In this document: positions 1 to 64,000 of the stretch, in pieces | How the letters are laid out: every line of letters begins with the position of its first letter | Position numbering within the stretch: position 1 is the stretch's first letter | Assembly (NCBI GenBank): GCA_046331685.1 | Contig: JAXLQI010000003.1 | Coordinates: 102,960-166,959 of the forward strand | DNA length: 64,000 nt | Reading direction: 5' to 3' | Source of the DNA: Candidatus Micrarchaeia archaeon | Lineage (GTDB): Archaea; Micrarchaeota; Micrarchaeia; Anstonellales; Bilamarchaeaceae | Position numbers and translations under genes: made by a program | The notes under the pieces: generated by a model | What the model saw: the letters and a program-made list of their open reading frames with translations, nothing else | Databases searched by the model: none | What the model was told of the DNA's origin: nothing

Positions 1-828
1 TTTCCACCTATGGCCCTCCAGAAGAAATACTGCATCGGGAGGGTGATCGTCATGATCGCGAGCGTCTGCACGATGATGAGCGCGAGATAGAGCATGATCA
101 CGACCGCGAGGAACAAGACGTTCACCATCGCGAGGAAGAATCCGAAGCTGAGCAGCTGGGATATCACCCCGAAGACCGCCCCGACGACCAGGCCTACTGC
201 GATCTCCGCTATGAAGAACACCACGCTGGCCGCGAGATTACCGCGCACAAGCGCTATCGAGCTTCTCATCGCCTCGATGCCTCCGGAACCGTTCACAGCG
301 ATCTCGAGCTGGGTGAACTGGAGGAAGAAGCCCGCGGTTATCAGGATCAGGATGGCTGCGATCAGCGTCAGCGGGATCAGAATCACGAGCGTCGTGCCGC
401 CTCCACCAGCTATGAACATCAAAGAGAGTGGGACGAGTAGCATACCGCATATCAAGGCCGCCATCACGAGCCCGTAGACGAGATACGGGACGAACATCCT
501 CTTCCCGTTCTCGATGATCGGGACGCCCTTCGGGGCGGCGTCGACGATATTGAAGCAGGTCAGGTGCAATGCCCCGGCGAATATCAGGAGGGGCATGATG
601 ATTGCAGCGGATACTACGATGCCGGCGATGGTCATGGCGCCGATCCCTCCGGCGAAGCTCACGATCCCGAAGAAGACCACGGCCGCGGCTATGATGCCGC
701 AGGCCAGGTATATGGCGAATGTGAGGGCCATGACCTTGAGGAATCCGGCGATCAGGTGCCTGTGGTTTTTCGCGACGAAGCCGAGAGACCTCTCTATCGA
801 CGAGAAAACCGTTTCAAGACTGCCCATG
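1..828 (-). CDS. Multi-pass integral membrane protein. Partial: the C-terminus runs off the window start.
   Basis: Reverse-strand ATG at 826-828. The translation MGSLETVFSSIERSLGFVAKNHRHLIAGFLKVMALTFAIYLACGII... stays open to position 1 and has multiple long hydrophobic helices. It is missing from the ORF track because no stop lies inside the window. Confidence 0.5.
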
Positions 829-1035
829 ATAGCATAGGCCTGGCATATCTTTAAAAAGCCGATATATCATATTATCCTAGTCAGCGGTCATAGGAAGGGG
901 GTAAAACCTGATCCCTTTTCGAACTCAGAAGTTAAGACCCTTCACGGTGACACGAGTACTGCCCTCCGGGCGGGAAAATTCACTGCTGCTGACACTCATC
1001 TTCATTTTTATATTCCCTCCAGTCTTATTCTTGTC

Positions 1036-1284
1036 ATGGATCATCAGGAACGGGCCAGGAAGGATCTCGAGAAGCTGGAGCGGATGCTCCATATCTTCCG
1101 CAAGCTCGGCTTCGATCGGAAATATCCGGCCATCACCGGATACGCGGAGAATTACGGGGCCGACGCGAAGCACTTCTACGAAGAAGGGGATTATTTCACG
1201 TCGTTCGGCGCAGCCAACTATGCATACGGCTTCATCGATGCCATCCTCGTGATCGAAGGGAAGAAAGATGAGCACATCCTCTGA
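1036..1284 (+). CDS. Small conserved archaeal protein immediately upstream of, and overlapping, ksgA. Possibly DUF357-like.
   Basis: 82 aa. It overlaps the ksgA start by 17 nt, consistent with an operon. The context resembles the archaeal Dim1 neighbourhood. The family assignment is from memory only. Confidence 0.4.
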   Translation: MDHQERARKDLEKLERMLHIFRKLGFDRKYPAITGYAENYGADAKHFYEEGDYFTSFGAANYAYGFIDAILVIEGKKDEHIL

Positions 1285-2035
1285 TGCCGGCAGGAAGCGG
1301 AAGAAGTCGCTCGGCCAGTGTTTCCTCGAAGACAGGAACACGCTCGCCCTCGAAGCCCGTCTCGCCCGGTGCGACGGTAAGGTTGTGCTCGAGATCGGGG
1401 CCGGGGACGGGAGGCTGACCGCGGCCGTGCTCGCAGAGCGGCCGAAGAGGCTGATCGCGGTCGAGAAGGACGGGGGATTCGCCGCAGTACTGAGGGAACG
1501 GTTCTCAGGGCGAGGCGATGTCGAGATAATCGAGGCCGATTTCTTGCAGACCGAGCCGCAGAAAGTGGATATCGTCATCGGCAACATCCCTTATTACATC
1601 TCGTCAGACATAGTTTTCCGCCTGAGAGATTACGGCTTCAGCCGGGCAGTCCTGATGGTCCAGAAGGAGTTCGCGCAGAAGATGGCCGCTTCTCCGGGCG
1701 ATGGAAACTTCGGCAGGCTGAGCGTGACCTCCCAGATCGCGTTCAGGATATCCTACGAGCGCACCGTCCTGCGCCACCTCTTCCGGCCGGTCCCGAAGGT
1801 CGATTCGGCCATAATCACTCTCGAGCCGACGGGGAAGCGCCTGACGCCGTTCGAGGAGAACATCATCCGCTGGATATTCCAGCACAAGAACCAGACGGTC
1901 CGCAACTCCCTCCTGCATTCCAAGATGTTCACGGACGCGGACATCGGCCGCCTCGGGGATCTCCAGAAGCGCCGGGGCCGCACGCTCGCGAAGGACGAGT
2001 GCCTCGAGATCGCGCGCCTTCTCGAAAATGTTTAA
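1268..2035 (+). CDS. rsmA: 16S rRNA (adenine1518/1519-N6) dimethyltransferase KsgA/Dim1
   Basis: Motifs GQCFLED, VLEIGAGDGRLT (SAM-binding) and NIPYYISS (the NLPY-type catalytic motif). 255 aa. Confidence 0.9.
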   Translation: MSTSSDAGRKRKKSLGQCFLEDRNTLALEARLARCDGKVVLEIGAGDGRLTAAVLAERPKRLIAVEKDGGFAAVLRERFSGRGDVEIIEADFLQTEPQKVDIVIGNIPYYISSDIVFRLRDYGFSRAVLMVQKEFAQKMAASPGDGNFGRLSVTSQIAFRISYERTVLRHLFRPVPKVDSAIITLEPTGKRLTPFEENIIRWIFQHKNQTVRNSLLHSKMFTDADIGRLGDLQKRRGRTLAKDECLEIARLLENV

Positions 2036-2068
2036 ATACTGAAGGGAGTTAGCATAAGCGGTGATGGT

Positions 2069-2350
2069 ATGGCAAAGACATTTTCTGAGATCCGGGACGA
2101 ATTGCGCTCCCTCAAAGACGAGATTTTCATGAGCGGCGAGAACGCCGATATGAAGCTCGTCGCGAGCTACCTCGATCGGCTTGTCCTGTCGGTCGACAGC
2201 CTCGCGGAGACCCTTGAAGGGCTCGAAGCGAGCATGGAGCAGATTGGCTCCTGCTGCGAAAGCTGCGAGGATATGACGATGGCTAAATCAAAACCGAAGG
2301 CCAAGGCGAAGCCGAAGAAGAAATCGCCGGCCAAGAAGAAAAGGAAGTAA
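2069..2350 (+). CDS. Hypothetical small protein with a Cys cluster and a lysine-rich C-terminal tail
   Basis: 93 aa. Contains CCESCED followed by KSKPKAKAKPKKKSPAKKKRK, a possible nucleic-acid-binding tail. Confidence 0.4.
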   Translation: MAKTFSEIRDELRSLKDEIFMSGENADMKLVASYLDRLVLSVDSLAETLEGLEASMEQIGSCCESCEDMTMAKSKPKAKAKPKKKSPAKKKRK

Positions 2351-2378
2351 TTTTTTTATTTTTTCTTTAGTTTTTCCA
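2351..2378 (+). terminator. Oligo-T archaeal-type terminator after the small ORF
   Basis: The run tttttttattttttctttagttttt lies directly after the TAA stop. Confidence 0.45.
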
Positions 2379-2389
2379 AAGGTGCGTCT

Positions 2390-3256
2390 ATGATGTCCAT
2401 GAAACTCGTCCCGCTGATAATGCTTCTTGTTCTCGCGTTCGGTTGCGCGCAGGCCCCGCCCCAGCCCCAGGCTCCGGCCCAGCCTGCGAAGAATGCCACG
2501 CAGCAGAACCAGATCCCCCCCACGGTTGTGAATACCGATGAGAACGCCACCCCGCCGGCTCCAGAGCCCGCTCCTCCGGTGAAGCCCGAAGCCCCGGCCA
2601 TCCCATCGAAGGAGATCTCCTACTACTCCGGAGGCTGGGTGATATATGGCACACTTTATCCGTCGCAGAGCAAGACCCCGACGAGGACGATCATCCTGGC
2701 GCCCATGCTCGGCGCGGACCGGACCTCTTATCCATCCGGATTCATAAAGAAGCTCCATGACCAGATGCCTAACGCGATCGTCCTAGCAATCGATATGCGC
2801 GGGAACGGCAAGAGCACGAACCTCGGCTCATACCGTGATTTCGATACCGCGACCTACAAGGACATGCGGGCGGATATAATCGGCGCCGACAAATATCTCG
2901 GCGCGAACTATCCGACGGTGAAAGCATATTATGTGGTGGGGGCGAGCATGGGCTCGACAGCAGCGCTCCTCGCTGGAGCCCAGTTCCACAAGATCGAGAA
3001 GGTGGCAATGCTCTCGCCGGGCATGGATTATCAGGGCGTCGAGATCGCCAAGTCGTTGCCTGATTACAGCCAGCCTCTGTTCGTCGCGGCGACGTCGGGC
3101 GACGCCGAATCGGTCACCGCCGCTTCGCAGATCGCTTCGATGGGCCAGCCCGGGCAGGTGACGAAGGAGATATACAAAGGGAGCTCTGCGCACGGCACGG
3201 AGATGTTCGACGGGACCGCTCTGGAGGCCGACCTCCTCTCGTTCCTCGAGAACTAG
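2390..3256 (+). CDS. Secreted (lipoprotein-type signal) alpha/beta hydrolase with a Pro/Gln-rich linker
   Basis: Signal peptide plus LAFGC lipobox. [10 protein letters not shown] linker follows. GxSxG nucleophile elbow VVGASMGST. Confidence 0.6.
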
Positions 3257-4362
3257 AGCCCGAACAGCCCTTTCTTTTTCTCATTCCCTTCTTTTTCCAG
3301 CTCCTCGAGGAGATCCTTCTGCCTCCTGCTCAGGCTCTTCGGCACCTCGATCACGACCCGCACAAGCTCATCGCCCCTGCCGCCCCTGCCAAGCCGGGGC
3401 ATCCCCTCCCCTTTGAGGCGGAAGACGGTGTGCGAGCTGGTCCCCGGAGGGATGTGGAGCCGGTCATGGCCGGAGAGAGTGGGCACATCGATCGCCCCTC
3501 CAAGGGCCGCCCTGCTGAAGCTTATCGGGACTTCGATCCGCAGGTCGTCGTTGTCGCGCTCGAAGACCTCATGGCTGCCGACGTCGACGCGCACGAACAG
3601 GTCCCCGGGACCGTCGCGCCCGTACTCCCCGAGATCCTCGAGGCGCAGCCTCATCCCGCTGTGGATCCCGGCCGGGATTCCGACTTTTATGTGCTCGTTC
3701 GAGCTCGCCTTCCCATTGCCGCCGCAGCTGTGGCACGGCTTCTCGACCACGCTGCCTTCGCCCCTGCACCTGCCGCAAGTCGTGACCGTGAAAAATGACA
3801 TCGGGCCCGCCCTCCTGGCCTGCTGGACCTGGCCTCTGCCCCCGCATGTGCCGCAGGTCTTCCTCTCGCTTCCTGGTTCGGAGCCGCTCCCGCCGCATCT
3901 TGAGCAGGCCTTGCTCCGGTGATAGCTGATATCTTTCTTGACGCCTTTCGCGGCTTCCTCGAGGGTTATCCGGACCACGGTCTCGAGATCAGCTCCATAT
4001 TCCCGCGCTCTCCCTCCTCGCCCCCGGGGACCGAATGACCCGAATATCCCCCCGAAAGGGTCGAAGCCGAAGCTCCGGAAGACCTCCTCGAAATCAGAGA
4101 AATCCGCGCTCCTGAAGATGTCCTCCTGCGAATACATCTGGTCGAAGCCGGCGTGGCCGTACTGGTCGTACTCCGCCCTTTTCTTCTCATCGCTCAGCAC
4201 CGCGTATGCTTCAGATATCTCCTTGAACCTCTCAGTCGCCGATTCGTCCTTGTTCCGGTCCGGATGGTATTTCAGCGCAAGCTTTCGGTATGCGCTCTTT
4301 ATCTCGTCTGCGCTCGCGTTCCTCGCTACGCCGAGGATCTCGTAATAGTCCCTTTTTGTCAT
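3253..4362 (-). CDS. dnaJ: Molecular chaperone DnaJ
   Basis: J-domain DYYEILGV...KYHPDRN. Gly-rich region. Four CxxCxGxG zinc-finger repeats. 369 aa. Confidence 0.9.
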
Positions 4363-4366
4363 AAAA

Positions 4367-4663
4367 CTACCGGTACATGTTGTTGTTCTCCCTCATCATC
4401 TGGTCCCAGATCCGCACGACCGAAGCCGCCCATGCGGTGTCCGGGTCTATCGTTTCCTCGCGGGTGTGGAGCGGCGCCTTCTCCTTCCCGGAGAGGACGC
4501 TGTAGGCTTCGTTGATCTCCTTGAACCTCTCGGTGGCGCCGGGCTCGTGGTTGCGGTCCGGATGGTAGAGCATGGCGAGCCTCCGATAGGCCCGCCGTAT
4601 CTCATCCTTCCCCGCCTTCTTGGACACCCCGAGGATCCCATGGTAGTCTTTCGCGCGAATCAC
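4367..4663 (-). CDS. J-domain-only protein, an extra DnaJ-like co-chaperone between dnaK and dnaJ
   Basis: 98 aa. YHGILGV...LYHPDRN has the HPD motif. There is no zinc-finger or C-terminal domain. It sits 4 nt from dnaJ and 6 nt from dnaK. Confidence 0.6.
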
Positions 4664-4669
4664 CAGGCC

Positions 4670-6559
4670 TCACTTCTTCTCGTCCACTTTCTCATAAGAG
4701 CCTTCGACGACATCTTCCCCCGGACCGCCTTTCTTCTTGCCCTTCTTCACATGCTCGTACCCGGGATCCCCGCCCTCCCCCGGACCTCCTTCCCCCGTCC
4801 CGGGCCCTCCCTGCTGCTGGCCGTACATCGCTCCGCCGATCTCCTGGAGGGCTTTCTTCAGGCTTTCGGTCTCGCTCCTTATCTTCGCCACGTCCTCGCC
4901 GGTCATCGCATCCTCGAGTCTCTTCTGTGCGGAGCTTACCTTGTCGAAGATCTCCTTTGAGATCTTGTCCTTGTACTCCTCGATGGTCTTCTTGGAGATA
5001 TATATCATGCCCTCGGCCTCGTTCTTCGCCGTGGCGAGTTCGAAAGCCTTCTTGTCGGCGTCGGAGAACTTGTCGGCCTCAGCCATCTTGGCCTTGATCT
5101 CGCTATCCTGCATCTTTAGCGGCGCAGTCACACGCATGCTCTGCTCCTTCCCCGTCGCCTTGTCCTTTGCGCTCACATGCAGGATGCCGTTCGCGTCTAT
5201 GTCGAACGTCACTTCGACCTGTGGCATCCCCCTAGGAGCCGGGGGTATCCCCATCAGGGTGAACTTTCCCAGCGATACGTTGTCTCTCGCCATCGGCCTC
5301 TCCCCCTGGAGGATGTGGATGTCGACGGCCGTCTGCATGTCGCTCGCTGTCGAGAAGACCTGGCTCTTCTTTGTCGGTATCGTGGTGTTCCGTTCTATGA
5401 GCGCAGTCCTGACCCCGCCGAGCGTCTCGAGGCCTAGCGTCAGCGGCGTCACGTCCAGGAGCAGTATGTCCTTGACCTCTCCGGAGAGGACCCCCCCCTG
5501 GACGGCGGCCCCCATGGCCACGCATTCCATCGGGTCGATCCCGCGCTCCACTTTCTTCCCTATCGTGTCCTCCACGAATTTCTGGACTATGGGCATCCTT
5601 GTCGGCCCGCCGACCAGTATGATCTTGTCGATGTCGTTGGGGGTGAGCTTCGCGTCCTTGAGCGCCTGCTCGACAGGGGCTCTGCACCTCTCGATGACAG
5701 GCCTGATCAGGTCCTCCAGCTTTGCGCGTGTCAGCTTGTGGACGAAATGCTTGGGCTGGTTCTGGATCGAGGCGAGGAACGGCAGATTGACCTCGCTCTC
5801 CACCGTCGTCGAAAGCTCGATCTTCGCCTTCTCCGCGGCTTCGAGGATCCTCTGCTGGGCCTGCCTGTCCTTGGTCATGTCCACCCCGCTCTCTTTCCTG
5901 AACTGGTCGCTCAGGTACTCCGCGATGATCCTGTCCATGTCGGTCCCGCCGAGCTGGGTGTCGCCGCTTGTGGATTTCACCTCGAAGACCCCGCCTCCGA
6001 AATCCATTATCGTGACATCCAGGGTGCCGCCTCCGAGGTCGAAGACGAGGATCTTCATGTCCTTCCCGGCCTTGTCCATTCCGTATGCGAGGCATGCCGC
6101 CGTGGGCTCGTTCACGAGCCGCACCACCTCGAGGCCGGCTATCGATCCGGCGTCCTTGGTCGCCTGCCTCTGGTTGTCGTTGAAATATGCCGGGACGGTT
6201 ATCACCGCCTTGTCGACGGTCTCGCCGAGGAACTCCTCGGCGTCCTTCTTTATCTTCTGGAGTATGAACGCTGAGAGCTCCTGGGGCCGGTATTCTTTCC
6301 CGAAGATCGTGTATCTGTAGTCGGTCCCCATCTTCCTCTTGAAGGCAGAGACCGTCCCCTCCGGATTCGCCACCGCCTGCCTCCTCGCAGGTTCGCCGAT
6401 GATCCTCTGGCCGTCGCGGGTGAGGGCCACATAGCTCGGGAATGCCTTCCCGTATTGCGTTATGCCCTCCGCGCTCGGTATTATCTTCGGCCTGCCGCCT
6501 TCAAGGAAGGCTGCGGCGCTGTTGCTGGTCCCAAGATCGATTCCTATGATTTTTCCCAT
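4670..6559 (-). CDS. dnaK: Hsp70 chaperone DnaK
   Basis: Typical Hsp70 sequence throughout, including [13 protein letters not shown] and DLGGGTLDV. 629 aa. Confidence 0.95.
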
Positions 6560-6668
6560 TCATTCCACCTCTGATCATGATGCTATCCCGACGGGCACCT
6601 TCGCCTGCGGAACCCCTTTCTTCATCTCCTTCCTGCTTGATTCTGTCCCATTCTCCATTTCAGCCACC

Positions 6669-7196
6669 TCATTTCCCTTTGCCAACCACGACCTTGGCGT
6701 GCCTGAGCACCTTGCCGCGGTAAACGTACCCCTTCACGATCTCCTCGACTATCCTCCCCTCCTCCCCGTCTCCGGAGCGGAGGGCGTCATGCTTGTAGGG
6801 ATCGAACCTCTCGCCCAGGCTCCGCATCTGCTCGACGCCTTCTTTCCGCAGGAGGTCCTGGAGCTTCGAATATATAAGCTCTATCCCGTGCTTGAACTCC
6901 TTCGCGCTCGCCTTGTCTATATGGCCGATCGCAATCTCGAATTCATCGACGACCGGCAGGATCTTGAGCAGCATCTCCGCGCCTGCGTTCTCCCTCAGCA
7001 TCTCGTTCTCCCGGACGCTCCTCTTCTTGAAGTTGTCGAACTCGGCCGCGAGGCGGACAAGCCTTTCCTCGAGCTCGCCCGCTTTCTTCTCGCTTTCGGC
7101 GAGCCGCTCCTCTATCGGTTTTGCCGCCGGATCGGCCGGGGTCCCCCCCTCGGTTCCTGTGTCAGCGTTCTTTTCCTTTTCCGTAAATACCACCAT
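6669..7196 (-). CDS. grpE: Nucleotide exchange factor GrpE
   Basis: 175 aa. Coiled-coil N-terminus plus a GrpE C-terminal beta-domain. It lies first in the grpE-dnaK-J-dnaJ operon. Confidence 0.8.
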   Translation of the reverse strand: MVVFTEKEKNADTGTEGGTPADPAAKPIEERLAESEKKAGELEERLVRLAAEFDNFKKRSVRENEMLRENAGAEMLLKILPVVDEFEIAIGHIDKASAKEFKHGIELIYSKLQDLLRKEGVEQMRSLGERFDPYKHDALRSGDGEEGRIVEEIVKGYVYRGKVLRHAKVVVGKGK

Positions 7197-7347
7197 TCCG
7201 CATCCGGGCCGGAGCCCATACGGCAGTCTGAACTTTAATAACGTTCTTCTCCGCCCTGGTTTTTCATGTTTTGCTATTTGTTGATTTATTTAACAAATTG
7301 TTTAATATTACGAAAGATTTTTAAATTTTCATGCGGGAACATAATTC
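7197..7347. promoter_or_regulatory. AT-rich divergent promoter/operator region between grpE and a wHTH regulator gene
   Basis: About 150 bp that is strongly AT-rich in a GC-rich genome. It contains the near-palindrome TTAACAAATTGTTTAA and TATA-like runs facing both directions. Confidence 0.45.
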
Positions 7348-7749
7348 ATGGTGCAGAGAAGATATTACCGCCAGATAGTCATCCGGTATATCTCTGTCCC
7401 CGTCCACGACGAAAACGCTGAAGCCGACATGGATTATATCTATCAGTGCCTGGGGCTCGGCGATGAGAGGGACGATGTCGGGCGGGCGGTGTTCCGTGCT
7501 ATTGTGAAAGCGAGCATGCGAGGGGAAGGGATCTCATCCCGTGATATCATGTCCCTGAATGAGGTGAGCCAGGCGGCCGTGATCTACCATCTCAACCTTT
7601 TCCAGCGCTCAGGCCTCCTGGTCAAGGATGGCCGGAACTATTTCCTCAGGGCGCCCACTCTCGAGCAGACCCTGGAAGAGATGGAGAATGACGTCCACCG
7701 CAGGTTCGAGAACCTCAGGTCGATAGCGAAGAAGATAGCGCCGCGCTGA
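7348..7749 (+). CDS. Winged-helix transcriptional regulator. Candidate heat-shock regulator of the divergent dnaK operon.
   Basis: 133 aa. A helix-turn-helix-like segment (ISSRDIMSLNEVSQAAVIYHLNLFQRSGLL) sits divergent to grpE. Confidence 0.45.
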   Translation: MVQRRYYRQIVIRYISVPVHDENAEADMDYIYQCLGLGDERDDVGRAVFRAIVKASMRGEGISSRDIMSLNEVSQAAVIYHLNLFQRSGLLVKDGRNYFLRAPTLEQTLEEMENDVHRRFENLRSIAKKIAPR

Positions 7750-7796
7750 TTGTGAAGAAAGAGTGTGGGGGCCGCGCCCCCCCTGAAGAAAAAAAA

Positions 7797-8714
7797 TTAT
7801 TTCGCGCCGTAGAGGACGACATTGTAGCTCCGGTCGTAGGACAGCGGCTGCCACTGCGTCTCCGAAGCGATCCCGGTCTGCTCGTTGAGGCTGAGCAGCA
7901 TCTCCTTCGTGTAGTCGTTGCCGGTGGTCTGCCGGTCGCCGGCGGCGAAGTGCACGTTTATCTTGTCGCTGATCAGGTTCACCTCTTCGGTCTGCTCGAC
8001 CCTCATGACGACCCAGTACCTGCCTTTGGCGAGGCTCGGGTTGTCCTGGAAATCGAAGGTGATCCAGTTGTCGGAGAGGGTGGTCACGGTTATCGGCCGG
8101 GTCACGCTCGAGACCACGCTGCCGGGCTTCCCTCCCTGGTCCTTCCTGAGCTCCACGACGATGTTGGTCGAAGGCTGGGTCCGGAAGTCTATCCTTTTCA
8201 TGAAGATCCGCACCTTGTCGGCCTTGATCCCGTCGTTACCGACGTCGAAGGCCATCGCCCTCCATTCCTTGAATGACACAGAGTCATAGTCAAGCCCTTT
8301 CGTGTCCTCGTTTCCGAGGGGGACGACCTTGAGGTCCCGCGAATACACGACATCGCCGTCGCTCTCGACCGTCAGTTTGATGGTGCCGTCATAAGACGGG
8401 AAGTACTCCAGCTTGAGCGGCTCCGTGGCGTTGGTGTCAGGGGTCGCGCTCGCGGCCTCCTTGCCATCGAGCTTGAGGACGATGCTCTTACCAGCTGCGC
8501 ATGTGACGGTGGCGGTGATGCTGGAAGTCATGGACGTCACTCCGTCCTGTGGGTCCGAGAATGAATAGCTCGGTTTGCACTCCTCCGGTCCTCCGCTCGG
8601 CCCTGGTAGCGGGCCTGGTCCTGCCGTCGTGCCGTTTTTCGGCGTTCCGGTCCCTCCGCCCGTGCAGCCGAAAAGGAGCACGGCGGCTAATAGGAATATT
8701 GCCAGATATCTCAT
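7797..8714 (-). CDS. Secreted lipoprotein, hypothetical, probably beta-rich / Ig-like
   Basis: Signal peptide MRYLAIFLLAAVLLFGC, then a Gly/Thr/Pro linker. 305 aa. Confidence 0.5.
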   Translation of the reverse strand: MRYLAIFLLAAVLLFGCTGGGTGTPKNGTTAGPGPLPGPSGGPEECKPSYSFSDPQDGVTSMTSSITATVTCAAGKSIVLKLDGKEAASATPDTNATEPLKLEYFPSYDGTIKLTVESDGDVVYSRDLKVVPLGNEDTKGLDYDSVSFKEWRAMAFDVGNDGIKADKVRIFMKRIDFRTQPSTNIVVELRKDQGGKPGSVVSSVTRPITVTTLSDNWITFDFQDNPSLAKGRYWVVMRVEQTEEVNLISDKINVHFAAGDRQTTGNDYTKEMLLSLNEQTGIASETQWQPLSYDRSYNVVLYGAK

Positions 8715-8761
8715 ATGATAACCTCCCTGTCCATATCCATCTGGAAAATTTAAATAACAGA

Positions 8762-9595
8762 CTACTTCGATCCGAATATCTCGGGCTTCTGCATTGCGAT
8801 AGCCGCGGCCATCGCGTCGGCCAGCTCGCCGACTTTTTCATATGCATTGTGCTGCTCCAGGTAGGATGCGGCGTAGTCTCCGCCCGTGTACGCATCCACC
8901 GATGCTTTGAGGTGGATCATCTCGCCGTCGGTCATTTTTTCCAGATCAGTCTTCTTCAGGCCGGGATTCGTCCTGGAGAGCAGATCCGCCAGAGCGGCCG
9001 ACCCGGAAGCCATATCGCTTTCAGCCGCGGCTTTGGCCGTGGCGTTTTTCGCCCTGACCGCCGCGGCGTAATCAGCGAGCGACCCGATCCTCTTCGTCCA
9101 GATCCTCTGGAACTCATAACCTGCGTCTGCGCCGTAGATGCTTGTGAACGCGTTCGATAGCGCGGCCGAGTTCTCGTCGAGCGATGCGGCAGTGGCATTG
9201 AATGAGGATGATCCGTCGTAGGCGGCCCTCGCGGCGGAGATGGCGAGAGCCGTGTGCTCACGCTCGATCGAATTGAGCATCACCCTCAGGCTCGCTGCTT
9301 TGGACGCTGTGTCCGCGCTTCCGGCGGCCGCCTGGTCCTGCGTTCTCCGGAGGTCGGCCTTGCAGGAATCCAGGTTCGCCTGGGATGAACGGAGGCTTCC
9401 ATTGCACGAGTTCAGGCTCGCCGCGGCCTTGGCAAGAGCATCGGAGTTCTTCGCCAAGCTCATCTCGGCGAGTGTCGCCCTCTTCTCGAGAGCGGATTCT
9501 GTCCCGGAGGCAATCGCGCTGGACAGCACGAATCCGACGACGAGACAAATCAGGCCGACTGCAGCGATCATCTTCAGCGGGTTTTCCTCTTTCAT
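8762..9595 (-). CDS. Membrane-anchored Ala/Ser-rich hypothetical protein
   Basis: An N-terminal TM helix (MIAAVGLICLVVGFVL) is followed by an Ala-rich, probably helical, ectodomain. Confidence 0.45.
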   Translation of the reverse strand: MKEENPLKMIAAVGLICLVVGFVLSSAIASGTESALEKRATLAEMSLAKNSDALAKAAASLNSCNGSLRSSQANLDSCKADLRRTQDQAAAGSADTASKAASLRVMLNSIEREHTALAISAARAAYDGSSSFNATAASLDENSAALSNAFTSIYGADAGYEFQRIWTKRIGSLADYAAAVRAKNATAKAAAESDMASGSAALADLLSRTNPGLKKTDLEKMTDGEMIHLKASVDAYTGGDYAASYLEQHNAYEKVGELADAMAAAIAMQKPEIFGSK

Positions 9596-9679
9596 CCAGA
9601 CACCCCCGGAAGCCGATAATGACTCCAGGCAATGCAGTTCCTCCGCCTCGGGGCTTAATAAACCTGACTAAGGCGATGA

Positions 9680-9979
9680 TCAGTACTTGCGGTATACCTC
9701 GCGCACGCCGTCTATCCAGCCGCGCAGGTAATCCTGCCACTCGAGGGGGGTCTCGGAGCGGAGTATCTTATAGTGGTTCGACTCCTTGTGGGGCAGGATG
9801 AGGTCGTCGAATTCGGTCGCGTCCAGCTCGCTCCATTCCCGTATCTCGAAATAATCAGCGTGGTCCTCGGCCCAGATCTTCCCCCGCTCCAGGCCTATGA
9901 AGTACGATTTGGCGCTGCTGGCATCGCGGTTCCTCAACAGCCTTTCGAGTATCTCGGACATTCCAAACCCTCCAACCAT
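9680..9979 (-). CDS. Hypothetical protein
   Basis: 99-aa ORF with protein-like composition. No recognisable motif. Confidence 0.35.
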   Translation of the reverse strand: MVGGFGMSEILERLLRNRDASSAKSYFIGLERGKIWAEDHADYFEIREWSELDATEFDDLILPHKESNHYKILRSETPLEWQDYLRGWIDGVREVYRKY

Positions 9980-10147
9980 TGCTCATTTTTTGTTTATATT
10001 ACTACCTGCCCGCCCCTTCCCCACCGACTGCAATATACTACGCAGACAATGTTTAAAAATATATGCAAATGACTACTTTCTAACACATTTGGCGTTTCCG
10101 GGAAGATGTTTTAATTGTTTCTTTCTATGTATATTTGAGGAGATATT

Positions 10148-11098
10148 ATGCAGATGCTCAGGCACCCGGCCGTAAAGGCGACCAGAACCAGGTTCTCCGC
10201 CGCCCTCCTCATCGCAGGCTCGATCCTCCCGTCGTGCATGCCGAAGGAGCAGCCTAAGCTCTTCCCTCCTCCGGACTGCTCGGATATGACGATGACTGTC
10301 GAGCAGATCGACGCCTGCTGGGCAGCGAAAGAATCGTTCGTCCCGCTTTATCCTGTCACGCGGGCAGAAGCAGCGGACCGGCAGCCTGACGCCGGCCCCG
10401 CCATGAAGGTCGCGATCCCTCCAGGGTGCGCCGAGAACATGTCCAGGGTGGGTCCCTTCTGCATAGACCGGTATGAGGCATATGTCGTCTCGGTGAGCTC
10501 TCCCGAAGGGACCGCCCACCCGTTCAACGAGCCGCTGGGATCCGGCCGATTCATCGCGAAGTCCGCGCCGGGCGTCTTCCCCCAGGCGCACATCAGCGGC
10601 GAGCAGGCTTCGGACGCCTGCATGAACGCCGGCAAGAGGCTCTGCACCATGGCCGAATGGCAGAGCGCCTGCATGGGAAGCCGCGGTTTCGCTTATCCAT
10701 ACGGCAACGAGAAGATGAGCGGCACCTGCAATTCCGGCAAGAGATGGGGCCCGGGGCTCCTTTCCGGCGGCCCGTCCTACAACCTCAACGACCCCCGCCT
10801 GAATCTCCTCGAAGGCGGGCTGGCGAGAAGCGGAGAATATGATCTGTGCGTCAGCGATCACAACGTCTACGACATGGTCGGCAACCTGCACGAGTGGGTG
10901 AGCACACGTGTGGACCAGTCCATGGTCGGTTCTGGGAAGACCAACATCCCCGGCCTCTATGTGGTGGCGGGCAACGGGATATTCATGGGCGGGTTCTATA
11001 CGCTCGATGCGAGCTGCCGTTATAAGATAATCGCCCACCCGTTCAGCCACTACGATTACTCGACCGGCTTCAGATGCTGCATGGACCCGAAGAAATAG
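10148..11098 (+). CDS. Secreted lipoprotein with an FGE-sulfatase (SUMF1/EgtB-like) domain
   Basis: Signal peptide plus Cys lipobox. Family-like motifs CIDRYE, YPYGNE, the GNLHEWV-type (GNVWEW-like) and a C-terminal FRCC. Confidence 0.6.
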   Translation: MQMLRHPAVKATRTRFSAALLIAGSILPSCMPKEQPKLFPPPDCSDMTMTVEQIDACWAAKESFVPLYPVTRAEAADRQPDAGPAMKVAIPPGCAENMSRVGPFCIDRYEAYVVSVSSPEGTAHPFNEPLGSGRFIAKSAPGVFPQAHISGEQASDACMNAGKRLCTMAEWQSACMGSRGFAYPYGNEKMSGTCNSGKRWGPGLLSGGPSYNLNDPRLNLLEGGLARSGEYDLCVSDHNVYDMVGNLHEWVSTRVDQSMVGSGKTNIPGLYVVAGNGIFMGGFYTLDASCRYKIIAHPFSHYDYSTGFRCCMDPKK

Positions 11099-11129
11099 TA
11101 TTAAAACAAGTTGGAAATATTCTCTTTTT

Positions 11130-11921
11130 ATGGCAGTGAAGAATCCCCTGGCCCAGGCGGCTCTCTCGAGCGCCAGGTTCGCGAAAAGAAGGATGTTCCA
11201 GCCCCCCGTGCAGATAGAGACGATAATCGTCGACGTGGACCGCACGCTCACGCGGGAGGATTCCCCGAAGCTCGCCCTGGAGAGCCTTGCCGGAAAAGAG
11301 GCGGCCCATAAGGTCTTCGACAGGATACTGAATGATGTGGTCCTGGGAAGGCTGAAGCTCGGCGATGTGCATTCGACGGTGTTCCGCGAGCTCTATTCAC
11401 GCGGATTCAAGACCTCGGACTGGGTGTCCATCATGGAGGATCTTGAGCGTTCCGGCGGCCTCAAGAGCGAGCTCATCGGAGAGCTTCAGGGCCTCGCAGG
11501 GCGCGGAGTCACCGTTGTCCTCGCCACGAGGGCTTCATATGAGAGCGCCAGATGGATCGCAGGGCGGTTCGGATTCCATCACGCGATCGGAAGCGTTGAG
11601 CGGGTGAACGGCGTGTTCCAGGGATTCGACCTCGTGATCGGAGCGAAAGATGAAGGAGACCATTCGATGACCAAGCTGACCGCCGCGCGGAAGGCATTGG
11701 CGGCATCATCAAAGACGCTCGACCCTGGGAGGACCGCCGTAATCGCGAACGATCTCCTCGACGCCCTTGAGATGCTGGAGTGCTCTCGGGGCATCCTCGT
11801 CATGCCTTCCCCGCCCAACCGGCTGGAGAAGCTGACCATGGCGCTGAGGCTCTACGACGTCCTGATACGTGAGCAGGATGTCGTTTCCTGCCTGAAGCCT
11901 TCCCTGGGCTTCGGGGGCTGA
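11130..11921 (+). CDS. HAD-superfamily hydrolase
   Basis: Motif I IIVDVDRTLT (DxDxT). Rossmann-like remainder. 263 aa. Confidence 0.55.
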   Translation: MAVKNPLAQAALSSARFAKRRMFQPPVQIETIIVDVDRTLTREDSPKLALESLAGKEAAHKVFDRILNDVVLGRLKLGDVHSTVFRELYSRGFKTSDWVSIMEDLERSGGLKSELIGELQGLAGRGVTVVLATRASYESARWIAGRFGFHHAIGSVERVNGVFQGFDLVIGAKDEGDHSMTKLTAARKALAASSKTLDPGRTAVIANDLLDALEMLECSRGILVMPSPPNRLEKLTMALRLYDVLIREQDVVSCLKPSLGFGG

Positions 11922-12009
11922 AAATCGGCTAGGCGGCGAGGGTGGGGGATAGAACAACTCTTGTATCCTTTTTTTCCCACTATATTTAAAAACTGGGGCG
12001 GCCACATCC

Positions 12010-12966
12010 TTGTCCATGATAACGGCAAGCCGGACCAGGAGTTTGCACGACCGTGCCCAGGGTACGATCATCGGAGCTGCGATAGGAGACGCCCTCGGCA
12101 TGCCGACCGAAGGGATCTCGAAAAGGACGCTGGAAGGAAGCTACGGTGGGAAGGTCAGCAGCTTCCAGCGGGCCCTCGGCGGTCACCCATGCAGCCATCT
12201 CCGAGCCGGCCAGTACACCGATGACACGCAGCAGCTCATCATCCTCGCGGAATCGCTGGCCGAACGGGGCGGGTTCGATCTGGATGATTTCGGACGCCGT
12301 CTTGCGTTATGGGGCAGGCGCTGCAGGCACGAGCCGGGTTACGACAGGTACGCCGGAACCTCCAGTCTGGACGCAGCGGACAGGCTCACGGCAGGCATCT
12401 CCCCGCTCAAAAGCAGCGGGGCTGGCGTGACATCCTGCGGCTCTGTGATGCGCGTGGCCCCGGTAGGCATCTTTTTCAAGGATTTCGGCGAAGCTTTGAG
12501 GGAAGCGCGGTTCTCCAGCGTCCCCACCCACGATTCCGATGTATGCAAGGATGCCGCCGGAGCCGTGGCCGGCATAATCAACCTGATAGCGAGGCAGGAT
12601 CTCCATCCGTTCAACGCAGCCCGCAAGGCTCTTGATATGATAACCGAACCGATCATACGGGAGAAGATGAAGCTTGCCATGGATATGGCCGGGGCATCTC
12701 CCGAGGATGCGGCAACGGCTATCGGGACCGGATGCAGCGCTTCGTCGACCGCCTCCTTCGCGATCTACTGCGTCCTCAGTTCCCCGGATGATTTCGAGAA
12801 AACGGTCATAACAGCGGCCAACTCTGTCCCTGGCGACACCGATTCGATAGCGTGCATCGCAGGGGCGATCTCCGGCGCATACAACGGCCTCTCTTCAATA
12901 CCGCCGAGATTCCTTTCAGTGGAGAACTTCGATTACCTGCGTTCCCTCTCTTCGAGGCTTGTCTGA
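12010..12966 (+). CDS. ADP-ribosylglycohydrolase family protein (DraG/ARH-like)
   Basis: GAAIGDALGMPTEG signature and overall ARH-like sequence. 318 aa. Confidence 0.8.
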   Translation: MSMITASRTRSLHDRAQGTIIGAAIGDALGMPTEGISKRTLEGSYGGKVSSFQRALGGHPCSHLRAGQYTDDTQQLIILAESLAERGGFDLDDFGRRLALWGRRCRHEPGYDRYAGTSSLDAADRLTAGISPLKSSGAGVTSCGSVMRVAPVGIFFKDFGEALREARFSSVPTHDSDVCKDAAGAVAGIINLIARQDLHPFNAARKALDMITEPIIREKMKLAMDMAGASPEDAATAIGTGCSASSTASFAIYCVLSSPDDFEKTVITAANSVPGDTDSIACIAGAISGAYNGLSSIPPRFLSVENFDYLRSLSSRLV

Positions 12967-12968
12967 AC

Positions 12969-13658
12969 TCAGCGCAATTCGTACTCGTAGCTCACTGCCC
13001 TCATGCTCTGCCCTTCTGACGGGGTGAAAGACACCCTGAACCTCAGGGGCCTCTCGGGCCGTGCGGTGATATCGCATCCGTCGGTGCCGATCCTCTCGCA
13101 ACCGGGCATCGCGACGAATCCGCCGCCCTCGGCGTTGAGATATTCAAGGCTGAGACGGGCTCCCTGGAGCTCGTGGGATGCCACGGCGCATTTCCCTTCC
13201 CCTTCGCACGGTGGGCTGTCTATCACGTATGCCCTGGCCGTGATCCTATCCAAACCCTCGTGGCTCTGGTCGAGCGCGCATTCTATGGCGATATCGCCAT
13301 TTTGCCATTGGGTCAGGCTGCGCAGGGGAGTGATCCTCGGATCCGGGCTTCCGGTCCTCCCTTGGTCCGAGTCGCCTGAGGTCATGACGACCCCGTTCGC
13401 CGCGCTCTGGCAGTCCTCGATCTGTTCGATGGTGAGCATCATGCTGTCGCAGTCCACAGACGGGCTGCCCGGGCGGATCTCGGCCGTGTTTCCAGCGCAG
13501 CCGGTGATTATCGATGCCGCGAGGGCTTCTGAGAGAATCCTTCCGATCGCGCGCGGCCGCGCCCCATTAATGCCGGTCCGTTGCTGTCCTTCTTTCTTCA
13601 AAAGTGCCATAGTGAGCCTCCTTGAGGGTATGTTGCTGTTTCGTATTTTAAATACCAC
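12969..13658 (-). CDS. Secreted lipoprotein, hypothetical. The true start is probably the internal Met at about 13610.
   Basis: MALLKK...ASIITGC gives a signal peptide plus lipobox. It shares the post-lipobox module DCDSMMLTIEQIEDC with the FGE-like lipoprotein at 10148. Confidence 0.5.
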   Translation of the reverse strand: MVFKIRNSNIPSRRLTMALLKKEGQQRTGINGARPRAIGRILSEALAASIITGCAGNTAEIRPGSPSVDCDSMMLTIEQIEDCQSAANGVVMTSGDSDQGRTGSPDPRITPLRSLTQWQNGDIAIECALDQSHEGLDRITARAYVIDSPPCEGEGKCAVASHELQGARLSLEYLNAEGGGFVAMPGCERIGTDGCDITARPERPLRFRVSFTPSEGQSMRAVSYEYELR

Positions 13659-13707
13659 TGTTTAACACAGAATAAGCCCCGCATTGAGCCTTGAAAATTG
13701 TCCATGG

Positions 13708-13926
13708 CGAGCCTTAAGGGCGTTTTTTCCTTGCTAGTTTTTGCCAAAATTTCGCGACAAAGCGAAATTTTTAGCATGGCAAGAACGTCGAAACGTTCTT
13801 GACTGCCATTGTTGCCATGCAACAATAGCAAAAACAAAACGCCTTGTTTTTGAACTTTCGTTCAAAACAGTCGTTTTGGTTCTTAAGGTGGTTCACCGCG
13901 AGCCTCAAGGGCGAGCGCAGTGAACC
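13708..13926. repeat. AT-rich palindrome-dense element flanked by imperfect 17-bp direct repeats, adjacent to the tRNA-Asp 3' end
   Basis: Six consecutive perfect short hairpins at 13747-13878. Direct repeats gcgagccttaagggcg and gcgagcctcaagggcg. The tRNA 3'-end string caaaacgccttg is duplicated at 13834-13845. Confidence 0.5.
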
Positions 13927-13930
13927 AAAA

Positions 13931-14038
13931 CGCCTTGACCGGGATTCGAACCCGGGTCGCGAGAGTGACAGTCTCGTATGCTAGACCACAGAGCGCCCTG
14001 AGCGGTTTCAAACGCTGGGGGCTCTACACTATCAAGGC
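13931..14038 (-). tRNA. tRNA-Asp(GUC) with a putative 35-nt non-canonical intron in the D-loop
   Basis: The 7/7 acceptor stem GCCUUGA/UCAAGGC pairs across 108 nt. T-arm CCGGG-UUCGAAU-CCCGG. Anticodon arm CGAGA-CUGUCAC-UCUCG. Removing 13989-14023 gives a 73-nt cloverleaf with D-loop AGUGGUCUA. Confidence 0.7.
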
Positions 14039-14067
14039 AAAGTAGTTAATCGATTCTACTGAATTAG

Positions 14068-14077
14068 TTTTAAAAAC
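14068..14077 (-). promoter_or_regulatory. TATA box for tRNA-Asp
   Basis: gtttttaaaac lies about 30 nt upstream of the tRNA 5' end on the minus strand. Confidence 0.5.
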
Positions 14078-14097
14078 AAATCGTTGTAACTGAACTC

Positions 14098-14451
14098 ATG
14101 CTCTCTCCATCGAAGAAAGATTCCCCGGTCCTCGCCGCCCTCGCATACGGTCTCGGAACTGTGATCGCGGTGATAATCTACCTGGTCGGGAAGGAAGACA
14201 AGTGGGTCAAGTTCAACGCGCTCCAGGCATTGCTCTTCGATCTCGCCTTCGGCATCGTTTTCATTGGGTTCTTCATCGTCGCCTGGGTGCTCACGATCGT
14301 GACGTTCGGGATCGGCGCGATCTGCATCATCCCCCTCATACTCCTGGTCCCGCTCGTGCTGATAATAAGGCTCTGGCTCGCCTACCGCGCGTTCAAGGGA
14401 GAGTATTTCGAGCTTCCCGCGATCGGCCAGTTCGCCCTAAAATACGTCTGA
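14098..14451 (+). CDS. DUF4870-family small membrane protein
   Basis: AALAYGLGTVIAVIIYLVGKEDKWVKFNALQAL pattern plus two TM helices. 117 aa. Confidence 0.65.
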   Translation: MLSPSKKDSPVLAALAYGLGTVIAVIIYLVGKEDKWVKFNALQALLFDLAFGIVFIGFFIVAWVLTIVTFGIGAICIIPLILLVPLVLIIRLWLAYRAFKGEYFELPAIGQFALKYV

Positions 14452-14456
14452 TCCGC

Positions 14457-15323
14457 ATGATCGACCTCCACGCGCACACTTCGGCGAGCGATGGATCGCT
14501 CTCGTTCTCGGAGCTCGTGACCGAAGCCAAGCGGGTCGGGCTGAGGGCCCTCGCGATCACAGACCACGACACGGTCAGGTGCGCGTCGATGATCAGGCCG
14601 GGTGCCTCAGTGCCGCTCCTGATCCCCGGAGCGGAGCTGACCGTCTTCGACGAAGGGCTGGGATACAAGGATATCCACATACTCGGCCTTTTCCTTGATA
14701 CGTCGGATGCGGCTCTCAATTCCAGGCTCAGCCTGCTCGAGAGCGACCGCCTCGCGCAGAAGAGAGCGACTGTTGCGCGCCTGCGCGAGCTGGGGTACGA
14801 CCTGGATTTCGAGGAAGTGCGGAGGGAAGCCTCCGGGGCGGTAGGCAGGCCGCACATCGCGAAGGCCCTCCTGAGGAAGTATCCGGGCGAGTTCAAGTCC
14901 GTCTCGGAGGTCTTCCAGAAGCTCCTTGCCCGGGGGAAGGAGGGGTACGTCGAGCGGGAGGCGGGCTTCAGCCTGAGGGAATCCGTCGACCTCATACATG
15001 GGGCCGGAGGCCTCGCTTTCGTGGCCCATCCGCTCCTTTACCCCTACGACAGCGTGAAGCTCCTCGAGGATTTCAGGTCGCTCGGCGGCGATGGCGTCGA
15101 GGTCTACTACGATTACATCAAAAACCGTCCGGAGGAGAGGATAAGCGCGGCTGAAAACACGCGCATCATCGAACGTTACCAGGGGCTGGCCCGCGATCTC
15201 GGCCTCCTCGAGAGCGGAGGGAGCGATTTCCACGGTGCGGCCAAGGGCCAGGCTCTCGGCGTTTTCGGGGCCCCGGACCAGGTGCTTGACCGGCTCACCG
15301 CAGCTCTAAGAAAACCTTTATAA
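14457..15323 (+). CDS. PHP-domain (polymerase/histidinol phosphatase) phosphoesterase
   Basis: MIDLHAHTSASDG and ALAITDHDT motifs. The start was trimmed to the ATG at 14457, since the track ORF begins at 14202 in-frame through the upstream gene. Confidence 0.75.
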   Translation: MIDLHAHTSASDGSLSFSELVTEAKRVGLRALAITDHDTVRCASMIRPGASVPLLIPGAELTVFDEGLGYKDIHILGLFLDTSDAALNSRLSLLESDRLAQKRATVARLRELGYDLDFEEVRREASGAVGRPHIAKALLRKYPGEFKSVSEVFQKLLARGKEGYVEREAGFSLRESVDLIHGAGGLAFVAHPLLYPYDSVKLLEDFRSLGGDGVEVYYDYIKNRPEERISAAENTRIIERYQGLARDLGLLESGGSDFHGAAKGQALGVFGAPDQVLDRLTAALRKPL

Positions 15324-15411
15324 TCAGCCTTCTCAAATCTATTAACTGGTTCTAATCCGCAGCACCCCTCGTCATGACCGGGAGGCAGGCAAGGGAAAAG
15401 AGGATACCTCG

Positions 15412-16962
15412 ATGAAGATAAGACGGGCTCTCATCAGCGTCCACGACAAGGAAGGCATCGTCGACTTCGCGAGAGTGCTCTCCAGCCTCGGGATCGAGCT
15501 GATCTCGAGCGGAGGCACAGCGAAGATCCTCCGCGAGAACGGCCTGCAGGTGACCGAAGTGTCGGCAGTCACAGGCTCTCCCGAGATGATGGACGGCCGG
15601 GTAAAGACGATGCATCCGAAGATCCACGGGGCTATCCTCGCCGACCGGAACAGCAAGAAGCACCTCGCCGAGGCCAGGAAGAGCGGCATCGAGCTGATCG
15701 ACCTCGTGGTCGTGAACCTCTATCCTTTCGAGGAGACGATCCGGAAGGGCTCTTCGAAGAGGGAGATAATCGAGAATATAGATATCGGCGGCCCCGCCCT
15801 CCTGCGCGCCGCGGCGAAGAATTACCAGCATGTGGCTGCCGTCTGCAACCCGTCTCGCTACAAGGATGTGGCCGCTGAGATGAAAAGCTCCGGGGGTTGG
15901 CTCTCGGAGAAGACCCTCGAGCGCCTCGCGTTGGACACATGGGAGCATGTGGCGCACTACGATGTCATCATCGAGCAGCACTTCCGGAAGGCTTTCGGGT
16001 ACCAGGATGAGTTCCCGGAGTTCCTCAACCTCACATTCCACAAGAAGCAGGATCTCCGTTACGGGGAGAACCCGCACCAGCGCGCCTCGGTGTATCACGA
16101 CGACCTCTACCGGAACCCGTCATTCCTCGATGCCAAGCAGCTCCAGGGGAAGGAGATGTCGTACAACAACTTCCTCGACTGCAACGCAGCTTTCAAGCTT
16201 ATCCGGGAATTCGACGAGCCCACCGGAGTGATCGTGAAGCACAACAATCCCTGCGGGGTAGCATCGTCCGACCGGATCCTGGATGCCTTCAGGATGGCCA
16301 AATCAGTCGATCCGGAGGCGTCTTTCGGAGGTGTCGTGGCCCTGAACCGGAAGGTCGATGAGGCCCTCGCGCGGGAGATCACGAGCAAGTTCGTCGATAT
16401 CGTGATGGCGCCGGGCTTCGATGAGCGGGCCCTCGAGGTCCTCCGCGCCAAGAAGAACATGCGGGTGATGGAGCACCCCGGTGTGACGGCGAAGAGGGTC
16501 CCCTACCGCAAATACCGCTCGATCCTGGGGGGTTTGCTCGCCCAGGATGCCAATGTCAAGCTGATCGATCAGCTACGCATCGTGACGAGGCGCAAGCCGA
16601 CCGAAAGCGAGATGAAAGCGCTCATGTATGCCTGGAAGATCGTCAAATACGTCAAGTCGAACGCCATCGTCTACGCACGCGAGAACCGGGCCGTCGGGAT
16701 AGGGGCCGGCCAGATGAAGCGCGTGGATGCGACGAAGCTGGCCGCGATGATAGCCAAAGACTACGGCGGGGACGTCCGCGGCTGCGCGATGGCAAGCGAC
16801 GCGTTCTTCCCGTTCCGTGACGGAATAGACTATGCCGCGAAGCTGGGCATAAGCGCGATAATCCAGCCCGGCGGATCGATCCGCGACGATGAGGTCATCA
16901 AGGCTGCGGATGAGCACGGCATCGCGATGGTCTTCACCGGGATACGGCACTTCAGGCACTAG
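15412..16962 (+). CDS. purH: Bifunctional AICAR transformylase / IMP cyclohydrolase PurH
   Basis: N-terminal MGS-like domain ([10 protein letters not shown]), an AICARFT domain and a conserved C-terminus. 516 aa. Confidence 0.95.
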
Positions 16963-17927
16963 GAGAACTCTTTTGCATATCTCTCCGCGAGCAGGACATA
17001 CCGGTCGATCCTCTCGCGCGGCTCGTCCGCCGGTTTCTGCAGCCATTCTATAGCGGCTATCTTCGCCCTCACATTGGCCCTGTAGCACTTATAGAACTGG
17101 AGCAATGCCTCGGCATCCTTATCGCCTGTCCTAGAGAGATATTCGCCCACGAAGGTCTCCGACAGGTCATCCCTTCCCGCGTATTCCAGGTCCATGGCCA
17201 TGAACGCGATATCGCTAGCAACGTCGATGCACCTGAAATCGGCGTTGAACTCGATGCAGTCTATGGCCCGGATCGGGTCGGTCAGGAAGACATTCGCGGT
17301 GTGCAGGTCGCCATGGCAGTCCCTGACAAACCCCCCGCCGGCCCTCCGCCTCAGGAGCCCGTCGTTCCTCTTCATGAACGCAGATGACTTGAGAAGTATG
17401 CTGTCCACCCACCTGCCGAGGCCGGATGCCTTCTCTATCGCTTCGCGGAAGTTGCCCAGGTCGCCGATCTGGGATGCGATCATCGCCGGGGAACCGAACC
17501 CGCCACGCGCTATCTCCGCCCGTTCATGGAACGATGCTACCATGCCGGCGATCGTCCGGACTTCATCAGCACCGACATTATCCTCCTTCAGGAGGAGGTC
17601 CATCCTCCTCCCCTGGTCCAGCCTCACCATCTTCACCGCGTGGTCGATGGCCCTGCCCCTCCCCTCTATCCGCAGCGTCCCGTCCTCTTCGGCGATCGGC
17701 ACGACGCCGAGGTAGACGTCCGGTGAGAGCCTGCTGTTGAGCCTGACCTCCTCCCTGCAGTAGAACTCCCTCAGCTCCATGGTGGAGAAATCGAGGAACG
17801 AGAATCTGAGCGGTTTCTTTATCTTGTAGACGTGCTCCTTGTCCATGAGCAGCCACGACACATGCGTCTCGATGCGCTCGAAGCCGTCCGAGATGGCGCT
17901 GACCTGTCCCTCATCCATATGACCCAC
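16959..17927 (-). CDS. Phosphotransferase-family kinase (APH/choline-kinase-like fold)
   Basis: Catalytic motif CHGDLHTANVF (HGDxxxxN) and a downstream IDxE-type segment. 322 aa. Confidence 0.6.
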   Translation of the reverse strand: MGHMDEGQVSAISDGFERIETHVSWLLMDKEHVYKIKKPLRFSFLDFSTMELREFYCREEVRLNSRLSPDVYLGVVPIAEEDGTLRIEGRGRAIDHAVKMVRLDQGRRMDLLLKEDNVGADEVRTIAGMVASFHERAEIARGGFGSPAMIASQIGDLGNFREAIEKASGLGRWVDSILLKSSAFMKRNDGLLRRRAGGGFVRDCHGDLHTANVFLTDPIRAIDCIEFNADFRCIDVASDIAFMAMDLEYAGRDDLSETFVGEYLSRTGDKDAEALLQFYKCYRANVRAKIAAIEWLQKPADEPRERIDRYVLLAERYAKEFS

Positions 17928-18423
17928 CTACGAACGCCTTCACCGCCTCGAGCCTTCTCCTCATCGGCGCCATCGAATCTATCCTCAGATGGGTCCCCTT
18001 TATCGGCTCGAACCCTTTTTTCATGCGGAGGTAGACTCCGAAATCAGCGTCGCTCGGCCCGCCCCTCCTCCTCCTGCCGAGCCTTTTCTCTGTCTCCGCC
18101 TCAGGCAGCTCGCACAATATGACGAATGACCGGGTCCCCCCTTCCCGCGCTATACGCAGGAACCCTTCCCTGATCGATTCCCTGTAGAACGTCGCATCCA
18201 CGACCGCATCCTTGCCGCTTCCTATCGCCTCCCGGCACAGATCCTCCATCCGCGCATAGACGGCGAGCTTCTCCTCTTCGGTGTAGGCCGGCTTAGGGAA
18301 AAGCCCCTTCCGCACCAGATCGCTGCTGATATGGGCCGCTCCGGTCTTATTGGCGAGAGCGCGGGCCAGGGAAGTCTTTCCGCTCCCCGGCAAACCGCAT
18401 ATGATTATAAGCATGTCAGTCAA
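17911..18423 (-). CDS. P-loop NTPase / small-molecule kinase-like ATP-binding protein
   Basis: Walker A GLPGSGKTS. 170 aa. It overlaps the downstream phosphotransferase gene by 17 nt, consistent with an operon. Confidence 0.6.
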   Translation of the reverse strand: MTDMLIIICGLPGSGKTSLARALANKTGAAHISSDLVRKGLFPKPAYTEEEKLAVYARMEDLCREAIGSGKDAVVDATFYRESIREGFLRIAREGGTRSFVILCELPEAETEKRLGRRRRGGPSDADFGVYLRMKKGFEPIKGTHLRIDSMAPMRRRLEAVKAFVGGSYG

Positions 18424-18464
18424 TACCTCTAGTAAATTTAATAAGCGACTTTTATGGTGATTGG

Positions 18465-19685
18465 ATGGCAGAAGAATATGATGTTATCGTGTTAGGTGGC
18501 GGACCGTCCGGCTCTTCGACAGCCGCGTTCCTCGCTAAAGCAGGCAAGAAGGTCCTGTTGCTGGACCGCGCGAAGTTCCCACGCGACAAGACTTGCGGCG
18601 ACGGCATAAGCGGCCGCTCTGTGGCGGTCCTCAAGGAGCTCGGGGTCCTCAAGGACTTCAAGGACGTGGAGCACATGGATATGTTCGGAGTGGCGTTCTC
18701 TTCCCCGAACGGCACCTTCGTCCCCATCTCATCACGCAGGGAAGGCAACAACGAGTCCCCCGGCTTCGTTTGCAGGAGGGAGGTCTTCGACAACGTCCTC
18801 TTCCAGTTCGCGAAAAAGCTCGTCTCGAAGACCATCGAAGGCTTCATAGCGAGCGACGTTGTCATGGAAGGCGGCAAGGTCGCAGGCGTGAAGGGCAGAT
18901 TCGAAGGCAAAGAGCTGGAGTTCCGCGCCAAGGTCCTTGTCGGCGCCGATGGCGTCGGCGGGATAACCGCGAGGAAATTCGGGGCGACGAACCTAGACGA
19001 GGGCCACCAGTGCGCGGCCATAAGGTGCTACTATGAGGGAGTCGAGGGCATGATCGACCAGATCGAGCTCCATTTCGTCGACGGCGTCCTTCCGGGCTAT
19101 TTCTGGATATTCCCGCTCCCGGGCAAGAAGGCGAATGTCGGTATCGGCATGCTCGTCAAAGACATGAAGAAGCAGAAGGTCAACCTCCAGAAGCTCATGT
19201 TCGACGTCCTCGAGAACAACAAGATGTTCAAGGAGCGCTTCAAGGGCGCGAAGAGGATCAGCGATGTCAAGAGCTGGATGCTCCCTCTCGGTTCGAAGCG
19301 GGTCAAGATGGCCGGGGACGGCTACGTCCTCGTAGGCGATGCCGCATCGCTCATCGATCCGTTCTCCGGCGAAGGGATCGGGAACGCCCTCACAAGCGGC
19401 AAATGCGCGGCGAAGGCGATCCTCACTGCGTTCGAGAAGGACGATTTCTCCGAGAACACCCTCTCAGCATACCCGAAGATGTTCTGGGAGATCGTCGGCG
19501 ACGAGCTCGACACCAATTACAGGATGCAGAGGATGGCCAACAACAAGTTCCTGCTGAACATGATGATCGGCAAGGCCAAGCGCAGCAAGTATGTCCAGAG
19601 CGCTATCAGCGACGCCCTCATCAACCCGCAGGAGCACAGCAAGCTGGTCGACCCTCTGTTCATCTTCAAGGTCCTCCTCGCTTAG
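18465..19685 (+). CDS. Geranylgeranyl reductase family flavoprotein (archaeal lipid saturase-like)
   Basis: FAD motif DVIVLGGGPSGSSTAA. GGR-family length and sequence. 406 aa. Confidence 0.8.
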   Translation: MAEEYDVIVLGGGPSGSSTAAFLAKAGKKVLLLDRAKFPRDKTCGDGISGRSVAVLKELGVLKDFKDVEHMDMFGVAFSSPNGTFVPISSRREGNNESPGFVCRREVFDNVLFQFAKKLVSKTIEGFIASDVVMEGGKVAGVKGRFEGKELEFRAKVLVGADGVGGITARKFGATNLDEGHQCAAIRCYYEGVEGMIDQIELHFVDGVLPGYFWIFPLPGKKANVGIGMLVKDMKKQKVNLQKLMFDVLENNKMFKERFKGAKRISDVKSWMLPLGSKRVKMAGDGYVLVGDAASLIDPFSGEGIGNALTSGKCAAKAILTAFEKDDFSENTLSAYPKMFWEIVGDELDTNYRMQRMANNKFLLNMMIGKAKRSKYVQSAISDALINPQEHSKLVDPLFIFKVLLA

Positions 19686-19716
19686 CTCTATTTTTTTATC
19701 TTATCTCCCATAGGGA

Positions 19717-21066
19717 GTGATGGAGAAATTCGATCTGATCGTCATCGGCGGAGGCTCAGGCCTGGATGTCGTGAGCGCGGCTGCGGCAAAAGGCATGCGG
19801 GTGGCCCTGATAGAGGAGGGTCCGATGGGAGGCACCTGCCTCAACCGCGGGTGCATCCCCTCGAAGATACTAATTCATGCTGCAGATGTCATGCAGGAGA
19901 TAAAAAAGGCCCCCGAGTTCGGCATCACCGTCGGGAAAGTCTCGGTGGATTTCGGGAAAGTCATGTCGCGGGCCCGGGTCGTGGACGAAGACGCGAGGGG
20001 GATCGAAGAGAGCATCCGGAGATCGAAGAACATCACCCTATTCAAGGAGCGCGGGAGGTTCGTCGGCCCGAAGACCCTGCGTGTCGGGGATAAGGAAATC
20101 TCCTCGGACCGCATCGTAATCGCCGCAGGCACCCGTCCTGCGGTGCCTACGGTCGAAGGTCTGGCCTCCGTCCCCTATATGACCAGCGACGATGCCCTGA
20201 GGCTCGATCATCTTCCGGAGAGGCTCATCATCATAGGCGGCGGATATATCTCCTGCGAGCTCGCGCATTTCTTCAGCTCCATGGGATCAAAGGTCGTCAT
20301 CCTCCAGCGGAACGTCCGCCTCCTCCCTGATGAAGATGAGGAGGTTTCCCTGAAATTCACCGAGCTTTTCTCGAAGCAGTGCGAGGTCCATCTGAAGTTC
20401 GCGCTCAAAAGGGTGGAGAAGAAGGGCGGCAATATCGTGGCCTGGGACGCCGAAGGCAAAAGCCTGGAAGGGACCGACCTCCTCGTGGCGACCGGCCGCG
20501 TCCCGAACTCCGATATCCTCGAAGTCTCGAAAGCCGGGATCAAGACGGACAAGCACGGTTATATCGAAAGCGGAGGATTCATGGAGACGAACGTCCCGGG
20601 AGTCTACGTCCTCGGGGACATCGCCGGGAAATATCTTTTCAAGCACTCGGCCAATCTCGAAGCGGAGTATGTCGCCCACAATATCCTGGAGCCGCAGAAG
20701 AGGATAGAGGTTGATTATACGGCGATGCCGCACGCCGTCTTCTCTCATCCGCAGGTGGCCGGGGTAGGCGCGACCGAACAGCAGCTGAAAGAGGGCGGGC
20801 ATGATTACCTTGTCGGCAGATATATGTATTCCGGCACCGGCATGGGCGAAGCGCTCGCGGAGAAGGACGGGTTCGTCAAATTCCTCACCGATTACCAGGG
20901 GAAGATCCTCGGCTGCCATATCATGGGCCCGGAGGCCTCGAGCCTGATCCACGAAGTGCTCGTCTCGATGAAAGCCGGCCGATGCCATGTCAACGATATC
21001 ATCAACACAGTCCATATCCATCCCGCCCTCAGCGAAGTCGTCCAAAGAGGGGCAGGGAGCGTCTAG
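19717..21066 (+). CDS. Pyridine nucleotide-disulfide oxidoreductase, dihydrolipoyl dehydrogenase-like
   Basis: FAD site DLIVIGGGSGL, redox-active disulfide GGTCLNRGCIPSK, NAD site and an interface domain. 449 aa. Confidence 0.85.
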   Translation: MMEKFDLIVIGGGSGLDVVSAAAAKGMRVALIEEGPMGGTCLNRGCIPSKILIHAADVMQEIKKAPEFGITVGKVSVDFGKVMSRARVVDEDARGIEESIRRSKNITLFKERGRFVGPKTLRVGDKEISSDRIVIAAGTRPAVPTVEGLASVPYMTSDDALRLDHLPERLIIIGGGYISCELAHFFSSMGSKVVILQRNVRLLPDEDEEVSLKFTELFSKQCEVHLKFALKRVEKKGGNIVAWDAEGKSLEGTDLLVATGRVPNSDILEVSKAGIKTDKHGYIESGGFMETNVPGVYVLGDIAGKYLFKHSANLEAEYVAHNILEPQKRIEVDYTAMPHAVFSHPQVAGVGATEQQLKEGGHDYLVGRYMYSGTGMGEALAEKDGFVKFLTDYQGKILGCHIMGPEASSLIHEVLVSMKAGRCHVNDIINTVHIHPALSEVVQRGAGSV

Positions 21067-21560
21067 TTGGCGCGTTCGATCATAGGCGGCGAATCAGAGA
21101 AGATCGATCCGGCGGCCATCGCCTGGACCGAGAACGGTGCGAATACGTTCTCGCACTGGAAGACAACGATGAGCTTCGGGTTCGCGATGCTCAGGAAGGC
21201 CTCCTGCTCCAGGCTCAGGTCGAACGCCATCCCGAAGCCCCGCTCGTTCTTCGGGTCTGTGTTCCTGAGGAGGAAATCCAGGCAGGCGCTGCCGCAGAAC
21301 GCGCGCATCCACAGGCTCTCCGAACGCTGGATCTATGTCACAGCATCGACTTTCAGCATCAGCCGTCCGGACGGCTCGTCGAATCCCTTGTCCGGAGAAT
21401 CCCTCTTCTTCGCGAGCATCCACTCGCTCCATGTGCGCTTCGTCCGTCCCGGCTATAAAAATCTTCACGGGTTTCCCATGGAAAAAAATCACGGAAACGG
21501 CTTTTGCGGAAAAAAATTCCAGTGCGCCGGATTTTTATTCATGGACGCGGTTAGATCATC

Positions 21561-22481
21561 ATGAGGAATCCGCTGCCGCTCCTGTTCTTCCTGGGGATGG
21601 CCGCGATACTGTTCCTGTCGCTCCAGGCGTCCAAACAGGCCGCGCCCGAGCAGATGCCTCCGGGCCCGTCAGGGGCCGTACCGACGCTCAACCGGTCGAA
21701 CCTCACGATAGCGTCTTTCAACATCCAGGTTTTCGGGGAGTCCAAGCGCTCGAAATCCGAAGTCATGGATGTCCTAGCGAAGACGGCGAGAAGGTTCGAC
21801 ATCATGGCCATAGAGGAGCTCCGGGACGACACCGAGACGACGCTTCCGTTCTACCTGGAAAGGATCAACTCGCTCCCGGGGCCCAGATACTCGGCCGTCT
21901 CGAGCCCGCGCCTCGGCCGCACCTCGAGCAAGGAGAACTACGCGTTCATCTACAATACCGATGACATCCTCCTTGTCCCGGATTCGAATTACACCTTCGT
22001 GGATCCGCCGGCAGGGACGAGCACCGACCTTTTCCAGCGCGAGCCTTTCATAGCGCGATTCCGCTCGGCAAGCGGCAACTTCACATTCGTCCTCATGGTC
22101 ATCCACACCGAGCCCGACTCCACCCCAGAGGAGCTGAACGACCTGCCGAAAGCCGTCGATGATGCGAAAAAGAAGTTCCCTGACGAGCACGACTTCATCA
22201 TCTTGGGCGATATGAACGCGGATTGCAGCTATCTCAGGCCGACAGACAACATCTCGCTCCGCGGCCCTGCCTACACGTGGCTTATCCCCGACACCGCAGA
22301 CACCACGACGAAAAGCACAGACTGCGCCTATGACCGGATCATCCTGGCCGACGGGGCGAAAGAGAACTACGCTGGCCGGTGGGGCATCTTCCGTTTCGAT
22401 CAGGAGTACGGGCTCAACCAGACCCAGACAGAAGCCGTCTCTGACCATTACCCTGTATGGGCTGAGTTCAACGCTAATTGA
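21561..22481 (+). CDS. Secreted endonuclease/exonuclease/phosphatase (EEP, DNase I-like) family protein
   Basis: A signal peptide is followed by LTIASFNIQVFGESK and ILGDMNADCSY, the EEP catalytic motifs. A TATA-like element lies about 30 nt upstream. Confidence 0.75.
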   Translation: MRNPLPLLFFLGMAAILFLSLQASKQAAPEQMPPGPSGAVPTLNRSNLTIASFNIQVFGESKRSKSEVMDVLAKTARRFDIMAIEELRDDTETTLPFYLERINSLPGPRYSAVSSPRLGRTSSKENYAFIYNTDDILLVPDSNYTFVDPPAGTSTDLFQREPFIARFRSASGNFTFVLMVIHTEPDSTPEELNDLPKAVDDAKKKFPDEHDFIILGDMNADCSYLRPTDNISLRGPAYTWLIPDTADTTTKSTDCAYDRIILADGAKENYAGRWGIFRFDQEYGLNQTQTEAVSDHYPVWAEFNAN

Positions 22482-22821
22482 CGTCCCGGTAGATCGATTC
22501 TGCGAGGAGGCCGTCTTCCGAGAAGAAATGGTCCCTGCTCGGGGCTTCCACGGTGCACGAGACCTTCTGCCCGCTCCCCCTGAACACGACTTTCGCCCCG
22601 GGCCTGAGTATCGGATCCACCTTCTTCCATGTGGCGACCGCCGTCACCTGCGGGAAGGATTCCTGGCCCTCATCCTTCACCCGGTCGTTCTTGAGGACTA
22701 TGTTGAAGGCGCTGAGACGCTCAGGGCAGAGGACCCGGAGAACGGTCCGGCCGGTGGCCTTTATGCTGTCTATGACGGATTCGTTGACATCGAGGGTGAG
22801 GCTGGTGGTTCTCTTTGCCAT
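22474..22821 (-). CDS. Hypothetical protein (116 aa)
   Basis: Trimmed from track ORF 22474..22980, whose 5' part overlaps tRNA-Tyr. The internal ATG at 22819-22821 gives MAKRTTSLTLDV... Confidence 0.35.
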   Translation of the reverse strand: MAKRTTSLTLDVNESVIDSIKATGRTVLRVLCPERLSAFNIVLKNDRVKDEGQESFPQVTAVATWKKVDPILRPGAKVVFRGSGQKVSCTVEAPSRDHFFSEDGLLAESIYRDVN

Positions 22822-22869
22822 GCTATCACAACTAGAGCGGGCCACAAACGCCGGGCTCCGGGCTGATAT

Positions 22870-22994
22870 TCCCGTCGGCCTGACTTGAACAAGCAACCTC
22901 ACCGTTTCCGCCTTTTGGAAAGGCGGCCCAAAACTCGTCAAACCGAGTAAAGGCAAAACTACAGCGGTGCGCTCTACCATTGAGCTACGACGGG
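22870..22994 (-). tRNA. tRNA-Tyr(GUA) with a 53-nt canonical intron at 37/38
   Basis: Acceptor CCCGUCG/CGACGGG. D-arm GCUC-AAUGGUA-GAGC. Anticodon stem CACCG/CGGUG with loop CUGUAG|intron|A. T-arm GCUUG-UUCAAGU-CAGGC. Confidence 0.8.
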
Positions 22995-23040
22995 ATGAGA
23001 TGGAAAAGTGCGGAGAAGTTCTTATAAAGATAGGTATCGG

Positions 23041-24087
23041 TCAATTCCACCGGCACATCCCCTGAACGCATCCGCACCTCACCCCTGCGGCAGAAGCGTC
23101 ATAGCACGTGCGGTATTCGCATGTGGTCACGACCGGCTCCTCGGCTTTGCCCTGGCACACCTGCCCGGAGCATCCTCCGCTGACGCAGTCAGAATCCTTC
23201 GCGCAGGCGGCTTTGGTCTCGGTCCCGCAGAATCCAGCTTTAGCTGGGAAGACCTTCTTCCCGTAGTAATAGACCTCGAAAGGGCCGCTGTAGCCGCCCG
23301 CCTCGGCGGTCCAGTATATCGTGCCGCTGCACTGGGGGCAGTAGCCTGTATTGCTCGGAGCGGATTCGGTCGTCAGGTTCAGCACCCACTTCTCATCGGA
23401 CTTGGTCAGGTAACCGACGACTTTGTAGCAGGGACTCGGCGCGTTGATTGACCCGTTGAGGACCATCCCGTCCGAAGTATAGGTGCTCTGCGGGGCGACG
23501 GCCCCGCCGCATCCACCGTATGATCCGGTGAGCTTGAAAGTCTGCTCAGCAGGGGGCTTGGTCTGACTCGCCGTGCATCTGTTCTCGACGCATCTTCCTT
23601 CGGAGAGGGCTGTCGGGCACATGCATCTCGGCTGGCCGGGCGGGCATTCCGGCTGCTGGTTATAGACATTCACATACTCGCCCATCCCGCAGTCGCAGCA
23701 CCGATTCAGGCGCACGCAGTCGCTGTCCTTCCGGCAGTAATCCTTCACTTCGTATCCTGGCGGGGTTGTCGAAGTATTGTTTTCGGGAGGAGGGACATCC
23801 ACCGCCACGCACTTGTTGCCCTGGCACTCGCCTTTGGAGTCCCTGATAGCGCATTTGCAGACGGGGCCCGTGCACGGGCTGCTGTTGTAGTTGAATCTGT
23901 TGACATAGACGCCGAGGCCGCAGTCGCAGCAGCTTTGCTGGCGGACGCAATCGTCGTTGGTCTTGCAGTAATCCTTGACCTCATACCCTGGAGGCACTGT
24001 CTGATTGGTGCCGTTCGCCGGCGGTGCCTGCAGGCATCCTGCGACCACCAATAAAGCCAGAATTGCGAGCGCGGAAAAGGTCCTCAT
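23041..24087 (-). CDS. Cysteine-rich secreted lipoprotein with two tandem Cys-rich repeats
   Basis: Signal peptide plus VVAGC lipobox. Repeat PPGYEVKDYC(K/R)..DCVR..CCDCG(L/M)G(V/E)YVN occurs twice. About 40 Cys. 348 aa. Confidence 0.6.
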   Translation of the reverse strand: MRTFSALAILALLVVAGCLQAPPANGTNQTVPPGYEVKDYCKTNDDCVRQQSCCDCGLGVYVNRFNYNSSPCTGPVCKCAIRDSKGECQGNKCVAVDVPPPENNTSTTPPGYEVKDYCRKDSDCVRLNRCCDCGMGEYVNVYNQQPECPPGQPRCMCPTALSEGRCVENRCTASQTKPPAEQTFKLTGSYGGCGGAVAPQSTYTSDGMVLNGSINAPSPCYKVVGYLTKSDEKWVLNLTTESAPSNTGYCPQCSGTIYWTAEAGGYSGPFEVYYYGKKVFPAKAGFCGTETKAACAKDSDCVSGGCSGQVCQGKAEEPVVTTCEYRTCYDASAAGVRCGCVQGMCRWN

Positions 24088-24120
24088 GCATCCCTAAAGG
24101 AATCGAACTCTAATAAATGC

Positions 24121-25272
24121 TCACTCGGCCTGCAGGAACGCTCTCAGCCCTTTGATTATGTTCAGATGGCTCTCCTTCGACACCCATTCTCCGGCCGAAT
24201 GCATCCCCCCGCCGCTCGGCCCGTATGTTATGACCGGCACTCCGGAGAGCGCCAACACGTTCTCATCGGCGACGGAGTTGCCATAGACTATCCGAGGCTT
24301 GCCGAAATTCTCGGCTATCATCTTCTCCATCCTTTTCACCGGCGCCTCAGTGCGCTCGGTGATCTGGGGAGTGAGGTACGGGGTCTTCCGCGCTTTCAGG
24401 CTGACCTCTATCTTCCTGCCGCCGATCGGGCGGAACACCCCCTTCTCATAGAGGTGATCGATCCCGTACCGCAGCTCGTTGAGCACGCTCGCGGACGTCT
24501 CAGGGGGGACCAGATGCCGGTCGAGCTCGATGCGCGCCGAATCCGGGAGCGAGAGCGATTCGCTCTGCCCGTGGAACGAACGGACGAATATCGGAGGCCT
24601 GGGGAGAAGCTTGTGGGTCTTCGGCTTGATATTGGCGAGCTCGCGGATGAGTTTCGCCCCTTCGGTGATGGCGTTCACCCCTCCTGAGTCTGCACCGTGC
24701 GCAGCCTTTCCAGGGACGGTGAACTCATAGACAGCCCTCCCGAGCCTTCCGAGCGTGAGCTGCCTCTCACCGAGGTGCTCCCCTCCGTCGCCGCCTGTGT
24801 CGGTGCTTATTATAGCCTCGCAGCCGTGGAAGAATCCGCTCCTGACTATCGCATGGGCCCCTTCGGAGATGTTCTCTTCGTCCACCCCGAAAGCGATCTT
24901 CACCGGCCTTTTCGAATCCCCAGCCGCGCAGAGGATCGCGCAGACCCCTGCTTTCATGTCCCAGGCCCCGAGGCCGATCAGCCTCCCGTCCTCTTCCGTG
25001 AGCTTGAAGGGGTCCGTCTTCCATCCTTCGGCCGGCCCTACTGTATCCATGTGGCCATAGAGCCCGATCGGCTTCCCCTCTCCGCCACGGGTGGCAAGGA
25101 CGTTGAACCTGCCCGGTGAGACCTCGAGCCTTTCCGTGGAGAATCCCAGCCCGGAGAGCAGGATCTCAAGCCTCTCGGCCAGTTTGCGCTCATCAGGCCC
25201 TACTGATCTTATCGATACAAGCTCAGCGAGCAGTCCTATCTCATCCATGGATTGTTTAGCCGCTAGGGACAT
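24121..25272 (-). CDS. M20-family metallopeptidase / deacylase (ArgE/DapE/LysK-like)
   Basis: YGHMDTV metal-binding motif and an M20 dimerisation region. 383 aa. Confidence 0.8.
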   Translation of the reverse strand: MSLAAKQSMDEIGLLAELVSIRSVGPDERKLAERLEILLSGLGFSTERLEVSPGRFNVLATRGGEGKPIGLYGHMDTVGPAEGWKTDPFKLTEEDGRLIGLGAWDMKAGVCAILCAAGDSKRPVKIAFGVDEENISEGAHAIVRSGFFHGCEAIISTDTGGDGGEHLGERQLTLGRLGRAVYEFTVPGKAAHGADSGGVNAITEGAKLIRELANIKPKTHKLLPRPPIFVRSFHGQSESLSLPDSARIELDRHLVPPETSASVLNELRYGIDHLYEKGVFRPIGGRKIEVSLKARKTPYLTPQITERTEAPVKRMEKMIAENFGKPRIVYGNSVADENVLALSGVPVITYGPSGGGMHSAGEWVSKESHLNIIKGLRAFLQAE

Positions 25273-26860
25273 AAATACCGCGCTCGTTCGCCTCCCTGAT
25301 CATCGCCGGGATATCGAGCTTCCTGCGGAAATCGGTTATGGTCGTGAAGGGGTAGTGCTGCAGAGATAGCGTCTTCTCGAATATCTCGAGCGGGCTCATC
25401 CCGTGGCGGTAAAGGGCGCTGATGCTCGAGTTGGTCGTCCCGGCGCTTATGTCCTCCCCGTTCCTCTTCTGGCGGACGAGCGGATCCATTATCTGGGGGT
25501 GCTGGGACATCATCAGCGGAAGAGCCCCGCTTATGCTCTCTCCAGGGAGCCCCCCGAGCCTTCCGCTCGCCACGGCGAGCTGGGTGGCCATCACGCTCAT
25601 TATCATGTCAGGGTTGTCCCCTGTCGGATAGTCGGGCGCCTTCGCGAGCTTCTGGCCGTCGAAGACCCAGCCCGGATCCTCGAACATCGAGCCGACTATC
25701 GGAAGGCCGCTCCTCATGAGCATCAGGGACATGTTGATCGGGAAATGCATCCCCACCGCCCGTGCCTTGAGATATGCCGCCATCTCGCGGGGCTCAGCCG
25801 GCATCTCCTCGTGCCATTCATGGCCGCACCCCTTCAGCCTGCCGGTCTCCCATCCGACCTCGTTCCTCAGGGTTATCTCGCGGTCCTGGCAGACGCTCCG
25901 GAACGATCTCATGTCGTCGGTGAGCCGGGCCTTGACGATATATTTCGATTCTATCCGGCAGTTCGGGCATGGCGTCTTCACCATCCAAGGCTTGTCGTCC
26001 TGGACCAGGTTGGCATAGAATCTCCGGTTCTCCTTGGATCTGCCCCCGCGCAGCTCCGCGTTCCGGATCGCATCGGTCAGGAAAGTGAAGAACTCATGGT
26101 CGGCTTCCAGCACCCGGAGGTGGAGGTTTGGGGTCGAGCTGAATAATAGCGGGATCCCTCCCATGTCCACCCCTATCTTCGACAGGTACGAGCGGATGGA
26201 GAAATGCATCTGGATGGCCTTCGCCTGGAAAAGGTCGCCGGAGGCTGAGACGACCCTCTGCGCGAGCCATATATCCTCCTCGGTGTACAGCTCGGTCGGC
26301 TTGAAATGGTTGCTCTTCCCCATATCGGCCCTTCCCAGGTTCTGGACGAATCTGCGGGCGCTTCCGCTCTCCATCCCCCATAGCCTGGCTTTCGCGTATC
26401 GGTCGCCCTCTATGTCATCGACGAACTGGGAGAGTATGCCGTAAGCCGGTCTCCGGAAAGATGCCATCAGCGTCCCCTGGTCAAGGGCGAGCAGGTCACT
26501 CTCGATCCTCTCCCTCCGCATCCCTGCATCCATCGCCCGGTATATTCCGAAACCGCCCCGCAACGCCGTCGCGGCCGCTGCTAGCATCGCTCCGGCTATG
26601 AAAGTATGCAGCTCGTAGTTGGTCGTCCAGGAATTGCACATCTCTCCGCCGATGTGGATCAGCCCGGCGACCTCCTCCTTCCCTTCGGATGGGGTTATGC
26701 TCGGCTCGTCGATCGGCCCCCGCACCGAGAAGACTTTCCCCCGCAGGCAACCCGGGGCGAAGCTCCTTTCGGCGAATGCGGCGTTCTCCACGAACGCGGC
26801 GATCCCCTTGGCGTTACGCCGTATGCCCTCTTTCAACACCGATTCTGTGCTATATGACAT
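25256..26860 (-). CDS. Conserved hypothetical 534-aa protein with an internal Cys/His zinc-ribbon-like motif
   Basis: Long ORF with protein-like composition. TPCPNCR...SVCQDRE...GCGHEWHEE cluster. It overlaps the downstream M20 gene by 17 nt. No family could be assigned. Confidence 0.55.
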   Translation of the reverse strand: MSYSTESVLKEGIRRNAKGIAAFVENAAFAERSFAPGCLRGKVFSVRGPIDEPSITPSEGKEEVAGLIHIGGEMCNSWTTNYELHTFIAGAMLAAAATALRGGFGIYRAMDAGMRRERIESDLLALDQGTLMASFRRPAYGILSQFVDDIEGDRYAKARLWGMESGSARRFVQNLGRADMGKSNHFKPTELYTEEDIWLAQRVVSASGDLFQAKAIQMHFSIRSYLSKIGVDMGGIPLLFSSTPNLHLRVLEADHEFFTFLTDAIRNAELRGGRSKENRRFYANLVQDDKPWMVKTPCPNCRIESKYIVKARLTDDMRSFRSVCQDREITLRNEVGWETGRLKGCGHEWHEEMPAEPREMAAYLKARAVGMHFPINMSLMLMRSGLPIVGSMFEDPGWVFDGQKLAKAPDYPTGDNPDMIMSVMATQLAVASGRLGGLPGESISGALPLMMSQHPQIMDPLVRQKRNGEDISAGTTNSSISALYRHGMSPLEIFEKTLSLQHYPFTTITDFRRKLDIPAMIREANERGIYVPSG

Positions 26861-27080
26861 ATCCTAAACCCTGTGAATGTTCTGTCGCAATGCAGTTATT
26901 GATGTGAATGTTTTAATAACGTAACTTTTTTACGATTATCGAAAGTCAAGGATCATCGACGGCCACCCACCGATCCTTCTGTGCCGTCTCACCGACCCAT
27001 CCCCTGGTGTCACGGTACGCGCTTCCCTTATATTTAAGTTTTAACCCAAAAAGACCGGAAAAGGTCCGAAAATAGCTCAC

Positions 27081-27089
27081 TTTTTATAT
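27081..27089 (+). promoter_or_regulatory. TATA box of the first Lrp/AsnC gene
   Basis: tttttatat lies about 25 nt upstream of the GTG start at 27112. Confidence 0.45.
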
Positions 27090-27111
27090 CTTTTGCCGGA
27101 TATTATCCAAT

Positions 27112-27567
27112 GTGAAAGAGATAAAGCTGGATGAAAACGACCACCACATACTTGACGCCCTAAAAAGCGACGCAAGGCAGACCATTGCCGAGCTATCCAC
27201 CCATCTCGGCATACCCCGTGCAACGGTGCACGAACGGATAATGAGGATGAAGAAGAGCGGAGTGATAAAGCGGTTCACTATAGAAGAGGACTACCGCCTC
27301 ACCGGTCTTCCGACCATGTCCTTCGTGTTCGCTGAATACGACCGCGCATCGAAGATGGACCAGCACGAGGTGGCCCGCCAGATAGCCAAGATAGGCGGCG
27401 TCCTGGGGGTGTATATCATCTCAGGCCAGTGGGACCTCCTGATCAAGGTGAGGGGAAAGAATATCGAGGATATAGGCAACCTCATCCTCGACCGGATCAG
27501 GAACACCCAGGGCGTCTTCAAGACCTACACCATGGCCTGCTTCGAAGTCGCCAAAGACGAGATATGA
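27112..27567 (+). CDS. Lrp/AsnC family transcriptional regulator
   Basis: An N-terminal HTH (DHHILDALKSDARQTIAELSTHLGIPRATVHERI) plus a C-terminal RAM domain. GTG start. 151 aa. Confidence 0.85.
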   Translation: MKEIKLDENDHHILDALKSDARQTIAELSTHLGIPRATVHERIMRMKKSGVIKRFTIEEDYRLTGLPTMSFVFAEYDRASKMDQHEVARQIAKIGGVLGVYIISGQWDLLIKVRGKNIEDIGNLILDRIRNTQGVFKTYTMACFEVAKDEI

Positions 27568-27598
27568 TTATAATATCCCGACCGGATAGTGCTTATGG

Positions 27599-28009
27599 AT
27601 GAAAGTCGATGAAACCGATGAGTCGATCATAGCGGCTCTGAAGAAGGATTCACGGGCGAGCAATGTCAGCATCGGAAAGGCCCTCGGAATCACCGAAGGG
27701 GCTGTCCGCTGGAGGGTGGCCAGGCTGCTGCGGGCAGGCATCATCCGCTCCTTCACGATAGATGTGTCCGAAGGCGCGAACACCTTCGCGATCCTCATGG
27801 TCAAGGCCAGGGGGGAGACCAAGAAGATGATGTCCTCGATATCCTCATTGTCCGTCCACAGGGACGCGTACGAGATCTCAGGCGAATATGATGGCTGCCT
27901 GATAATCGAAGGCCCCTCGGTGGGGGCTATCGACCAGAAGATCGACAGCATACGCAAGCTGAAGGAAGTCGCGGACACCAGGACTTTCATATCTTTCCGC
28001 CGCTGGTGA
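27599..28009 (+). CDS. Lrp/AsnC family transcriptional regulator (second, tandem paralog)
   Basis: HTH region DESIIAALKKDSRASNVSIGKALGITEGAVRWRV plus a RAM-like C-terminus. 136 aa. Confidence 0.8.
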   Translation: MKVDETDESIIAALKKDSRASNVSIGKALGITEGAVRWRVARLLRAGIIRSFTIDVSEGANTFAILMVKARGETKKMMSSISSLSVHRDAYEISGEYDGCLIIEGPSVGAIDQKIDSIRKLKEVADTRTFISFRRW

Positions 28010-28013
28010 GACC

Positions 28014-28850
28014 ATGTGCGCCCAAAGGAGACATTCTGACTCCGCTGCCGAGCCGGTTGTCGTGCCCTTGCCACAGCCCGCGGTCCCCACGCGGGTCGTG
28101 GATACCGTCGGCGGGGTAGCGGAATTCCTCCGCGAGAGGGGGATCACGAAGCCTGGTCCGATGTCGCTGATCGACGCAACGCCGGAGCTCCTCCGCGTGA
28201 GGGCGAATTTCGCCGGGACTCCGGTGGCCGGGACGCTCACGCACCCGCCCCCGATAATCGTCCGGGTGCCGGACGCGACGATCGAGAGGTTCGTAGGGAA
28301 AGGCAATGAGGCCTGCCACATCCCATGGACCAATATCATCCTCGTCTCGGATTCCGCTCTCGCATCTCCCAGGCGCAGCGAGATCCTCGTCCACGAGATC
28401 ACGCACTACGCCGGATTCCGCGGCCATGACGGGAGTTCCGTATACCGCGGTCCGAATGGCCAGACCGCGCTCATGGGGATCCCGGTCTGGATGGAAGAGG
28501 GCCTTGTGAACGCCTTCTCTTCCCGTTCGGCTTCCGGCGTATCAGAGATAAGCTACCCCTACGAAACCCTCGCCGGCATCCTGCTCGAGAAGCTGCATTT
28601 CGATCCGCAGGTCATCAGGCTCGCATACATAACCGGGGATTTCAGGGCGTTCCAGGGCGTGGTGGACAGCCAGCTCGGATCAGGGACATTCGAAGGGATG
28701 CTCCGCTGCCAGAGCGGGGCCGAGGCGTTCTCATTCGTTTATTCTCGCGTCCAGGCCCAGCGTCCGGCTTTCTTCGACGAGAAAGGTTTCCGCGCCGACC
28801 CGGCCGTCCAGCGGGCGCTTTCGATGGTCGGCAACAACCTGCGGCTGTGA
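28014..28850 (+). CDS. Hypothetical protein with an HExxH zinc-metalloprotease-like motif
   Basis: VHEITHYAGF. 278 aa. It starts 5 nt after the second Lrp gene. Confidence 0.45.
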   Translation: MCAQRRHSDSAAEPVVVPLPQPAVPTRVVDTVGGVAEFLRERGITKPGPMSLIDATPELLRVRANFAGTPVAGTLTHPPPIIVRVPDATIERFVGKGNEACHIPWTNIILVSDSALASPRRSEILVHEITHYAGFRGHDGSSVYRGPNGQTALMGIPVWMEEGLVNAFSSRSASGVSEISYPYETLAGILLEKLHFDPQVIRLAYITGDFRAFQGVVDSQLGSGTFEGMLRCQSGAEAFSFVYSRVQAQRPAFFDEKGFRADPAVQRALSMVGNNLRL

Positions 28851-28887
28851 GCGCCTCTTTTTTAATCCGTCCACCCAAATCGTCTTC

Positions 28888-29418
28888 ATGGAACGAAAAG
28901 GCGCACCGCATGATGCCGAGAACGTCCTCGCGTTTCCGGCCCGGGCACCGCCACTCCGCGCACCTGCTGTCGGCGGGCTGTCGAAGATGATCAGCAGAGG
29001 CGTATGCCTCGGCCTTCTTGCCCGTATCGCCCCGATAGACAAGGAGCTGGAGGACATGCTCCGGATGCCTGAGAAGATGTACATGATCGAAAGGAGCGAT
29101 TGCTTCTCTTCCCAGTCGGACCGGGATATCTCAGGAGTGGTCATGCATCTCCAGTTCGGCCTTTCGATGCCCCTGGATTTCGCCGATTACGGCATCGACG
29201 TCAGCGGGAAGGGAAGCTCATCCTTCTGCACGTTCGTGGACCGGTCGAGGAAGGTGATCGTCTCGATGCCCCTGCAGACTCTCTATGGCGGCGAGGCGTC
29301 TTGGGACGACTTCAAGGACGGTTTGCGGCATGCCCTCTCCGCAGCGAAGGCCAAGGAGGGCAGCGGGGAGAGGTTCGACTTCGTTCTCTTCAAGGACAGC
29401 CTCATCAGCACCATCTGA
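28888..29418 (+). CDS. Hypothetical protein
   Basis: 176-aa ORF in the same orientation as the Lrp/HExxH cluster. No motif recognised. Confidence 0.35.
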   Translation: MERKGAPHDAENVLAFPARAPPLRAPAVGGLSKMISRGVCLGLLARIAPIDKELEDMLRMPEKMYMIERSDCFSSQSDRDISGVVMHLQFGLSMPLDFADYGIDVSGKGSSSFCTFVDRSRKVIVSMPLQTLYGGEASWDDFKDGLRHALSAAKAKEGSGERFDFVLFKDSLISTI

Positions 29419-29462
29419 CCCCTCCGGGATAAGGTTATATACCGGACCTGAGAATCGGGTTT

Positions 29463-29957
29463 ATGGCACTGAGGAAAATCCCTGGCGGAAGGGCCACGGC
29501 TGCAGTCTCCGCCGATCCCGATGTCAAAGCGGTCCCGCGTGATTCTGTCGTCGCCCAGCTGCGTGACCTCGCCTCGGGATGGAAGCAGGGCTACGAGAAG
29601 ACGCTCAACATGCCCGGCCAGCTCTACTCTTTCCAGGAAGGGACCCTTCTCGCCTTCTCGTCTGATGAGCGGATGCGCGCGCTCGATTTCCTCCCCTCCA
29701 TGCGATCCGGTGGCGCTCCTCCCGGCGGGATCGACGCTTACGGCCTCATCGTCTATGAGACATCCAGTTCGGCCTACTTCCTCCTCGTGGACACCGGACG
29801 GGGGATATTGGTCAAAGGGCAGATAGCGAGCTTCCATTCCGGCGAGAAGGAGGATTGGGGCCGTTTCATGGGCTCCGTGGAAAAAGCGCTGGGGCTCGCG
29901 AGGCCCGGTAAAATCGCGGTCGTGGATACGGTCCTCGGCATCAGCGAGACGTACTGA
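29463..29957 (+). CDS. Hypothetical protein
   Basis: 164 aa with protein-like composition. Its stop abuts the stop of the convergent 120-aa gene. Confidence 0.4.
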   Translation: MALRKIPGGRATAAVSADPDVKAVPRDSVVAQLRDLASGWKQGYEKTLNMPGQLYSFQEGTLLAFSSDERMRALDFLPSMRSGGAPPGGIDAYGLIVYETSSSAYFLLVDTGRGILVKGQIASFHSGEKEDWGRFMGSVEKALGLARPGKIAVVDTVLGISETY

Positions 29958-30320
29958 TCAGACCGCCTTTTCCATGACCTCGCGGATCACTTTTGCGACA
30001 GGGGACTTCTCATCCGCGTTGTGCAGGCTGATCTTTATAGGCTGTCCGGCCTTGTTCTGGTACGTGACATCGACCCTGAAAGAGTCGGAGTTTATGCTCC
30101 ACACCCTCGTGTCATCGCCTTTCAGGAAAGCCATATGTGAAACGGTATATTTTTTTGAAAGCTCGGCATAGAGCGTCTCAGCCACCCTTTGGGCCAGGCC
30201 CGCCCTCTCCTGCGCGCTGCCTGCCTTGTCGCCGAGGCGGCTCTCCGCCATTATCTTCAGCGACAATGGTTTCGCTTCATGCTCTTTCCCTTGCGCGCCT
30301 TTCCTTCGGAATGTGCTCAT
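29958..30320 (-). CDS. Hypothetical 120-aa protein, last gene of the giant-gene operon
   Basis: It starts 27 nt downstream of the giant ORF stop. A GGTGA Shine-Dalgarno-like element lies 4-8 nt upstream of its ATG. Confidence 0.5.
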   Translation of the reverse strand: MSTFRRKGAQGKEHEAKPLSLKIMAESRLGDKAGSAQERAGLAQRVAETLYAELSKKYTVSHMAFLKGDDTRVWSINSDSFRVDVTYQNKAGQPIKISLHNADEKSPVAKVIREVMEKAV

Positions 30321-30347
30321 AGATTCACCCGCCTCATTGGATATCCC

Positions 30348-33300
30348 CTACGGTTTCCTTAAAGCCCGCTCTTTCAGCAGGAGCATGTAAACGAACGAAT
30401 TGAAAACCGATAATGGATCATGCGTCTCGACATTATAGTAATCCTTCGCCCCTTTGATGAACGACCTCTGGTCGCCGCAGGTTTCGATCATATCCACATC
30501 ATCCCCGGCGACCCCCACGTGGGGCAGGTACTCGTAACCCGGCGCCACCCAGTAATAAGAGATATCGACATTCACCCGCTTGCCGTATTTCACCTCCAGC
30601 AGGGCCTTTGTGAATGGCAGGAGGGTCTTGTAGCCGGTATCGACGAGGACTCCGTCGAAGACCTTCTTCTTCGACGGGTCGGTTATCCCGCTCTTGGCAA
30701 GATAACTGAGCAGTTTTTCGCAATTCGCTTTGAACTGCGGATCCATATGCATCGCGCTCTTGATCTGCAGCCGGAGGCTGTTCATGAAATGCCCGAACAG
30801 GTCGGTCTGCATGCTTGCCACCGTAGCCGTCTTAGGGTCAGCAGAAGCCTTGAATACCGAATAGGCATACTGGTTGGCCTTGAAGACCATATCCGAGATG
30901 TTATGCGCATCGTTCTCGAAGAAATCCTTGCCGAGGGAGGTCCTGGTTATCAGCGCGCCCTTGGGCATCTTATGCCCTTTCCTGCTCGCTATCGTCCCGT
31001 CGACCACCATGAACGCGGCTCCATCCCTCCAGAGGTATACCCTGGACTTGTCCGGATAATGGCTGACGATCGCATCTGTGGACAGGAAGACCCTCTCCAC
31101 CACATGCTCGAGGGGACTCACTCCGAATCCTTCAGTGATGGGTATCTGCTTGTCTATGGCTACGCTCTCGACGCCGAATATCCCGGCGTTCTTGTTGATT
31201 ATGAGCTGGAGCTGGGCCTTCGAGAGCTTCTTGGCCGTGTGTTTCGTCGCGAAATCCATCAGGGCTTTTTCGAGTTCGGCCATCTTCTTGACATCCTTGA
31301 ATGAATGCCCGATCGTGAGCAGGTCCTCGGGTACCGACGATTCCAGATCCGCCCTGAAGCTGTCGATGCTCTTGAACCTGCTTTGGGCCTTGAACTCGCT
31401 CTCGACTAATCTGCTATATGCTACATCCGGCGATTCTTTTTCAACGGGTTTGGGGGCAGGGAGCTTCGGTTTCATCCCTGATCTGCTCAGGCGGAGATGC
31501 TCTGTAGCGATCTCGATGGTCGTCCAATCCGGATGCTGGTCCTTTATTATCAGCATCTCGAAATAATCCGAGCTCACGACCATGAAACCCGTGATCGCTG
31601 CTTTCCCCAGCTTGTCGAATTCCTCGGCGAGCCCCTTCACCCGGGCCGCGTCTTCGATTGCATGCCGCTTTATCTCTAGCTCCCGCTCATAATAGATGAC
31701 CCTCGACTGGCGCAGGGTCTCTTCCTTGACCGCGTTCCCGCCGTGATCGAGCTTTTCGGCGATTTTCTTCACCGCATCGCGATATTCGGGATAGTCCTTG
31801 GTCACTTCCGCCAGGGTGAACCCTGCCTTCAGATTCTCGACGAAATGCTCGAGGGTTCCGGCGATCTTCCCGACCCTATCCTTGGTCATACCGCCGCCGA
31901 CAAGATCCTCAATGCCCTCAAGCATCCTGACCCTCGGGCTTTTCCTCGCAGGTATGCCCACCCTCTCGGATTTGTCGCCGACCGTGATGTCGAATTCGAA
32001 CGCATCGATTTTCTCAGACATACTAGTCATGATCTTCGATTTCCCGGCGAATACCATGCCAGGTGGCAGGACTGTATCAGGCGCCGCAAGCAACTCATCA
32101 GCGTACGCTGAAGGTTCTGTGATCAGTTCTGATTCTTTGACCGCCATAGGGGTCTTGGAGATCTCTTTCGGACCGGCGCTCTTCTCCTTCGGCGGCACGA
32201 CCGGCGTGATCAGATCCTCTTCCGTGACAACCATGGGCGTCTCTGAGATCTCCTTTGGTTTGAAGCCTTTTCCGGTCGCAGCTGGTTCTGGCCCTTCCCC
32301 CCCGGGTGGCGGGGGCAGTGCGGCCGGCTCGGCAATCTTGGGCGCCGGAAGTTTCCCGGTCTTGGCCGCTCCTCCCTTCCCTGCGACAGTCCCTTCGGCC
32401 GGCCCGTATCTCAATTCTTCCCAACGCTCGTTGATGAAGTCGTTCAGGCCGCTGACCGGCCTTTTCTTGCCTAGGTACCAGATGATGTCCAGGTGCAGCT
32501 GCCTGACAAGGTCCCGTGTCCCGGGAATGACCTTCCCAGGCAGGCGTATGACGACGAAATGCTCCTCTTTTTGGGTTTTGGTCGCGTCCTCATTCGCTTC
32601 CTTGGGGCTGACGTCCCCGGTGTGCGTTTTCAGGTACTCGTGAATGGGGATAACCCGATCATAAGCTACCACGACCCCCTCGTTTTTCTGTATCCCTGCC
32701 GGAATCTTGACGTGGATGTCATACTCTCCGATCTCCTTCATGCTTTTCGCTCCAAAAGGCATATCATAGCTCATGACGCCATCAGTGCCTACATGGATTC
32801 CACGGGGGTCGTTTGTGGTGAGCCTGTCGAAATATCTGATGCCCTCTGCCGTCTCGGCATACCCCTGGAAATCGAAAGTCTTTGCAAGGCCTTTTTCCGA
32901 CTTTATCGCGAAAAGCTGATCGTATTCTTCGCCCGAAAGGAGCGGCAGGCCGTTATGCATGCGGCCTTTCCAGCCTCCTGCTTTTACCAATGCTTCTGCC
33001 GGCGTCTCCTCGGGAGCCATCTTCGGGGGTGCCGCAGGCTCGGTTTTTTCGAATCCCGTTGGAATGGGTGCTTTCTTTGCCAGCTCTTCCACGGACGCTG
33101 ATTCAGGCACCGGAACAGGAGGCGCTTTCTTGGCCGGAGCGGTCTTCTCCACCACCTCTTCGGGGGGAGGAGCGGGTTTCTTCGCCAGCGGCGTCTTGGC
33201 CTCTTCAGCTGGAACGGGCGGCTCTACAGCGAGCGCCTTTTTCTTCCCTAATGCAGGGGTGGCCTCAGGCTGCTTCTTCGGCGGTTTGGCCGTGAACTCC

Positions 33301-36300
33301 TCGGCGCCTGCGGCAAGGGGCAGTCCGGCCGGAGTCGCCACCTTCTTCGCCATAACCGGCGTCTTATCCTCTTCGGTGCCGATCGGTGTTTTCGCCGTTT
33401 CTTTTATCCTGCGCTCGACGGCGCCCTTCAGCCCCTCGACGTATTCAGCCTGGTCACGGCGTGCTGCATCCATCAGCGCCAGTATCTCGTCGCCGTAGAG
33501 ATGGACCCGTCCATCGACCCTCTCGACGGTCCGGACCCTGCCCCCGTGGATGAACAGGGAGCCCACTTTCGGGGCATTCGGGCTTGTCGTGTCGAAGCCG
33601 AGCCCGAAGGGCTTCCCTTCGTGGGCTTCGACGATCGGTTTCACAGGGCTCTTCAGGTCGGACGGGGCGAGCTTGTCGGCTTTGAGGTCCAGCCCGGCTT
33701 TCTCTCCTAGCAGCTCTGCCATCATGGCTTTCGCGGCCGGGACCTCACCTTGGAACAGGTCCTTCCCGTTCCCCATCTTGATGGACGCCGCCTTGTCGAG
33801 CGCAGAGGCCATGTCGATGAGCATGCCGCTCGTTGCATCAGCGAAATCCCTGTTGAAGTCGGTGAAATCCGGTTTCCCTTCCTTGGATCCGATCCTGGCC
33901 CCTATGCCGTCCATGTCTATCGGCTGGAACGTCAGCTCTACCTCGCCGCTTGCGCGCCGCACCAGCATCACTGTGGTGTTCCGGTCGAAACGGTCCATCA
34001 GCAGGATCCTTCTCGAAAGCTCGTGATACGTGTTCCAGGCCTTGAATATCTTCTCCCTGCCCTCTTTCGTCTGGGCTAGCTTGTAGAACATCGCCGCTGC
34101 GGCGTTGTCGGCGTCAGGCTTCTTCAGGACCTCATCCCTGAACATGGCAACCCCCAGGACTGTCACGTTCTCCGTCTTCCCGTCCGATGGCAGGCTCGCC
34201 ATGACCTTCTTGCCTTCGTAGGCTTTCACCAGGGATCCGTCCGGCAAGGTTATCGTGGTTTCGGAGTGCCCTGTTTTCGGGGATGCCAGGTCATGTATGT
34301 CCAGCGATATCCCGTAGTCCTGCATCAGCGGTTTTCCGTCGACCATCAACCCTGTGTCGTATGCATACCCGTGCAGGGTCTCGGGCGGGACGAGGCCTTT
34401 GGAAGCTGCCAGTTCCTCCCCGAATTTGACCGGGAGCATATCCTCGGGCTTCACGAATATGCTCCGCCCGTCCGACATCTTCACCTTGAAGATGCCCCTC
34501 AACCCGCTCAGGGGCTCGACGCTGCTTATCTTCTTGCCGCCGAATCCCGGGATCGCCGCGATCCTCGCAGGCAATCCGCCCCTCACGATCAGATCCAGGA
34601 ATACCTTGACCTTGGAGTCATATTCGAATGTCTCGCTCTCGAGCCGTATCCTGTGGGGCCCGACCTTGTCCGCCAATTCGGCTTTTTTCGGGTCCCCGTC
34701 CGCCATCCCCGCGACCTGGCCCTCCGTGTGCTCGACCCATCTCTTCAGCTCGATGATGCCGTCCCGGTCTTTCCTGAAAGACGAGATGTCGATCCCGAAA
34801 GCGTCAAGGACATTCAGCCTTCCTTCCGATCCGCCCTCACCGTAGATCTCTTTCATCAGGGCCGGGTCCTGGCCGTTCTTCTTTGTATAGGCGGCGATCG
34901 CTCCGAATTCCTCCCCGGGAGGCAGGGCGGCCTTAGCCTCATCGATTTTTTTCAGGTGCCCCAGCTCTTTCGCGCCCCTGAACCATTCCATCGCCATGCG
35001 AAGCTTCATCATGGGATTGTTTTCCAGGATCATGTGGTCCAGCTTCCAGGCCAGGTACGGATCGGTCGCCCTTATGCTGTCGATGATGAACTTTCCTGAG
35101 GGTTTTGTGAATATGCTACCGCTGAATTCGGCTAGGCCCTCGGCCGTCCCCCCTGCTAGGAGGTGCGAATACGCTTTTCCTATGGACGTGCTGACGCTCT
35201 CTCCAGGCGCAGCTTTGAGCAGGAAATCCGCGATGACGGCCCGGGTGACCGGGTCGGCAGATTCGAAGACGTTTTTCACCAGGCCGTTCTTCCTGATGGC
35301 TTCGACCGAGGACGATCTCGGATCGCCGGTCTTGGCCCATTCTGCGAGCCTGGCCTCGGCTTCGCTCATCGATATGTCGCCGCGCATCCTGAGCGAGCCC
35401 TCGGCCACCTTGAGGAGGTCTGTGAGCTTCGGGCTTCCGCTTTCTATCTCGAGCCTCGCCGCCGCGATCCCGTCGCTGTCCACCCCCTCTATGTTCTTCT
35501 TGTATTCCGAGATCTTCTCCATGGCCGGCGGGGGTTCCTTCGGTTTCGGGACAGCCTTGGACGAGATGCCCTCCGCCTCTGTCCAGGATGCAGGGTCAGT
35601 CCTGCCCTCGAGCTTCTTCGCGGCTTTCCGCAGGGCCACTATGTCGGACTCCACGGCATCCGCTTCGGCATGCTTGCCTTCAGCGCGGAGTATCGACGCT
35701 TGGTCGGTGAGCTTGTTCGATCTCTCGAATAGCATCTCCGAAGGCGTCTTAGGTTTGGCAGACGGGACGGGTTCGGGGTATTTCGCGGCAGGGCTAGGCT
35801 CCTTCATCGGCGCCGGTTCGATCGGTTTCGCGGTGCCAGGTTCCACACCGCCTGGTTTGATCCCGCTTTTGAGCGTCGGTTCTATTGCCACAGGTGCTGC
35901 GACCGGGGCGGTTTCCATCCCAGGTATGGTCGCGGCCATCTCCATCCTGATGCTGTCCCAGGTCTTCGCTGCGAACCCTCCCGGGTCCTCCGAGTTTGTC
36001 TTGTAGAGCTCTTTGAACACCGTGGCAGCATCGGCGGTCAGGATCGTCCTGCCGTCCGTGTCCATCGGCACGTTCTTCTTCCCGTTGATGAAATTCTTCC
36101 CTTCGATCCTGAACATCTCATCGACATCGTGGAGCTCTGCCGCGGCCTCGGCCGGGGCTTCCTCTCCCTTCAGGAACGCCTCCCTCCTTTTAGCGAGGGC
36201 TGCCTTCTGCCCCATGGTGAGCTTTGCGTTGAGGCCTATGCCTATCGGGGTCCCGGCATTGGAAGTGAGGGCCTTCTCCACCCCGTCAACGAATCCAGGT

Positions 36301-39300
36301 GATTTTCCTATCTCCTCATGCCAGGCTTTCGCGCCTTCCTTGATGCTCGAAAAGGATTCTGTGAAAAGCGTCTTATACGTCTTACCGGACGGCCCAAGGT
36401 CGGTCAGCTGCATCTGGAGCAGCACATCCATCGTGCCCCTCAATTCGGTCCCGTACGATTCGTGGAGTTCCCCGAAATCCAGCTTCCCCCCGCTTTCTTT
36501 GGCCAGGAACGCCGCGCCGGAATCCGTGTCTATCCTGCCGAACCTGAGGACCATCGCCCCCTTCTCATCGGATACCACCAGGTGCCCGAGTTTCTCCAGG
36601 TGGGCGGCATCCTCTTTGGAGACCCTTCTGGTCATCGCCCATATGTTCCCGTGGTGGCCGTCTGAGAAGCCGACGCTCATGAGGCCGGTCTGGGTGTATC
36701 CGTACTCCTTCATGACCAGTTTCCAGAACAGCTCGGGATTCTCGGCCCTCATCTTCTTCAGGGCAGGATTCGCTTCGACGAACTTGGAGAACTGCTCGAT
36801 CGCCATGGCCGACTCGGTCTTCTCGTGGATGATCTTCCCGCCGGCCTTGGCGTCGCCCTCATGGTATCCCATGTGCTGCATGATCCCGAATCTGGCCCTG
36901 CGCCCTCGGTCGAACAAAGACAGCTCTTTGCCGCCGTGGCCGGTTATCACTTCCGGGGCCGCGATCCCCGCATGTTTTTCCGCAAGCGTCGAGCCCAGCT
37001 TTTCTGCCGAGAGATCCTGCGCCTTCGCTATGAACGCGACTTTCTCCTTCCCCGGCGTCTCGACTGTGATCTCGAAGGCTCCCTGGGCGGCGAATATGAA
37101 CCTGACTTTCTTGACCTTGCTTCCTGCCGGGATCTTCTGGTTCGCGAAAGTTATCTCGCCTTTTCCTATCATGGAGGCGAGATCGCTGGTCAGCAGCCCG
37201 ATGGCTCGCGTCGTCGCGCTTCCTGCCTCCAGCTCTATCCCGGCGCCATGAAGCGCGTCGCTGATTTTGTTTGTAAGCTCCCAGACGTCCTCATTCTCCA
37301 GCGCTGCCTTTTCGATTTTGGCCTTGAGCTCCGGAGCCTTTGACGGTTCAGGAGCTAGCTTGGACAATGCTTCGGAGTTCGCGATGGCACTGAGACGTAG
37401 ACCGATATCATATTTCCCTTTCTTCTCAAGAGCGTCAAGGGCCTTTGCCAGGTTCTCAGGCTTCCCGATCCCTTTCTTCAGGAGGGCTCCGGCGAGGTAA
37501 TCCTCATCTGCCGGTTCCCGTCCCTCGCTCTCGGCTCGTCCTTTCGCGAACTCGGATGCCGCGATATCCACCGGATTCTTCGAAGCTTTGAGTTTGAGGC
37601 TTATCGCCTCTTTTGTCATCTCCCCGATTAATTCGAATGCGGCTTTCTCCAATGGCGCTCCCTGTTTCGCCGCTTCCTCTTTGATGGCCGCTGTGAACTG
37701 TTCATCAAGTTCCGTCGCAGGCGGTTTGTTCCCTTTCGCCATCTCTGCATACGCCTTGGCGGCAGCCTTCTGGCCTTCCACTGCCTTAGCGGCGGTTTCG
37801 GGGCTTACACCTTCGCCCACAAGCTTTTCGATCGCATTCTTCCCGACCTCGTCGAGCGCTTTCTCTCCTGTCGATAAGACCGGTTTCGCTTCGATAGTCT
37901 GTTTCACCGGCTCTATCTTCGGCCCGCCTGACTTCACATCCCTTGCCGCTTCCATCCCGAGCTCGTAGGAAAGATCAGCAGGCGAAAGTTCGGAAGCCTT
38001 GATGACTTTGAAGAATTCCGCCTTGCCTGAGAATTCGGGCGGGACCTTCCCGCTCTTCGAATACTCATTGTAGGCATCGGTGAGCGATTTCGTCCTTGCT
38101 TCGGTTTCGGAAGGTGCGATTTTTTCCACCGCTTCAGGCTTTGGCGCTTCCGCAACTGCTGCCTCGGGTTTGGTCACCCCACCGGCTTTCTTCTTCGCGA
38201 GCGCTTCTTTGAGCTTCGACAGCGCCTCCCCCTTCACGAATGTCTTCGCAGGGGATTTCGCCTCGCTGAAAGCCGCCTCCGGGGACTTCCCCTTCGAACG
38301 CGCTTCGGTGTATCTGATGACGAAGTCAGGTGATGGGGCGGTCGCCTCCTTGAAAGCCTCGGCCGGCCCCTTTCCTTCGTTGCGGGCTGACGAATAAAGG
38401 AGGTGAGGCATCTCGCCTGCGGTCATCATCTTGCTCAGGTGGCCTGCCTCCAGGTCGAGCATCAGCTTCTTGCTCTCGGGAGGGAGACCCTCTGCCGCTT
38501 TGCTCATCTCCGAGATCCCAGCCCTGACCTCGATGGGGTTCTTGCCGGACATTACCTTGGCGTAGGATTCACCGGCGCCGCCCATGCTCTTGCGGAACCC
38601 TGCCAGTTCCTTTGCAGCCGCGTGCTCCTCCACGGACATGAACTCGCTCCGGAATCCGAACAGGATCTGCGTGAACTGCGAAGCGCGGGAGCTGTATTTC
38701 GGCACCCCTCCCTCATGGACCGAGAGGGCCATCCTCTTCGACACGCGCGCCTGCGCCCAAGGAAGAAGGACGGAGGTCGAGGCCCCGCTCATTCCGGTGA
38801 AGACAAGCCCCTGCCAGCCCATCTCGCCTTTCTTGTAAGCATCGTAGATCTTGGGCGCCTGGAATACCAGGAATTCGCCGGCCCCTCCGTAGAACATCGA
38901 TTTCTCAAGTCCCCACGTTGCGCCTTTGTAAGCGTAATACCCAGCTTTGGCTAACCCGCCCGCGGGGGCTTCCGCCGCGGCAAGGAAAGTCAGCCCCTTC
39001 AGCGCTGCTATCCGGTGCCCAATCGGCACGACCGCCCCGACAGCGCTCAGGCCCGCCCTGATATATAATTCGGTGCTCCATTTCCCTGATCTCTCGGCCT
39101 CCTCATAGGCTTCGGCCACGCCCTTGACGCCGGTGACGACGAAATACGCCCCTCCGGTCGCAGCTCCGAGGATCATATCGCCTGCGAACGTCCCTGCAGC
39201 CTTCCCGAAAGCGTAGCGGGCGCCGATGTCGCCCATTTCGCTCTTCAGTCCCTTGGTCTTCGCGTCAGAATCGGATATCTCTCCCTTGTCGGTGAAAGAG

Positions 39301-42300
39301 ACCATCCCGCTGGACTTGAGCGTCGCATCCGATCCGCTGATGTCGCCAGCGATCGCGAGGTCTCCGGCTTTCTTGGACAGAATCATCCTCCCGAGGACGA
39401 CGGCCACGAACTCCTTCTCGGTCTGGACGCCGGTCCCTGCCACCGATGGGGTCTTGGTCCCGAAGCCGATAGATATGTCGTATCCTTCCACGGTCGGAAC
39501 AAGGACATTATCAAGCAGCATATCGAAGTTCTGGGCCGCCTTCATCAGCCTCTCCCTCTGGTCCGGGGAGAGCCTCTCCAGCGATTCGAATCTCAGGCCG
39601 TCGACCGTCTCCTTGGCGTCCAGGCCCACCCTCCAGAAGAAGATATGGCCCGCATCTTTCCCCGCCTTCTCTATGTCTTCCTTGTTGCCCTCCTTGGCAT
39701 CTCCGAACATGTAGGATGAAGTGAGCAGCATCTCGGACCTGCTTACCGACATCACTTCCTTGCCGAAGTTGATTTTCCTCGGGACGCGCCTTCCATGCTC
39801 GTCCACAGCTGAATAGACGGATATGTAAGTGCTTTTCTGGGGGCCGGTCTTGAAGTCGCCGGTGGTGTGCTCGTAAACGGTCGCCGTGACCTCTTTGTTG
39901 GTCTTGAGGGCAGTGAGGAATGTCTCGTCGTTGTCCAGGGCGGTCATCGCATCCTCAAGGCAGATCGCGCTCATCTCCCTCGCGGCTGTCGATGTGTCGT
40001 ATTCGAGCTTGAAATACGGGAGCTTCATCCCGGTCCTCTTCTCATACTCCTTCGCGATCTCTGCGAAATCCTCGGCCTTCTCCAGCCTTCCGAACTCAGA
40101 AAGATCGCCTTTGAGCATGAACCGCTTGCCCTTCTCTATGAACGCTTTTGCGAACTCCCTTGCGGCCGTCCTCTCCTTCTCCTTCCCCACCGTTTCACGG
40201 TATTTCTTGTCTGCCGCTTCCAGGACCGGAGGATTCTTCTCTCCTGCGAGGATCGAGTCCACAGCCTTATGGTTGGCGCTTGCGGTTCCCTCCCAATCCT
40301 TCTCGCTCCGCTCGTAGCTGGCGCCGAGCTTGTCGAGCGGGGATTTCAGGGCCTTGTTCCTCTCATCCCTCAACTTCACGGCATCGTCTTTCTCTACGAC
40401 CCCATACGGGGCCTTTTCCAGGAACGCGCCATCCACGCCCGCCTTTTCATCACGGGCCTTCCACTTGTTGAAATCAGATGTGGCGGCTTTGATCCCGTAT
40501 CCCTCGGCCATCTTGGCCTTGAACATGTCAGATTCGAGCGTCCTGAATCCTTTCCTCGCTCCGATCACATCTCCTGCCTCAGCGGCATCGCTGAGGGCCA
40601 TGAGCCTCTTGCCATAGAACGATGTATTGAAGTATGGGAGCCTGCCTTTCTCGACGACGTCCTTGATGGAGCCTTTCTCATACGCTCCGGCCCCGGGCAC
40701 CGGGATGGATTCCAGCATCAGCCTCGAAAGGAGCTTCTCCCTCGCTCCGAGCCCGTCCTTGCCCGGAGGGATCATCGCGAGCTCTTTCTCATATCTGTAC
40801 CTGCTGTTCGGGTCAGGTATCAGTCCGACCAGCACTCCGAGCTCAGGGTTCCCGATCGTCCCACGGTCTCCTCCTGCGAAGAACTTGATCCCGTTGTCGG
40901 CATAGCCCTTCTTTATATCGTACTCGTCCAGGTGCATCTTCGCCCCCTGGAACCTGATATCGAAATTCGTGTGGACCTTCGCCGAATATGTCTCGGCATC
41001 CGCGAACCGCTCGGACCAGTTGAGCGAGATGACGGTGGAATGCTTGGTCTTGTAGCCGTTGAGGTCGAGCCATTTCTCCCCGCGCTCGTCCGTGGTCTTG
41101 ACGCCCTGCGATCCGGTGAGGTCCTCATACAGCTTCTGCAGTTTTGCCGGATCGTCGCCTGCGGCCGCAAGGCGGTCGCCTTTGCCGTGGTATGAGACGA
41201 GGTCGTTGTAGAGCGCTTTCAGCTTCCCCTGGTCTTCGCCCGCTTCTGCGTACCTCTCTGAGAAGACCTCCTTCATGGGCTTCTGCCCTTCCCTGAGGTA
41301 AGTCTCTTTCGGGAAGTTCGCGATCATATCCCTGACCAGGAGCTTTGTAAGGACGCTCTGGACCCTGCCTATGTCCTTCTTGAAGGCCTCCTGCTCGAGC
41401 CATATCGCTCCGTCACGCTGTTTCTTTATCTTCTCCTCACGGGAGACCAGCTCGCTGCCCGCTGCGTTCAAGCCTATGCCCCGCTCGACAAGCTTCTTCT
41501 TCCTCTCGGCGGTCAGCGGCACCGGCTTCGAGTCCGCCCCGATGAGCTTCTCGCCTTTCTCATCGGCATCATGGCCTTCGCCGATCGCGAGGAACGTCTT
41601 CGCGGCAGCGTCGAGCTCGGCCCTCCCGCTCTTCTTGTTTATGGTGTCTATCCTGGTGACGCTCTTGTGGAGCTTGGCGAGAGAATCGGCCGCCGCGTCC
41701 GCGCTCAATCTCTTATCATTTCCGCTCGCTATGAGCGATGTTATTTCTTGGTCTAAGAGTGACTTGTATAAGGCGTTCCGAAGCTCGTCGGCCTCCTTCG
41801 CCTTGCCCTCTTTCCCGAGCGAATCCGCTTTCTTGAGAGCGAGATCGACCTTCTCCTTCATCTCCGGCGGAAGCCCGCTCGAGAGTTCGTCGGTCCTCTT
41901 CCTCACGAACGCCGGCCCGGCGTCATCCGCCGCTTCGTACTCCTCTTCAAGGTCGACCGACATCAGCAACTCGGATGTCCCTTTTTCGCGGAGGGCCGCT
42001 GCCCTGCCGACCGAGCTTGTCATGGACACGAAGTCCGAGCCTTCCGAAGCATATTTCTTCTTCATCGCCTCGCGGTCCTTCTCGGCCCCTAGTATCGCGA
42101 TCCCTTTCGAGTCGCCGGCAGCTTTTTCCTGGAGGAACGAATCCCGGGTCAATTCGTGCCCCAGCTTGACCGCTGATTTAATCCCGGCTGCTTCGACAGC
42201 GTCTTCCAGCTCTGCCTTCGTCGGTTCCCTTCCGAGCTCTTTCTTCAGGCTCGCCTCGGTCTCCGCCCTCTTCTCCTTCCCGAGGGCTTCAGTCACCGAT

Positions 42301-45300
42301 CCTCCTGCGAGTATGGCTTTCGCGAGCGGCGCGTCTATGGCGCCTTCGGGCGGCTTCCAGCCTTTCGGTCCGATATCGAGGATCCTTTTGCCTCCAAGGG
42401 TATTGTTGGCAGAATATTCCCCGAGGTATCTCTCTGCGCGGACCATCCTTTTCGTGCGTTCTGAAGCTCCTTCAGGGCTCAGCTTGCCTTCATCCATGGC
42501 CGCGTCCTTGGCGTACATCGCCGCCATGTCGAATATTATCTTGGCCTCCTTCTTCAGCCCGGAGCCCGCGGTCCTGATCGCAAGGTCGAAATACGCCTGG
42601 GCATTCGTCTTCATCGCCGGATTCGTTATCTTCGCCTCCAGCTCGGTCCTCTCCTTGTAGATGGATAAGACGAGCAGGTCCGGATCGTTGAAGACAGGGA
42701 TGCCTGGCAGCTTGGAGTTGGCCTCTCCCACCCTCGCTATCGCCAGCACCCTTTCCCGGTCTTCTTTCTTCACGCTGAGATATATCTCGGCGATGTTCTG
42801 GAATATCATCCCGTTCTCCAGGTCCCCGGACATGATCCTCCGCGCAGAGCTCCCCAGCATCTCCAGGACCGCTTCCTTCTGGTCCTTGGGCGCGGCAGGA
42901 TTGAGCATCTCGCTATACGACTTGACGAGTTTCTCCATCGCCTTGACGCGTGATAACTCTTCCCTTGCCGCAAGATCAGCGATCGTCAGCTTCTTCTCCT
43001 TGAGGTACTTCTCGACCGCGCCCTTGAACTCCGGGTCCTCTGCCATCTGCTTCTTTATCTTCGCTTCAGAGGCCGCGATATCCTCCTTCGATATGCGGTC
43101 TTCGCCCTTGACAAGGCGGTCCTTCTCCTTCTTCAATTCACCGATCAGCCAGCCGAGCTCAGCTTTCCCGGGAGCCTTCTCGCCCATCGATTTATGGGCC
43201 TTGGTCAGCTTGATCAGGTTCCCTTCCAGTATGAGATAGCCCCGGGCGATGACCTCGGCAAGCTCGGGCTTCTTCGATATCACGGCGATGACCTGCTTGA
43301 TCTCATTCTTCTGCTCTGGAGTGCCTTTGGAGAATCGCAGAGCGAGCACCGCGATTGAGTTCATCGCCCCTTTATCCCAGTCCTTCAGGTATCCTTCCAT
43401 CCCCTTATCGAATATCGCTGCCGTCTCGCTGAGAGCCGGCTCTTTGATGCCGGACAGTATGTCCTTCCTGACCTTCCCGACGAAACCCAGGATCGTCATG
43501 CCCTTCTCTATCGCCTCTTTCGTCGCCTTGCCCGGTGCCTCAAGAGGCTTGAGCGCCGCTTCTATCCCATCTTTGATCTCCTTGGGCAAGGTCTTATCGA
43601 GAAGGATCTTTTTCAGTCCGGAGACTATCTCGGCGGCGAGTTTCAGTTCATCCGCCGCAGGAGCTTTGGCTTCAACCGCTGCGGGTTTGGGGGCAGTGGG
43701 TTTGACGGCCGGTTCTTTTGGTTTTGCGACCGGTCCTGTAGGGACTACAGTGGGGGGAGTAACCGCCGGCCCTTTGGGCACTGCAGCCGGAGCCTTTGGA
43801 GCCTCAGGAGCAGCCTTCTTCTCCTCGGGCGCAGGAGCGAGCTTGAATCCAGGCCCTTTTGAAGGGGGCTGCATCTTCGGCAATGGAGTGTGGTACGGTT
43901 TCCCTTCCTCCAGCTTGTCCGCTTTCTTCTCGCGCTCCTCCTTGCCCTTCCCTGCGTTCCTGAACGACTCGGCGAGCGCCTTTACCCTCGGGTCGTTCCT
44001 GTCCTTTATCCCGAGGGCCCGCATGGCGGCTTCTTCGACGCTGAACCCCCTCCCCACCAGCCACTCCATGTTGCGGAGGTTCATCCCATCTTCGAGATTG
44101 GAAGACATCTTCTCAAGGGCGCCGGCGACCTCCTTGTCCCCGCCTTTCTCCGCGTATTTCTTCCCCAGCTCGTACTGCTTCACGGCGGTATCCATCCCGC
44201 CGCCGCGGAGCACGCAGTCCAGGGCGCGTCCGAAGATCTTCATCGCGCCGTCCTTTATCTCCTTGGCTTTGCCGGCGAGCTTGCCTTCCGAGTCGAATAT
44301 CTTGCCGACAAGCTCCGAGGCGAACGTCATCTTCTCTAGCTCGGCGATCGTGGCTGGCGGTTTGTCCTTGAACATCTTCGCGATCGCTTCGGCTTTCGCT
44401 TTCAGTATGCTGTCTTTGAACCCGGCAGCGGCTTCGGCGGCTTTCTTCTGGTATTCCGCCCCGACAGCCGAGACCGCCTGCGCCACGGTCTTTTTCCTCT
44501 CGGAGAGGTCCTTGCTTATCTCATCGAGCTTTTTCCGCAGCTCCCCTTTGGCCTCGCTGTGCCTGGCGAGGATCGTCTGCTGGAGCTTCGCTGTCTCGAT
44601 GAGGCTCTTGACCGCCTCGGCGCGCTTCTCCTTCGTCGCGCCGGCCTTGCCGAATGAATCTATCAGGCCTTTGACCCGAGGGTCGTTCTTGTCCTTTATG
44701 CCGAGGACCCTCATCGCGGCTTCTTCCGCGCTGAGGCGCTTCGCCGGATCGGTGTTGCTGACATGCCTCTCCATGGCGGCTATGTTGTGCGCCAGGCTCA
44801 GGGCGGCTAGGCCGCGGGCGAAGACCGCGACGCTTTCCCTGGCCTCCTCGCCGGTCTTGTCCTTCAGGATCTTGAGGGCGTTCTTGACGTAGTCTATCTT
44901 CTCTTTCGTCTCCTCCTTATCCTCTTTCCCTGTCTCCTCCTTCTTTTTCTTCTCTTCCTCGAGCTTCTTCTCCAGCGCTTCCAGGTCGTCCTTGAGCTTG
45001 CCTAGCTGCTCCTTCGCGGATTCCTGCATCGCGCTCATCATGAGGGCGCTCACCATCCCCTGGAAGGCGAGCACGGTCGCGGTCTCCGGGCTTCCGCCGC
45101 TTATGGCCGATTCGACAGCGCTGGTCTGCCGGTTAATGCCGTCCATCCGTCCGGCATGGGCCTCCACATGGGCATTTGCCTCGTCGGTGTTGCCGAGGGG
45201 GTGGCTCGACATGGTGAGGACTTCCTTCTCCACCCTGGCTGCCAGAGTCGGATCTGCGCTGAGGGCCTCAGGATGGTCGGCGATGTGCTCGACCGCGTTC

Positions 45301-45812
45301 AGGGTCGCCCTTCCCAGCGAGAGATGCGCCGCCCTCTCGGTCGGGTCGTCTGAGAGCCCCGCGAAGTTCCAGAAATTGTTCCGGAACATGTCTATCGTGC
45401 CCTGGGGGGCTCCTGACGCCTCGAGGATCATCTCGCCCCTGATCGTCCTGCCGAGGCCGATGATGGCCATCCTGAGGTCAGCCCCGTCCCTCTCGGCAGC
45501 CGCCATATCCCCGGACTTGATGTGGCCTTCCCTCCGGAGAGCGATGTCTTCGATCGTGGCGAGCTCCCTGCCATGGGTGGACCGCATGTTCTCGGGGACG
45601 ATGGCCTCCACCCTTGATCTTATCCCTGCGGCATCGGGAAGGCTGGTCCCGAGGCTTCCGGCAGCGCTCGAGAACCGGTCGAGCATGACCCTCGTAGAGG
45701 CGTCGACGGATCCTATGTTGGCTTTCGAGGCAGCGAGACGGTCGGGTGTCAGGTCGAGCCCGCCGAATTGAGGGTGGCTCGATCCGGGCGTATCCATCGT
45801 CTTCTGCGCCAT
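30348..45812 (-). CDS. Giant protein of about 5,150 aa, of unknown function. It is rich in K/E/A low-complexity and probable coiled-coil sequence, with internal repeats, Pro-rich linkers, a central hydrophobic cluster and globular regions with no family I can name.
   Basis: A single uninterrupted 15.6-kb ORF in a GC-rich genome. The track start at 45998 overlaps the upstream gene. The Met at 45810-45812 (MAQKTMD) lies 5 nt after the upstream stop. There is no N-terminal signal peptide. Confidence 0.85.
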   Translation of the reverse strand: MAQKTMDTPGSSHPQFGGLDLTPDRLAASKANIGSVDASTRVMLDRFSSAAGSLGTSLPDAAGIRSRVEAIVPENMRSTHGRELATIEDIALRREGHIKSGDMAAAERDGADLRMAIIGLGRTIRGEMILEASGAPQGTIDMFRNNFWNFAGLSDDPTERAAHLSLGRATLNAVEHIADHPEALSADPTLAARVEKEVLTMSSHPLGNTDEANAHVEAHAGRMDGINRQTSAVESAISGGSPETATVLAFQGMVSALMMSAMQESAKEQLGKLKDDLEALEKKLEEEKKKKEETGKEDKEETKEKIDYVKNALKILKDKTGEEARESVAVFARGLAALSLAHNIAAMERHVSNTDPAKRLSAEEAAMRVLGIKDKNDPRVKGLIDSFGKAGATKEKRAEAVKSLIETAKLQQTILARHSEAKGELRKKLDEISKDLSERKKTVAQAVSAVGAEYQKKAAEAAAGFKDSILKAKAEAIAKMFKDKPPATIAELEKMTFASELVGKIFDSEGKLAGKAKEIKDGAMKIFGRALDCVLRGGGMDTAVKQYELGKKYAEKGGDKEVAGALEKMSSNLEDGMNLRNMEWLVGRGFSVEEAAMRALGIKDRNDPRVKALAESFRNAGKGKEEREKKADKLEEGKPYHTPLPKMQPPSKGPGFKLAPAPEEKKAAPEAPKAPAAVPKGPAVTPPTVVPTGPVAKPKEPAVKPTAPKPAAVEAKAPAADELKLAAEIVSGLKKILLDKTLPKEIKDGIEAALKPLEAPGKATKEAIEKGMTILGFVGKVRKDILSGIKEPALSETAAIFDKGMEGYLKDWDKGAMNSIAVLALRFSKGTPEQKNEIKQVIAVISKKPELAEVIARGYLILEGNLIKLTKAHKSMGEKAPGKAELGWLIGELKKEKDRLVKGEDRISKEDIAASEAKIKKQMAEDPEFKGAVEKYLKEKKLTIADLAAREELSRVKAMEKLVKSYSEMLNPAAPKDQKEAVLEMLGSSARRIMSGDLENGMIFQNIAEIYLSVKKEDRERVLAIARVGEANSKLPGIPVFNDPDLLVLSIYKERTELEAKITNPAMKTNAQAYFDLAIRTAGSGLKKEAKIIFDMAAMYAKDAAMDEGKLSPEGASERTKRMVRAERYLGEYSANNTLGGKRILDIGPKGWKPPEGAIDAPLAKAILAGGSVTEALGKEKRAETEASLKKELGREPTKAELEDAVEAAGIKSAVKLGHELTRDSFLQEKAAGDSKGIAILGAEKDREAMKKKYASEGSDFVSMTSSVGRAAALREKGTSELLMSVDLEEEYEAADDAGPAFVRKRTDELSSGLPPEMKEKVDLALKKADSLGKEGKAKEADELRNALYKSLLDQEITSLIASGNDKRLSADAAADSLAKLHKSVTRIDTINKKSGRAELDAAAKTFLAIGEGHDADEKGEKLIGADSKPVPLTAERKKKLVERGIGLNAAGSELVSREEKIKKQRDGAIWLEQEAFKKDIGRVQSVLTKLLVRDMIANFPKETYLREGQKPMKEVFSERYAEAGEDQGKLKALYNDLVSYHGKGDRLAAAGDDPAKLQKLYEDLTGSQGVKTTDERGEKWLDLNGYKTKHSTVISLNWSERFADAETYSAKVHTNFDIRFQGAKMHLDEYDIKKGYADNGIKFFAGGDRGTIGNPELGVLVGLIPDPNSRYRYEKELAMIPPGKDGLGAREKLLSRLMLESIPVPGAGAYEKGSIKDVVEKGRLPYFNTSFYGKRLMALSDAAEAGDVIGARKGFRTLESDMFKAKMAEGYGIKAATSDFNKWKARDEKAGVDGAFLEKAPYGVVEKDDAVKLRDERNKALKSPLDKLGASYERSEKDWEGTASANHKAVDSILAGEKNPPVLEAADKKYRETVGKEKERTAAREFAKAFIEKGKRFMLKGDLSEFGRLEKAEDFAEIAKEYEKRTGMKLPYFKLEYDTSTAAREMSAICLEDAMTALDNDETFLTALKTNKEVTATVYEHTTGDFKTGPQKSTYISVYSAVDEHGRRVPRKINFGKEVMSVSRSEMLLTSSYMFGDAKEGNKEDIEKAGKDAGHIFFWRVGLDAKETVDGLRFESLERLSPDQRERLMKAAQNFDMLLDNVLVPTVEGYDISIGFGTKTPSVAGTGVQTEKEFVAVVLGRMILSKKAGDLAIAGDISGSDATLKSSGMVSFTDKGEISDSDAKTKGLKSEMGDIGARYAFGKAAGTFAGDMILGAATGGAYFVVTGVKGVAEAYEEAERSGKWSTELYIRAGLSAVGAVVPIGHRIAALKGLTFLAAAEAPAGGLAKAGYYAYKGATWGLEKSMFYGGAGEFLVFQAPKIYDAYKKGEMGWQGLVFTGMSGASTSVLLPWAQARVSKRMALSVHEGGVPKYSSRASQFTQILFGFRSEFMSVEEHAAAKELAGFRKSMGGAGESYAKVMSGKNPIEVRAGISEMSKAAEGLPPESKKLMLDLEAGHLSKMMTAGEMPHLLYSSARNEGKGPAEAFKEATAPSPDFVIRYTEARSKGKSPEAAFSEAKSPAKTFVKGEALSKLKEALAKKKAGGVTKPEAAVAEAPKPEAVEKIAPSETEARTKSLTDAYNEYSKSGKVPPEFSGKAEFFKVIKASELSPADLSYELGMEAARDVKSGGPKIEPVKQTIEAKPVLSTGEKALDEVGKNAIEKLVGEGVSPETAAKAVEGQKAAAKAYAEMAKGNKPPATELDEQFTAAIKEEAAKQGAPLEKAAFELIGEMTKEAISLKLKASKNPVDIAASEFAKGRAESEGREPADEDYLAGALLKKGIGKPENLAKALDALEKKGKYDIGLRLSAIANSEALSKLAPEPSKAPELKAKIEKAALENEDVWELTNKISDALHGAGIELEAGSATTRAIGLLTSDLASMIGKGEITFANQKIPAGSKVKKVRFIFAAQGAFEITVETPGKEKVAFIAKAQDLSAEKLGSTLAEKHAGIAAPEVITGHGGKELSLFDRGRRARFGIMQHMGYHEGDAKAGGKIIHEKTESAMAIEQFSKFVEANPALKKMRAENPELFWKLVMKEYGYTQTGLMSVGFSDGHHGNIWAMTRRVSKEDAAHLEKLGHLVVSDEKGAMVLRFGRIDTDSGAAFLAKESGGKLDFGELHESYGTELRGTMDVLLQMQLTDLGPSGKTYKTLFTESFSSIKEGAKAWHEEIGKSPGFVDGVEKALTSNAGTPIGIGLNAKLTMGQKAALAKRREAFLKGEEAPAEAAAELHDVDEMFRIEGKNFINGKKNVPMDTDGRTILTADAATVFKELYKTNSEDPGGFAAKTWDSIRMEMAATIPGMETAPVAAPVAIEPTLKSGIKPGGVEPGTAKPIEPAPMKEPSPAAKYPEPVPSAKPKTPSEMLFERSNKLTDQASILRAEGKHAEADAVESDIVALRKAAKKLEGRTDPASWTEAEGISSKAVPKPKEPPPAMEKISEYKKNIEGVDSDGIAAARLEIESGSPKLTDLLKVAEGSLRMRGDISMSEAEARLAEWAKTGDPRSSSVEAIRKNGLVKNVFESADPVTRAVIADFLLKAAPGESVSTSIGKAYSHLLAGGTAEGLAEFSGSIFTKPSGKFIIDSIRATDPYLAWKLDHMILENNPMMKLRMAMEWFRGAKELGHLKKIDEAKAALPPGEEFGAIAAYTKKNGQDPALMKEIYGEGGSEGRLNVLDAFGIDISSFRKDRDGIIELKRWVEHTEGQVAGMADGDPKKAELADKVGPHRIRLESETFEYDSKVKVFLDLIVRGGLPARIAAIPGFGGKKISSVEPLSGLRGIFKVKMSDGRSIFVKPEDMLPVKFGEELAASKGLVPPETLHGYAYDTGLMVDGKPLMQDYGISLDIHDLASPKTGHSETTITLPDGSLVKAYEGKKVMASLPSDGKTENVTVLGVAMFRDEVLKKPDADNAAAAMFYKLAQTKEGREKIFKAWNTYHELSRRILLMDRFDRNTTVMLVRRASGEVELTFQPIDMDGIGARIGSKEGKPDFTDFNRDFADATSGMLIDMASALDKAASIKMGNGKDLFQGEVPAAKAMMAELLGEKAGLDLKADKLAPSDLKSPVKPIVEAHEGKPFGLGFDTTSPNAPKVGSLFIHGGRVRTVERVDGRVHLYGDEILALMDAARRDQAEYVEGLKGAVERRIKETAKTPIGTEEDKTPVMAKKVATPAGLPLAAGAEEFTAKPPKKQPEATPALGKKKALAVEPPVPAEEAKTPLAKKPAPPPEEVVEKTAPAKKAPPVPVPESASVEELAKKAPIPTGFEKTEPAAPPKMAPEETPAEALVKAGGWKGRMHNGLPLLSGEEYDQLFAIKSEKGLAKTFDFQGYAETAEGIRYFDRLTTNDPRGIHVGTDGVMSYDMPFGAKSMKEIGEYDIHVKIPAGIQKNEGVVVAYDRVIPIHEYLKTHTGDVSPKEANEDATKTQKEEHFVVIRLPGKVIPGTRDLVRQLHLDIIWYLGKKRPVSGLNDFINERWEELRYGPAEGTVAGKGGAAKTGKLPAPKIAEPAALPPPPGGEGPEPAATGKGFKPKEISETPMVVTEEDLITPVVPPKEKSAGPKEISKTPMAVKESELITEPSAYADELLAAPDTVLPPGMVFAGKSKIMTSMSEKIDAFEFDITVGDKSERVGIPARKSPRVRMLEGIEDLVGGGMTKDRVGKIAGTLEHFVENLKAGFTLAEVTKDYPEYRDAVKKIAEKLDHGGNAVKEETLRQSRVIYYERELEIKRHAIEDAARVKGLAEEFDKLGKAAITGFMVVSSDYFEMLIIKDQHPDWTTIEIATEHLRLSRSGMKPKLPAPKPVEKESPDVAYSRLVESEFKAQSRFKSIDSFRADLESSVPEDLLTIGHSFKDVKKMAELEKALMDFATKHTAKKLSKAQLQLIINKNAGIFGVESVAIDKQIPITEGFGVSPLEHVVERVFLSTDAIVSHYPDKSRVYLWRDGAAFMVVDGTIASRKGHKMPKGALITRTSLGKDFFENDAHNISDMVFKANQYAYSVFKASADPKTATVASMQTDLFGHFMNSLRLQIKSAMHMDPQFKANCEKLLSYLAKSGITDPSKKKVFDGVLVDTGYKTLLPFTKALLEVKYGKRVNVDISYYWVAPGYEYLPHVGVAGDDVDMIETCGDQRSFIKGAKDYYNVETHDPLSVFNSFVYMLLLKERALRKP

Positions 45813-45817
45813 ATGCT

Positions 45818-46153
45818 TCACTCGGGCCGGATGCCCTCCGCTATCCTGACCAGATCCCGGAGCCTTTGGATGCGGGTCTCGAAAGTATCCGTGAACTTTG
45901 GCTTGCTGGCCTCCCACCCCTTCAGGGCGTCCAGGGCTTTCTGGTACCTCTCGAAATTCTTCGCGAGCTCCGGGGGCTTCCCGCCGGATGCTTTCCATGC
46001 CGCGAGCGCCTCCTCGAGCTGGGCGATCATCTTCTTCACCCGTTCGCGGGTCTCGGCTTCGACCTGGCCGATCGTGGATTCGTTTATCTTGGGGTTGAGG
46101 GCTTCGGCGACCAGCGAATTCTCGTATCTCTCCAATTCCTCTGGACTTGCCAT
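45818..46153 (-). CDS. Hypothetical 111-aa helical protein, first gene of the giant-gene operon
   Basis: MASPEELERYENSL... with charged, helical composition. Its stop lies 5 nt before the giant-gene ATG. Confidence 0.5.
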   Translation of the reverse strand: MASPEELERYENSLVAEALNPKINESTIGQVEAETRERVKKMIAQLEEALAAWKASGGKPPELAKNFERYQKALDALKGWEASKPKFTDTFETRIQRLRDLVRIAEGIRPE

Positions 46154-46159
46154 GTTAAA

Positions 46160-46210
46160 CGCCTGCAGGATCCTCTAATAGGATTCTTGCAGTAAGTATA
46201 TATATCCATT
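46160..46210 (-). promoter_or_regulatory. Candidate promoter for the 111-aa/giant-gene operon: a TATA-like box plus an inverted repeat
   Basis: gtatatatatcc at 46197-46208 lies about 45-55 nt upstream of the ATG. An imperfect inverted repeat GCAGGATCCTC..AGGATTCTTGC at 46162-46187 sits between it and the start. Confidence 0.4.
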
Positions 46211-46228
46211 TTCCGGAGCCGCGGAATG

Positions 46229-47620
46229 CTAATCGTCGAGGAAGTGCTTCTCGTATATGGCCTTCGCCGCTTTCTCGGCATCCCCGTTCCTCAGGAAGAG
46301 GATGAAGCTGATGCCCTGGTGCGAGTGGTACGGCACGTTCACTCCGGCCTCGTCCAGGGATCTGAATATCCTCCATCCCAGGCCGGGGGTGCGGCTGACC
46401 TCCTCACCCACTATGGCCAGAGCGCTTATCTCATGCACTTTCAGCTGGTGGGGGCCGATGGCCTCGCGGATCGCCGCCGCGACATCCCCGGTCCTGCGCC
46501 CGGCGAGGTTCCGTTTCCTTATTATGACCGAGATGTCATTCACCGAGGACGGCGCATGCTCGATGGATATGCCGAGCTTGCGGAACAGCTGGATGACACC
46601 CTCGAAGAACCCCACGGCGTTGGCCTCCCCGTATTTCACTATCTCGAACGCAGCGAATTCCCCCCGGTGCACGATCCCGGTGATCTCCCTCTCGCTCCGC
46701 CCGATCTGGGGGAGGATGTATGTCCCCCCTGCCTCGGGGTCGAACGTGTCGAGCACCTGGGTGATCACCCCGTGGATCGCGAGCGGGACAGCGGCTTCGT
46801 ATTGGAAGACGCCGAACGACCCGCCCAGCGTCAGCTCGGTGAGCTCCCGGTGCGTCATGCTCCGTATCACCGGCGCGTCCGGGTCTATCGCCGGTTCCAC
46901 AGCCCTGATCCCGGCGCTGTCGGTGAAGTTCTGGTAGAGCCCTGCCCCGAGGGCCGCAGCGAGCACGGATCCTGTGTAATCGCTCCCGCCCCGCGGGAAT
47001 GTCCGCACCTTGCCGGAATCGTCATATCCGTAGAACCCCGGGAAGACGACCCTCTCGCCGTCGTCCATGGCTCTCTGGACCGCTGACGCTATCGCCTGGT
47101 ACCTCCCTTCATCGATGGCGCAGGCCCCGTCCCTGAGGCTCACCCTGAACCCGGCATCCAACGGGTCGAGATACCTCGCCCTTATGTGGAGCATGTTGAG
47201 GTATGCGCTGAACAGCCTGGCGTTCAGCTCCTCTCCGAGGGCCGCGAGCGGGGCATCGTCATCCCCGAGCATCCCTGCCCTCGTGATCACGGCCTGCCGG
47301 ATCGTCTGGCTCACCCTTCCCTCTGCGAGGCGGATCCTCCCCTCTATGTCGGAATACCTCTTCTCGAGCAGCGAGATCCCTTCTTCGAGGGGCTCGTTCT
47401 TCCTGGCTTTTTTGGCGATCGACAGGAGGAGGTCGGTGACTTTCGGGCTGTCGCGGGGGAGCGCCTTCTCAGGATCGTTCCGGTCGGTTATCTTCCCCGG
47501 AGCAGATACCACGATCACCCTCATATCATCATTCCGGGCTATCCTCTCCGCGGCCGCGGCGAAGCTTGTCCCGCTGGCCATGGAAGTGCCGCCGAATTTC
47601 GCTACAATCAAGCTTGACAT
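46229..47620 (-). CDS. lysC: Aspartate kinase
   Basis: N-terminal IVAKFGGTSMA amino-acid-kinase motif plus C-terminal ACT domains. 463 aa. Confidence 0.9.
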   Translation of the reverse strand: MSSLIVAKFGGTSMASGTSFAAAAERIARNDDMRVIVVSAPGKITDRNDPEKALPRDSPKVTDLLLSIAKKARKNEPLEEGISLLEKRYSDIEGRIRLAEGRVSQTIRQAVITRAGMLGDDDAPLAALGEELNARLFSAYLNMLHIRARYLDPLDAGFRVSLRDGACAIDEGRYQAIASAVQRAMDDGERVVFPGFYGYDDSGKVRTFPRGGSDYTGSVLAAALGAGLYQNFTDSAGIRAVEPAIDPDAPVIRSMTHRELTELTLGGSFGVFQYEAAVPLAIHGVITQVLDTFDPEAGGTYILPQIGRSEREITGIVHRGEFAAFEIVKYGEANAVGFFEGVIQLFRKLGISIEHAPSSVNDISVIIRKRNLAGRRTGDVAAAIREAIGPHQLKVHEISALAIVGEEVSRTPGLGWRIFRSLDEAGVNVPYHSHQGISFILFLRNGDAEKAAKAIYEKHFLDD

Positions 47621-47758
47621 TAATTCACCTGTGGATCCCTGAAGTGATTCGTTATTCGTATATATTTTACGAAATCAATAAAAATATGTGCATATTACTA
47701 CGGATTTCGTAATCCCAGGGCCATGGTACGGGGCGGGCGGATGAATGAGAAAAAAAGC

Positions 47759-49324
47759 TCAGTCAACCTGGCCGAGGAGCATCTTGCGCATCTCGATCGG
47801 CTCGAGGTCCTTGAGCGCGTTCAGGGCGAAGTCGAGGTTGGCCTCGCTGTGCGCGTGGATGGTGAACATCTTGTCGCCTTTCTCCACGCGGTCCCCCCTG
47901 AGGCGATGGAGGAGCACTCCGGCCCCCTTGTCGCGCGGCGCCCCTGCGATCCTCGCGATCTTCGAGATCATCTTGTTGTCGATGTGGAATATGCTCCCGG
48001 TGACATCCGAAGTCACGGTATGGGTGTACTGGCCGATCGGTATATCCGAGTTCCTCACCTTGGCATCGCCGCCCTGGAGCTCGATTATCTCCCTGAACTT
48101 GGCCATCGCCTTCCCGTTGTTGATCAGCGTCTCCGCGACGGAGTACCCCTTGCCCTTATCCACCTTGCCGCTGAGCTCGAGGAGCTTTCCGGCCATGATG
48201 AGGCTCTTGTGGCGCAGGTCGTCCGGACCGTTCCCGCTGAGGACCTCGAGGACATCCAGGCATTCCAGCCCTGGCCCGACGCCGTTCCCCACAGGCTCGG
48301 CGCCGTCGGTTATGATCGCCTCTATCTTCATGTCGAGCCTTTCCCCCACACGGAGGAAATGCTTGGCGAGCTCATTGCCGCGTTCTACGTACGGGACCTT
48401 CACCCCGCGGCCCACCGGGATATCTATTAGGACGTACTCGGCCCCGACGCTCTTCTTCTTCCCGAGGATGCTCGCGAGCAGCATCCCCTCCGGGTCGAGG
48501 CTCAGGGGGTGCCTGATTCGGATGAGCTTGTCATCGACCGGAGCGAGCTTCATCCCCCCGCCCCAGACTATGGCGCCCTTCGCCTTCAGGACGATCGAGC
48601 GCATCTCATCCATGTTGAAGATCACATTCGACAGCACTTCCATGGTGTCGGCTGTCCCGGCGGCCGAAGTTATCGAACGTGATGAGGTCTTCGGGATGTA
48701 AAGCCCGGCAGCCGCTATGATCGGCACAAGTATCATCGTGGTCCGGTTCCCGGCCACGCCTCCGATGCAGTGCTTGTCAAGGATCGGTCTCTTCCCCAGG
48801 TTCAGCTGGTCGCCTGATTCGACGGTCGCCTGGGCGAGCGAGATGACCTCGTCGTCCGAGAATCCGTTTATGTAGGCCGCGGTGATCCACGCAGATGTCT
48901 CGATCTCGCTCAGCTTGTCGTCCATTATCTCCCGCACGATGGTCTTTATCTCGCTGTCGTTGAGGGCCCCTTTGTCGAGCTTCTTCTTGATGAATCCGAT
49001 GGATTCCGGCCGGTCCATGTGGACGATCTCCATGCTGTCCCCCCTCTTCAGCTTGTGGATCTGGGCGAGGTCGCGGAAGACGCCGACCTCTCCGGCTTTC
49101 ACCAGCTCATCGCTGACATCCACTATCACCGTATGCGGTCCCATCCCGTGATGGCGGACCTCGGTGCGGTAGCCGGAGTAGATGTCGTGCTCCTGGGCCT
49201 CGGTCTTGTTGAGCACTATTATGTTCCTTCCTGTGAAGATGTCGATCACCTTCACCTTGCATTCGTACTTCTTGACCTTCCAGACATCCACTCGTTTCGT
49301 AGTTTTCTCGACGTATTCCACCAT
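47759..49324 (-). CDS. AMP phosphorylase (thymidine phosphorylase family, archaeal type)
   Basis: Pyrimidine-nucleoside phosphorylase fold with the archaeal N-terminal extension. 521 aa. It is adjacent to ribose-1,5-bisphosphate isomerase. Confidence 0.8.
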   Translation of the reverse strand: MVEYVEKTTKRVDVWKVKKYECKVKVIDIFTGRNIIVLNKTEAQEHDIYSGYRTEVRHHGMGPHTVIVDVSDELVKAGEVGVFRDLAQIHKLKRGDSMEIVHMDRPESIGFIKKKLDKGALNDSEIKTIVREIMDDKLSEIETSAWITAAYINGFSDDEVISLAQATVESGDQLNLGKRPILDKHCIGGVAGNRTTMILVPIIAAAGLYIPKTSSRSITSAAGTADTMEVLSNVIFNMDEMRSIVLKAKGAIVWGGGMKLAPVDDKLIRIRHPLSLDPEGMLLASILGKKKSVGAEYVLIDIPVGRGVKVPYVERGNELAKHFLRVGERLDMKIEAIITDGAEPVGNGVGPGLECLDVLEVLSGNGPDDLRHKSLIMAGKLLELSGKVDKGKGYSVAETLINNGKAMAKFREIIELQGGDAKVRNSDIPIGQYTHTVTSDVTGSIFHIDNKMISKIARIAGAPRDKGAGVLLHRLRGDRVEKGDKMFTIHAHSEANLDFALNALKDLEPIEMRKMLLGQVD

Positions 49325-49340
49325 AACATAACCTCTAGGA

Positions 49341-50270
49341 TCATTCGTACAGCCTGATTCCGAGCTTCTGGCTCGCCATGGAGAAGAAAGACTGCGGGGG
49401 GATCACTCCGGCTTCGGTGACATACCCGCTTATGTATTTCGCGGCGGTGGCCTCGAACGCCGGATTAGCTATCCTCACCCCCTTGGGGGGGTGGTCCCAA
49501 ACCTCCCGTGGGTCCCTCTCCTCGATCTTCTCCCTTGTGCCGAATATCGTCATGGGGCTGTACTTGAACAGTTCGGCAGCCGAATAGAACGAGACATCGT
49601 TCATCCTCGCTATGTGCGCGAGCGCGGATGTGCCTATCTTGTTTATCAGGTCCCCCCTGGATGTGACGGAATCGGCCCCGACCAGCACTATGTCGGCTTT
49701 CTTCATGAACAGGTTCATGGCGCCGTCCACCGCGCAGGTCACGTCGATGCCGGCTCTGGCGAGCTCTGAGGCGGTCTTCCTACCCTGGTACCTCGGCCTG
49801 GTCTCGAACGACACCACCTTGAAACGTTTCCTCATCTTCTTCGCCGCGATCATGCACATCGTCGAAGTCGAGGAATGGCAGATCGTGAGCACCAGCGCAT
49901 CGTCCGGTATAAGCCTGGCCCCGTATTCGGCCAGCTTCTTCGCCCCCTCGTCTATCGAGCCGAGGACCTCCTTCTCATGGGAGACGACCGCCCTCTTCAG
50001 CCCGGCCACAGAAGCAGGTTCCTTCGAGAGCTCGGCAAGGAAGCGGACGCTCTCGTCAAGGGTGTTCCTCATCATGGGCTCTGTCGGCCTGCTCGCGGCC
50101 AGCGCTTCGGCCGTCTCTGATATCTCCTTGTAGAGCGCATCCGCGGTCCGAGCTTTGGAGTCCTTCGCCGCGGCGGAGATGGCCTTCAGCGCCTCTTTCG
50201 CGACATTCCGGGCGCCCTGGATCTTCAACGATCTGATATCGGTTATCGTCTTCCTGACCGCCTTATGCAT
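49341..50270 (-). CDS. Ribose-1,5-bisphosphate isomerase (eIF-2B alpha/beta/delta-like, e2b2 family)
   Basis: eIF2B/MtnA-family sequence (VLVGADSVTSRGDLINKIGT). It is paired with the AMP phosphorylase. Confidence 0.75.
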   Translation of the reverse strand: MHKAVRKTITDIRSLKIQGARNVAKEALKAISAAAKDSKARTADALYKEISETAEALAASRPTEPMMRNTLDESVRFLAELSKEPASVAGLKRAVVSHEKEVLGSIDEGAKKLAEYGARLIPDDALVLTICHSSTSTMCMIAAKKMRKRFKVVSFETRPRYQGRKTASELARAGIDVTCAVDGAMNLFMKKADIVLVGADSVTSRGDLINKIGTSALAHIARMNDVSFYSAAELFKYSPMTIFGTREKIEERDPREVWDHPPKGVRIANPAFEATAAKYISGYVTEAGVIPPQSFFSMASQKLGIRLYE

Positions 50271-50367
50271 GGTTAGCTAACGGGCGGTAGGAATAAATAT
50301 ATTCCGCAGATTCGACGGGAGAACTAGATGACGATGGAAAATGAAAATAAAAGATAAAAAGGAGATA

Positions 50368-50682
50368 TCAGCCGAAGAGGCTCGCAAGACCTTCAGCGGC
50401 CTGCTCCTCTTTCTTGCCTTCGTCTTCCTTCTTCTCCTCTTTCTTCGACTCATGCGCGGCCGCGGGTGCGGCAGCGGCCGGAGCGGCAGCGACCATCATG
50501 GACTGCTTGAGGAGGTCCTCGAAGTTGACGCCCTTGACCGCCTCTGAGAGGACCTTGGCCCGGGCTTCATCGACTTCAGCGCCGCTCGCCTTTATGACGG
50601 CGACGATGTGCTCCTTAGTAACTTCCTTTCCAGCTCCGTGCAGGAGAAGCACGGCATGCAAATATGGATCTACCTTCGTCAT
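50368..50682 (-). CDS. rpl12: 50S ribosomal protein L12/P1 (stalk)
   Basis: Ala/Pro hinge plus an acidic KKEEKKEDEGKKEEQAAEGLASLFG tail. 104 aa. Confidence 0.85.
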   Translation of the reverse strand: MTKVDPYLHAVLLLHGAGKEVTKEHIVAVIKASGAEVDEARAKVLSEAVKGVNFEDLLKQSMMVAAAPAAAAPAAAHESKKEEKKEDEGKKEEQAAEGLASLFG

Positions 50683-50699
50683 ATCTTCACCTCGATTTT

Positions 50700-51560
50700 C
50701 TAACCAAGCTTTCCAAGAGCCGAACCCTGCCGCAAGGCAGAGACGAGAAGCTGCTCCATGGAGCTTGATGAATATAAGCTGCCGTTCAGCGATATGTTCA
50801 CGGCCTGTTTGAAAGCATCGCCGAGCAGGAAGTTTATGTTCTGCTGCGTCGGATAGCCCGCGTTGATCGAGAAGTTCATGGCCTCTCTGAGCCCTGAGGC
50901 GAGGTCGGTCCCGATGCTGTCGCCGACGTCGAGCATCTCTTTTGTGAAGATGTACTCGCCGTCGAAACCGAAGATCATGCTCGCCATTATCTCGAAAGGC
51001 ATGACATTGAGCGTCTGGAGGGCCTTGACCTTCGCGACCACCAGCTTCTCGCCGGATTTCGCGATAACGCTCTCCTTCGCCACGACAATCTTGCCGGCCT
51101 TGATCTGGGCGTTCACCCCTCCGGCCTTGAGTTCCGAGAGCGCAGGGCCTGGCGCGAGGTCTGTCTCGCCTTCATGGACGACTATGTCGGCTATCGCGAC
51201 GTCTCCGACCTTGGCGGCCCTCCTCTTCCGGTTCTCCTTGAAGAACCTGTTGATCTCGAAGGCCGATTGGTTGGTGTATATGAGCGCAACAGGCTTGTCG
51301 CATTCGCCGACTTTGGCCGCGAGCTTCGGGTTCGCTGCGAGCACGCGGCTCACCACAGGCTTCTTGAGTACGAGCACCTGGCCCCCTTCCTTCCTGATCC
51401 TGGCACGGAGCGACTGGAACAGCGCGTCAGGGAGCTTGCGCAGGTCGAGCAGCGCGACCGTCTTGTATTTCTTCATGTCGGCGATCGCGTGCTTTACCGC
51501 CTCTACCTTCTTCTTTACCTCTTTCTTGTTAGTGTCAGTTTTGTACGCCATATCAGCCAC
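50700..51560 (-). CDS. rpl10: 50S ribosomal protein L10 / acidic P0
   Basis: P0-like N-terminal domain, with a stalk tail GSALGKLG resembling L12. 286 aa. Confidence 0.85.
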   Translation of the reverse strand: MADMAYKTDTNKKEVKKKVEAVKHAIADMKKYKTVALLDLRKLPDALFQSLRARIRKEGGQVLVLKKPVVSRVLAANPKLAAKVGECDKPVALIYTNQSAFEINRFFKENRKRRAAKVGDVAIADIVVHEGETDLAPGPALSELKAGGVNAQIKAGKIVVAKESVIAKSGEKLVVAKVKALQTLNVMPFEIMASMIFGFDGEYIFTKEMLDVGDSIGTDLASGLREAMNFSINAGYPTQQNINFLLGDAFKQAVNISLNGSLYSSSSMEQLLVSALRQGSALGKLG

Positions 51561-51562
51561 CT

Positions 51563-52192
51563 TCAGATCTTCGCAGGCCTGCCCATCGTCAGTTTGACAT
51601 AGACGGACTTGATGTTGCCCTCGTTCACCCTGTTCTTGACCGTTTCGTAGACGGCCTCGGCATTCTCGACAAGCTCGTCGGTGCTCATAGCCTCGGTTCC
51701 GATTAGAGCCTGGGCGACCGGCATGTACTTGCCTTTAGATACGATCCTGATGCTGTTCTTGGATCTCTCGATGAGCTCCTTGATGTTGCCGACTATGGGC
51801 TTGGGCAGCTTGCCTTTCTTGCCCAGCGCCTGGCCGAGGGATTTTGCGACCGCGCCCATCAGGTTAGGCTGGGCGAGCAGGAAATAATTGTCGGAAAGGT
51901 CCTTCAGCTTCGCCGGATCGGCGTATGAAGGGATGGTGTCCGGCATGATCACGAGGTCCGCCCCGGCCCTCCTTGCCTCGTCGGCCATGTTGCCTTCGGC
52001 GAAAACCGCCGATTTGAGCTCTTTTCCGCCCTTGCCTTTCGGGAGGACTATGTCGAGGTTGAGCCTGTTCTCGGATTTCGCGAAGTCGATGCCTCTCATG
52101 TTGATGATAAGCTCGACGCTCTGCTTGAACTTCTTCTTGCCCTTCTCTTCCATGGCCTTCTGTATTGCAGCTACGAGTTTGGATTTTTCCAT
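51563..52192 (-). CDS. rpl1: 50S ribosomal protein L1
   Basis: Typical uL1 sequence. 209 aa. L1-L10-L12 order. Confidence 0.9.
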   Translation of the reverse strand: MEKSKLVAAIQKAMEEKGKKKFKQSVELIINMRGIDFAKSENRLNLDIVLPKGKGGKELKSAVFAEGNMADEARRAGADLVIMPDTIPSYADPAKLKDLSDNYFLLAQPNLMGAVAKSLGQALGKKGKLPKPIVGNIKELIERSKNSIRIVSKGKYMPVAQALIGTEAMSTDELVENAEAVYETVKNRVNEGNIKSVYVKLTMGRPAKI

Positions 52193-52553
52193 AAAAAGCC
52201 CTCCTACTTCCCTGAGTAGTCTTATCGGGTGTAATGATAGTTATGAGATGAATTTAAAAAACTATTACATGCCAGGAATGCGATTATCCGGGCCCGCCTG
52301 CCACGGTGAGCGCCGAAGAATATGAGAGATTGGTGCGGAAAAGATAGAAATCGGGGGATGATTATAGAAATAAAAGAACTAGGGAATCATCTCTTCGGCG
52401 GTTCTGCCTTAGGGCCGCCGTGGATATCCCAGACCGGGAGCGTGATCTCCCCGCAGGCGATCTCCTTGACGCGTGGGGGTCCGATCCTCGTCTCAGGCGT
52501 CGGTTTCGGTGCCTGGACCGGGGGTTCTGGTCCCCTTAATCCTGGCTTGGACA

Positions 52554-52667
52554 TCACAGCTCACCGACTCTCCGCTTCATCTTCCTCTTGAGCCTCTTGC
52601 GCTTCTTCTTTACCCACTTCCAGCGCATGCGGTTCTTCTTTTTCCATTTTCGCGGTTTCGCACCCAT
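52554..52667 (-). CDS. rpl41e: 50S ribosomal protein L41e (37 aa; not in the ORF track)
   Basis: Translation MGAKPRKWKKKNRMRWKWVKKKRKRLKRKMKRRVGEL, matching the archaeal eL41 pattern PRKWKKK.RMRWKW.KK..RLKR. Confidence 0.55.
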   Translation of the reverse strand: MGAKPRKWKKKNRMRWKWVKKKRKRLKRKMKRRVGEL

Positions 52668-52719
52668 GAGTTCACCTAACTAATGATTCGCTATAATTCG
52701 TGTTCTAGATAATTATCAG

Positions 52720-53205
52720 TTACGTTTTTATATCTAGCTTAAGCCTGACCTGGTCGTAGATGCGCCTGATGTTCCTCCAGTGGCTCCCCTCCCAGAATAT
52801 CTTGCCGCAGCTCCGGCAGCGCCAGAATTTTTCGTGATGCTCGGCGATGTTTTCCGGAAGCTTGCCCTCTATCGCGTCGCGGCCTACGACCTCCAGTTCA
52901 CCGTTGCAGCTCGCGCATCTCGTCTTCTCGGGGAAGCTTATCTCTTTCTCCGCCCCGCTCTCCTTCAGGAGCCAGCTGATCTGCTCGGCGATATCATCGC
53001 TTTTTATGAATATGCAGCGGACCCCTTTGCCCTCGCACCGCAGCGAGAGGGGCAGGTCTCTCGTCACGAACACCATCCCGTTCTTCTTGGCATGGTCCAG
53101 CAGGGCGGTGTCGCTCTGGCCGGTCATGAACTCGCTGTCGAGGCCGAGTATCCTGCACCAGGAGGCGAGGCGTTTCAGCATCTCGTCGAATAGGAATCTC
53201 GTCAT
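52720..53205 (-). CDS. Mut7-C RNase-domain protein (DUF82: PIN-like N-terminus plus C-terminal zinc ribbon)
   Basis: N-terminal RFLFDEMLKRLASWCRILGLD. C-terminal CASCNGEL...FWRCRSCGKIFWEGSHW. Confidence 0.7.
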   Translation of the reverse strand: MTRFLFDEMLKRLASWCRILGLDSEFMTGQSDTALLDHAKKNGMVFVTRDLPLSLRCEGKGVRCIFIKSDDIAEQISWLLKESGAEKEISFPEKTRCASCNGELEVVGRDAIEGKLPENIAEHHEKFWRCRSCGKIFWEGSHWRNIRRIYDQVRLKLDIKT

Positions 53206-53247
53206 CAGGATAAGAGAAGTAAGAGAAAAGTAAAAAGCTATCGAAAA

Positions 53248-53553
53248 TTAACTAAGGTTGATCTTCACGAAGACGTTGGTCGGGACCTTGATCCTGAGAA
53301 TCTGCTTGATGTTCTTCTCGTCGCCCTCGACGTCGCAGAGCCTCTTGTGCACCCGCTTCTCCCAGTGCTCGTAGGTGTCGGTTCCGTCGCCGCACGGCGT
53401 GCGCCTGCAGGATATCTCGAGCTTCCGCCTTGGAAGCCTGACCGGGCCGATGAAGTCCATCCCGATCCCTTCGGCCAGCACCTTGATCTGCTGGACCACG
53501 TTGTCGAGGGCCGCAGGGTCCTCGCCGCTGAGCTTGATTCTGACTTTTGTCAT
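53248..53553 (-). CDS. rps10: 30S ribosomal protein S10 (uS10)
   Basis: VRIKLSG.DP..LD...GPVRLPRRKL.....TP.G......WEKRVHKRLCDV aligns with the archaeal uS10 consensus. 101 aa. Confidence 0.7.
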   Translation of the reverse strand: MTKVRIKLSGEDPAALDNVVQQIKVLAEGIGMDFIGPVRLPRRKLEISCRRTPCGDGTDTYEHWEKRVHKRLCDVEGDEKNIKQILRIKVPTNVFVKINLS

Positions 53554-53665
53554 GTTTTACCTCTGATTAGTCTAAATCTAGACAAAATTTGCAGGTCTAA
53601 TAGTGTAAACAAACATATTTAAATTTGCTGAAATTCTGCTAATCAATCGGCACTGGAGGCATTCG

Positions 53666-54583
53666 ATGCATTTTCTCACGCTCAAGGATTTCGATGGTGA
53701 ATGGATCGAGTCGGTCATCTCTCTCGCCATCGCGATCAAGAAAAACCCGGCCAGATACCGCTCGGCGCTCGGGCAGAAGACGCTCGCCATGCTTTTCCAG
53801 AAGACCTCCACGCGCACCCGCGTATCGTTCGAGACCGGGATGACACGGTTGGGGGGCCATGCGATCTACATGGACTGGCGGAGCACGCAGTTCGTTCTGG
53901 CTGAGCTGCAGGACGAAGCGAAAGCCGTGTCGCGCTACGTCGATGCGATCATGGTCCGTCCGCTGAGGCATGAGACCCTGCTCGAGATGGCCAAAGGCAG
54001 CGAAGTCCCGATCATCAACGGCCTGTCAGAGAAATACCACCCATGCCAGGCTCTCGCCGACGTGATGACGGTCAAGGAGAGATTCGGGGCGCTCGAGGGC
54101 AAGAAGGTCGTTTACCTCGGGATAGCGAACAATGTCAGCAATTCGCTCTCGCTCGCCTGCGCCAAGTGCGGTGCTGATTTCGTCCTGTGCACTCCAGAAC
54201 GGGACTCCGACAGCCTGGACACCGAGCTTCTGCTCCAGGCGAAGACTACCGGCCACTATTCACAGACCACGGATGTATCTGCCGTGAGGGGAGCCGATAT
54301 CCTCTATACCGATACCTGGGTGAACATGGAATATTTCTCCGACCCCAAGTTCGCGAAGGAGAAGGCGCGGCGCGAGAAGCTGCTCAAACCATACCAGCTC
54401 AACAGGAGACTCCTCGAGAGAGCCGGCCCGCAGGCCTGTTCCATGCACGACATGCCCGCGCACATCGGCTATGAGGTAGACGAATACTGCCTGCGCGGCC
54501 CCCGTTCGCTCGCCTTCGTCCAGGCCGAGAACCGGATGTGGGCGCAGATGGCGCTCCTGCTCAGGCTCCTCGGCGCCGAGTGA
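53666..54583 (+). CDS. argF: Ornithine carbamoyltransferase (aspartate/ornithine carbamoyltransferase family)
   Basis: STRTRVSFE carbamoyl-phosphate motif, HPCQALAD and an OTC-like N-terminus. 305 aa. Linked to carAB. Confidence 0.7.
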   Translation: MHFLTLKDFDGEWIESVISLAIAIKKNPARYRSALGQKTLAMLFQKTSTRTRVSFETGMTRLGGHAIYMDWRSTQFVLAELQDEAKAVSRYVDAIMVRPLRHETLLEMAKGSEVPIINGLSEKYHPCQALADVMTVKERFGALEGKKVVYLGIANNVSNSLSLACAKCGADFVLCTPERDSDSLDTELLLQAKTTGHYSQTTDVSAVRGADILYTDTWVNMEYFSDPKFAKEKARREKLLKPYQLNRRLLERAGPQACSMHDMPAHIGYEVDEYCLRGPRSLAFVQAENRMWAQMALLLRLLGAE

Positions 54584-54625
54584 ATCTATTAATCCTTTTC
54601 TTCCGATATACCCCCGGGTGGTAGA

Positions 54626-55510
54626 TTGTTCGTAACTGTTTTGTCCGACAAACCCGAGCTGCGCGAGAGGTTCTGCAAGGCGGTCGGAGCCGAATCCGGG
54701 AAGAACGAGCTGGGCTTCTATTCTGCAGAGCACGAAGGGAAGAAGATGACGCTGATAGACCCGGTCCATTATCCCGAGAAGATACAGCCTCTGCTCTATT
54801 CCCTCTCCATGGCGGATTACGTCGTCGTCCTCGCTGACGGCGTCACCCCGAAGCTCGGGGAGATCATCGTGGCGGTCAATTGCCTGAAGCTCGACAAGGG
54901 GATAATCGTCTCCTCCTCGCCCCTCCCGCTCGCCGGGACCACGCTGGAGCGGTTCGAGAGATGCGCCGATATAGATTCGGCACGGATCAAGCTCCTCTCC
55001 CTCAGCAAACCCGAATACGGGGAAAACCCGATCGCGTTCGTCGACCGGATGGAACCGGTCAAATCTCTCGGGAATGTCGCCTACGGCATATTGAAGGGCG
55101 GGACCCTGAAGGTCCATGACAAGCTCTTCCTCCTCCCTGAGAAGAAAGACCTGGAGGTGCGGAGCCTCCATGTCGCCGGAGCTGAGGTCCAGGAGGTATC
55201 GGCAGGGCAGATGTTCTCCATGGCCTACAAGGGCGAGGCTTTCGAGCGCGGGGTCGTCGTGCCTCTCCACAACGAATTCGAGGTCGGCAACATCATCAAC
55301 GGCAGGTTCTCCCGCTCACCTTTCTTCAAGGACGAGCTGAAGGGCAAGATCCATGCGTACTCTAATCTGCAGTTCATCGAAGGGCACATGAGCGAAAACG
55401 ACCTCACATTGAGCCAGCCGATTGCCTACGAGAAAGGCGACCTGATGCTGGTGGTGGATGCGAGCAACCAGAAGCTTCGGATAGTCGGCCCGTTCCAGAG
55501 CAAATGGTGA
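54626..55510 (+). CDS. Degenerate translational-GTPase (EF-1alpha/EF-Tu-like) paralog lacking a P-loop
   Basis: Residual G3/G4-like motifs LIDPVHY (DxPGH) and NCLKLD (NKxD) with no GHVDHGKS. A domain II-like beta-barrel segment KVHDKLFLLPEKKDLEVRSLHVAGAEV. Confidence 0.45.
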   Translation: MFVTVLSDKPELRERFCKAVGAESGKNELGFYSAEHEGKKMTLIDPVHYPEKIQPLLYSLSMADYVVVLADGVTPKLGEIIVAVNCLKLDKGIIVSSSPLPLAGTTLERFERCADIDSARIKLLSLSKPEYGENPIAFVDRMEPVKSLGNVAYGILKGGTLKVHDKLFLLPEKKDLEVRSLHVAGAEVQEVSAGQMFSMAYKGEAFERGVVVPLHNEFEVGNIINGRFSRSPFFKDELKGKIHAYSNLQFIEGHMSENDLTLSQPIAYEKGDLMLVVDASNQKLRIVGPFQSKW

Positions 55511-55511
55511 A

Positions 55512-56030
55512 TCAGCTATCGAGCCCGGCGATCCCGGTCACGGTGTTCCAGTTCCTGGTAGTGACGACCTTGCCGAACTCCTTATCCAGCATCCCCATGA
55601 TGTCAACGGTCTTCGCCGCAGGGGACAATACGGAATAAATCTCGCTGCCTGCTGCCCGCATGCTGTACGTGCCGTCGCCGCGTTCCTTTGTCTTCGGCCT
55701 AGCGCCATCAGGAAGGAAAGTGACATACAAACGCGTCCCGGGCTCGTCCTTGACGCCTTTGAACGGCTCGCCCGCCACCATCTCCTTCAAACTATCCATC
55801 GCCCGCAGGATGACCCGCGTCTCGCTCCCGATCAGCTTGTGGAGCCCGCTTTCGATTTTTTTTGTGTTGGCTTTTTCGGAACCGGAAGCATCGAAGATCA
55901 CGTTGCCGCTCGCCTTGAACGTGGAGACGTCATTGTACCCGAGAGATTCGAACATCTTGCGCAGGGCATCCATCTTCACCGTCTTCCCGCCCACATTGAT
56001 CCCGCGTACGAAGGCTACGTAGGTTGTCAT
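55512..56030 (-). CDS. DUF1697 family protein
   Basis: N-terminal VAFVRGINVGGKTVKM and overall DUF1697 pattern. 172 aa. Confidence 0.7.
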   Translation of the reverse strand: MTTYVAFVRGINVGGKTVKMDALRKMFESLGYNDVSTFKASGNVIFDASGSEKANTKKIESGLHKLIGSETRVILRAMDSLKEMVAGEPFKGVKDEPGTRLYVTFLPDGARPKTKERGDGTYSMRAAGSEIYSVLSPAAKTVDIMGMLDKEFGKVVTTRNWNTVTGIAGLDS

Positions 56031-56093
56031 ACCGGCAAATCGGTTCGCGAACTATTATAAATTCCCCCGTGCCTTATAGGTTTCTGATTCTTC

Positions 56094-57170
56094 ATGAGCG
56101 GCGGTAAACGGGCAGTGTTAGTGTTGCAGGACGGCACGGTCCTCCAGGGCCTTGGTTTCGGAGCGGAAGCAGAGAGGATGGGGGAGCTTGTTTTCAACAC
56201 TTCCATGATGGGCTACCAGGAAGCCCTTACCGATCCCAGCTATGGCGGCCAGATACTGCTGATGACCTACCCCATGGTCGGCAACTACGGGACCAACAGG
56301 ACCGACCAGGAGAGCGCAAAGGTGCATCCGAGCGGATTCGTAATACGGGAGCTGAGCCGGGACCCGGAGCACCGTGATTCGGTCGCGGACATTGATTCTT
56401 TCCTTCGCGGCAACGGCGTGCCCGGCATATGCGGGATAGACACACGGTTCGTCGTCCGCCGCATCCGCGACAAGGGTGTCATGCCGGCGATCCTCGCCGT
56501 GTCATCCAAGGAGGGCGGTCCCGACCCGAAGAAGCTTGGGAAGAAGCTCGAATTCGACTACTCGTCCATTGATTTCGTGTCGAAAGTGTCCACGGAAAAG
56601 CCACAGGTGTTCGGGAAAGGGAAAAAGAAGGTCGTCCTCATGGATTACGGGGTGAAGATGGGGATCGTCCGCGAGCTCGTCGCCCGCGGCTGCACCGTCC
56701 ACATGCTCCCGAGCTCGAGCTCTGCCGAAGACGTGAAAGCCCTCGAGCCGGATGGGATAATGCTCTCCAACGGGCCAGGCGACCCGGCGATACTCAAGGA
56801 GGCGCACAAGACGATAAGGGATCTTGAGGGCTATCGGCCGGTCTTCGGAGTGTGCCTCGGCCACCAGCTCATCGCCCACGCTTTCGGCGGAGACACGTAC
56901 AAGCTCAAGTTCGGCCACCGCGGCTCAAACCATGCCGTCTTGGATGTCAGCACAAATAAAATCGCGATAACCACGCAGAACCACGGCTACGCGGTAGGGA
57001 AGATCCCGGCGGGGTTCGAGCTCACGCACATCAATGTGAACGACCGGAGCGTGGAAGGAATGGACTGCGAGAAAAAGCGGATCTTCTCGGTCCAGTACCA
57101 CCCGGAAGCATCCCCAGGGCCTCATGACGCCAGATACCTATTCGATAGGTTCATCAAGATGATGGAGTGA
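56094..57170 (+). CDS. carA: Carbamoyl-phosphate synthase small (glutaminase) subunit
   Basis: CPSase small N-domain plus class I glutamine amidotransferase. GVCLGHQ catalytic Cys. 358 aa. Confidence 0.9.
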   Translation: MSGGKRAVLVLQDGTVLQGLGFGAEAERMGELVFNTSMMGYQEALTDPSYGGQILLMTYPMVGNYGTNRTDQESAKVHPSGFVIRELSRDPEHRDSVADIDSFLRGNGVPGICGIDTRFVVRRIRDKGVMPAILAVSSKEGGPDPKKLGKKLEFDYSSIDFVSKVSTEKPQVFGKGKKKVVLMDYGVKMGIVRELVARGCTVHMLPSSSSAEDVKALEPDGIMLSNGPGDPAILKEAHKTIRDLEGYRPVFGVCLGHQLIAHAFGGDTYKLKFGHRGSNHAVLDVSTNKIAITTQNHGYAVGKIPAGFELTHINVNDRSVEGMDCEKKRIFSVQYHPEASPGPHDARYLFDRFIKMME

Positions 57171-57174
57171 TGGT

Positions 57175-57627
57175 ATGACAGAAAAGAACGAAGGACCAGC
57201 GAACAATGTGAAGTGCAGTTTCTGCGGAAACGACACATGGTGCGAGCAGTGCCAGCGCGAGCCGGGCAAGGCCACGGGGATGGAGCACATCTGCTACGAC
57301 TGCTTCCAGAAGATGGGGGGCGTGCTGCCAGATAACGTCAAGGACAAGACGCACATCTGCATCCCCCCGGAGAAGCTCCAGGAGAACTTCGAGAGGTTCC
57401 TCAGCGAGATGACCCACAGGGCTTTCATGGACCTCTGGGACGCCGAGAAGAAGAAGCTCAAGGAGATGTCGCGCCAGGAGCTCGCGCAGGCGGCCTTCTT
57501 CGAAGGGGCCAGGTTCATGTTCGGATTCATGCAGAAGATGTCCCAGGACAACGAGCAGCGCGCGGTCGACGAGCAGGCCGAGAAAGTTGTTAAGGAAGAG
57601 ACGAAATCCGAAGAAAAGAAAGAGTGA
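57175..57627 (+). CDS. Small Cys-rich (zinc-ribbon-like) protein inserted between carA and carB
   Basis: 150 aa. CSFCGNDTWCEQCQ....HICYDCF is followed by a K/E-rich helical tail. It starts 4 nt after carA and ends 7 nt before carB. Confidence 0.5.
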   Translation: MTEKNEGPANNVKCSFCGNDTWCEQCQREPGKATGMEHICYDCFQKMGGVLPDNVKDKTHICIPPEKLQENFERFLSEMTHRAFMDLWDAEKKKLKEMSRQELAQAAFFEGARFMFGFMQKMSQDNEQRAVDEQAEKVVKEETKSEEKKE

Positions 57628-57634
57628 TCTCGCA

Positions 57635-60600
57635 ATGGCATCAGGTAAGCTGAAGAAGGTCCTTGTGATCGGGTCAGGTCCGATCGTGATAGGCCAGTCC
57701 GCCGAGTTCGACTACTCAGGCGCCCAGGCATGCAAGGCCCTCCGCGAGGAAGGCATCCAGGTCGTTTTGGTTAATTCAAACCCGGCCACCATCCAGACCG
57801 ACAAGGATATCGCCGACCTTGTCTATATCGAGCCGCTGACCACGCCGGTCCTGGAGAGGATAATCGAGCGCGAGAAGCCTGAGGCTCTGCTTGCGACGAT
57901 GGGCGGGCAGACCGCCCTCAACCTCTCGATGGACCTCCACCGCAAGGGCATCCTGAAGAAGCACGGAGTCCGTTTCCTCGGGACCGACGCCGAGGCTATC
58001 GATGTGGCGGAGTCCCGGGAGAAATTCAACCGGCTGATGGAGCGGATCGGCATCCCCATCCTGCCGGGCAAAGTGGTCACAGATGTCCCTGCCGCGGTCG
58101 AATTCGTGAAGGGGATCGGCTACCCGGTCATCATCCGCCCCTCGTTCACCCTGGGAGGCACCGGGGGCGGGACGGCTTATGACGACTCCGAACTGAAACG
58201 GATCCTCGAGTTCGCCCTGCGCCTCAGCGCCACGGGAGAAGCCCTTGTCGAGAGGAGCGCGATCGGCTGGGGGGAATTCGAGTACGAGGTCGTGAGGGAC
58301 TCGGCAGGGAACGCCCAGATCATCTGCAACATGGAGAACATCGATCCGATGGGCGTCCATACCGGGGAGAGCATAGTCGTCGCCCCATCCCAGACGCTCA
58401 GCGATGGGGACCACCAGAAGCTCCGGGACGCATCACTGAAGATAGTCCACGCGATAGGGATCCAGGGGGGCTGCAACGTCCAGCTCTCCATGGACCAGGA
58501 GACCGGCGATTACGTTGTGATAGAGGTGAATCCGAGGCTCTCCCGTTCCTCCGCGCTCGCTTCCAAGGCCACAGGCTACCCGATCGCGAGGGTGGCTACG
58601 AAGATCGCCCTGGGCTTCAGCCTGCCGGACATCAGGAACGCGATAACAGGCACTTCGGCGGCTTTCGAGCCGGCGCTGGATTACTGCGTGGTCAAGATCC
58701 CGAGGTGGCCTTTCGACAAGTTCCCGCGCACCTCCAGAGTCATCGGGACGCAGATGAAAAGCACAGGCGAGGTCATGGCGATAGGGCGGACTTTCCCAGA
58801 GGCCCTCCAGAAAGCCGTGCGCAGCCTCGAAGTGAAGATTCCGAAGGGGATGAACCCGGATGAGCACCTCTTCCCCCCCACCGACCTGCGCCTCTTCGCC
58901 ATGCTTGAAGCGCTGCGGCGCGGAAGGCCAGCTGAAGAGCTCCATAAAATCACGAAGATAAACCCCTGGTTCATACGGAGGATGGAGGAGATCGTGAGGA
59001 TGGAGGGCCGCCTTCGCTCGGAGAAGCTCGGGAAGCAGCTCCTCCTGGAATCGAAGCGGCTCGGCTTCTCGGACTCGCAGATCGCCGCCCTTTGCGGGGT
59101 CGGGGATGAGCTCGCGGTGAGGAAGCTCCGCAAATCCGCCGGAATCGTCCCGACCTACAAGATCGTCGACTCATGCGCCGGCGAGTTCGAGGCTCTGACG
59201 CCGTATTTCTACTCCGTCTATGAGAGCGAGAACGAAGCGGTCCCCATGGGCGGGCGGAAGGTCGTGGTGATAGGCTCCGGGCCGATCCGCATCGGCCAGG
59301 GCATCGAATTCGACTACTGCTGCTCGCACGCGGCCTTCGCGCTCAGGGAACTGGGATACAAGAGCATCATGATAAACAACAATCCCGAGACCGTCAGCAC
59401 AGACTTCGATTCAAGCGACCGGCTTTATTTCGAGCCCCTGACTTTCGAGGACGTCATGAATGTCATCGAGAACGAATCGCCGGAGGGCGTCATAGTCCAG
59501 CTCGGCGGGCAGACCAGCATCAACCTGGCCGAGCCGCTGGAGAAGGCAGGGGCCAAGGTCCTCGGGACCCACACGGACGGGATCGATATCGCAGAGGACC
59601 GCGAGCGCTTCCGGGCGCTTGCGAACAGGCTCAGGATCCCCCAGCCCCAGAACGGCACTGCGGTAAGCGAAGGCCAGGCCCTCGAGGTGGCGGCAAGGAT
59701 CGGTTACCCGATAGTCGTCCGCCCGAGCTATGTGATCGCAGGGAGGGCGATGGAGATCGTGAGGAATGACGCCGAGCTCCGCCGATACATAGGGGAGGCG
59801 GTGGATGTGAGCGAGAAGCGCCCTGTCCTTATAGACAAATACATCGACAACGCCATCGAGTGCGAGGTCGACGCCGTGAGCGACGGCAAGGATGTCTTCA
59901 TCGGCGGCCTGATGGAGCACATAGAGCCTGCAGGCGTGCACTCCGGGGATGCGAACATAGTCCTGCCGTCCATGCGCCTCTCGGCCGGGGAGAAGAAGAC
60001 GATCGACGAGTACACCCTGAAGATCTCAAGGGCCCTAGGCATCGTGGGCCTTGTGAACATCCAGTATGTGGTCAAGGGAGGCGTCGTCTACATCCTCGAG
60101 GCCAATCCGAGGGCGAGCCGCACCGTCCCGTTCGTCAGCAAGGCGATCGGGCTGCCCCTCATCAAGGTCGCAATCAAGGCGATGCTGGGAGCCAAGGTCC
60201 CCAGGCATAAGCCGAAGATGGATCACTTCGCGGTCAAGAGCGTCGTATTCCCGTTCCTCAAGCTCACCGGGACAGACACCAAGCTCGGGCCTGAGATGCG
60301 CAGCACGGGGGAGACCATGGGCATCGGGCGGTCGTTCGAGATGGCATACTACAAGGCCCTGCTCGCGGCCGGGATCAGGCTCGACGACACGAAGGAGCAG
60401 AACGCGTTCATCAGCCTCCGCGACGAGGACAAGATCCACGTCAAGAAGCTCGCAGACCTCCTCGACAAGCTGGGGTTCACAATCTACGGCACCCTCGGCA
60501 CTGTCGGGAGCATACCCGGAGCGATCACAATCCCGAAGATCGGGCAGGGACACCCTGATGTGGTGGAGCTTATAGAATCAGGCACGATCAACCTTGTCGT

Positions 60601-60781
60601 CAACACCCCCACGAAGGGGGGTGGATCGCATACCGACGGATTCAAGATGCGCCAGGCGAGCATCCATAACGGCATCCCCTGCATCACCAATCTCAATACC
60701 GCCTACGAGCTCCTTCGCGCGATGGCGGAGCTGAAGAAGAAAGACCTCGATATACGCCGCGTCGAGGAATACGCGGGCTGA
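57635..60781 (+). CDS. carB: Carbamoyl-phosphate synthase large subunit
   Basis: Two ATP-grasp halves, an oligomerisation domain and an MGS-like domain. Start set at MASGKLKKVLVIGSGPIVIGQ rather than the upstream in-frame Met. Confidence 0.95.
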   Translation: MASGKLKKVLVIGSGPIVIGQSAEFDYSGAQACKALREEGIQVVLVNSNPATIQTDKDIADLVYIEPLTTPVLERIIEREKPEALLATMGGQTALNLSMDLHRKGILKKHGVRFLGTDAEAIDVAESREKFNRLMERIGIPILPGKVVTDVPAAVEFVKGIGYPVIIRPSFTLGGTGGGTAYDDSELKRILEFALRLSATGEALVERSAIGWGEFEYEVVRDSAGNAQIICNMENIDPMGVHTGESIVVAPSQTLSDGDHQKLRDASLKIVHAIGIQGGCNVQLSMDQETGDYVVIEVNPRLSRSSALASKATGYPIARVATKIALGFSLPDIRNAITGTSAAFEPALDYCVVKIPRWPFDKFPRTSRVIGTQMKSTGEVMAIGRTFPEALQKAVRSLEVKIPKGMNPDEHLFPPTDLRLFAMLEALRRGRPAEELHKITKINPWFIRRMEEIVRMEGRLRSEKLGKQLLLESKRLGFSDSQIAALCGVGDELAVRKLRKSAGIVPTYKIVDSCAGEFEALTPYFYSVYESENEAVPMGGRKVVVIGSGPIRIGQGIEFDYCCSHAAFALRELGYKSIMINNNPETVSTDFDSSDRLYFEPLTFEDVMNVIENESPEGVIVQLGGQTSINLAEPLEKAGAKVLGTHTDGIDIAEDRERFRALANRLRIPQPQNGTAVSEGQALEVAARIGYPIVVRPSYVIAGRAMEIVRNDAELRRYIGEAVDVSEKRPVLIDKYIDNAIECEVDAVSDGKDVFIGGLMEHIEPAGVHSGDANIVLPSMRLSAGEKKTIDEYTLKISRALGIVGLVNIQYVVKGGVVYILEANPRASRTVPFVSKAIGLPLIKVAIKAMLGAKVPRHKPKMDHFAVKSVVFPFLKLTGTDTKLGPEMRSTGETMGIGRSFEMAYYKALLAAGIRLDDTKEQNAFISLRDEDKIHVKKLADLLDKLGFTIYGTLGTVGSIPGAITIPKIGQGHPDVVELIESGTINLVVNTPTKGGGSHTDGFKMRQASIHNGIPCITNLNTAYELLRAMAELKKKDLDIRRVEEYAG

Positions 60782-60816
60782 GGCAATTATAAGCATGCTC
60801 TATCATATATATACAC

Positions 60817-62094
60817 ATGCTCTCACTGGAAAAGCGGTCCTCCGGGTCTTCGCATCGTCCGTGCCGGGCGTTCCTCACCGCCGCGCTCGCAATCTCAATG
60901 CTTCCATCTTCCTGCAGCGGCAGGGTCAACGGGGACGAACGCTCCTCCTGGCTGCCCGCCGTGCGCGTGGACGTGGCAAAGAACGGGGCTCCGCCAGAAG
61001 CGATGCCGATATATGCGGGCATCGACGAGCGGAATCTATACGGCGTCACTCATTATTTCGACAGATACACGGAGATCCCGTCCGGCGACCTCGGGAACAA
61101 GGCAAGGGTGGTCCGGCTCATAATAGAGAAGCTCTCGGAATCATTCGACCTGCGCTACGAGACCGGCGGCAGCATCCTGCGCAACGACGCGTTCATCTTC
61201 ATGGACAACCCCGGAATATGGCCGAGCGCCGTGTATATGAAGGATGCGGCGGTCATTGGCCGGATGCAATTCCTCTCCAAAGACGGATCGACGATAGCTG
61301 ACTGCGGCGCGGGTGACTGCCCGATACGCGACCTCATAGCACTCAAGCTCTCAGGCTCTTTCAAGCCTTCGTCTGATACCCTCTCGGGCCTCACCGAATC
61401 CGAATACGAAAGCATCCGATCCTACTCTCGGGACCTCAGCGAAGAGGTCCTCCACGACTACTACAACGAGTGGCTGTCGGAATCCGAGCGCTCCCTATTC
61501 GTCACCCGTTTCAGCTCGCTCTGGGAGACGGTCTCCATCGGCAAGGACGACGATGGAGTGTTCTCGGAGGCATGGAGGAGCGGCGGGATAGCGTTCGCTA
61601 TAGACGAGAGCGGCGCCATCAAGCCTTATATGCTGAAGGTCCCGGTGACCACAGCGATCTCGGAATTCTGCCCGTCCTGCACACCAGCTGAGGTCCATTC
61701 AGCCGAGATCGCGGCCATCTCGTTCATCCAGGTCATCGGGGCGCAGGCCAGCTCGTTCATGGGCAGCAGCCAGAACTACCTGGGGTTCTACATGTCACAG
61801 GACGCATCGCAGGGGAAGCCGGACGAAGGTTACGGACACTACCGAAAGGTTTTCATCGAGCGCGAGTCATATTCCCATGTAGGGAGAGGCGAGAAAACCC
61901 GCGTTGCTTACCCAAAATTCCTCCGGAGCATGTACGAGCCGTTCTGCAGGTCCGCCTACCTGGACAAGATTTTCAGCGACGGGCTCAAATCCGAGCCGGC
62001 GGTCTCGGCGAATCCCTACCTCTCGGATTACGACAGCTTCCGCGCCCTCGTCTCCTCGCTGATCCCGCTAGTCCTCAAGCACGCCAAAGGCTGA
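60817..62094 (+). CDS. Secreted lipoprotein, hypothetical
   Basis: Signal peptide with a Cys lipobox-like SMLPSSC. 425 aa with protein-like composition. Confidence 0.45.
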   Translation: MLSLEKRSSGSSHRPCRAFLTAALAISMLPSSCSGRVNGDERSSWLPAVRVDVAKNGAPPEAMPIYAGIDERNLYGVTHYFDRYTEIPSGDLGNKARVVRLIIEKLSESFDLRYETGGSILRNDAFIFMDNPGIWPSAVYMKDAAVIGRMQFLSKDGSTIADCGAGDCPIRDLIALKLSGSFKPSSDTLSGLTESEYESIRSYSRDLSEEVLHDYYNEWLSESERSLFVTRFSSLWETVSIGKDDDGVFSEAWRSGGIAFAIDESGAIKPYMLKVPVTTAISEFCPSCTPAEVHSAEIAAISFIQVIGAQASSFMGSSQNYLGFYMSQDASQGKPDEGYGHYRKVFIERESYSHVGRGEKTRVAYPKFLRSMYEPFCRSAYLDKIFSDGLKSEPAVSANPYLSDYDSFRALVSSLIPLVLKHAKG

Positions 62095-62098
62095 TCAT

Positions 62099-63256
62099 TC
62101 AGATGAATATCCGGAAAAGGAGCAGGAGGGTGGGCAATATGATCGCGCCCATCATCGTCGTCCTCCCTGCCCCTGCCCGGAGGGCGAGGAGCCCGCAGAG
62201 CGTAGATGCGCCGAGGACAAGCAACCCGGCCGGGCCGTCGATCAGGAAAGTAAGCGCGGTCAGATACGCCCCGAAAATCAGGTTGAACCTGCTGAAATCT
62301 ATCCCGGCGAGCCCCCCGGCTTTTTTCCTCAAGGCGTAGACCGCGAGCGACGCGAGGCCGGCGCTGAAGCAGAAAACCGATAGGATGGCTGGGAGATCAG
62401 CGCCGATATCCGTGAAACCGGCGAGCCAAGCGGTCGCTCCCACCCTGCTCTTCCCAATCGAGGCCGATGTGGCGAGGGAGAACACCGCCTGGCTCATGGT
62501 TATCGAGCTCGTCGCGGCTAGGTATGCGATACTGTCCAGCGGCACGGCGATGGCGAGCAGGGCCGCCGCCTGGGACGATGAGCCCACTCCCGGGACCATC
62601 ACCGCAGCGAGGCCGATGATGAGGCCATAGAGCGTGAACCTCAGCAGCCCCTTCCCGGCAGGCTCATCGCTCTGCTCGATCACCCCTCCTTTCTGATAGC
62701 TGAATATGCCAGCCATGGCGAACATCCCGGAGAAGAGCGGGAGGAACGGATCGGTCAAGCCGCTCTTGAAGGAGAGGATGCCGAGCATCCCGCTGAGGAT
62801 GAATATCATGATCCCGGCAAGGGGCCGCCGGCTTTTCGCCAGGAGGGCGATGGTCATGGCGACTAGGACGAAACCCATCCATGGTGAGAGCACCGGGTAG
62901 ACCGCAGGGAAAAACCAGAGGGTTGCCGGAAGCAGGGCGACTGCCGCGACGAGCGCGGCGACAGATGAAAGTATCACGCACTTCAGAGCCAGTATCCCTT
63001 TCCCGGACCGTGCCATCCTCTGGCCTGGCAGGGCGATCATGAGCGCTCCCTGGTCGGGCACGCCGAAGAAGATGGCCGGGATGAACGAGGAGATTATATG
63101 GGCCGGGAACAGGGCGGCGATCGCGGTCGCCATGGTCTTCCGATCTAGTCCTGATGAAGCGAGCGCGGAGATGAGCGTGTTGGAGTGCAGGCCAGGGAGC
63201 AGGCCTCCGAGAAGACCGCTGAGGAAACCTATCAGGAACCCTGCCGCATCGCCCAT
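62099..63256 (-). CDS. TctA/DUF112-family integral membrane protein
   Basis: GFLIGFLSGLLGGLLPGL signature. About 10 predicted TM helices. 385 aa. Confidence 0.6.
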   Translation of the reverse strand: MGDAAGFLIGFLSGLLGGLLPGLHSNTLISALASSGLDRKTMATAIAALFPAHIISSFIPAIFFGVPDQGALMIALPGQRMARSGKGILALKCVILSSVAALVAAVALLPATLWFFPAVYPVLSPWMGFVLVAMTIALLAKSRRPLAGIMIFILSGMLGILSFKSGLTDPFLPLFSGMFAMAGIFSYQKGGVIEQSDEPAGKGLLRFTLYGLIIGLAAVMVPGVGSSSQAAALLAIAVPLDSIAYLAATSSITMSQAVFSLATSASIGKSRVGATAWLAGFTDIGADLPAILSVFCFSAGLASLAVYALRKKAGGLAGIDFSRFNLIFGAYLTALTFLIDGPAGLLVLGASTLCGLLALRAGAGRTTMMGAIILPTLLLLFRIFI

Positions 63257-63292
63257 ATCATCCCCCGAAAAAGGATCGGAAGATGAGGCTTA

Positions 63293-64000
63293 TTACCCTA
63301 TCGCTACGTTCCTGACGCGTATGTGCGGCCCGCCGTCGCTGACCGGGACCTCCTGCGAGAATTTCCCGCACACCCCCGGGCTCGTCCCGAAGTCGTCGCC
63401 GACGCATTCGACGTCGAGCAGGGTCTGGAGTATGCTCCCGGTGATGGTAACATCCCTCATCAGGGCCCCCTTCTCCCCGTTCGTTATCTCATATGCCTCC
63501 TCTGCCTTGAACATGAATCCGCCGGAGAATATATCGACGCTCCCGCCCTTCATGCCCTTGAGGTATACGCCGCTCTTTATGGCGAAGACCTCGGAGACGG
63601 CGCTCTCCCCTTTCTGGAAATAGGTGTTGCTCATCCGGACTATGGGAGCCTCCCCGTAATCCTGCGCCCGCGCATGGCCGTTCTTCCCGGCCTTGAGCTC
63701 TGCCGCGGTCTCCATCGATGTCATGAACTCCCGCAGGATCCCCTTCTCCACCAGGGTGGCGGGCCGTGCCGGCGTGCCCTCATCGTCGAACTCATAATGC
63801 CCGAAATCCTGCGCCCCCGGGTCGTCTATTATCGTGACGAGCTCGTTGCCTATCCTCTTCCCGACCTTATCCGCGAGTATGGACTCCCTGTCGATTATGG
63901 AATCGGCCTCGCAGGCATGGCCGACCGCTTCATGGGAGAACACCCCTGTCATCTCAGGGTCGAAGATGACGGTGAACCTACCTTTAGGCGGAGGTATCGC
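63293..64000 (-). CDS. TldD/PmbA-family metallopeptidase. Partial: the N-terminus lies beyond the window end.
   Basis: HEAVGHACE motif and a TldD/PmbA C-terminal domain. The ORF is open to the window edge. Confidence 0.75.
   Translation of the reverse strand, partial: AIPPPKGRFTVIFDPEMTGVFSHEAVGHACEADSIIDRESILADKVGKRIGNELVTIIDDPGAQDFGHYEFDDEGTPARPATLVEKGILREFMTSMETAAELKAGKNGHARAQDYGEAPIVRMSNTYFQKGESAVSEVFAIKSGVYLKGMKGGSVDIFSGGFMFKAEEAYEITNGEKGALMRDVTITGSILQTLLDVECVGDDFGTSPGVCGKFSQEVPVSDGGPHIRVRNVAIG

What the first reader, a model, noticed from the sequence alone, without database searches (positions are those of the whole stretch)
30351..33400. C-terminal third of the giant protein: globular modules separated by four PEVK-like Pro/Ala/Lys-rich linkers, including a tandem 21-aa repeat
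The four Pro-rich spacers are at approximately 43646-43901, about 36.0 kb, 32969-33389 and 32066-32369. They read APEAPKAPAAVPKGP..., PVAAPVAIEPTLKSGIKPGGVEPGTAKPIEPAP..., KPPKKQPEATPALGKKKALAVEPPVPAEEAKTP... and PAPKIAEPAALPPPPGGEGPEPAATG.... They separate compact segments. One linker carries the tandem repeat KPKEISETPMVVTEEDLITP / GPKEISKTPMAVKESELITEP at 32111-32261. The final roughly 320 aa (30351-31315) form a distinct globular domain ending DGVLVDTGYKTLLPFTKALLEVKYGKRVNVDISYYWVAPGYEYLPHVG. This beads-on-a-string layout is typical of extended fibre or tether proteins.
Basis: seen in the sequence. Interest (0 to 1): 0.5.

Follow-up and report, generated by a model that had tools for sequence, protein, structure and literature searches.

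The report
Modular giant enzyme protein, DPANN archaeon
The tail of a 5,200-residue protein from a tiny symbiotic-type archaeon (Micrarchaeota) is a string of separate folded modules joined by floppy proline-rich spacers. The last module looks like a phosphoribosyl-transferring enzyme that always travels with a small partner gene, so the protein is more likely a multi-enzyme effector than a passive fibre.

Summary
The observation largely holds. ORF 30348-45998 (-) encodes a 5,216-aa protein (5,154 aa from Met63). It has four long Pro/Ala/Lys/Glu-rich low-complexity segments at the stated places, plus two short ones. The "tandem 21-aa repeat" is two copies spaced 29 aa apart. The terminal domain is about 357 aa and runs to the true C-terminus.

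The host is a Micrarchaeota (DPANN) archaeon. The gene lies in an 18-kb stretch that is missing from the syntenic region of its nearest available relative.

Exhaustive HMMER shows the tail is built from independent modules:
- Bead A belongs to a family that otherwise occurs as stand-alone ~250-aa proteins.
- Bead B is an orphan.
- Bead C ends other 6,500-7,300-aa giants and also occurs in shorter proteins.

Bead C is followed by a 118-137-aa same-strand gene in 5 of 5 loci. That gene follows 0 of 4 related giants that lack bead C.

Upstream are two modules with a kinase-type K...DRxxxN...IDxD signature. Nothing matches Pfam, NCBIfam, PHROGs or PADLOC. I found no signal peptide, membrane anchor or adhesin repeats.

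Beads-on-a-string is supported. A fibre or tether role is not.

The parts
30348..45998 (-). Giant gene: 5,216-codon ORF. The likely real start is Met63 at 45812, giving 5,154 aa, identical to GenBank MFN7991375.1 (hypothetical protein, Candidatus Micrarchaeia MAG).
43629..43901 (-). Linker L1 (aa 700-790): 25% Pro, 22% Ala, 15% Lys. Outside the finding's interval.
38559..39131 (-). Gly/Ala-rich, moderately hydrophobic region (aa ~2290-2480) with GxxxG-type runs. Conserved in related giants and in P0002. It did not reach the hydrophobicity I took as typical of a transmembrane helix. Possible membrane-interacting segment (inference only).
35949..37211 (-). Module K1 (aa 2930-3350): kinase-like signature AFIAK ... 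DGHHGN ... RIDTD, followed by a G-x-P-x-G-x-G / NG...DGR tail.
35724..35915 (-). Linker L2 (aa 3362-3425): 23% Pro.
33399..35507 (-). Module K2 with its conserved N-terminal extension (aa ~3498-4200; kinase-like core aa 3780-4200): IFVKP ... DRFDRN ... PIDMDG. This is the most widely conserved module of the family (30-46% identity to about 20 other giants).
32967..33392 (-). Linker L3 (aa 4203-4344): 20% Pro, 19% Ala, 15% Lys, 13% Glu. A Pro-rich segment follows K2 in several relatives as well.
32364..32966 (-). Bead A (aa 4345-4545): member of an uncharacterised domain family (motifs GLPLL, TFDFQGY, GIHVGxDG, EYxxYxxxP). It is otherwise found in about 45 mostly stand-alone proteins, typically 220-270 aa.
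32091..32363 (-). Linker L4 (aa 4546-4636). It contains two copies of a 20-21-aa unit at 32202-32261 and 32112-32174 (13/20 identical, period 29 aa).
31479..32090 (-). Bead B (aa 4637-4840): no homologue among 1.84 billion representative proteins. The only signal is a sub-threshold Pfam NNMT/PNMT/TEMT match (23.7 bits against a cut-off of 25, covering only the C-terminal part of the profile).
31419..31478 (-). Short linker L5 (aa 4841-4860, GMKPKLPAPKPVEKESPDVA). pLDDT is below 50 here in the otherwise confident bead C model.
30351..31427 (-). Bead C (aa 4858-5216): phosphoribosyltransferase-fold domain closest to PRPP-dependent glycan ribofuranosyltransferases. Conserved motifs are RVYLWRDG and V(D/E)TGYKT. 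The same domain ends P0004, P0005 and P0007 (6,498-7,279 aa) and occurs in proteins of 300-2,051 aa.
29958..30320 (-). S3: 120-aa gene 27 bp downstream of the giant gene on the same strand. A gene of 118-137 aa occupies this position after every bead C gene examined (5 of 5). It is absent after 4 of 4 related giants that lack bead C.
29463..29957 (+). S1: 164-aa convergent gene. Homologues lie next to related giant genes in L005 (two copies), L006/L007 and L009.
28888..29418 (+). S2: 176-aa convergent gene, distantly related to S1. Homologues lie next to related giants in L005, L009, L016 and L017.
28014..28850 (+). 278-aa gene with an HEITH (HExxH) motif. It is homologous to an internal module (aa 1178-1400) of a related giant, P0010.

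Best explanation
The finding is the C-terminal fifth of a real 5,154-5,216-aa protein of a Micrarchaeota (DPANN) archaeon. The protein belongs to an undescribed family of modular giant proteins.

Shown:
- The tail consists of three independently evolving modules (bead A, bead B, bead C) separated by low-complexity Pro/Ala/Lys/Glu spacers.
- The spacers coincide with the module boundaries found by homology.
- Module content and order differ between family members.

Shown by fold prediction: bead C has a phosphoribosyltransferase-type alpha/beta core with helical-bundle additions, as in the CriT ribofuranosyltransferase of Bcs3.

Inferred:
- Bead C binds PRPP through its invariant R-D (RVYLWRDG) and D/E-T-G (VDTGYKT) loops and transfers ribose-5-phosphate to an acceptor that remains unknown.
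- The 120-aa protein encoded immediately downstream is its dedicated partner, acting as an inhibitor/immunity factor or an adaptor.
- The two upstream K modules are phosphotransferases of the protein-kinase-like type.
- The linkers act as flexible spacers that let several catalytic modules work side by side. They may also serve as recombination-tolerant joints for module exchange.
- Overall, the protein most likely works as a multi-enzyme effector used in cell-cell interaction with a host or competitor, not as a load-bearing fibre.
For: Gene and organism:
- The ORF is intact.
- Neighbouring genes are archaeal housekeeping genes. An intron-sized tRNA match is nearby.
- The adjacent aspartate kinase is 69% identical to that of Ca. 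Bilamarchaeum sp..

Island: positions 28010-46228 are absent from the otherwise collinear Bilamarchaeum locus.

Linkers: composition and repeat statistics are. Pro-rich segments occur in most relatives.

Module independence:
- Exhaustive HMMER maps separate families onto aa 4017-4336, 4338-4530 and 4858-5214, and nothing onto bead B.
- Module order is permuted in P0004, P0005, P0020, P0031 and P0048.
- In L005 the corresponding region is split into two adjacent genes, and the second has a different C-terminal ~1,000 aa.
- The neighbouring 278-aa gene is an internal module of P0010.

Bead C fold:
- AlphaFold2 with 14 sequences gave pLDDT 82 and pTM 0.81.
- The CriT catalytic domain is PRTase-like and uses R679/D680 and E818 (PMC10299916).
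- Bead C has an invariant R-D just after the RVYLW strand, and a near-invariant Asp (Glu in one of 14 sequences) ending the GVLV strand, followed by TGYKT and a helix.

Partner gene: present in 5 of 5 bead C loci and 0 of 4 loci without bead C. The window protein and its L009 counterpart match at E 5e-14.

K modules: across 32 modules, Lys is 94% conserved, D and N five residues apart are 100% conserved, and I-D-x-D is 91-100% conserved. The family consensus reads DRHxRN.

Accessory genes: S1/S2 genes flank the giants in six independent loci.

Composition: GC3 drops across the C-terminal cassette and S3 (0.63-0.74) relative to the K modules (0.78-0.79) and housekeeping genes (0.80-0.84).
Against: - No enzymatic activity, localisation or secretion has been shown.
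- No signal peptide or secretion/trafficking domain was recognised, so delivery outside the cell is pure inference.
- The canonical vicinal acidic pair of type I PRTases is absent.
- The nearest structural relatives are biosynthetic capsule enzymes, not toxins or effectors.
- The kinase assignment is motif-only. Profiles of 5 and 22 modules hit no kinase in PDB sequences, and no member hits a Pfam kinase family.
- S3 relatives beyond L009 are recognisable only by position, size and a weak match (E 0.008 for L011).
- Disorder of L3 and L4 was not confirmed by a valid structure or disorder predictor.
Confidence: 0.5

Rival explanations
1. Structural fibre or tether. The folded beads are passive spacers or binding knobs, and the Pro-rich segments are entropic springs. 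Together they form a long filament that attaches the small archaeon to a host cell.
For: - The protein is very long, with several Pro/Ala/Lys-rich extended segments and long helical K/E/A-rich stretches in the N-terminal two thirds.
- DPANN archaea do have giant surface proteins thought to mediate host contact (PMC10266531).
- Micrarchaeota are mostly host-associated.
Against: - No signal peptide or transmembrane anchor.
- No Ig, FN3 or other adhesin repeats.
- Apart from one 80-aa duplication and the two 20-aa units, there are no internal repeats. Fibres are usually built from repeats.
- Catalytic-type residues are invariant in bead C and the K modules, which a passive spacer would not need.
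- Bead C has a dedicated partner gene.
Confidence: 0.12
2. Housekeeping cytoplasmic multi-enzyme machine, analogous to Bcs3. The CriT-like bead C adds ribofuranose-5-phosphate to a cell-envelope glycopolymer, the kinase-like modules phosphorylate sugars or lipids, and the linkers tether cooperating active sites.
For: - The closest structures to bead C are capsule and polysaccharide ribofuranosyltransferases that are themselves parts of multi-enzyme chains.
- No secretion signal was found.
- Stand-alone bead A homologues sit among housekeeping genes such as KsgA and YbeY.
- Island GC equals that of the flanks.
Against: - The gene is absent from the syntenic locus of the nearest relative, and module content is highly variable between genomes. 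That is unusual for core envelope synthesis.
- No partner HAD phosphatase (the CrpP equivalent), glycosyltransferase or export genes were recognised in the protein or the island.
- Arrays of fast-diverging small paralogous genes lie next to the giants.
- Many relatives are nearly lysine-free.
Confidence: 0.2
3. Cargo of a mobile element or integrated virus. The 18-kb island is foreign DNA, and the giant protein is a viral or plasmid structural or entry protein.
For: The island is an 18.2-kb insertion relative to the Bilamarchaeum locus. All of its genes lack database annotation.
Against: - Island GC is identical to that of both flanks (0.588).
- No integrase, capsid or terminase matched in Pfam, and nothing matched PHROGs.
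- No relatives were found on 2.9 million viral contigs using bead C patterns.
- No tRNA gene lies at the island edges.
- Related giants sit among housekeeping genes in other genomes.
Confidence: 0.05

Closest known systems
CriT domain of Bcs3 (Haemophilus influenzae type b capsule polymerase, PDB 8a0c/8a0m) and the Thermobacillus composti polysaccharide ribofuranosyltransferase (PDB 7shg)
   Same: - They share a PRTase-like parallel-sheet core decorated with helical bundles.
- An Arg-Asp pair follows a core strand, and a second acidic residue ends another strand (CriT R679/D680 and E818, PMC10299916; bead C R4991/D4992 and D5120).
- In both cases the domain is one module of a long multi-enzyme chain.
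   Different: - Sequence identity is only 10-12%, with no sequence-level match.
- No adjacent HAD phosphatase, TagF-like transferase or SH3b domain.
- The organism is an archaeon, and the domain sits at the end of a 5,000-aa protein.
- Bead C is paired with a small downstream gene that the bacterial enzymes are not reported to have.
- Donor and acceptor are untested.
Type I phosphoribosyltransferases (HGXPRT, APRT, OPRT, PRPP synthetase)
   Different: - The vicinal acidic pair of the PRPP motif is missing.
- About 200 extra helical residues are present.
- No Pfam or NCBIfam PRTase model matches.
Bacterial polymorphic toxin systems (Zhang et al. 2012, PMC3482391)
   Same: - Large multidomain proteins in which a conserved body carries alternative C-terminal enzymatic domains.
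- The C-terminal domain also exists as shorter stand-alone versions.
- A small, fast-diverging gene lies immediately downstream on the same strand.
- Arrays of small paralogous genes lie nearby.
- The locus is variable between close relatives.
   Different: - No recognisable secretion or trafficking domain, pre-toxin domain or releasing peptidase.
- Toxicity and immunity are untested.
- The small paralogue arrays are convergent rather than co-directional.
- The host is a DPANN archaeon.
- The terminal domain's relatives are biosynthetic enzymes.
Giant surface proteins of Nanohaloarchaeota ('SPEARE' proteins; PMC10266531)
   Same: These are also DPANN archaeal proteins of 5,000-9,400 aa. They are strain-variable and are thought to act in the interaction with a host.
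   Different: The nanohaloarchaeal proteins have a Sec signal peptide, Ig-like/fibronectin-like tandem domains, a membrane anchor and a VirB4/TraG-like ATPase. None of these was detected here, and no sequence similarity to such proteins was found.
Ala/Pro-rich interdomain linkers of multi-enzyme proteins (for example the E2 chains of 2-oxo-acid dehydrogenases) and the TonB Pro-rich spacer; titin PEVK
   Same: All are low-complexity, Pro-rich, charged, hydrophobic-poor segments between folded domains. This comparison rests on established knowledge, not on a test made here.
   Different: Titin PEVK consists of about 28-residue repeats dominated by P, E, V and K (from my own knowledge). Here P+E+V+K is 51-56%, Ala is 11-22%, and there is no such repeat. 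At 64-142 aa, these linkers are longer than the E2 linkers as I recall them.

Membership tests
Titin-type PEVK segment | Composition dominated by Pro, Glu, Val and Lys | tested here: not met
   P+E+V+K is 0.51-0.56 in L1-L4, with Ala at 0.11-0.22. The segments are Pro-rich and charged, but not PEVK-dominated.
Titin-type PEVK segment | Tandem ~28-residue PEVK repeats | tested here: not met
   Only two copies of a 20-21-aa unit, in L4. No tandem array at the DNA level or by self-BLAST.
Giant archaeal surface/adhesin proteins (SPEARE-like) | N-terminal signal peptide and membrane anchor | tested here: not met
   The N-terminus, read from either start, is polar. The highest 19-aa Kyte-Doolittle mean is 1.46. 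No dedicated signal-peptide predictor was available.
Giant archaeal surface/adhesin proteins (SPEARE-like) | Tandem Ig-like/fibronectin-like or other adhesin domains; VirB4-like ATPase | tested here: not met
   No Pfam family reached significance over the whole protein. No internal repeats beyond one 80-aa pair.
CriT-like PRPP-dependent glycan phosphoribosyltransferase | PRTase-like alpha/beta catalytic core flanked or interrupted by helical bundles | tested here: met
   [not shown]
CriT-like PRPP-dependent glycan phosphoribosyltransferase | Conserved Arg-Asp and second acidic residue that position PRPP (CriT R679/D680, E818) | tested here: inconclusive
   Invariant R174/D175 and near-invariant D303 (alignment A3 numbering) sit at the C-terminal ends of core strands. 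Residue-level superposition on CriT was not available.
CriT-like PRPP-dependent glycan phosphoribosyltransferase | Partner HAD phosphatase that removes the 5-phosphate | tested here: not met
   No HAD or other phosphatase family matched in the giant protein or the island genes.
CriT-like PRPP-dependent glycan phosphoribosyltransferase | PRPP-dependent ribofuranosyl-5-phosphate transfer activity | not testable with these tools
   Needs biochemistry.
Type I phosphoribosyltransferase | PRPP-binding motif: hydrophobic strand, two adjacent acidic residues, then the TGxT loop | tested here: inconclusive
   The strand GVLV, then D, then TGYKT and a helix are present. There is only one acidic residue, and no PRTase HMM matches.
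Polymorphic toxin system | Conserved N-terminal/central body with alternative C-terminal domains | tested here: met
   K2-bearing relatives end in bead C (P0004, P0005, P0007), in an unrelated ~1,000-aa region with an HEFQH motif (P0019), or in a weak PIN match (P0010).
Polymorphic toxin system | Cognate immunity gene immediately downstream of the toxin domain | tested here: inconclusive
   A 118-137-aa same-strand gene follows bead C in 5 of 5 loci and 0 of 4 loci without it. An immunity function has not been tested.
Polymorphic toxin system | N-terminal secretion/trafficking domain and releasing peptidase or pre-toxin domain | tested here: not met
   None recognised by Pfam, NCBIfam or PADLOC.
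Protein-kinase-like / PI3-PI4-kinase-like fold (K modules) | Catalytic signature: strand Lys, D-x-x-x-x-N catalytic loop, metal-binding Asp motif | tested here: met
   Across 32 modules: K 94%, D and N five residues apart 100%, I-D-x-D 91-100%. The consensus is DRHxRN, and one module reads DRHELN.
Protein-kinase-like / PI3-PI4-kinase-like fold (K modules) | Detectable homology or fold match to known kinases | tested here: not met
   Profile searches against PDB sequences found nothing. No Pfam kinase family matched any of 22 modules.

The most novel reading that the evidence does not exclude
This may be an archaeal (DPANN) counterpart of polymorphic toxin/effector systems. In this reading, a family of 3,000-7,300-aa proteins carries exchangeable C-terminal enzymatic cassettes. 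One cassette is a PRPP-dependent phosphoribosyltransferase 'warhead' (bead C) that modifies a target in a host or rival cell and is neutralised in the producer by the ~120-aa protein encoded just downstream. The near-absence of lysine in many family members would then be an adaptation to escape lysine-directed attack in the target cell, such as ubiquitin-like tagging or proteolysis.
Probability: 0.2. Interest if true: 0.8.

Novelty: new variant of a known kind. Interest (0 to 1): 0.55.

Why it matters
DPANN archaea depend on other cells, yet the molecules they use on their partners are almost unknown outside the nanohaloarchaeal giant surface proteins.

This locus defines a second, unrelated family of giant DPANN proteins. 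Its modules are absent from Pfam, NCBIfam, PHROGs and PADLOC, but three of them can now be tested:
- a phosphoribosyltransferase-fold terminal domain with a dedicated partner gene;
- two kinase-motif modules;
- a domain that otherwise exists as a conserved stand-alone protein next to rRNA-maturation genes.

If bead C uses PRPP on a macromolecular target, it would extend PRPP-dependent glycosyl transfer beyond bacterial capsule synthesis. It would also give a concrete handle on symbiont-host biochemistry in Micrarchaeota.

If the protein turns out to be a cytoplasmic envelope-synthesis machine, it is still a new multi-enzyme architecture. The linker observation on its own is ordinary.

Tried and rejected
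Searches that failed or gave nothing:
A 4,987-aa version timed out.
- The word-index search with aa 4345-5216 found nothing. The search with the 5-sequence K-module profile also found nothing. Only the exhaustive HMMER search was informative.
- A GTDB genome scan with aa 3790-5216 found no relatives.
- JGI metagenome and IMG/VR scans with bead C patterns found none. Alignments A3 and A2 were too divergent for pattern scans.
- An exact look-up of a neighbouring protein found nothing.

Structure work that was wasted or unavailable:
- Single-sequence AlphaFold of aa 4345-5216 gave mean pLDDT 34.6.
- The AFDB Foldseek library was unavailable.

Annotation libraries:
- Pfam, NCBIfam, PHROGs and PADLOC gave no significant hit for any module or island gene.
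- Weak hits were judged noise or unproven: NNMT/PNMT/TEMT on bead B, apolipoprotein and DUF families on the N-terminal third, Cas7b on S1, and spore protein H on S3.
- PDB sequence and profile searches for the tail, K modules, bead A and bead C gave only chance-level hits.

Ideas considered and rejected:
- A membrane anchor in the Gly/Ala-rich region (hydropathy too low).
- A viral or mobile origin (composition and the absence of hallmark genes).
- A tandem-repeat array in L4 (only two copies).

Full report
**1. What is in the sequence**

The window carries one uninterrupted ORF at 30348-45998 on the minus strand, 5,216 codons long. An identical protein of 5,154 aa exists in GenBank as MFN7991375.1, "hypothetical protein, Candidatus Micrarchaeia archaeon". 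It starts at Met63 of the ORF, coordinate 45812. The first 62 codons are Arg/Pro/Gly-rich and are probably not translated.

The protein is rich in Ala (12%), Lys (11%), Glu (10%) and Gly (9%), and almost free of Cys.

**2. The linkers**

Four long Pro-rich segments stand out:

| Linker | Residues | Coordinates |
|---|---|---|
| L1 | aa 700-790 | 43629-43901 |
| L2 | aa 3362-3425 | 35724-35915 |
| L3 | aa 4203-4344 | 32967-33392 |
| L4 | aa 4546-4636 | 32091-32363 |

There are also two short ones: aa 3478-3492 and L5 (aa 4841-4860). The long linkers hold 19-25% Pro against 5% overall, and half as many bulky hydrophobic residues as the rest of the protein. A simple TOP-IDP scale picks out the same places.

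P+E+V+K reaches only 51-56%, and Ala is as common as Lys. "PEVK-like" is therefore only a loose description.

The reported repeat in L4 is two copies of a 20-21-aa unit, 29 residues apart, with 13 identical positions. None of 500 shuffles of the linker exceeded 10. It is real, but it is not an array.

The interval given (30351-33400) is the last fifth of the protein, and L1 and L2 lie outside it.

**3. Organism and locus**

The neighbours are archaeal housekeeping genes: aspartate kinase, AMP phosphorylase, ribose-1,5-bisphosphate isomerase family, and ribosomal proteins L10 and L1. A 125-nt Rfam tRNA match, long enough to contain an intron, and a free-standing 5S rRNA are also present.

The adjacent aspartate kinase finds Ca. 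Bilamarchaeum sp. at 69% identity and two other Micrarchaeota genomes at 58-60%.

In the Bilamarchaeum contig, gene order is conserved on both sides. However, everything from about 28010 to 46228 is missing there. That stretch holds the giant gene, a 120-aa gene behind it, and three convergent genes. The island has the same G+C as its flanks (0.588). Third-position G+C falls over the C-terminal cassette.

**4. Relatives**

The word-index search found nothing for the last 872 aa. For aa 2950-4200 it found only two Micrarchaeota proteins.

The exhaustive HMMER search with aa 4017-5216 found 82 proteins, and these fall into separate groups:

- The K2 tail (aa 4017-4336) matches about 20 other giants of 3,000-7,300 aa.
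- Bead A (aa ~4338-4530) matches about 45 proteins, mostly stand-alone and typically 220-270 aa.
- Bead C (aa 4858-5214) matches the extreme C-termini of three giants (6,498-7,279 aa) and a dozen proteins of 300-2,051 aa.
- Bead B (aa 4637-4840) matches nothing.

The edges of these matches coincide with the linkers.

BLAST of the whole protein against the large relatives shows shared N-terminal helical regions and K1 and K2 modules. In several relatives K2 precedes K1, the reverse of the order here.

In contig JBFLVW010000081 the corresponding region is two adjacent genes. The second has a K2 module followed by an unrelated ~1,000-aa tail with an HEFQH motif.

The 278-aa HEITH gene next to the window's giant is an internal module of another giant, P0010.

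Pro-rich segments between modules recur in most relatives.

The beads-on-a-string picture is therefore correct, and the beads are evolutionarily mobile units.

**5. The terminal domain (bead C)**

None of the curated libraries recognises bead C, and PDB sequence profiles give nothing.

AlphaFold2 with the 14-sequence alignment A3 gave a confident model, with pLDDT 82 and pTM 0.81. Only the first 34 residues (which include L5) and two loops fall below pLDDT 50.

Foldseek gives the same top two hits, but weakly.

The Bcs3 paper describes CriT as a PRTase-like core with three helical bundles. It uses PRPP to add ribofuranose-5-phosphate to the growing polymer, with R679/D680 and E818 holding the substrate (PMC10299916).

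Bead C has an invariant Arg-Asp just after the RVYLW strand. It also has a near-invariant Asp (Glu in one member) ending the GVLV strand, followed by TGYKT and a helix. This is the geometry of the PPi and PRPP loops of phosphoribosyltransferases.

I infer that bead C binds PRPP. The acceptor is unknown.

**6. The partner gene**

A 120-aa gene (29958-30320) lies 27 bp behind the giant gene on the same strand. A gene of 118-137 aa occupies the same position after bead C genes in four other contigs.

One of these is clearly homologous (E 5e-14) and one weakly so (E 0.008). The others share size and predicted pattern only.

The four related giants examined that lack bead C have no such gene. Bead C and this small protein therefore form a cassette.

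Two further small-protein families are convergent with the giant gene here: S1 (29463-29957) and S2 (28888-29418). They recur, often in several copies, beside related giants in five other loci.

**7. The K modules**

An alignment of 32 modules from 17 proteins shows the following conserved positions:

- a Lys, 94% conserved (IFVKP / AFIAK);
- an Asp and an Asn five residues apart, 100% conserved (DRFDRN here in K2, DGHHGN in K1, DRHELN in one relative; consensus DRHxRN);
- I-D-x-D, 91-100% conserved.

This is the catalytic signature of protein-kinase-like phosphotransferases, with the PI3/PI4-kinase spacing. That reading comes from my own knowledge of those families.

**8. What it most likely is**

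The protein lacks a signal peptide, a hydrophobic anchor, adhesin repeats and repeat-built shafts. At least three of its modules carry invariant catalytic-type residues.

Several features resemble effector or polymorphic-toxin logic (PMC3482391) more than a fibre:

- lineage-specific presence of the gene;
- module shuffling between family members;
- alternative C-termini;
- the cassette of bead C with a fast-diverging downstream gene;
- arrays of small paralogous genes nearby.

The defining delivery domains were not found, however, and nothing shows toxicity.

The main rival is a cytoplasmic multi-enzyme machine for an envelope polymer, as the Bcs3 analogy suggests. I give the effector-type multi-enzyme reading about 0.5, the envelope machine 0.2, the fibre 0.12, and a mobile-element cargo 0.05.

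**9. Limits**

Disorder of L3 and L4 therefore rests on composition and domain boundaries only.
- Bead A and bead B have no fold assignment.
- The bead C model comes from 14 sequences.
- The residue-level match to CriT was not superposed.

Noticed in passing
Related proteins P0004, P0005, P0007, P0009, P0010, P0031, P0032, P0048, P0086 (not in the window): Many giants of this family are almost lysine-free (0.1-0.4% Lys and 8-13% Arg over 2,000-7,300 aa). The window protein has 10.6% Lys. In one MAG (GCA_040758235), the lysine-free P0009 and the lysine-normal P0001 and P0019 are consecutive by locus tag, so the bias is specific to the protein rather than genome-wide.
   Followed up: partly
L008 8001-8777; L013 4001-4810; L015 879-1658: Stand-alone bead A homologues sit in a conserved order, nitroreductase - DUF357 - bead A homologue - KsgA/Dim1 rRNA dimethyltransferase, in two Micrarchaeota genomes. 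In a third contig the homologue lies next to YbeY. This hints at a housekeeping, possibly ribosome-related, role for the free-standing form.
   Followed up: partly
window 28010-46228: An 18.2-kb stretch is absent from the otherwise collinear locus of Ca. Bilamarchaeum sp. (L001). It holds the giant gene, S3, S1, S2 and the HEITH gene. Its G+C is the same as the flanks, no tRNA gene lies at its edges, and no integrase was found.
   Followed up: yes
window 28014-28850 (+): A 278-aa protein with an HExxH motif (HEITH) has no library match. It is homologous to aa 1178-1400 inside the related giant P0010 (E 2e-10). The second L005 gene has an HEFQH motif in its divergent tail.
   Followed up: partly
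window 43854-44081 and 44544-44786 (aa 640-715 and 405-485): This is the only sizeable internal duplication in the giant protein: an ~80-aa segment (...EEAAMRxLGIKDxNDPRVKxL...) at 42% identity.
   Followed up: no
window 38559-39131 (aa ~2290-2480): A Gly/Ala-rich, moderately hydrophobic stretch with GxxxG-type runs is conserved in P0002, P0004 and P0005. It falls below the hydrophobicity I took as typical of a transmembrane helix. It could be a membrane-inserting or oligomerising segment.
   Followed up: no
window 30351-33392 compared with 33399-37211: Third-position G+C is lower in the C-terminal cassette and S3 (0.63-0.74) than in the K modules (0.78-0.79) and neighbouring housekeeping genes (0.80-0.84). 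This is compatible with a different history for the tail.
   Followed up: partly
window 31479-32090 (bead B): A sub-threshold Pfam match to NNMT/PNMT/TEMT methyltransferases (E 3e-5, 23.7 bits against a cut-off of 25) covers only profile positions 159-233.
   Followed up: no
L010 5682-5996; L017 5376-5687; L006 9223-9534: A ~103-aa gene sits immediately upstream of the giant gene in three related loci. The L010 and L017 copies are homologous (E 7e-21). The window has no such gene between the aspartate kinase and the giant gene.
   Followed up: partly
window 22870-22994 (-), 880-994 (+), 13930-13995 (-): An Rfam tRNA match 125 nt long (intron-sized) that ARAGORN did not report, a free-standing 5S rRNA, and a 66-nt tRNA-Asp.
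   Followed up: no
window 27112-27567 and 27599-28009 (+): Two adjacent small paralogous genes, which look like Lrp/AsnC-type regulators by eye only, form the left border of the island. They are conserved in L001.
   Followed up: no

Follow-up and report, generated by a model that had tools for sequence, protein, structure and literature searches.

Giant proteins of host-associated prokaryotes have been described from two groups that bear comparison with the protein analysed here. The SPEARE proteins of Nanohaloarchaeota, which like Micrarchaeota belong to the DPANN archaea, are giant and membrane-anchored, for example SVXNc_0300 with 9,409 aa (PMC10266531; Hamm et al., 2019, PMC6642349), and they have a Sec signal peptide at the N-terminus, ectodomains of Ig-like, beta-propeller and adhesion type, and a VirB4/TraG-like ATPase in the cytoplasm (PMC10266531). 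The giant proteins of Omnitrophota are bacterial, measure >10,000-85,000 aa and contain many TM regions together with SecA-DEAD, peptidase and dockerin-type domains (bioRxiv 10.1101/2023.11.21.568195).

The window, by which I mean the whole analysed stretch of 64,000 nucleotides from a Micrarchaeota genome, encodes a giant protein with a hydrophobic module at its centre. Its features are as follows.

30348..45998, minus strand: giant gene, a 5,216-aa ORF counted from the first ATG, with stop codon TAG.
38724..39236, minus strand: central hydrophobic module, residues 2255-2425 (G 16.4%, A 18.7%), the window copy of the family-defining module.
39126..39176, minus strand: H1, residues 2275-2291, MILGAATGGAYFVVTGV, 17 uncharged residues with the TGG turn (KD19 1.30, GES 1.34).
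39075..39104, minus strand: charged H1-H2 loop, residues 2299-2308, EEAERSGKWS, family pattern E..REQ.G[KER]W[TS], with G2305 and W2307 invariant.
38973..39068, minus strand: H2 and its extension, residues 2311-2342, with V2323, P2325 and A2331 invariant.
38853..38897, minus strand: H3, residues 2368-2382, MFYGGAGEFLVFQAP, family pattern GAG.F.YQ.P, with G2372 and P2382 invariant.
38754..38819, minus strand: H4, residues 2394-2415, with conserved G2391 and W2395 at its N-terminal edge (KD19 1.08, GES 1.62).

In the public annotation, MFN7991375.1, the start is set at M63 (window position 45812) and the protein has 5,154 aa. The gene is 15.6 kb long and the genome ~1 Mb, so that it claims over 1% of the coding capacity and is probably important. 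The 5,216-aa protein has no sequence match in Pfam, NCBIfam, PHROGs or the PDB, and no relatives were found on IMG/VR contigs. A viral or mobile origin of the gene was rejected, given the lack of IMG/VR relatives and of a PHROG match and a GC content close to that of the flanking genes. No conserved gene neighbourhood was found when the window was compared with the Bilamarchaeum locus, no secretion genes were found adjoining the giant gene, and neither RNA genes nor tandem repeats were found at the coordinates of the hydrophobic module. By eye, kinase-like motifs (FVK..., DRF.RN, IDMDG) can be spotted at residues ~3850-4030 and a second kinase-like spot (DGHHGN...IDTDSG) at residues ~3110-3160; a profile of residues 3770-4190 is without match in Pfam or the PDB.

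An exhaustive HMMER search with residues 1560-2560 against 1.84 billion representatives returned only seven matches. One is the protein itself, four are homologues of giant or partial length, and the other two are short fragments. All five matches with a named source (the protein itself, P0003, P0005, P0006 and P0007) are proteins of Micrarchaeota (DPANN) MAGs. The relatives are hypothetical giant proteins, the longest of 6,756 aa, and the family spans ~5,200-6,800 aa with a central module of ~170-230 aa. Querying a word index of proteins with the module sequence or with a 5-sequence profile of it gave no match, the list of 8,000 candidates being probably saturated by low-complexity words; a DNA scan for relatives was seeded with a 3-sequence alignment, the 5-sequence one being too divergent. 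Judged from these searches, the family is lineage-restricted and rare, so far confined to Micrarchaeota, and entirely unannotated.

Alignments place the module in every homologue, with 24-30% identity to the window copy over its length; it lies at about residues 1950-2180 of P0003, 2020-2200 of P0005, 825-1050 of P0006 and 1920-2125 of P0007. The family signature runs TGG (H1), E..REQ.GKW (loop), V.P (H2), GAG..Q.P (H3) and GD..W (before H4), although the TGG turn is not conserved in P0007. Among the conserved peptides of the family are ND[YF]R[AF][YQ]D[IM] and REQ.G[KE]W, and the alignments also show APVTGGASL. Ten residues stay invariant whether five module sequences or the whole-length proteins are aligned (G2290, G2305, W2307, V2323, P2325, A2331, G2372, P2382, G2391 and W2395), and a 6-sequence MAFFT alignment retains all of them except G2372. 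G2282 of H1 is invariant in the whole-length alignment, but not in the 5-sequence module or 6-sequence MAFFT alignments. The invariant positions hold over genomes of 43-67% GC and include a Trp at the N-terminal edges of both H2 and H4. The window protein carries the signature module and is colinear with P0003 up to a shared C-terminal domain, which makes it a member of this family of giant proteins. Downstream of the module the homologues vary in domain order and content: Metallophos occurs in Bilamarchaeum only, and the order of the kinase-like motifs spotted by eye is not the same.

The four segments quoted in the original prediction lie where it had put them, at residues 2275-2291, 2311-2342, 2368-2382 and 2394-2415, and composition sets them apart from the rest of the chain. 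In 150-aa windows, G+A peaks for the whole protein in the cluster at 0.373 (shuffle maxima 0.308 +/- 0.016, highest 0.367) and the charged fraction falls there to its minimum of 0.153 (shuffle minima 0.200 +/- 0.015, lowest 0.147), as judged from 1000 residue shuffles. Mean hydropathy also peaks here, with 0.32 at residues 2263-2412 and 0.01 in the next distinct window, but this peak is within the shuffle expectation of 0.27 +/- 0.11. The Gly/Ala-rich cluster is a real, conserved unit of Micrarchaeota giant proteins and the least charged 150-aa stretch of the window protein; its description in the original prediction as the only strongly hydrophobic region does not survive closer inspection. 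Its best 19-residue windows score 1.42, 1.30, 1.08 and 1.04 on the Kyte-Doolittle scale, all below the classical TM cut-off of 1.6, and sites elsewhere in the same protein score equally high or higher (1.46 at 4800-4818, 1.44 at 390-408 and 1.41 at 306-324).

Soluble enzymes of the same genome provide a useful yardstick. CarB reaches KD19 1.66 and GES 1.50, DnaK KD19 1.45, AMP phosphorylase KD19 1.41 and GES 1.35, and M20 GES 1.19, whereas true TM or signal segments of this genome score KD19 1.8-2.6 and GES 1.87-2.23. On GES/TopPred, H1 (1.34) and H4 (1.62) of the window protein exceed the nominal 1.0, but so do CarB, AMP phosphorylase and M20. The Hessa-scale sum is at least 5.75 in the window protein against 0.2-4.4 for the ten clearest helices of TctA, which is encoded in the same window, and Eisenberg <H>21 does not exceed 0.61, against 0.62 in soluble CarB. 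The cluster has just two stretches of at least 17 residues that are free of D, E, K, R and H: residues 2275-2291 (17 aa) and 2393-2417 (25 aa, mean KD 0.64), the latter containing H4 and a 4-aa insertion that the orthologues lack. H2 is broken by R2314, H2328, R2329 and K2334, leaving an uncharged core of 13 aa, and H3 is weakly hydrophobic with E2375 inside it. Simple hydropathy scales thus place the region in the soluble-to-ambiguous range, and nowhere does the window protein have a canonical TM anchor of ~19-21 residues with KD19 at or above 1.6. The window copy is only as hydrophobic as the core of an ordinary soluble protein and is no clear membrane anchor.

The orthologues look different. 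In P0003, P0005, P0006 and P0007, H1 and H2 score KD19 1.43-1.96 and TopPred/GES 1.68-2.06, and their Eisenberg <H> is 0.59-0.69 against a threshold of 0.68. Uncharged runs extend over 27-31 residues in H1 and 21-22 in H2 of P0003, P0005 and P0006; the only run listed for P0007 is of 21 aa. The two segments rank as the top hydrophobic segments of whole proteins of 6-7 kaa, and in P0005, where no other segment exceeds KD19 1.26, they reach 1.96 and 1.91. By contrast, the hydrophobic spots of the window protein at 306, 390 and 4800 have no hydrophobic counterpart in the homologues, and the central module is the sole hydrophobic element common to the whole family. By hydropathy scales, H1 and H2 of the orthologues look membrane-spanning. 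In three of the four fully analysed orthologues (P0003, P0005 and P0006) the TM-grade helices form an adjacent pair. Bilamarchaeum has three TM-like segments, at 1928-1948, 1950-1970 and 1980-2000; with three candidate helices, an odd number of spans is conceivable there.

None of the four complete N-termini in the family carries a signal peptide, their first 70 residues being hydrophilic and charged. In both halves of the window protein, N-glycosylation sequons number 0.11-0.14 per 100 aa and Cys makes up 0.1% of the residues, as compared to 0.33 and 1.0% in cytoplasmic enzymes encoded in the window and 1.24 and 2.9% in its signal-bearing proteins, a small control set of five. Neither the N-termini nor the sequon and Cys content shows the export signal or topology determinants that would allow a large domain to reside across the membrane. 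It had been proposed that the cluster places ~2,200 aa on one side of a membrane and ~2,800 aa on the other; with no signal peptide, an adjacent helix pair in three of the four orthologues and two halves that are alike and cytoplasm-like, a through-membrane anchor that divides the window protein in this way is unlikely.

Structure prediction gave helical models of low confidence. From the single sequence, AlphaFold returned H2-H4 as helices and two short strands in H1 (pLDDT 32); with a 5-sequence MSA the whole module became helical, broken only at the two glycines of TGG (pLDDT 41). The beta-rich core for which the original prediction was to be checked does not appear in these models, but at pLDDT 32-41 they are unreliable and too poor for comparing folds. 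The glycine-zipper core offered as an alternative to an anchor finds no footing. The zipper motif of Kim et al. (2005) is (G/A/S)xxxGxxxG or GxxxGxxx(G/S/T) in a packed helix, conserved among relatives. In the window module the former pattern occurs as GKAAGTFAG, on the upstream side of H1, and the latter adds GATWGLEKS, between H2 and H3; in the five homologues either pattern turns up only once, as GSRIGTAAT inside the variable insert that separates H2 from H3 in P0006. The motif is thus outside the hydrophobic helices and not conserved, and its counts equal the shuffle expectation (1.7 +/- 1.3 and 1.1 +/- 1.1). Residues 2200-2466 have no Pfam match at E<=10, hmmscan of the five module sequences against the glycine-zipper/PT-TG families PF13488, PF13441, PF05433 and PF14449 gave none at E<=1, and module profile searches of NCBIfam, the PDB and, for the window protein, PHROGs were negative. 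An internal duplication of H1-H2 as H3-H4, suggested by eye from TGGA/SGAG and GKW/GD.W, was rejected (hhalign E = 0.73-0.84).

At this point, the best explanation is that the module is a family-specific helical hairpin that contacts the membrane with both arms in the cytoplasm and has been weakened in the window copy, a reading I adopt tentatively and at slightly less than even probability. H1 would be a long uncharged helix kinked at AP.TGG, joined by the conserved charged loop E..REQ.GKW to H2, a second uncharged helix bearing V.P, and H3 and H4 would follow as weaker, Trp-flanked helices. Such a hairpin could tether both giant arms to the membrane from the cytoplasmic side. Because the TM-grade helices are paired and there is no signal peptide, the N- and C-terminal arms would lie on the same, cytoplasmic side. 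Conservation, hydropathy, the missing signal peptide and the make-up of the two halves are observed, whereas membrane insertion, this topology and the tethering function I infer. Against a hairpin anchor, the window protein has no TM-grade segment, its H2 has just 13 consecutive uncharged residues, and even the homologues, at Eisenberg <H> 0.66-0.69, lie only about the 0.68 threshold; the hairpin of the window copy would be less hydrophobic, with H1 shortened and H2 interrupted by four charged or His residues. For this copy a weak, peripheral or conditional membrane association, and not a constitutive anchor, is most likely. What remains of the anchor first proposed is therefore a conserved unit with TM-grade H1 and H2 in the orthologues, but not anchor-grade hydrophobicity in the window copy, arms on opposite sides, or a glycine zipper.

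The main competitor is a soluble helical core, rich in small residues and buried, that plays no part at the membrane in any of these proteins, with the higher hydrophobicity of the homologues reflecting Ala/Gly/Val-rich proteomes and tight helix packing. This is possible, though I consider it doubtful. It accommodates window segments that score like soluble enzymes of the same genome, a hydropathy peak inside the shuffle expectation, homologues that barely reach the Eisenberg threshold, proteins that have no signal peptide and are extremely hydrophilic elsewhere, and AlphaFold models that are helical, though unreliable. However, side-by-side uncharged runs of 27-31 and 21-22 residues with KD ~1.7-2.0 are outliers within proteins of 6-7 kaa, and since such runs also occur in Bilamarchaeum at 43% GC, composition alone does not explain them. 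The invariant Trp at helix starts and the conserved charged loop, moreover, suit an interface better than a core. At the other extreme, the model first put forward would be a TM anchor with an odd number of spans and arms of ~2,200 and ~2,800 aa on opposite sides, much as in SPEARE proteins. Sec-dependent insertion makes the translocation of ~2,000 charged N-terminal residues without a signal peptide implausible, and the adjacent pairing of TM-grade helices in most homologues, the similar and cytoplasm-like composition of the two halves and the complete lack of TM-grade helices in the window copy all point the same way. Although Bilamarchaeum has three TM-like segments and membrane-spanning giant DPANN proteins are on record (PMC10266531), this arrangement is very improbable.

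The hairpin might instead act away from the membrane of the cell that makes it. Hydrophobic hairpins of toxins include TH8-TH9 of the diphtheria toxin T domain, those of the colicin pore domains and the hydrophobic region of large clostridial toxins. By analogy, the module could be a translocation hairpin that is soluble and shielded when made, inserts in a target (host) membrane on a trigger, and delivers C-terminal enzyme-like domains. The roughly central module, downstream of which homologues diverge in domain order and content, the conserved acidic-rich loop (E..E.REQ) and a moderate, 'soluble-compatible' hydrophobicity would all fit, and Micrarchaeota are described as host-dependent episymbionts (PMC5498576, PMC8975820). 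However, there is no secretion signal, no adjoining secretion gene and no conserved synteny, and no sequence similarity to toxin translocation domains was found; I regard such a device as unlikely. The broader analogy, in which Micrarchaeota giant proteins would be host-directed multi-enzyme effectors and the hairpin a new device for self-translocation into the membrane of the host archaeon at the site of contact, is decidedly unlikely. Were it true, these proteins would be an archaeal analogue of the large clostridial or MARTX-type toxins, and the weaker hydrophobicity of the window copy would be a tuning for solubility before insertion. Returning to the membrane-contacting hairpin, the module offers a handle for localisation work and a sequence signature by which further members may be recognised, in genome-reduced, host-dependent archaea whose attachment to and exploitation of hosts are little understood.

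How, then, does this family compare to the known systems? It shares with glycine-zipper and PT-TG domains the hydrophobic helices rich in Gly and small residues and the conserved T-G-G turn, but its hydrophobic helices are without (G/A/S)xxxGxxxG and no hmmscan match links them. With SPEARE proteins it has in common a protein of more than 5,000 aa with few recognised domains, encoded by the largest ORF locally in a genome-reduced DPANN archaeon, and a presumed action at the membrane or host interface. Unlike them, the Micrarchaeota proteins lack a signal peptide, and the hydrophobic element lies at their centre, probably as a hairpin; no sequence similarity to SPEARE proteins was found, nor any SPEARE-type Pfam domain in the window protein, both Bilamarchaeum orthologue ORFs or residues 1-5537 of P0003. 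The Omnitrophota giants likewise come from ultrasmall host- or prey-dependent prokaryotes and have largely unannotated ORFs with uncertainly predicted hydrophobic helices, whereas the Micrarchaeota protein has one central module and no SecA-DEAD, peptidase or dockerin-type domains. As for the toxin hairpins, homology is undetectable and no secretion or receptor-binding apparatus was found, but the architecture is alike: two adjoining uncharged, Gly/Ala-rich helices with a short acidic loop, upstream of enzyme-like domains and embedded within a very large, otherwise soluble multidomain protein.

The giant gene is a single ORF; from M63 onwards its product is identical to MFN7991375.1, publicly annotated as 'hypothetical protein, Candidatus Micrarchaeia archaeon'. 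The gene is flanked by archaeal housekeeping genes (the ribosomal L1/L10P operon, AMP phosphorylase and ribose-1,5-bisphosphate isomerase, aspartokinase, carA, carB and pyrB, geranylgeranyl reductase, and DnaK and DnaJ) and resembles its surroundings in GC content; it thus belongs to the chromosome of a DPANN archaeon and is native there. The gene and other features of the window are as follows.

30348-45998, minus strand: giant gene, 5,216 codons; stop codon TAG at 30348-30350, with an in-frame TGA four codons beyond of no evident significance
43850-44790, minus strand: ~80-aa unit repeated at residues 403-485 and 638-715 (42% identity; core EEAAMR.LGIKD.NDPRVK)
38754-39176: hydrophobic segments H1 to H4 (residues 2275-2291, 2311-2342, 2368-2382 and 2394-2415), followed just downstream of the module by a tandem 28-aa unit (residues 2533-2560 and 2561-2588)
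33400-36700, minus strand: motifs that by eye resemble the catalytic and activation loops of kinases, at residues ~3110-3160 (DGHHGNIW...RIDTDSG) and ~3850-4030 (FVKPED...MDRFDRNT...FQPIDMDGIG)
7797-8714, 8762-9595 and 23041-24087, all minus strand: three Pfam-less ORFs with strongly hydrophobic N-termini, used as hydrophobicity and composition controls; two carry a lipobox-like Cys (LLFGC, VVAGC), which suggests archaeal lipoproteins or secreted proteins
880-994, plus strand: 5S rRNA gene (Rfam, 66.5 bits), the only rRNA gene that Rfam finds in the window
13930-13995, minus strand: 66-nt tRNA-Asp called by ARAGORN, absent at the Rfam gathering threshold
22870-22994, minus strand: 125-nt Rfam tRNA match (52 bits) not called by ARAGORN, probably an intron-containing archaeal tRNA

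The internal protein repeats correspond to no tandem repeat at the DNA level. The kinase-like motifs have no sequence match in Pfam or PDB; those at residues ~3850-4030 are kept in the homologues P0003 and P0005 (alignment A5) as an invariant K, D-R-x-x-R-N and D-x-D.

All four peptides of the original prediction were found in the giant protein, and the cluster they form is the extreme of the whole chain for three properties measured in 150-aa windows. Its hydropathy peak nevertheless lies within the range of shuffled sequence, and the comparison with other proteins encoded in the window places it at the grade of a soluble core.

Table. Composition and hydrophobicity of the cluster (shuffle values from 1000 residue shuffles).
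Mean hydropathy, 150 aa: cluster 0.32; next distinct window 0.01; shuffle maximum 0.27 +/- 0.11
Gly+Ala fraction, 150 aa: cluster 0.373; shuffle maximum 0.308 +/- 0.016, highest 0.367
Charged fraction, 150 aa: cluster 0.153; shuffle minimum 0.200 +/- 0.015
Best 19-aa Kyte-Doolittle window, same genome: cluster 1.04-1.42; soluble enzymes (CarB, DnaK, AMP phosphorylase, M20 peptidase) 1.4-1.66; true TM/signal segments (TctA permease helices, N-terminal signal/lipoprotein segments) 1.8-2.6
Hessa sum, 19 aa: cluster 5.75 or higher; the ten clearest TctA helices 0.2-4.4
Eisenberg <H>21 (threshold 0.68): cluster at most 0.61; CarB 0.62; TctA 0.68-0.78
TopPred-style GES: H1 1.34, H4 1.62; soluble enzymes up to 1.50; true TM/signal 1.87-2.23

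The cluster was thus real and compositionally distinct, yet the description 'strongly hydrophobic' did not hold: its best 19-residue Kyte-Doolittle windows score 1.42, 1.30, 1.08 and 1.04, while three unrelated sites elsewhere in the protein reach 1.41-1.46. On the GES scale its peak (H4) sits above the soluble maximum and below the true-TM minimum. In H2 the longest uncharged stretch is 13 residues, because R2314, H2328, R2329 and K2334 interrupt it.

Neither the giant protein nor the module matched Pfam, NCBIfam, PHROGs or PDB by sequence or profile. When 1.84 billion cluster representatives were scanned exhaustively by HMMER with residues 1560-2560, just seven proteins came back: the window protein, P0003 (6,756 aa, colinear with it up to a shared C-terminal domain), P0005 (6,147 aa), P0007 (2,699 aa), P0006 (1,615 aa, cut by a frameshift, its C-terminal ~200 aa being out-of-frame Arg/Ser-rich sequence) and two short fragments. 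Source look-ups and scans of genomes and metagenomes traced every member with a named organism to Micrarchaeota ('Ca. Bilamarchaeum dharawalense' LFW-283_2, Micrarchaeia bin_281, a Micrarchaeota MAG and a Microflora Danica MAG); one further member lies on a JGI contig (locus L005) whose record gives no organism. No member turned up in IMG/VR viral contigs. The family appears to be undescribed: 'hypothetical protein' is the only annotation its members have, and giant proteins of Micrarchaeota were not mentioned in any text that full-text literature searches returned.

Two orthologous genes are divided among ORFs. In Ca. Bilamarchaeum dharawalense (CABMJJ010000011, locus L001, 18040-18160), one in-frame TGA, with TTG immediately after, splits the gene into ORFs of 2,699 and 3,193 aa; a sequencing error, recoding or a real division of the gene could each explain this. 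Metallophos (PF00149, E = 3e-8), the sole Pfam domain found in the family, lies in the second ORF. The orthologue in a long-read MAG (CAVTHI010000008, locus L004, 4656-20784) is spread over several ORFs that overlap in different frames, a pattern suggestive of indel errors.

The same central module occurs in every homologue: H1 with an AP.TGG kink, a conserved charged loop (E..REQ.G[KER]W[TS]), H2 with V.P, an insert of variable length, H3 (GAG.F.YQ.P), G-D-x-x-W, and H4. G2290, G2305, W2307, V2323, P2325, A2331, G2372, P2382, G2391 and W2395 are invariant in both five-sequence alignments, and all except G2372 in a six-sequence alignment. In the homologues, H1 and H2 are the most hydrophobic segments of entire proteins of 6-7 kaa (Kyte-Doolittle 1.43-1.96 and GES 1.68-2.06, against Kyte-Doolittle 1.2-1.5 for the next best segment of each), with uncharged runs of 27-31 residues in H1 and 21-22 in H2 of P0003, P0005 and P0006. 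Since this persists from 43% to 67% GC, it is not a compositional artefact, and since the remaining hydrophobic spots of the window protein correspond to charged sequence in its homologues, the module is the one hydrophobic element that the family shares. In that respect the right place had been singled out.

The window copy has the shortest module in the family. Its H1 is truncated by a 3-aa deletion and K2292 and interrupted in its N-terminal half by D2274; H2 has gained E2310 and R2314 (spaced i, i+4), H2328, R2329 and K2334; H4 has gained a 4-aa insertion and lost the homologues' Glu, leaving a 25-residue uncharged run. Judged by these changes, H1 and H2 have lost hydrophobicity and H4 has gained a little. 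An internal duplication (H1-H2 and H3-H4) was also suspected, and statistical support for it was absent.

What, then, does the module do? A membrane anchor in mid-protein, as originally proposed, is for the most part unsupported in the window copy. That it would set ~2,200 aa and ~2,800 aa on opposite sides of a membrane is very improbable. There is no signal peptide at any of the family's four complete N-termini (the first 70 residues are charged and hydrophilic), and Sec-dependent insertion is not known to let a downstream anchor move a charged N-terminal arm of ~2,000 residues across the membrane. The TM-grade helices form an adjacent pair in three homologues, with three candidates in that of Bilamarchaeum, and the two halves of the window protein are alike in composition: both have 0.11-0.14 N-glycosylation sequons per 100 aa and 0.1% Cys (cytoplasmic enzymes of the window, 0.33 and 1.0%; signal-bearing proteins, 1.24 and 2.9%). 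Together, these features argue for a single compartment, the cytoplasm, as the location of both arms.

I lean, tentatively, towards a weakened copy of a family-specific, membrane-interacting helical hairpin, by which a giant cytoplasmic protein would be tethered to the membrane with its N- and C-terminal arms on the same side. The window copy probably associates only weakly, peripherally or conditionally. Conservation, hydropathy, the lack of signal peptides and the likeness of the two halves are direct results, whereas insertion into the membrane, topology and function are inferred. A helical core that is purely soluble is a serious if lesser possibility: it suits the hydropathy of the window copy and sits less well with the TM-grade pair of its relatives. 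AlphaFold2 models, reliable neither from the single sequence (pLDDT 32; H2-H4 helical, two short strands in H1) nor from a five-sequence alignment (pLDDT 41; the whole module helical, broken at the GG of TGG), gave no sign of a beta-rich core. As a motif, the suggested glycine-zipper core does not stand: matches to it are no more frequent than chance predicts and are unconserved among relatives. A hairpin of the toxin kind, which would insert when triggered and deliver the C-terminal domains into the host, is unlikely. Tested against what defines the glycine-zipper, PT-TG and SPEARE families, the protein falls outside all three.

Giant proteins are known elsewhere. The SPEARE proteins of Nanohaloarchaeota, also DPANN, are membrane-anchored and combine a signal peptide with an Ig-like ectodomain and a VirB4-like ATPase (PMC10266531), and giant proteins also occur in Omnitrophota (bioRxiv 10.1101/2023.11.21.568195). 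The Micrarchaeota family shares no domains with either and differs in architecture; with a tethering hairpin, it would join them in a wider class of giant membrane-associated proteins of ultrasmall symbionts.

Follow-up and report, generated by a model that had tools for sequence, protein, structure and literature searches.

Giant prokaryotic proteins have been enlarged through internal duplication and have a mosaic C-terminal part, and the protein described here resembles them in both respects. Typical giant surface proteins carry beta-rich adhesin domains repeated many times, whereas the copies in this protein are helical, number two to three and are old and highly diverged, and no adhesin can be recognised in it. 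Giant proteins of the Micrarchaeota, namely VVC04780.1 of Candidatus Bilamarchaeum dharawalense (2,699 amino acids, aa), MFN7991186.1, MEW6036321.1 and MEW6722054.1, share a head and a core with its residues from about 790 to 2400. Common to all of them are a helical unit that we call U, a segment of the form riA.GE...DP.FK..IE, an AYFDLA block and a hydrophobic block rich in glycine and alanine; kinase-like modules are common to our protein and some of the others. Other Micrarchaeota giants have extra N-terminal copies of U or of an AGAPPELI element, but they lack the EEAAMRxLGIKDxNDPRVK module, which our protein has. We found no paper that addresses this family, and the Bilamarchaeum genome paper does not mention large or giant proteins. 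The region that holds the module is also comparable to alpha-helical repeat scaffolds (TPR/Sel1-like, HEAT-like, 14-3-3-like and designed), in that it is predicted to be all-helical and has recurrent helix-turn-helix units. It differs from these scaffolds in having no significant fold match, no Pfam repeat family and an irregular spacing of units instead of a tight tandem array.

The stretch of DNA that we analysed (the window, 64,000 nucleotides) is chromosomal archaeal DNA. It codes for ribosomal proteins L1 and L10, a nucleoside/AMP-phosphorylase-type protein and an IF-2B-family protein, and it has genes for a 5S rRNA and for a tRNA with an intron. The module lies in the following open reading frame (ORF); positions are those of the window.

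30348..45998, minus strand: giant ORF of 5,216 aa, coding for an uncharacterised protein of a Micrarchaeota (DPANN) archaeon.

The ORF is a single reading frame, unbroken across 15.6 kb. Its database copy, MFN7991375.1, starts at M63, is 5,154 aa long, is annotated as a hypothetical protein and comes from a Candidatus Micrarchaeia metagenome-assembled genome (MAG), in which a paralogue of 5,879 aa (MFN7991186.1) is also encoded. Pfam and NCBIfam searches with the giant protein and seven homologues returned no match above threshold; the giant protein showed neither a signal peptide nor a known domain, and no adhesin could be recognised in it.

An exhaustive HMMER search with aa 1-1200 against 1.84 billion representative proteins returned the giant protein itself and eleven distant relatives. 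Ten of the eleven are large (1,257-7,279 aa); their match is limited to query aa about 790-1200 (phmmer E 7e-23 to 1e-4), and they have a colinear core that includes the AYFDLA...LGDY block (phmmer, MAFFT). The eleventh, P0008, is a 127-aa fragment that matches aa 78-190, and it is the only relative with a counterpart to any part of query aa 1-780. Where a relative has a source name, it is that of Candidatus Bilamarchaeum or of another member of the Micrarchaeota. Sequence comparison places the host protein in a small family (P0002-P0012) of proteins of 2,700-7,300 aa, found so far in Micrarchaeota only. What its members have in common is a conserved head made of helices and a hydrophobic block rich in G and A, to which some add kinase-like modules. 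In the C-terminal part of the giant protein, aa 2939-3304 showed a bilobal fold of the PI3/PI4-kinase-like or protein-kinase-like type, and no Pfam (PI3_PI4_kinase or Pkinase) or PDB sequence match was found for this module. The invariant residues D175-x-H177-x-x-N180 and I218-D219-x-D221 of alignment A1 appear to resemble catalytic and metal-binding loops. A second kinase-like module of the giant protein lies at about aa 3830-4060.

An earlier note on this DNA had described two near-identical segments about 230 residues apart in the giant protein. Both of the peptides that it quoted were found exactly, and both are read from the minus-strand ORF; the plus-strand translation at the coordinates given there is nonsense. 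The residue numbers and coordinates were correct to within one residue, but the start at 43931 drops about seven residues (about 20 bases) from the end of copy B. The two copies are as follows.

44601..44732, minus strand: module copy A (M_A), aa 423-466, SAEEAAMRVLGIKDKNDPRVKGLIDSFGKAGATKEKRAEAVKSL.
43911..44042, minus strand: module copy B (M_B), aa 653-696, SVEEAAMRALGIKDRNDPRVKALAESFRNAGKGKEEREKKADKL.

At a spacing of 230 residues, the copies are identical at 27 of 44 amino acids and at 89 of 132 nucleotides (67% of the DNA). A 23-residue core, S-x-EEAAMR-x-LGIKD-x-NDPRVK-x-L, is common to both, and the charged residues R430, K435, D436, R441 and K443 (copy-A numbering) are invariant between them. 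The back-translated GIKDxNDPRVK pattern occurs twice in the window, where no occurrence is expected. Internal repeats were searched with pieces of 200 aa, each compared with the protein after that piece had been masked (BLASTP, composition-based statistics). The only strong internal repeat of the giant protein lies between the two segments below, which are 42% identical (E 2e-12).

44544..44786, minus strand: A side of the significant A-B alignment, aa 405-485, including the upstream element NIAAMERHV.
43854..44081, minus strand: B side of the same alignment, aa 640-715, including NLRNMEWLV.

The Smith-Waterman score of A against B was 132, compared with 26.2 +/- 4.9 for shuffled sequences (z = 21), and none of 300 shuffles equalled it. 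The region that holds both copies is 20-28% lysine plus glutamate, a composition in which chance or low-complexity similarity might arise in a protein rich in K, E and A. However, the E value, the z score and the shuffles speak against such an origin, as does the exact 11-residue motif, which is not low-complexity, and we give this explanation practically no weight.

How far the repeat extends was less simple. Smith-Waterman comparison of the stretches upstream and downstream of both copies gave shuffle-like scores (z -0.9 to 1.6), and no pairwise similarity was found outside aa 405-485 and 640-715. Because the flanks reach a z of 1.6 at most, there is no plain 230-aa repeat. The proposal that a module of about 230 aa had been duplicated held in part: an internal duplication that exceeds the 44-aa island is supported, and the N-terminal 1,000 aa or so have repeated helical units, but the 230 or so residues between the copies show no pairwise similarity, and large insertions and deletions separate the repeats. 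Comparison of the protein with itself limits pairwise similarity to about 60-80 residues, and this similarity is highly significant. The end of the similarity at aa 405-485 and 640-715 would be expected if a segment of about 45-80 aa alone had been copied, by segmental insertion or by an old gene-conversion tract, into unrelated helical contexts. Any likeness of the flanks to family units would then reflect generic helical periodicity.

The flanks were compared with unit U, a conserved 60-aa helical unit in the alignment of the ten large relatives, with the consensus P.E.R..A..IY.RAL.AL..G....A...LA..Y......I..LS. Two matches were placed beside the module copies.

44088..44264, minus strand: U_B, aa 579-637, directly upstream of copy B; it is one copy of the 60-aa unit U, which occurs throughout the family.
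44775..44852, minus strand: U', aa 383-408, a truncated first helix of U, directly upstream of copy A; a weak match.

A U profile from which the query was excluded scored 32.1 bits on aa 579-637, compared with a best score of 5.9 in 300 block-shuffled N-termini; the E value of U_B was 8e-10, and hhalign gave an E of 1.8e-7 with a probability of 94%. Smith-Waterman alignment was blind to this likeness (z at most 1.3), which profiles alone detected. U' scored weakly: its 1.8 bits lie in the range of the shuffles, and its E values were 0.013-0.04 (hhalign E 0.025). Further copies of U were found in other members with long N-termini, at residues 335-392 of P0003 (E 4.5e-10), 621-658 of P0009 and 596-645 of P0011. 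The assignment of U to the TPR/Sel1-like repeats was rejected, as Pfam gave no match in the N-terminal 2,500 aa of the giant protein and Foldseek was null on a low-confidence model.

Larger repeats were recognised when the region was aligned with the family head.

43827..44576, minus strand: super-repeat R_B, aa 475-724, colinear with columns 21-310 of the family head profile.
42915..43649, minus strand: super-repeat R_C, aa 784-1028, which is the canonical copy of the family head and its positional orthologue (E 1.5e-13).
42996..43115, minus strand: M_C, aa 962-1001, LVKGEDRISKEDIAASEAKIKKQMAEDPEFKGAVEKYLKE, conserved in the family and the best, position-consistent match to the profile of modules A and B.
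43629..43901, minus strand: linker rich in proline, alanine and lysine, about aa 700-790, separating R_B from R_C.

R_B matched the family head with an hhalign E of 5.7e-7 and a probability of 92% in a permissive alignment, and it is without some 35 columns between U and the module. In R_C, both U_C (aa 850-912) and M_C (E 7e-8 to the family segment) are present. The colinear alignment of R_B puts copy B on the family segment riA.GE.l.........ir..m..DP.fK..iE.fa, which corresponds to query aa 962-1001. When a profile of the two module copies was placed on the 454-column family core, its best match was again the equivalent of aa 962-1001, colinear with U (P 0.02), and none of 120 column shuffles equalled the score. 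In the reverse test, an HMM of the family M_C segment gave an E of 0.26 for module B alone and did not detect module A, and hhalign also aligned the module, in another register, with U (E 0.055). M_C is therefore a candidate counterpart of the module by deeper origin. The order of pre-U helix, first helix of U and N[IL]xxME element is the same in all three repeats, with weak statistics for the pre-U helix and truncated U of the repeat that holds copy A (E 0.013-0.04). This putative repeat, R_A, would be heavily eroded and would stop near aa 470. The units as a whole are spaced irregularly, at about 195-270 aa.

These results bear directly on the copying of a short segment into unrelated contexts. 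That explanation gains from the weakness of U' beside copy A as well as from the end of pairwise similarity, but it does not sit well with U_B, which lies directly upstream of copy B and scores far above the shuffle maximum, with the colinearity of aa 475-724 and the family head, in which the best family match of the module falls at the colinear position, or with the shared order of three elements in three repeats. We therefore regard it as unlikely. The probable explanation is that A and B are paralogous copies of a unit larger than the 44-aa island, which was duplicated long ago within the helical N-terminal region. Each copy would be preceded by a copy of the family unit of about 60 aa, so that the duplicated piece would exceed the island. 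Residues 475-724, which comprise copy B and its surroundings, would be a shortened paralogue of the family head, of which aa 784-1028 would be the canonical copy. Copy A with its truncated U would be a further, more eroded copy, so that one ancestral helical unit would be present three times; the repeat around copy A is weakly supported. After duplication, the copies would have diverged past pairwise recognition and taken up large insertions and deletions, while the 23-residue core would have been kept nearly unchanged.

The rates of substitution between the copies indicated how old the duplication is. In the 23-codon core, the proportion of synonymous differences (pS) was 0.63, dS was about 1.3 (saturated) and dN was 0.08 (Nei-Gojobori). 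Because the synonymous sites are saturated, the duplication is old. In the 21-codon tail after the core, dN was 0.59 at a similar dS (about 1.3-1.5, with saturation throughout). The dN/dS ratio of about 0.06 in the core comes from one sequence pair with 16 synonymous and 53 non-synonymous sites and is an indicative figure. It suggests that purifying selection has preserved the core in each of the copies, the evidence for selection and conservation being the two copies themselves, as no module-bearing orthologue was found in any collection searched. An old duplication with saturated synonymous sites is neither an assembly artefact nor a recent conversion tract. The source is a metagenome-assembled genome, in which a misassembled or recently duplicated segment could be imagined, but the DNA identity of 67%, the saturated sites, the unrelated flanks and a frame that stays intact over 15.6 kb leave a recent or artefactual origin hardly credible.

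We then considered what the conserved core might look like. An AlphaFold2 single-sequence model of aa 380-720 had an overall pLDDT of 67 and a pTM of 0.33. In copy A, a helix (424-432), the loop GIKDKND and a second helix (440-452) were predicted at a pLDDT of 84-92, and in copy B a helix (654-662), the loop GIKDRND and a second helix (670-696) at about 81-85. The second helix of each module is predicted to begin at the proline, after the 7-residue loop. The module would thus consist of a short helix, a 7-residue GIKDxND loop, a proline-initiated helix and a further helix. The earlier note had described helical sequence rich in lysine and glutamate after each copy. This agrees with copy A, which enters a long predicted helix (aa 456-545), and partly with copy B, after which about 25 helical residues are followed by the low-confidence Pro/Ala/Lys-rich linker; the part of this linker inside the model, residues 700-720, had low pLDDT (block means 35-43). 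Foldseek found no significant fold for the low-confidence model of aa 380-720 (best E 0.5, TM at most 0.25), and the nearest PDB folds were generic helical-repeat proteins, all non-significant.

A helix-loop-helix of this kind raises the possibility of a known small motif, such as a helix-turn-helix (HTH), an EF-hand calcium loop or a helix-hairpin-helix. Many HTH motifs begin with a sequence similar to LS-x-EEA-x-x-x-LGI, an EF-hand loop is similar to D-x-N-D...E/D, and EF-hand_14 gave an E of 0.14 on copy B. Nevertheless, no Pfam match passed threshold even at E 10, and the best PDB profile match (E 0.018) was to the helical Borrelia P35 antigen; we consider a known motif very improbable. 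Each candidate was rejected on its own features. The predicted loop has 7 residues, compared with the 3-4-residue turn of an HTH, and no HTH family of Pfam matched at E up to 10. The 12 residues of an EF-hand loop include D, N or S as ligands at positions 1, 3 and 5, a G at position 6 and an E at position 12. In both module copies, position 5 is P and not D/N/S, position 6 is R and not G, and the EF-hand_14 match scored 12.9 bits against a cutoff of 23.7. The G-h-G hairpin of the helix-hairpin-helix is absent, and an NKxD-type reading of the motif was dismissed on loop length and key residues.

Searches for the module in other proteins gave the following results. An HMM of the two copies found nothing below E 0.06 among the family members, and phmmer with aa 401-800 found no match in the family. 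In the HMMER search of 1.84 billion representative proteins, no other protein had a best-matching stretch covering aa 405-715. No relative was found in genome_contigs (596 Gb of species-representative genomes) with aa 1-1500 as query. The DNA pattern of the motif matched once in these 596 Gb, in a Bacteroidetes ORF for an M19-type dipeptidase (AAGIKDQNDPRVKK), a match that we judged coincidental rather than a sign of relationship. In JGI metagenomes the DNA pattern was absent, and a search with the peptide pattern returned no relative. Word-indexed searches with aa 380-720, aa 1601-2400 and the two-copy alignment returned nothing; these searches are weak and also missed the protein itself. The module had no match above threshold in Pfam, and PDB sequence searches gave noise, namely a Fis-family regulator at aa 202-258 (E 0.005), the Borrelia antigen already named and BolA-like protein 3 (E 0.63). 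Other giant archaeal proteins had been suggested as places to look for GIKDxNDPRVK, and none carries it in the collections searched. Taken together, these data suggest that the module is private to the giant protein and is not a feature of the family.

The strong conservation of the core could have a purely structural cause, the duplication being real. The S-x-E-E would cap the first helix at its N-terminus, the glycine would serve as a C-cap, N-D-P would start the second helix, and a hydrophobic stripe would hold a tight turn, with no binding site. Many of the invariants (S, EE, G, ND-P and A/M/L/I/V/L/F) do occupy sites that are typical of helix caps or of the core, the helix-loop-helix is predicted with confidence in both copies, and the chance occurrence of an identical 11-mer in an unrelated M19 dipeptidase suggests a turn that forms easily. 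However, R430, K435, D436, R441 and K443 are invariant, although such residues would be expected to vary freely in a helical protein rich in lysine and glutamate, and a mere turn with fully diverged flanks would hardly be expected to have a dN/dS as low as about 0.06. A purely structural core thus remains a reasonable candidate, one that we rather doubt. The alternative that we modestly favour is that the two loops would form equivalent docking or hinge surfaces on the scaffold and bind the same partner, either a different part of the giant protein or a second protein, instead of serving as inert spacers. We infer this role because charged, presumably surface residues are conserved beyond what helix capping needs. 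The idea of a binding site, which had been raised earlier for the conserved motif, is consistent with strong purifying selection on the core.

A more specific proposal is that the protein may be a giant effector specific to DPANN archaea, with two PI3/4-kinase-like modules and an N-terminal scaffold on which the GIKDxNDPRVK pair would act as a bivalent docking site. By binding a partner in host or symbiont, or a distal part of the same protein, the pair would position or regulate these modules. We offer this proposal as a speculation that is quite unlikely to be correct as a whole.

Internal duplication of helical units is an ordinary, known route of giant-protein growth, and the module described here is a new and so far unique example of an internal helical repeat in a giant protein, of which only the loop region of 23 residues has stayed conserved from the duplication onwards. 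The uncharacterised family around it is more interesting than the repeat itself, which is an entry point to that family. Since 15.6 kb are spent on one gene in genome-reduced symbionts, an important role for the protein is implied. For interaction work on the lineage-specific N-terminus, the most obvious starting point is the loop, which is strongly selected and occurs twice. If the reading as a bivalent docking site were true, the loop would be a new interaction motif in an unstudied class of archaeal symbiosis proteins.

The exact 11-residue pattern GIKDxNDPRVK, which marks the two module copies in the giant protein, was also found in an ORF for a Bacteroidetes M19-type dipeptidase (L001 2705-2737, + strand; AAGIKDQNDPRVKK). 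By our own estimate, about 0.05 matches to the pattern were expected by chance in the collection holding this locus. We took the dipeptidase match as a coincidence and not as a true relative, because its similarity to the giant-protein module was limited to these 11 residues. ORF calling also placed a reading frame opposite the module-duplication region, which, together with other features of the giant gene, is located as follows.

Window 43249-44892, + strand: 547-codon ORF antisense to the giant gene, spanning the module-duplication region
Window about 45354-45416, - strand: AGAPPELI-like signature near the N-terminus, aa 195-215 (SGAPQGTI in the giant protein)
Window 41118-41258, - strand: short tandem repeat KLKALYNDL... 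/ KLQKLYEDL..., aa 1581-1627 (E 0.017)
Window about 38799-39311, - strand: Gly/Ala-rich hydrophobic block with family-wide conservation, aa about 2230-2400
Window about 33819-34511, - strand: putative second kinase-like module, divergent, aa about 3830-4060
Window 32118-32234, - strand: short linear motif in two copies, TPMVVTEEDLITP / TPMAVKESELITE, in a Pro-rich linker, aa 4589-4627

The antisense ORF is almost certainly spurious as a gene, because its translation is R/S/P-rich nonsense. At the start of the giant gene, the database protein MFN7991375.1 (5,154 aa) begins at M63 of the 5,216-codon ORF, and the first 62 codons (window 45812-45998, - strand) may not be translated. In Candidatus Bilamarchaeum dharawalense (L002 8001-24100), a second ORF, longer than 3,193 aa and with a metallophosphatase domain, begins one base past the stop of the 2,699-aa homologue, and the giant protein may be divided between two genes in this organism.

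The divergent kinase-like module, assigned by the motifs FVKPED..., DRFDRN and FQPIDMD only, is common to the giant protein and its homologues P0004, P0007 and P0012. The Gly/Ala-rich block is kept in the giant protein and in P0002, P0003, P0004, P0006 and P0007, and may be membrane-associated. Its peak in hydropathy is only moderate. The two linker motifs matched each other with an E of 6e-4 in a BLAST search within the giant protein, and P0007 (7,279 aa) has two copies of a similar motif, MQVSDSDLIPG and MQVSESDLLPG. Judged by eye, several homologues have LY.(D/E)L elements related to the tandem repeat at the corresponding position.

Three RNA features also lie in the window.

Window 880-994, + strand: 5S rRNA
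Window 13930-13995, - strand: tRNA-Asp
Window 22870-22994, - strand: 125-nt tRNA match from Rfam, without an ARAGORN call

The 125-nt tRNA probably contains an intron.

Nearly all family members carry the AGAPPELI-like signature close to their N-terminus. The homologue P0003 has three copies, at aa 510, 604 and 780, and this triplication is a second case in the family of internal duplication enlarging the N-terminus.

Follow-up and report, generated by a model that had tools for sequence, protein, structure and literature searches.

A conserved cysteine-rich protein encoded between carA and carB in Micrarchaeota, a possible accessory factor of carbamoyl-phosphate synthetase

Few multi-subunit enzymes have been studied as thoroughly as carbamoyl-phosphate synthetase (CPSase), which is seen as a machine of two subunits. 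The gene for PurS, a small protein without catalytic activity, adjoins those of a class-I glutaminase and of a large ATP-dependent synthetase subunit (purS-purQ-purL), and PurS is needed by the FGAM synthetase complex. RbcX is a helical assembly chaperone of about 15 kDa; its gene lies between rbcL and rbcS, and it is dispensable in some lineages. PyrI, a protein of about 150 amino acids with a four-cysteine zinc domain, regulates the carbamoyl-phosphate-using enzyme aspartate carbamoyltransferase, and its gene belongs to the operon of that enzyme. The carA and carB genes of Pseudomonas aeruginosa and Xanthomonas citri flank an ORF that is transcribed together with them. The Xanthomonas ORF is 444 bp long and overlaps the end of carA, and the two ORFs are reported to be unrelated to each other and of unknown function (PMC4619228). 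The N-terminal domain of ClpX and the protein CsfB are small protein-binding, dimerizing zinc modules (PMC5890618).

The window analyzed here is a stretch of 64,000 nucleotides from a metagenome-assembled genome (MAG) of Candidatus Micrarchaeia, which is GC-rich (59%). In it, an ORF referred to below as X lies between carA and carB. The features of the locus are as follows.

53666..54583, forward strand: argF, ornithine carbamoyltransferase (NF001986 at 310 bits, TIGR00658 at 292 bits)
56055..56062, forward strand: TATA-like TTATAAAT, located roughly 35 nt ahead of the carA ATG (sequence 55981-56100)
56094..57170, forward strand: carA, glutamine-hydrolysing CPSase small subunit, 358 aa, with CPSase_sm_chain and GATase domains (TIGR01368 at 457 bits)
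57164..57171, forward strand: SD-like GGAGTGAT across the final codons and the stop of carA, 3 nt ahead of the X start codon
57175..57627, forward strand: X, an ATG-initiated ORF of 150 aa between carA and carB, with its TGA at 57625-57627 (from the ORF list and the sequence)
57205..57363, forward strand: zinc module of X, residues 11-63, with nine conserved potential ligands (C14, C17, C23, C26, H38, C40, C43, H60 and C62)
57364..57549, forward strand: helical hairpin of X, residues 64-125, with helices at 65-97 and from 100 onward; pLDDT about 90
57550..57624, forward strand: C-terminal tail of X, approximately residues 126-150, variable, acidic and of low complexity, K/E-rich in the window; pLDDT 53-58
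57622..57629, forward strand: SD-like GAGTGATC across the stop codon of X, 5 nt ahead of the carB ATG (read from the sequence)
57635..60781, forward strand: carB, CPSase large subunit, 1048 aa from an ATG that agrees with homologues (NF003671 at 1467 bits)

The earlier note on this DNA had placed the ORF 4 nt downstream of carA and 7 nt upstream of carB, and both its coordinates and its flanks are confirmed: the carA TGA occupies 57168-57170, 4 nt from the X ATG, and the X TGA is separated from the carB ATG by 7 nt. These gaps are too short for separate signals, and X is encoded in the carAB operon. Alignments of carB homologues begin at residue 5 of the product. CarA and CarB are full-length and carry all of their usual Pfam domains. 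Models of aspartate carbamoyltransferase score below their cut-offs on argF, which is the upstream member of a cluster that recurs in the order argF-(EF-like)-carA-X-carB. A GATGTGAT/GGTGAT-type (GGAG/GTGAT) SD-like motif is found at the same spot before the X ATG, overlapping the carA stop, in 20 or more related loci. The TTATAAAT element is a possible archaeal promoter for a carA-X-carB transcript. Many X proteins, both in the window (57600-57627) and at the equivalent spot in related loci, finish in ...E(E/G)KK(E), at the point where the X frame shares its sequence with the purine-rich ribosome-binding site of carB. The two functions of this stretch, as coding sequence and as carB ribosome-binding site, may have shaped the end of the tail.

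Other genes of the window were noted along with the operon. The EF-like gene between argF and carA (54626-55510, forward strand) encodes 294 aa; its sole match is to EF-Tu domain 2, with weak similarity to SelB and EF1A, and its N-terminal part resembles a G domain that lacks the P-loop. It holds the argF/carA position in 10 of 25 GTDB loci, as well as in this window and in locus L100, and a relative with 28% identity lies directly upstream of a distant X in L073. A DUF1697 gene (55512-56030, reverse strand) lies between the EF-like gene and carA and diverges from the putative carA promoter; among the other fetched loci it was detected only in L004, where it is duplicated. Immediately after carB lies an ORF of 425 aa (60817-62094, forward strand) with no match in Pfam or NCBIfam, which is kept at the same position, at 31-43% identity, in L008, L012, L013, L014 and L024. 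Farther away are a single open reading frame of 5216 aa (30348-45998, reverse strand), presumably a giant protein; a 5S rRNA gene (880-994, forward strand; Rfam, 66.5 bits); a 66-nt tRNA-Asp(GTC) found by ARAGORN only (13930-13995, reverse strand); and a 125-nt Rfam tRNA match missed by ARAGORN, probably an intron-containing archaeal tRNA (22870-22994, reverse strand).

X is a real gene under purifying selection. The earlier note had named absence of the ORF from close relatives, combined with a lack of expression or of a ribosome footprint, as grounds for dismissing it; a search of 5.8 billion protein clusters returned 70 homologue clusters with 51-100% identity. All homologues with a taxon name come from MAGs labelled Micrarchaeota, Micrarchaeia, Bilamarchaeum or 'ainarchaeum', and the window protein is 100% identical to NCBI hypothetical protein U0R44_04510 (Candidatus Micrarchaeia archaeon). 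Pairwise dN/dS values over the whole ORF are 0.09-0.25. In an alignment of 40 sequences, C14, C17, C23, C26, E37, H38, C40, C43 and H60 are invariant, as are the helical residues A83, F84, W88, K92, S99, Q101, F109, E110, G111, A112, F114 and M115. The AlphaFold2 model has pLDDT values of at least 88 in every 10-residue block from residue 11 to 120, and consists of the zinc module (11-63) and two long helices (65-97 and 100-147), with low confidence after about residue 125. GC-rich DNA yields many long spurious ORFs, several of which are visible around this locus, and X might on that account be taken for a chance ORF or annotation artefact of a genome with 59% GC. That explanation is effectively refuted by the conservation data, that is, by the 70 homologue clusters, the 113 cluster representatives from a search of 1.84 billion proteins, the low dN/dS, the invariant ligand pattern, the confident models and the conserved start context. 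No family was assigned to X in Pfam or NCBIfam, where the best Pfam E-values were 0.05 or worse, and literature searches found no description of the gene. X defines an undescribed protein family.

The N-terminal cysteine cluster is present as first described (C14/C17, C23/C26 and C40/C43), and H38, H60 and C62 can be added to it, giving the pattern C14-x2-C17-x5-C23-x2-C26 ... H38-x-C40-x2-C43 ... H60-x-C62. This cluster, called zinc-ribbon-like in the earlier note, is better read as a two-site treble-clef/cross-brace finger. In the model, a beta-hairpin knuckle carries the first CxxC and a short helix has the third at its N-terminus, which is a treble-clef arrangement, and the zinc module modelled alone from 51 sequences gave a pLDDT of 88.7 and a pTM of 0.71. 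C14/C17 together with C40/C43 would form putative site 1, and C23/C26 together with H60/C62 putative site 2. Because this two-site cross-brace is derived from the order of the ligand pairs and not from model coordinates, we infer it rather than observe it. The finger is predicted to bind two zinc ions, and probably does so. All four ligand pairs are conserved in the Micrarchaeota clade; C26 and C62 are replaced in distant relatives.

The profile search of the cysteine motif proposed in the earlier note yielded sub-threshold similarity to the ClpX C4 zinc finger and no family at cut-off. Hits to zf-C4_ClpX (PF06689) below threshold were obtained for 8 of 61 family members, the best at E = 0.0013, more than for any other zinc-finger family; the gathering score was reached by none of the 61, and the window protein itself had no match. 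A profile search of the PDB with the X family gave ClpX chains at E = 0.46-0.89. With hhalign, the N-terminal profile of X matched five ClpX zinc-binding domains (ZBDs) at 93% probability and P = 3e-7, a comparison of a short Cys-rich motif in which three of the five ClpX sequences were approximate; controls against alignments of CarA, CarB and ArgF gave P = 0.6-0.9. The X fold does not superpose on solved ClpX ZBD structures. Faint matches were also seen to the RBBP6 RING (E = 0.49, noise level) and, in 2 of the 61 members, to HypA (E = 0.068). A match to a viral Rep protein (PDB 9pqq, E = 0.063) overlaps an apparent Rep HUH motif and was judged coincidental.

The remainder of the protein had been described as a K/E-rich helical tail. 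This applies to the variable tail from about residue 126 to 150, whereas residues 64-125 form a conserved helical hairpin. The signature residues of the hairpin are A83, F84, W88, K92, S99, Q101, F108/F109, E110, G111, A112, F114 and M115, and its consensus is F..W...K..LKEMS+QELA..FFEGARFM. The hairpin has no match in Pfam, NCBIfam or the solved structures of the PDB. It is the only part kept in every family member: complete proteins of 84-100 aa that consist of the hairpin alone occur repeatedly in the family, some in-operon copies are without the zinc module, and in L101 a hairpin-only ORF of 94 aa lies between carA and carB. The persistence of these copies indicates that the hairpin is the core module and the zinc finger is optional. 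Tails in relatives are His-rich or P/Q/G/S-rich, and the last 25-70 residues cannot be aligned among the 40 sequences; 11 of the 40 tails contain at least five histidines. The median pI is 5.3 for the whole protein, 5.45 for the zinc module and 6.8 for the hairpin, and this acidic character is more in keeping with binding to protein than to nucleic acid. A relation to DksA/TraR or to GreA-like coiled-coil factors was considered and rejected, as neither sequence (zf-dskA_traR) nor fold supports it.

Micrarchaeota X is a fixed third gene of the carAB operon. A scan of one representative genome for each of 185,579 species found 25 loci with an X relative, all of them in Micrarchaeota-type MAGs. 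The synteny comparison suggested in the earlier note thus places X between carA and carB consistently: carA is directly upstream in 25 of 25 loci, and carB is downstream in all 23 of the loci that extend that far. argF is upstream in 19 of the 25, either directly or across the 294-aa EF-Tu-domain-2-like gene. No member of the X clade was found outside the carAB operon in the 185,579 species genomes. In most loci X starts at a distance of -1 to 13 nt from the carA stop, and the SD-like motif lies inside the 3' end of carA. Divergent copies with 35-40% identity also lie between carA and carB (P0071 in L097, P0072 in L094 and P0073 in L098), and the same gene order is found on the short metagenome contigs L003, L019 and L029.

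Six further CarA homologues, on contigs outside the X hit list, were examined. Four of these loci contain X (L094, L096, L100 and L101, the last in its hairpin-only form). X is missing from the other two, the related Micrarchaeota-type operons L095 and L099, in which carA and carB overlap by 4 nt and neither X nor argF occurs within the fetched locus; X is therefore accessory and not obligatory, and CPSase works without it. According to the earlier note, carA and carB are normally adjacent or overlapping; an intervening ORF is not unprecedented, as the Pseudomonas aeruginosa and Xanthomonas citri operons show (PMC4619228). Five columns of CarA and two of CarB separate lineages with X from the two X-less sequences, and form no obvious docking-site signature; with so few columns and only two X-less sequences, they were set aside as too weak to serve as evidence. 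In Bilamarchaeum dharawalense (L001), two extra Cys-rich ORFs lie between carA and X, at 7316-7636 and 7633-7998. They encode 106 and 121 aa with several CxxC pairs and are unrelated to X, and the 121-aa ORF belongs to no Pfam family; their presence suggests that the carA-carB junction repeatedly accepts small zinc-finger genes. Two irregular loci, X split by a frameshift in L026 (6001-6377) and carB in many short ORFs in L100 (5534-8099), probably reflect assembly or long-read errors and not pseudogenes.

The wider family is broader than the carAB operon. A profile search of 1.84 billion representative proteins gave the 113 relatives, counted as cluster representatives; about 30 of these were inspected by sequence and carry the C-x2-C/hairpin signature of the family, with Woesearchaeota as the sole source name. 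Among 61 diverse sequences, C14, C17 and G111 are invariant and C23, C40, C43, F84, W88 and F108 are at least 90% conserved. A metagenome scan for the distant subfamily, made with a 14-sequence subset of the alignment, yielded 62 loci, most of which have no carA, carB or argF nearby. Neighbours of distant X genes include a type IIG restriction-modification enzyme, PRiA4_ORF3, a WYL-like protein, AAA ATPases and seryl-tRNA synthetase, among others. The distant X often overlaps the stop of a variable upstream gene, and it is also found fused to PRiA4_ORF3, HEAT repeats or UPF0175. As most distant members stand beside unrelated genes, the basic activity of the family cannot be specific to CPSase. 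Carbamoyl-phosphate genes do occur among the neighbours of distant X: carA-X-carB on L029, carA-X on L091, argF 10 nt before X and no carAB on L030, and argF...EF-like-X on L073.

PRiA4_ORF3 (PF07929) is a second recurrent partnership of the X family. Its gene adjoins X, or is overlapped by X at its end, in L032, L034-L037, L053 and L057, and the two are fused in P0139. Several distant X genes adjoin restriction-modification or WYL-type genes, although searches with the PADLOC defence models gave no meaningful match. In P0164 (L029, 30-974) the C-terminus of CarA runs in frame into X with no stop codon. This was not relied on as a Rosetta stone fusion: the same 1.26-kb contig has a frameshift in X, the intact relative P0092 begins with a Met of its own, and the read-through may be a sequencing error rather than a true CarA-X fusion.

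The reading that we favour, with a probability of roughly 40%, is that X binds proteins as an accessory factor to CPSase or to carbamoyl-phosphate metabolism, its client being either CPSase or the pair of CPSase and ornithine carbamoyltransferase. It is favoured because X in Micrarchaeota is locked in carAB, coupled to carA and never found elsewhere, while the activity of the family is not CPSase-specific. X would be an acidic protein of about 17 kDa, co-transcribed and translationally coupled with CarA and CarB, in which the aromatic-rich conserved hairpin would be the working part. The hairpin would dock on CPSase or on the CPSase/ornithine carbamoyltransferase pair, and docked X would act as a non-catalytic third component that supports assembly or stability or adjusts activity. 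The N-terminal finger appears to be of the ClpX-ZBD/CsfB/PHD-like type, which normally serves protein-protein contacts or dimerization; finger and variable tail, the latter acidic or His-rich, would be optional additions that may recruit a partner or sense metal. A functional link with CPSase had been proposed in the earlier note. It fits the conserved carA-X-carB position, but X is not obligatory there and its wider family occurs in unrelated contexts. Moreover, a gene that stands between two co-translated subunit genes is not easily lost or relocated, and conserved position is therefore weaker functional evidence here than usual. A bolder form of the proposal, offered as speculation, is that X through its FFEGA hairpin would be a third CPSase component, either an assembly or stability factor stoichiometric with CarA or a scaffold that hands labile carbamoyl phosphate to ornithine carbamoyltransferase, and that the wider family would be a portable DPANN adaptor with different clients in each lineage.

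The main rival to the accessory-factor reading, which we consider somewhat unlikely, is that X is a passenger trapped in the operon. It would have a general role, as in its distant relatives, would have landed once between carA and carB, and would stay there because moving it breaks the co-expression of the subunits. The many unrelated contexts and fusions of the distant relatives agree with this, as do the existence of X-less carAB operons and the completeness of CarA and CarB, from which no domain is missing. In Pseudomonas and Xanthomonas, too, carA and carB flank unrelated ORFs with no known CPSase role (PMC4619228), and the two unrelated Cys-rich ORFs inserted at the same spot in Bilamarchaeum indicate that the junction tolerates insertions. 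A passenger would be less expected to show what is seen in Micrarchaeota, where close copies of X outside carAB were found in 0 species genomes, tight translational coupling to carA is conserved and even the hairpin-only form is retained between carA and carB; independent distant loci also put X beside argF or carA.

Two other roles were weighed. As a regulator specific to the operon, X would bind carAB/arg mRNA or promoter DNA and autoregulate in response to arginine, pyrimidines, metal or redox. Small zinc-finger proteins are commonly encoded within the operons they control, the hairpin tip carries a conserved basic stretch (EKKKLKEMSR/KQ, residues 90-101), and the location of family members downstream of many different genes fits a portable regulator module. 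We nevertheless regard this role as improbable, since the median pI values given above are acidic to neutral for the whole protein and for each folded module, no DNA- or RNA-binding family matches X in Pfam or NCBIfam, no fold match to a nucleic-acid binder rises above noise, and some in-operon copies do without the zinc finger. Less probable still is a role in metal handling, in which X would buffer, chaperone or sense zinc or nickel and its expression would be tied to carAB by chance. The nine conserved Cys/His residues of the N-terminal module would suit it, as would the His-rich (HEHKHE...) tails of 11 of the 40 close relatives and of some distant or hairpin-only proteins (P0080, P0129). 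Such tails are missing from most members, however, the X of the window included; zinc-less versions hold the operon position; and the HypA matches are faint and few. CPSase and ornithine carbamoyltransferase are not known as zinc or nickel enzymes, which also counts against it.

A conserved third gene across a whole archaeal lineage would indicate a new layer of CPSase assembly, regulation or substrate channelling. In very small genomes, every gene that is kept is expected to matter. For a family of 113 cluster representatives whose core has no match in Pfam, NCBIfam or the PDB, the carAB operon of Micrarchaeota is the best handle on function.

Among described proteins, the finger of X weakly resembles the ClpX ZBD and the anti-sigma factor CsfB. 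It appears to share with them the signature 'CSFCG(K/N)' ... '(H/Y)-x-C-x-(D/E)-C' and a treble-clef with the first CxxC in a beta-hairpin knuckle and the second where a helix begins. It differs in the longer spacing of its Cys pairs (22 residues versus 18) and in its extra conserved ligands, which suggest a second metal site. Unlike ClpX, X is a stand-alone protein of 150 aa from an archaeal host, in which the finger is followed by a helical hairpin and no AAA+ ATPase/unfoldase is attached. The four ligand pairs (C14/C17, C23/C26, C40/C43 and H60/C62) are in an order compatible with the two-zinc cross-brace of PHD and RING fingers and of HPV E7 CR3, and PHD and RING fingers are protein-protein interaction modules; the spacing and the final H-x-C pair of X fall outside the PHD and RING consensus, there is no Pfam PHD/RING match, and the scores are at noise level. 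PyrI was considered as an analogue of X and rejected, since X has no PyrI match in Pfam or NCBIfam and the neighbouring transferase is ornithine carbamoyltransferase and not the aspartate enzyme; the order of domains in PyrI is also reversed relative to X. Derivation of X as a split-off piece of CarA, CarB or ArgF was likewise rejected, given the hhalign P of 0.6-0.9 and the complete domains of CarA and CarB.

The remaining comparisons concern role and gene position. PurS is an analogy of role only, with no relation in sequence or fold: it replaces a domain found in large PurL, whereas the CarA and CarB beside X are complete and some related carAB operons are without X. RbcX resembles X in the position of its gene and in size, but has no homology to X, no zinc finger and no fold match. 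The carA-orf-carB operons of Pseudomonas and Xanthomonas were compared with X by position and size. Their ORFs match X in position, and that of Xanthomonas is nearly equal to it in size; their hosts are bacterial, whereas X is archaeal.
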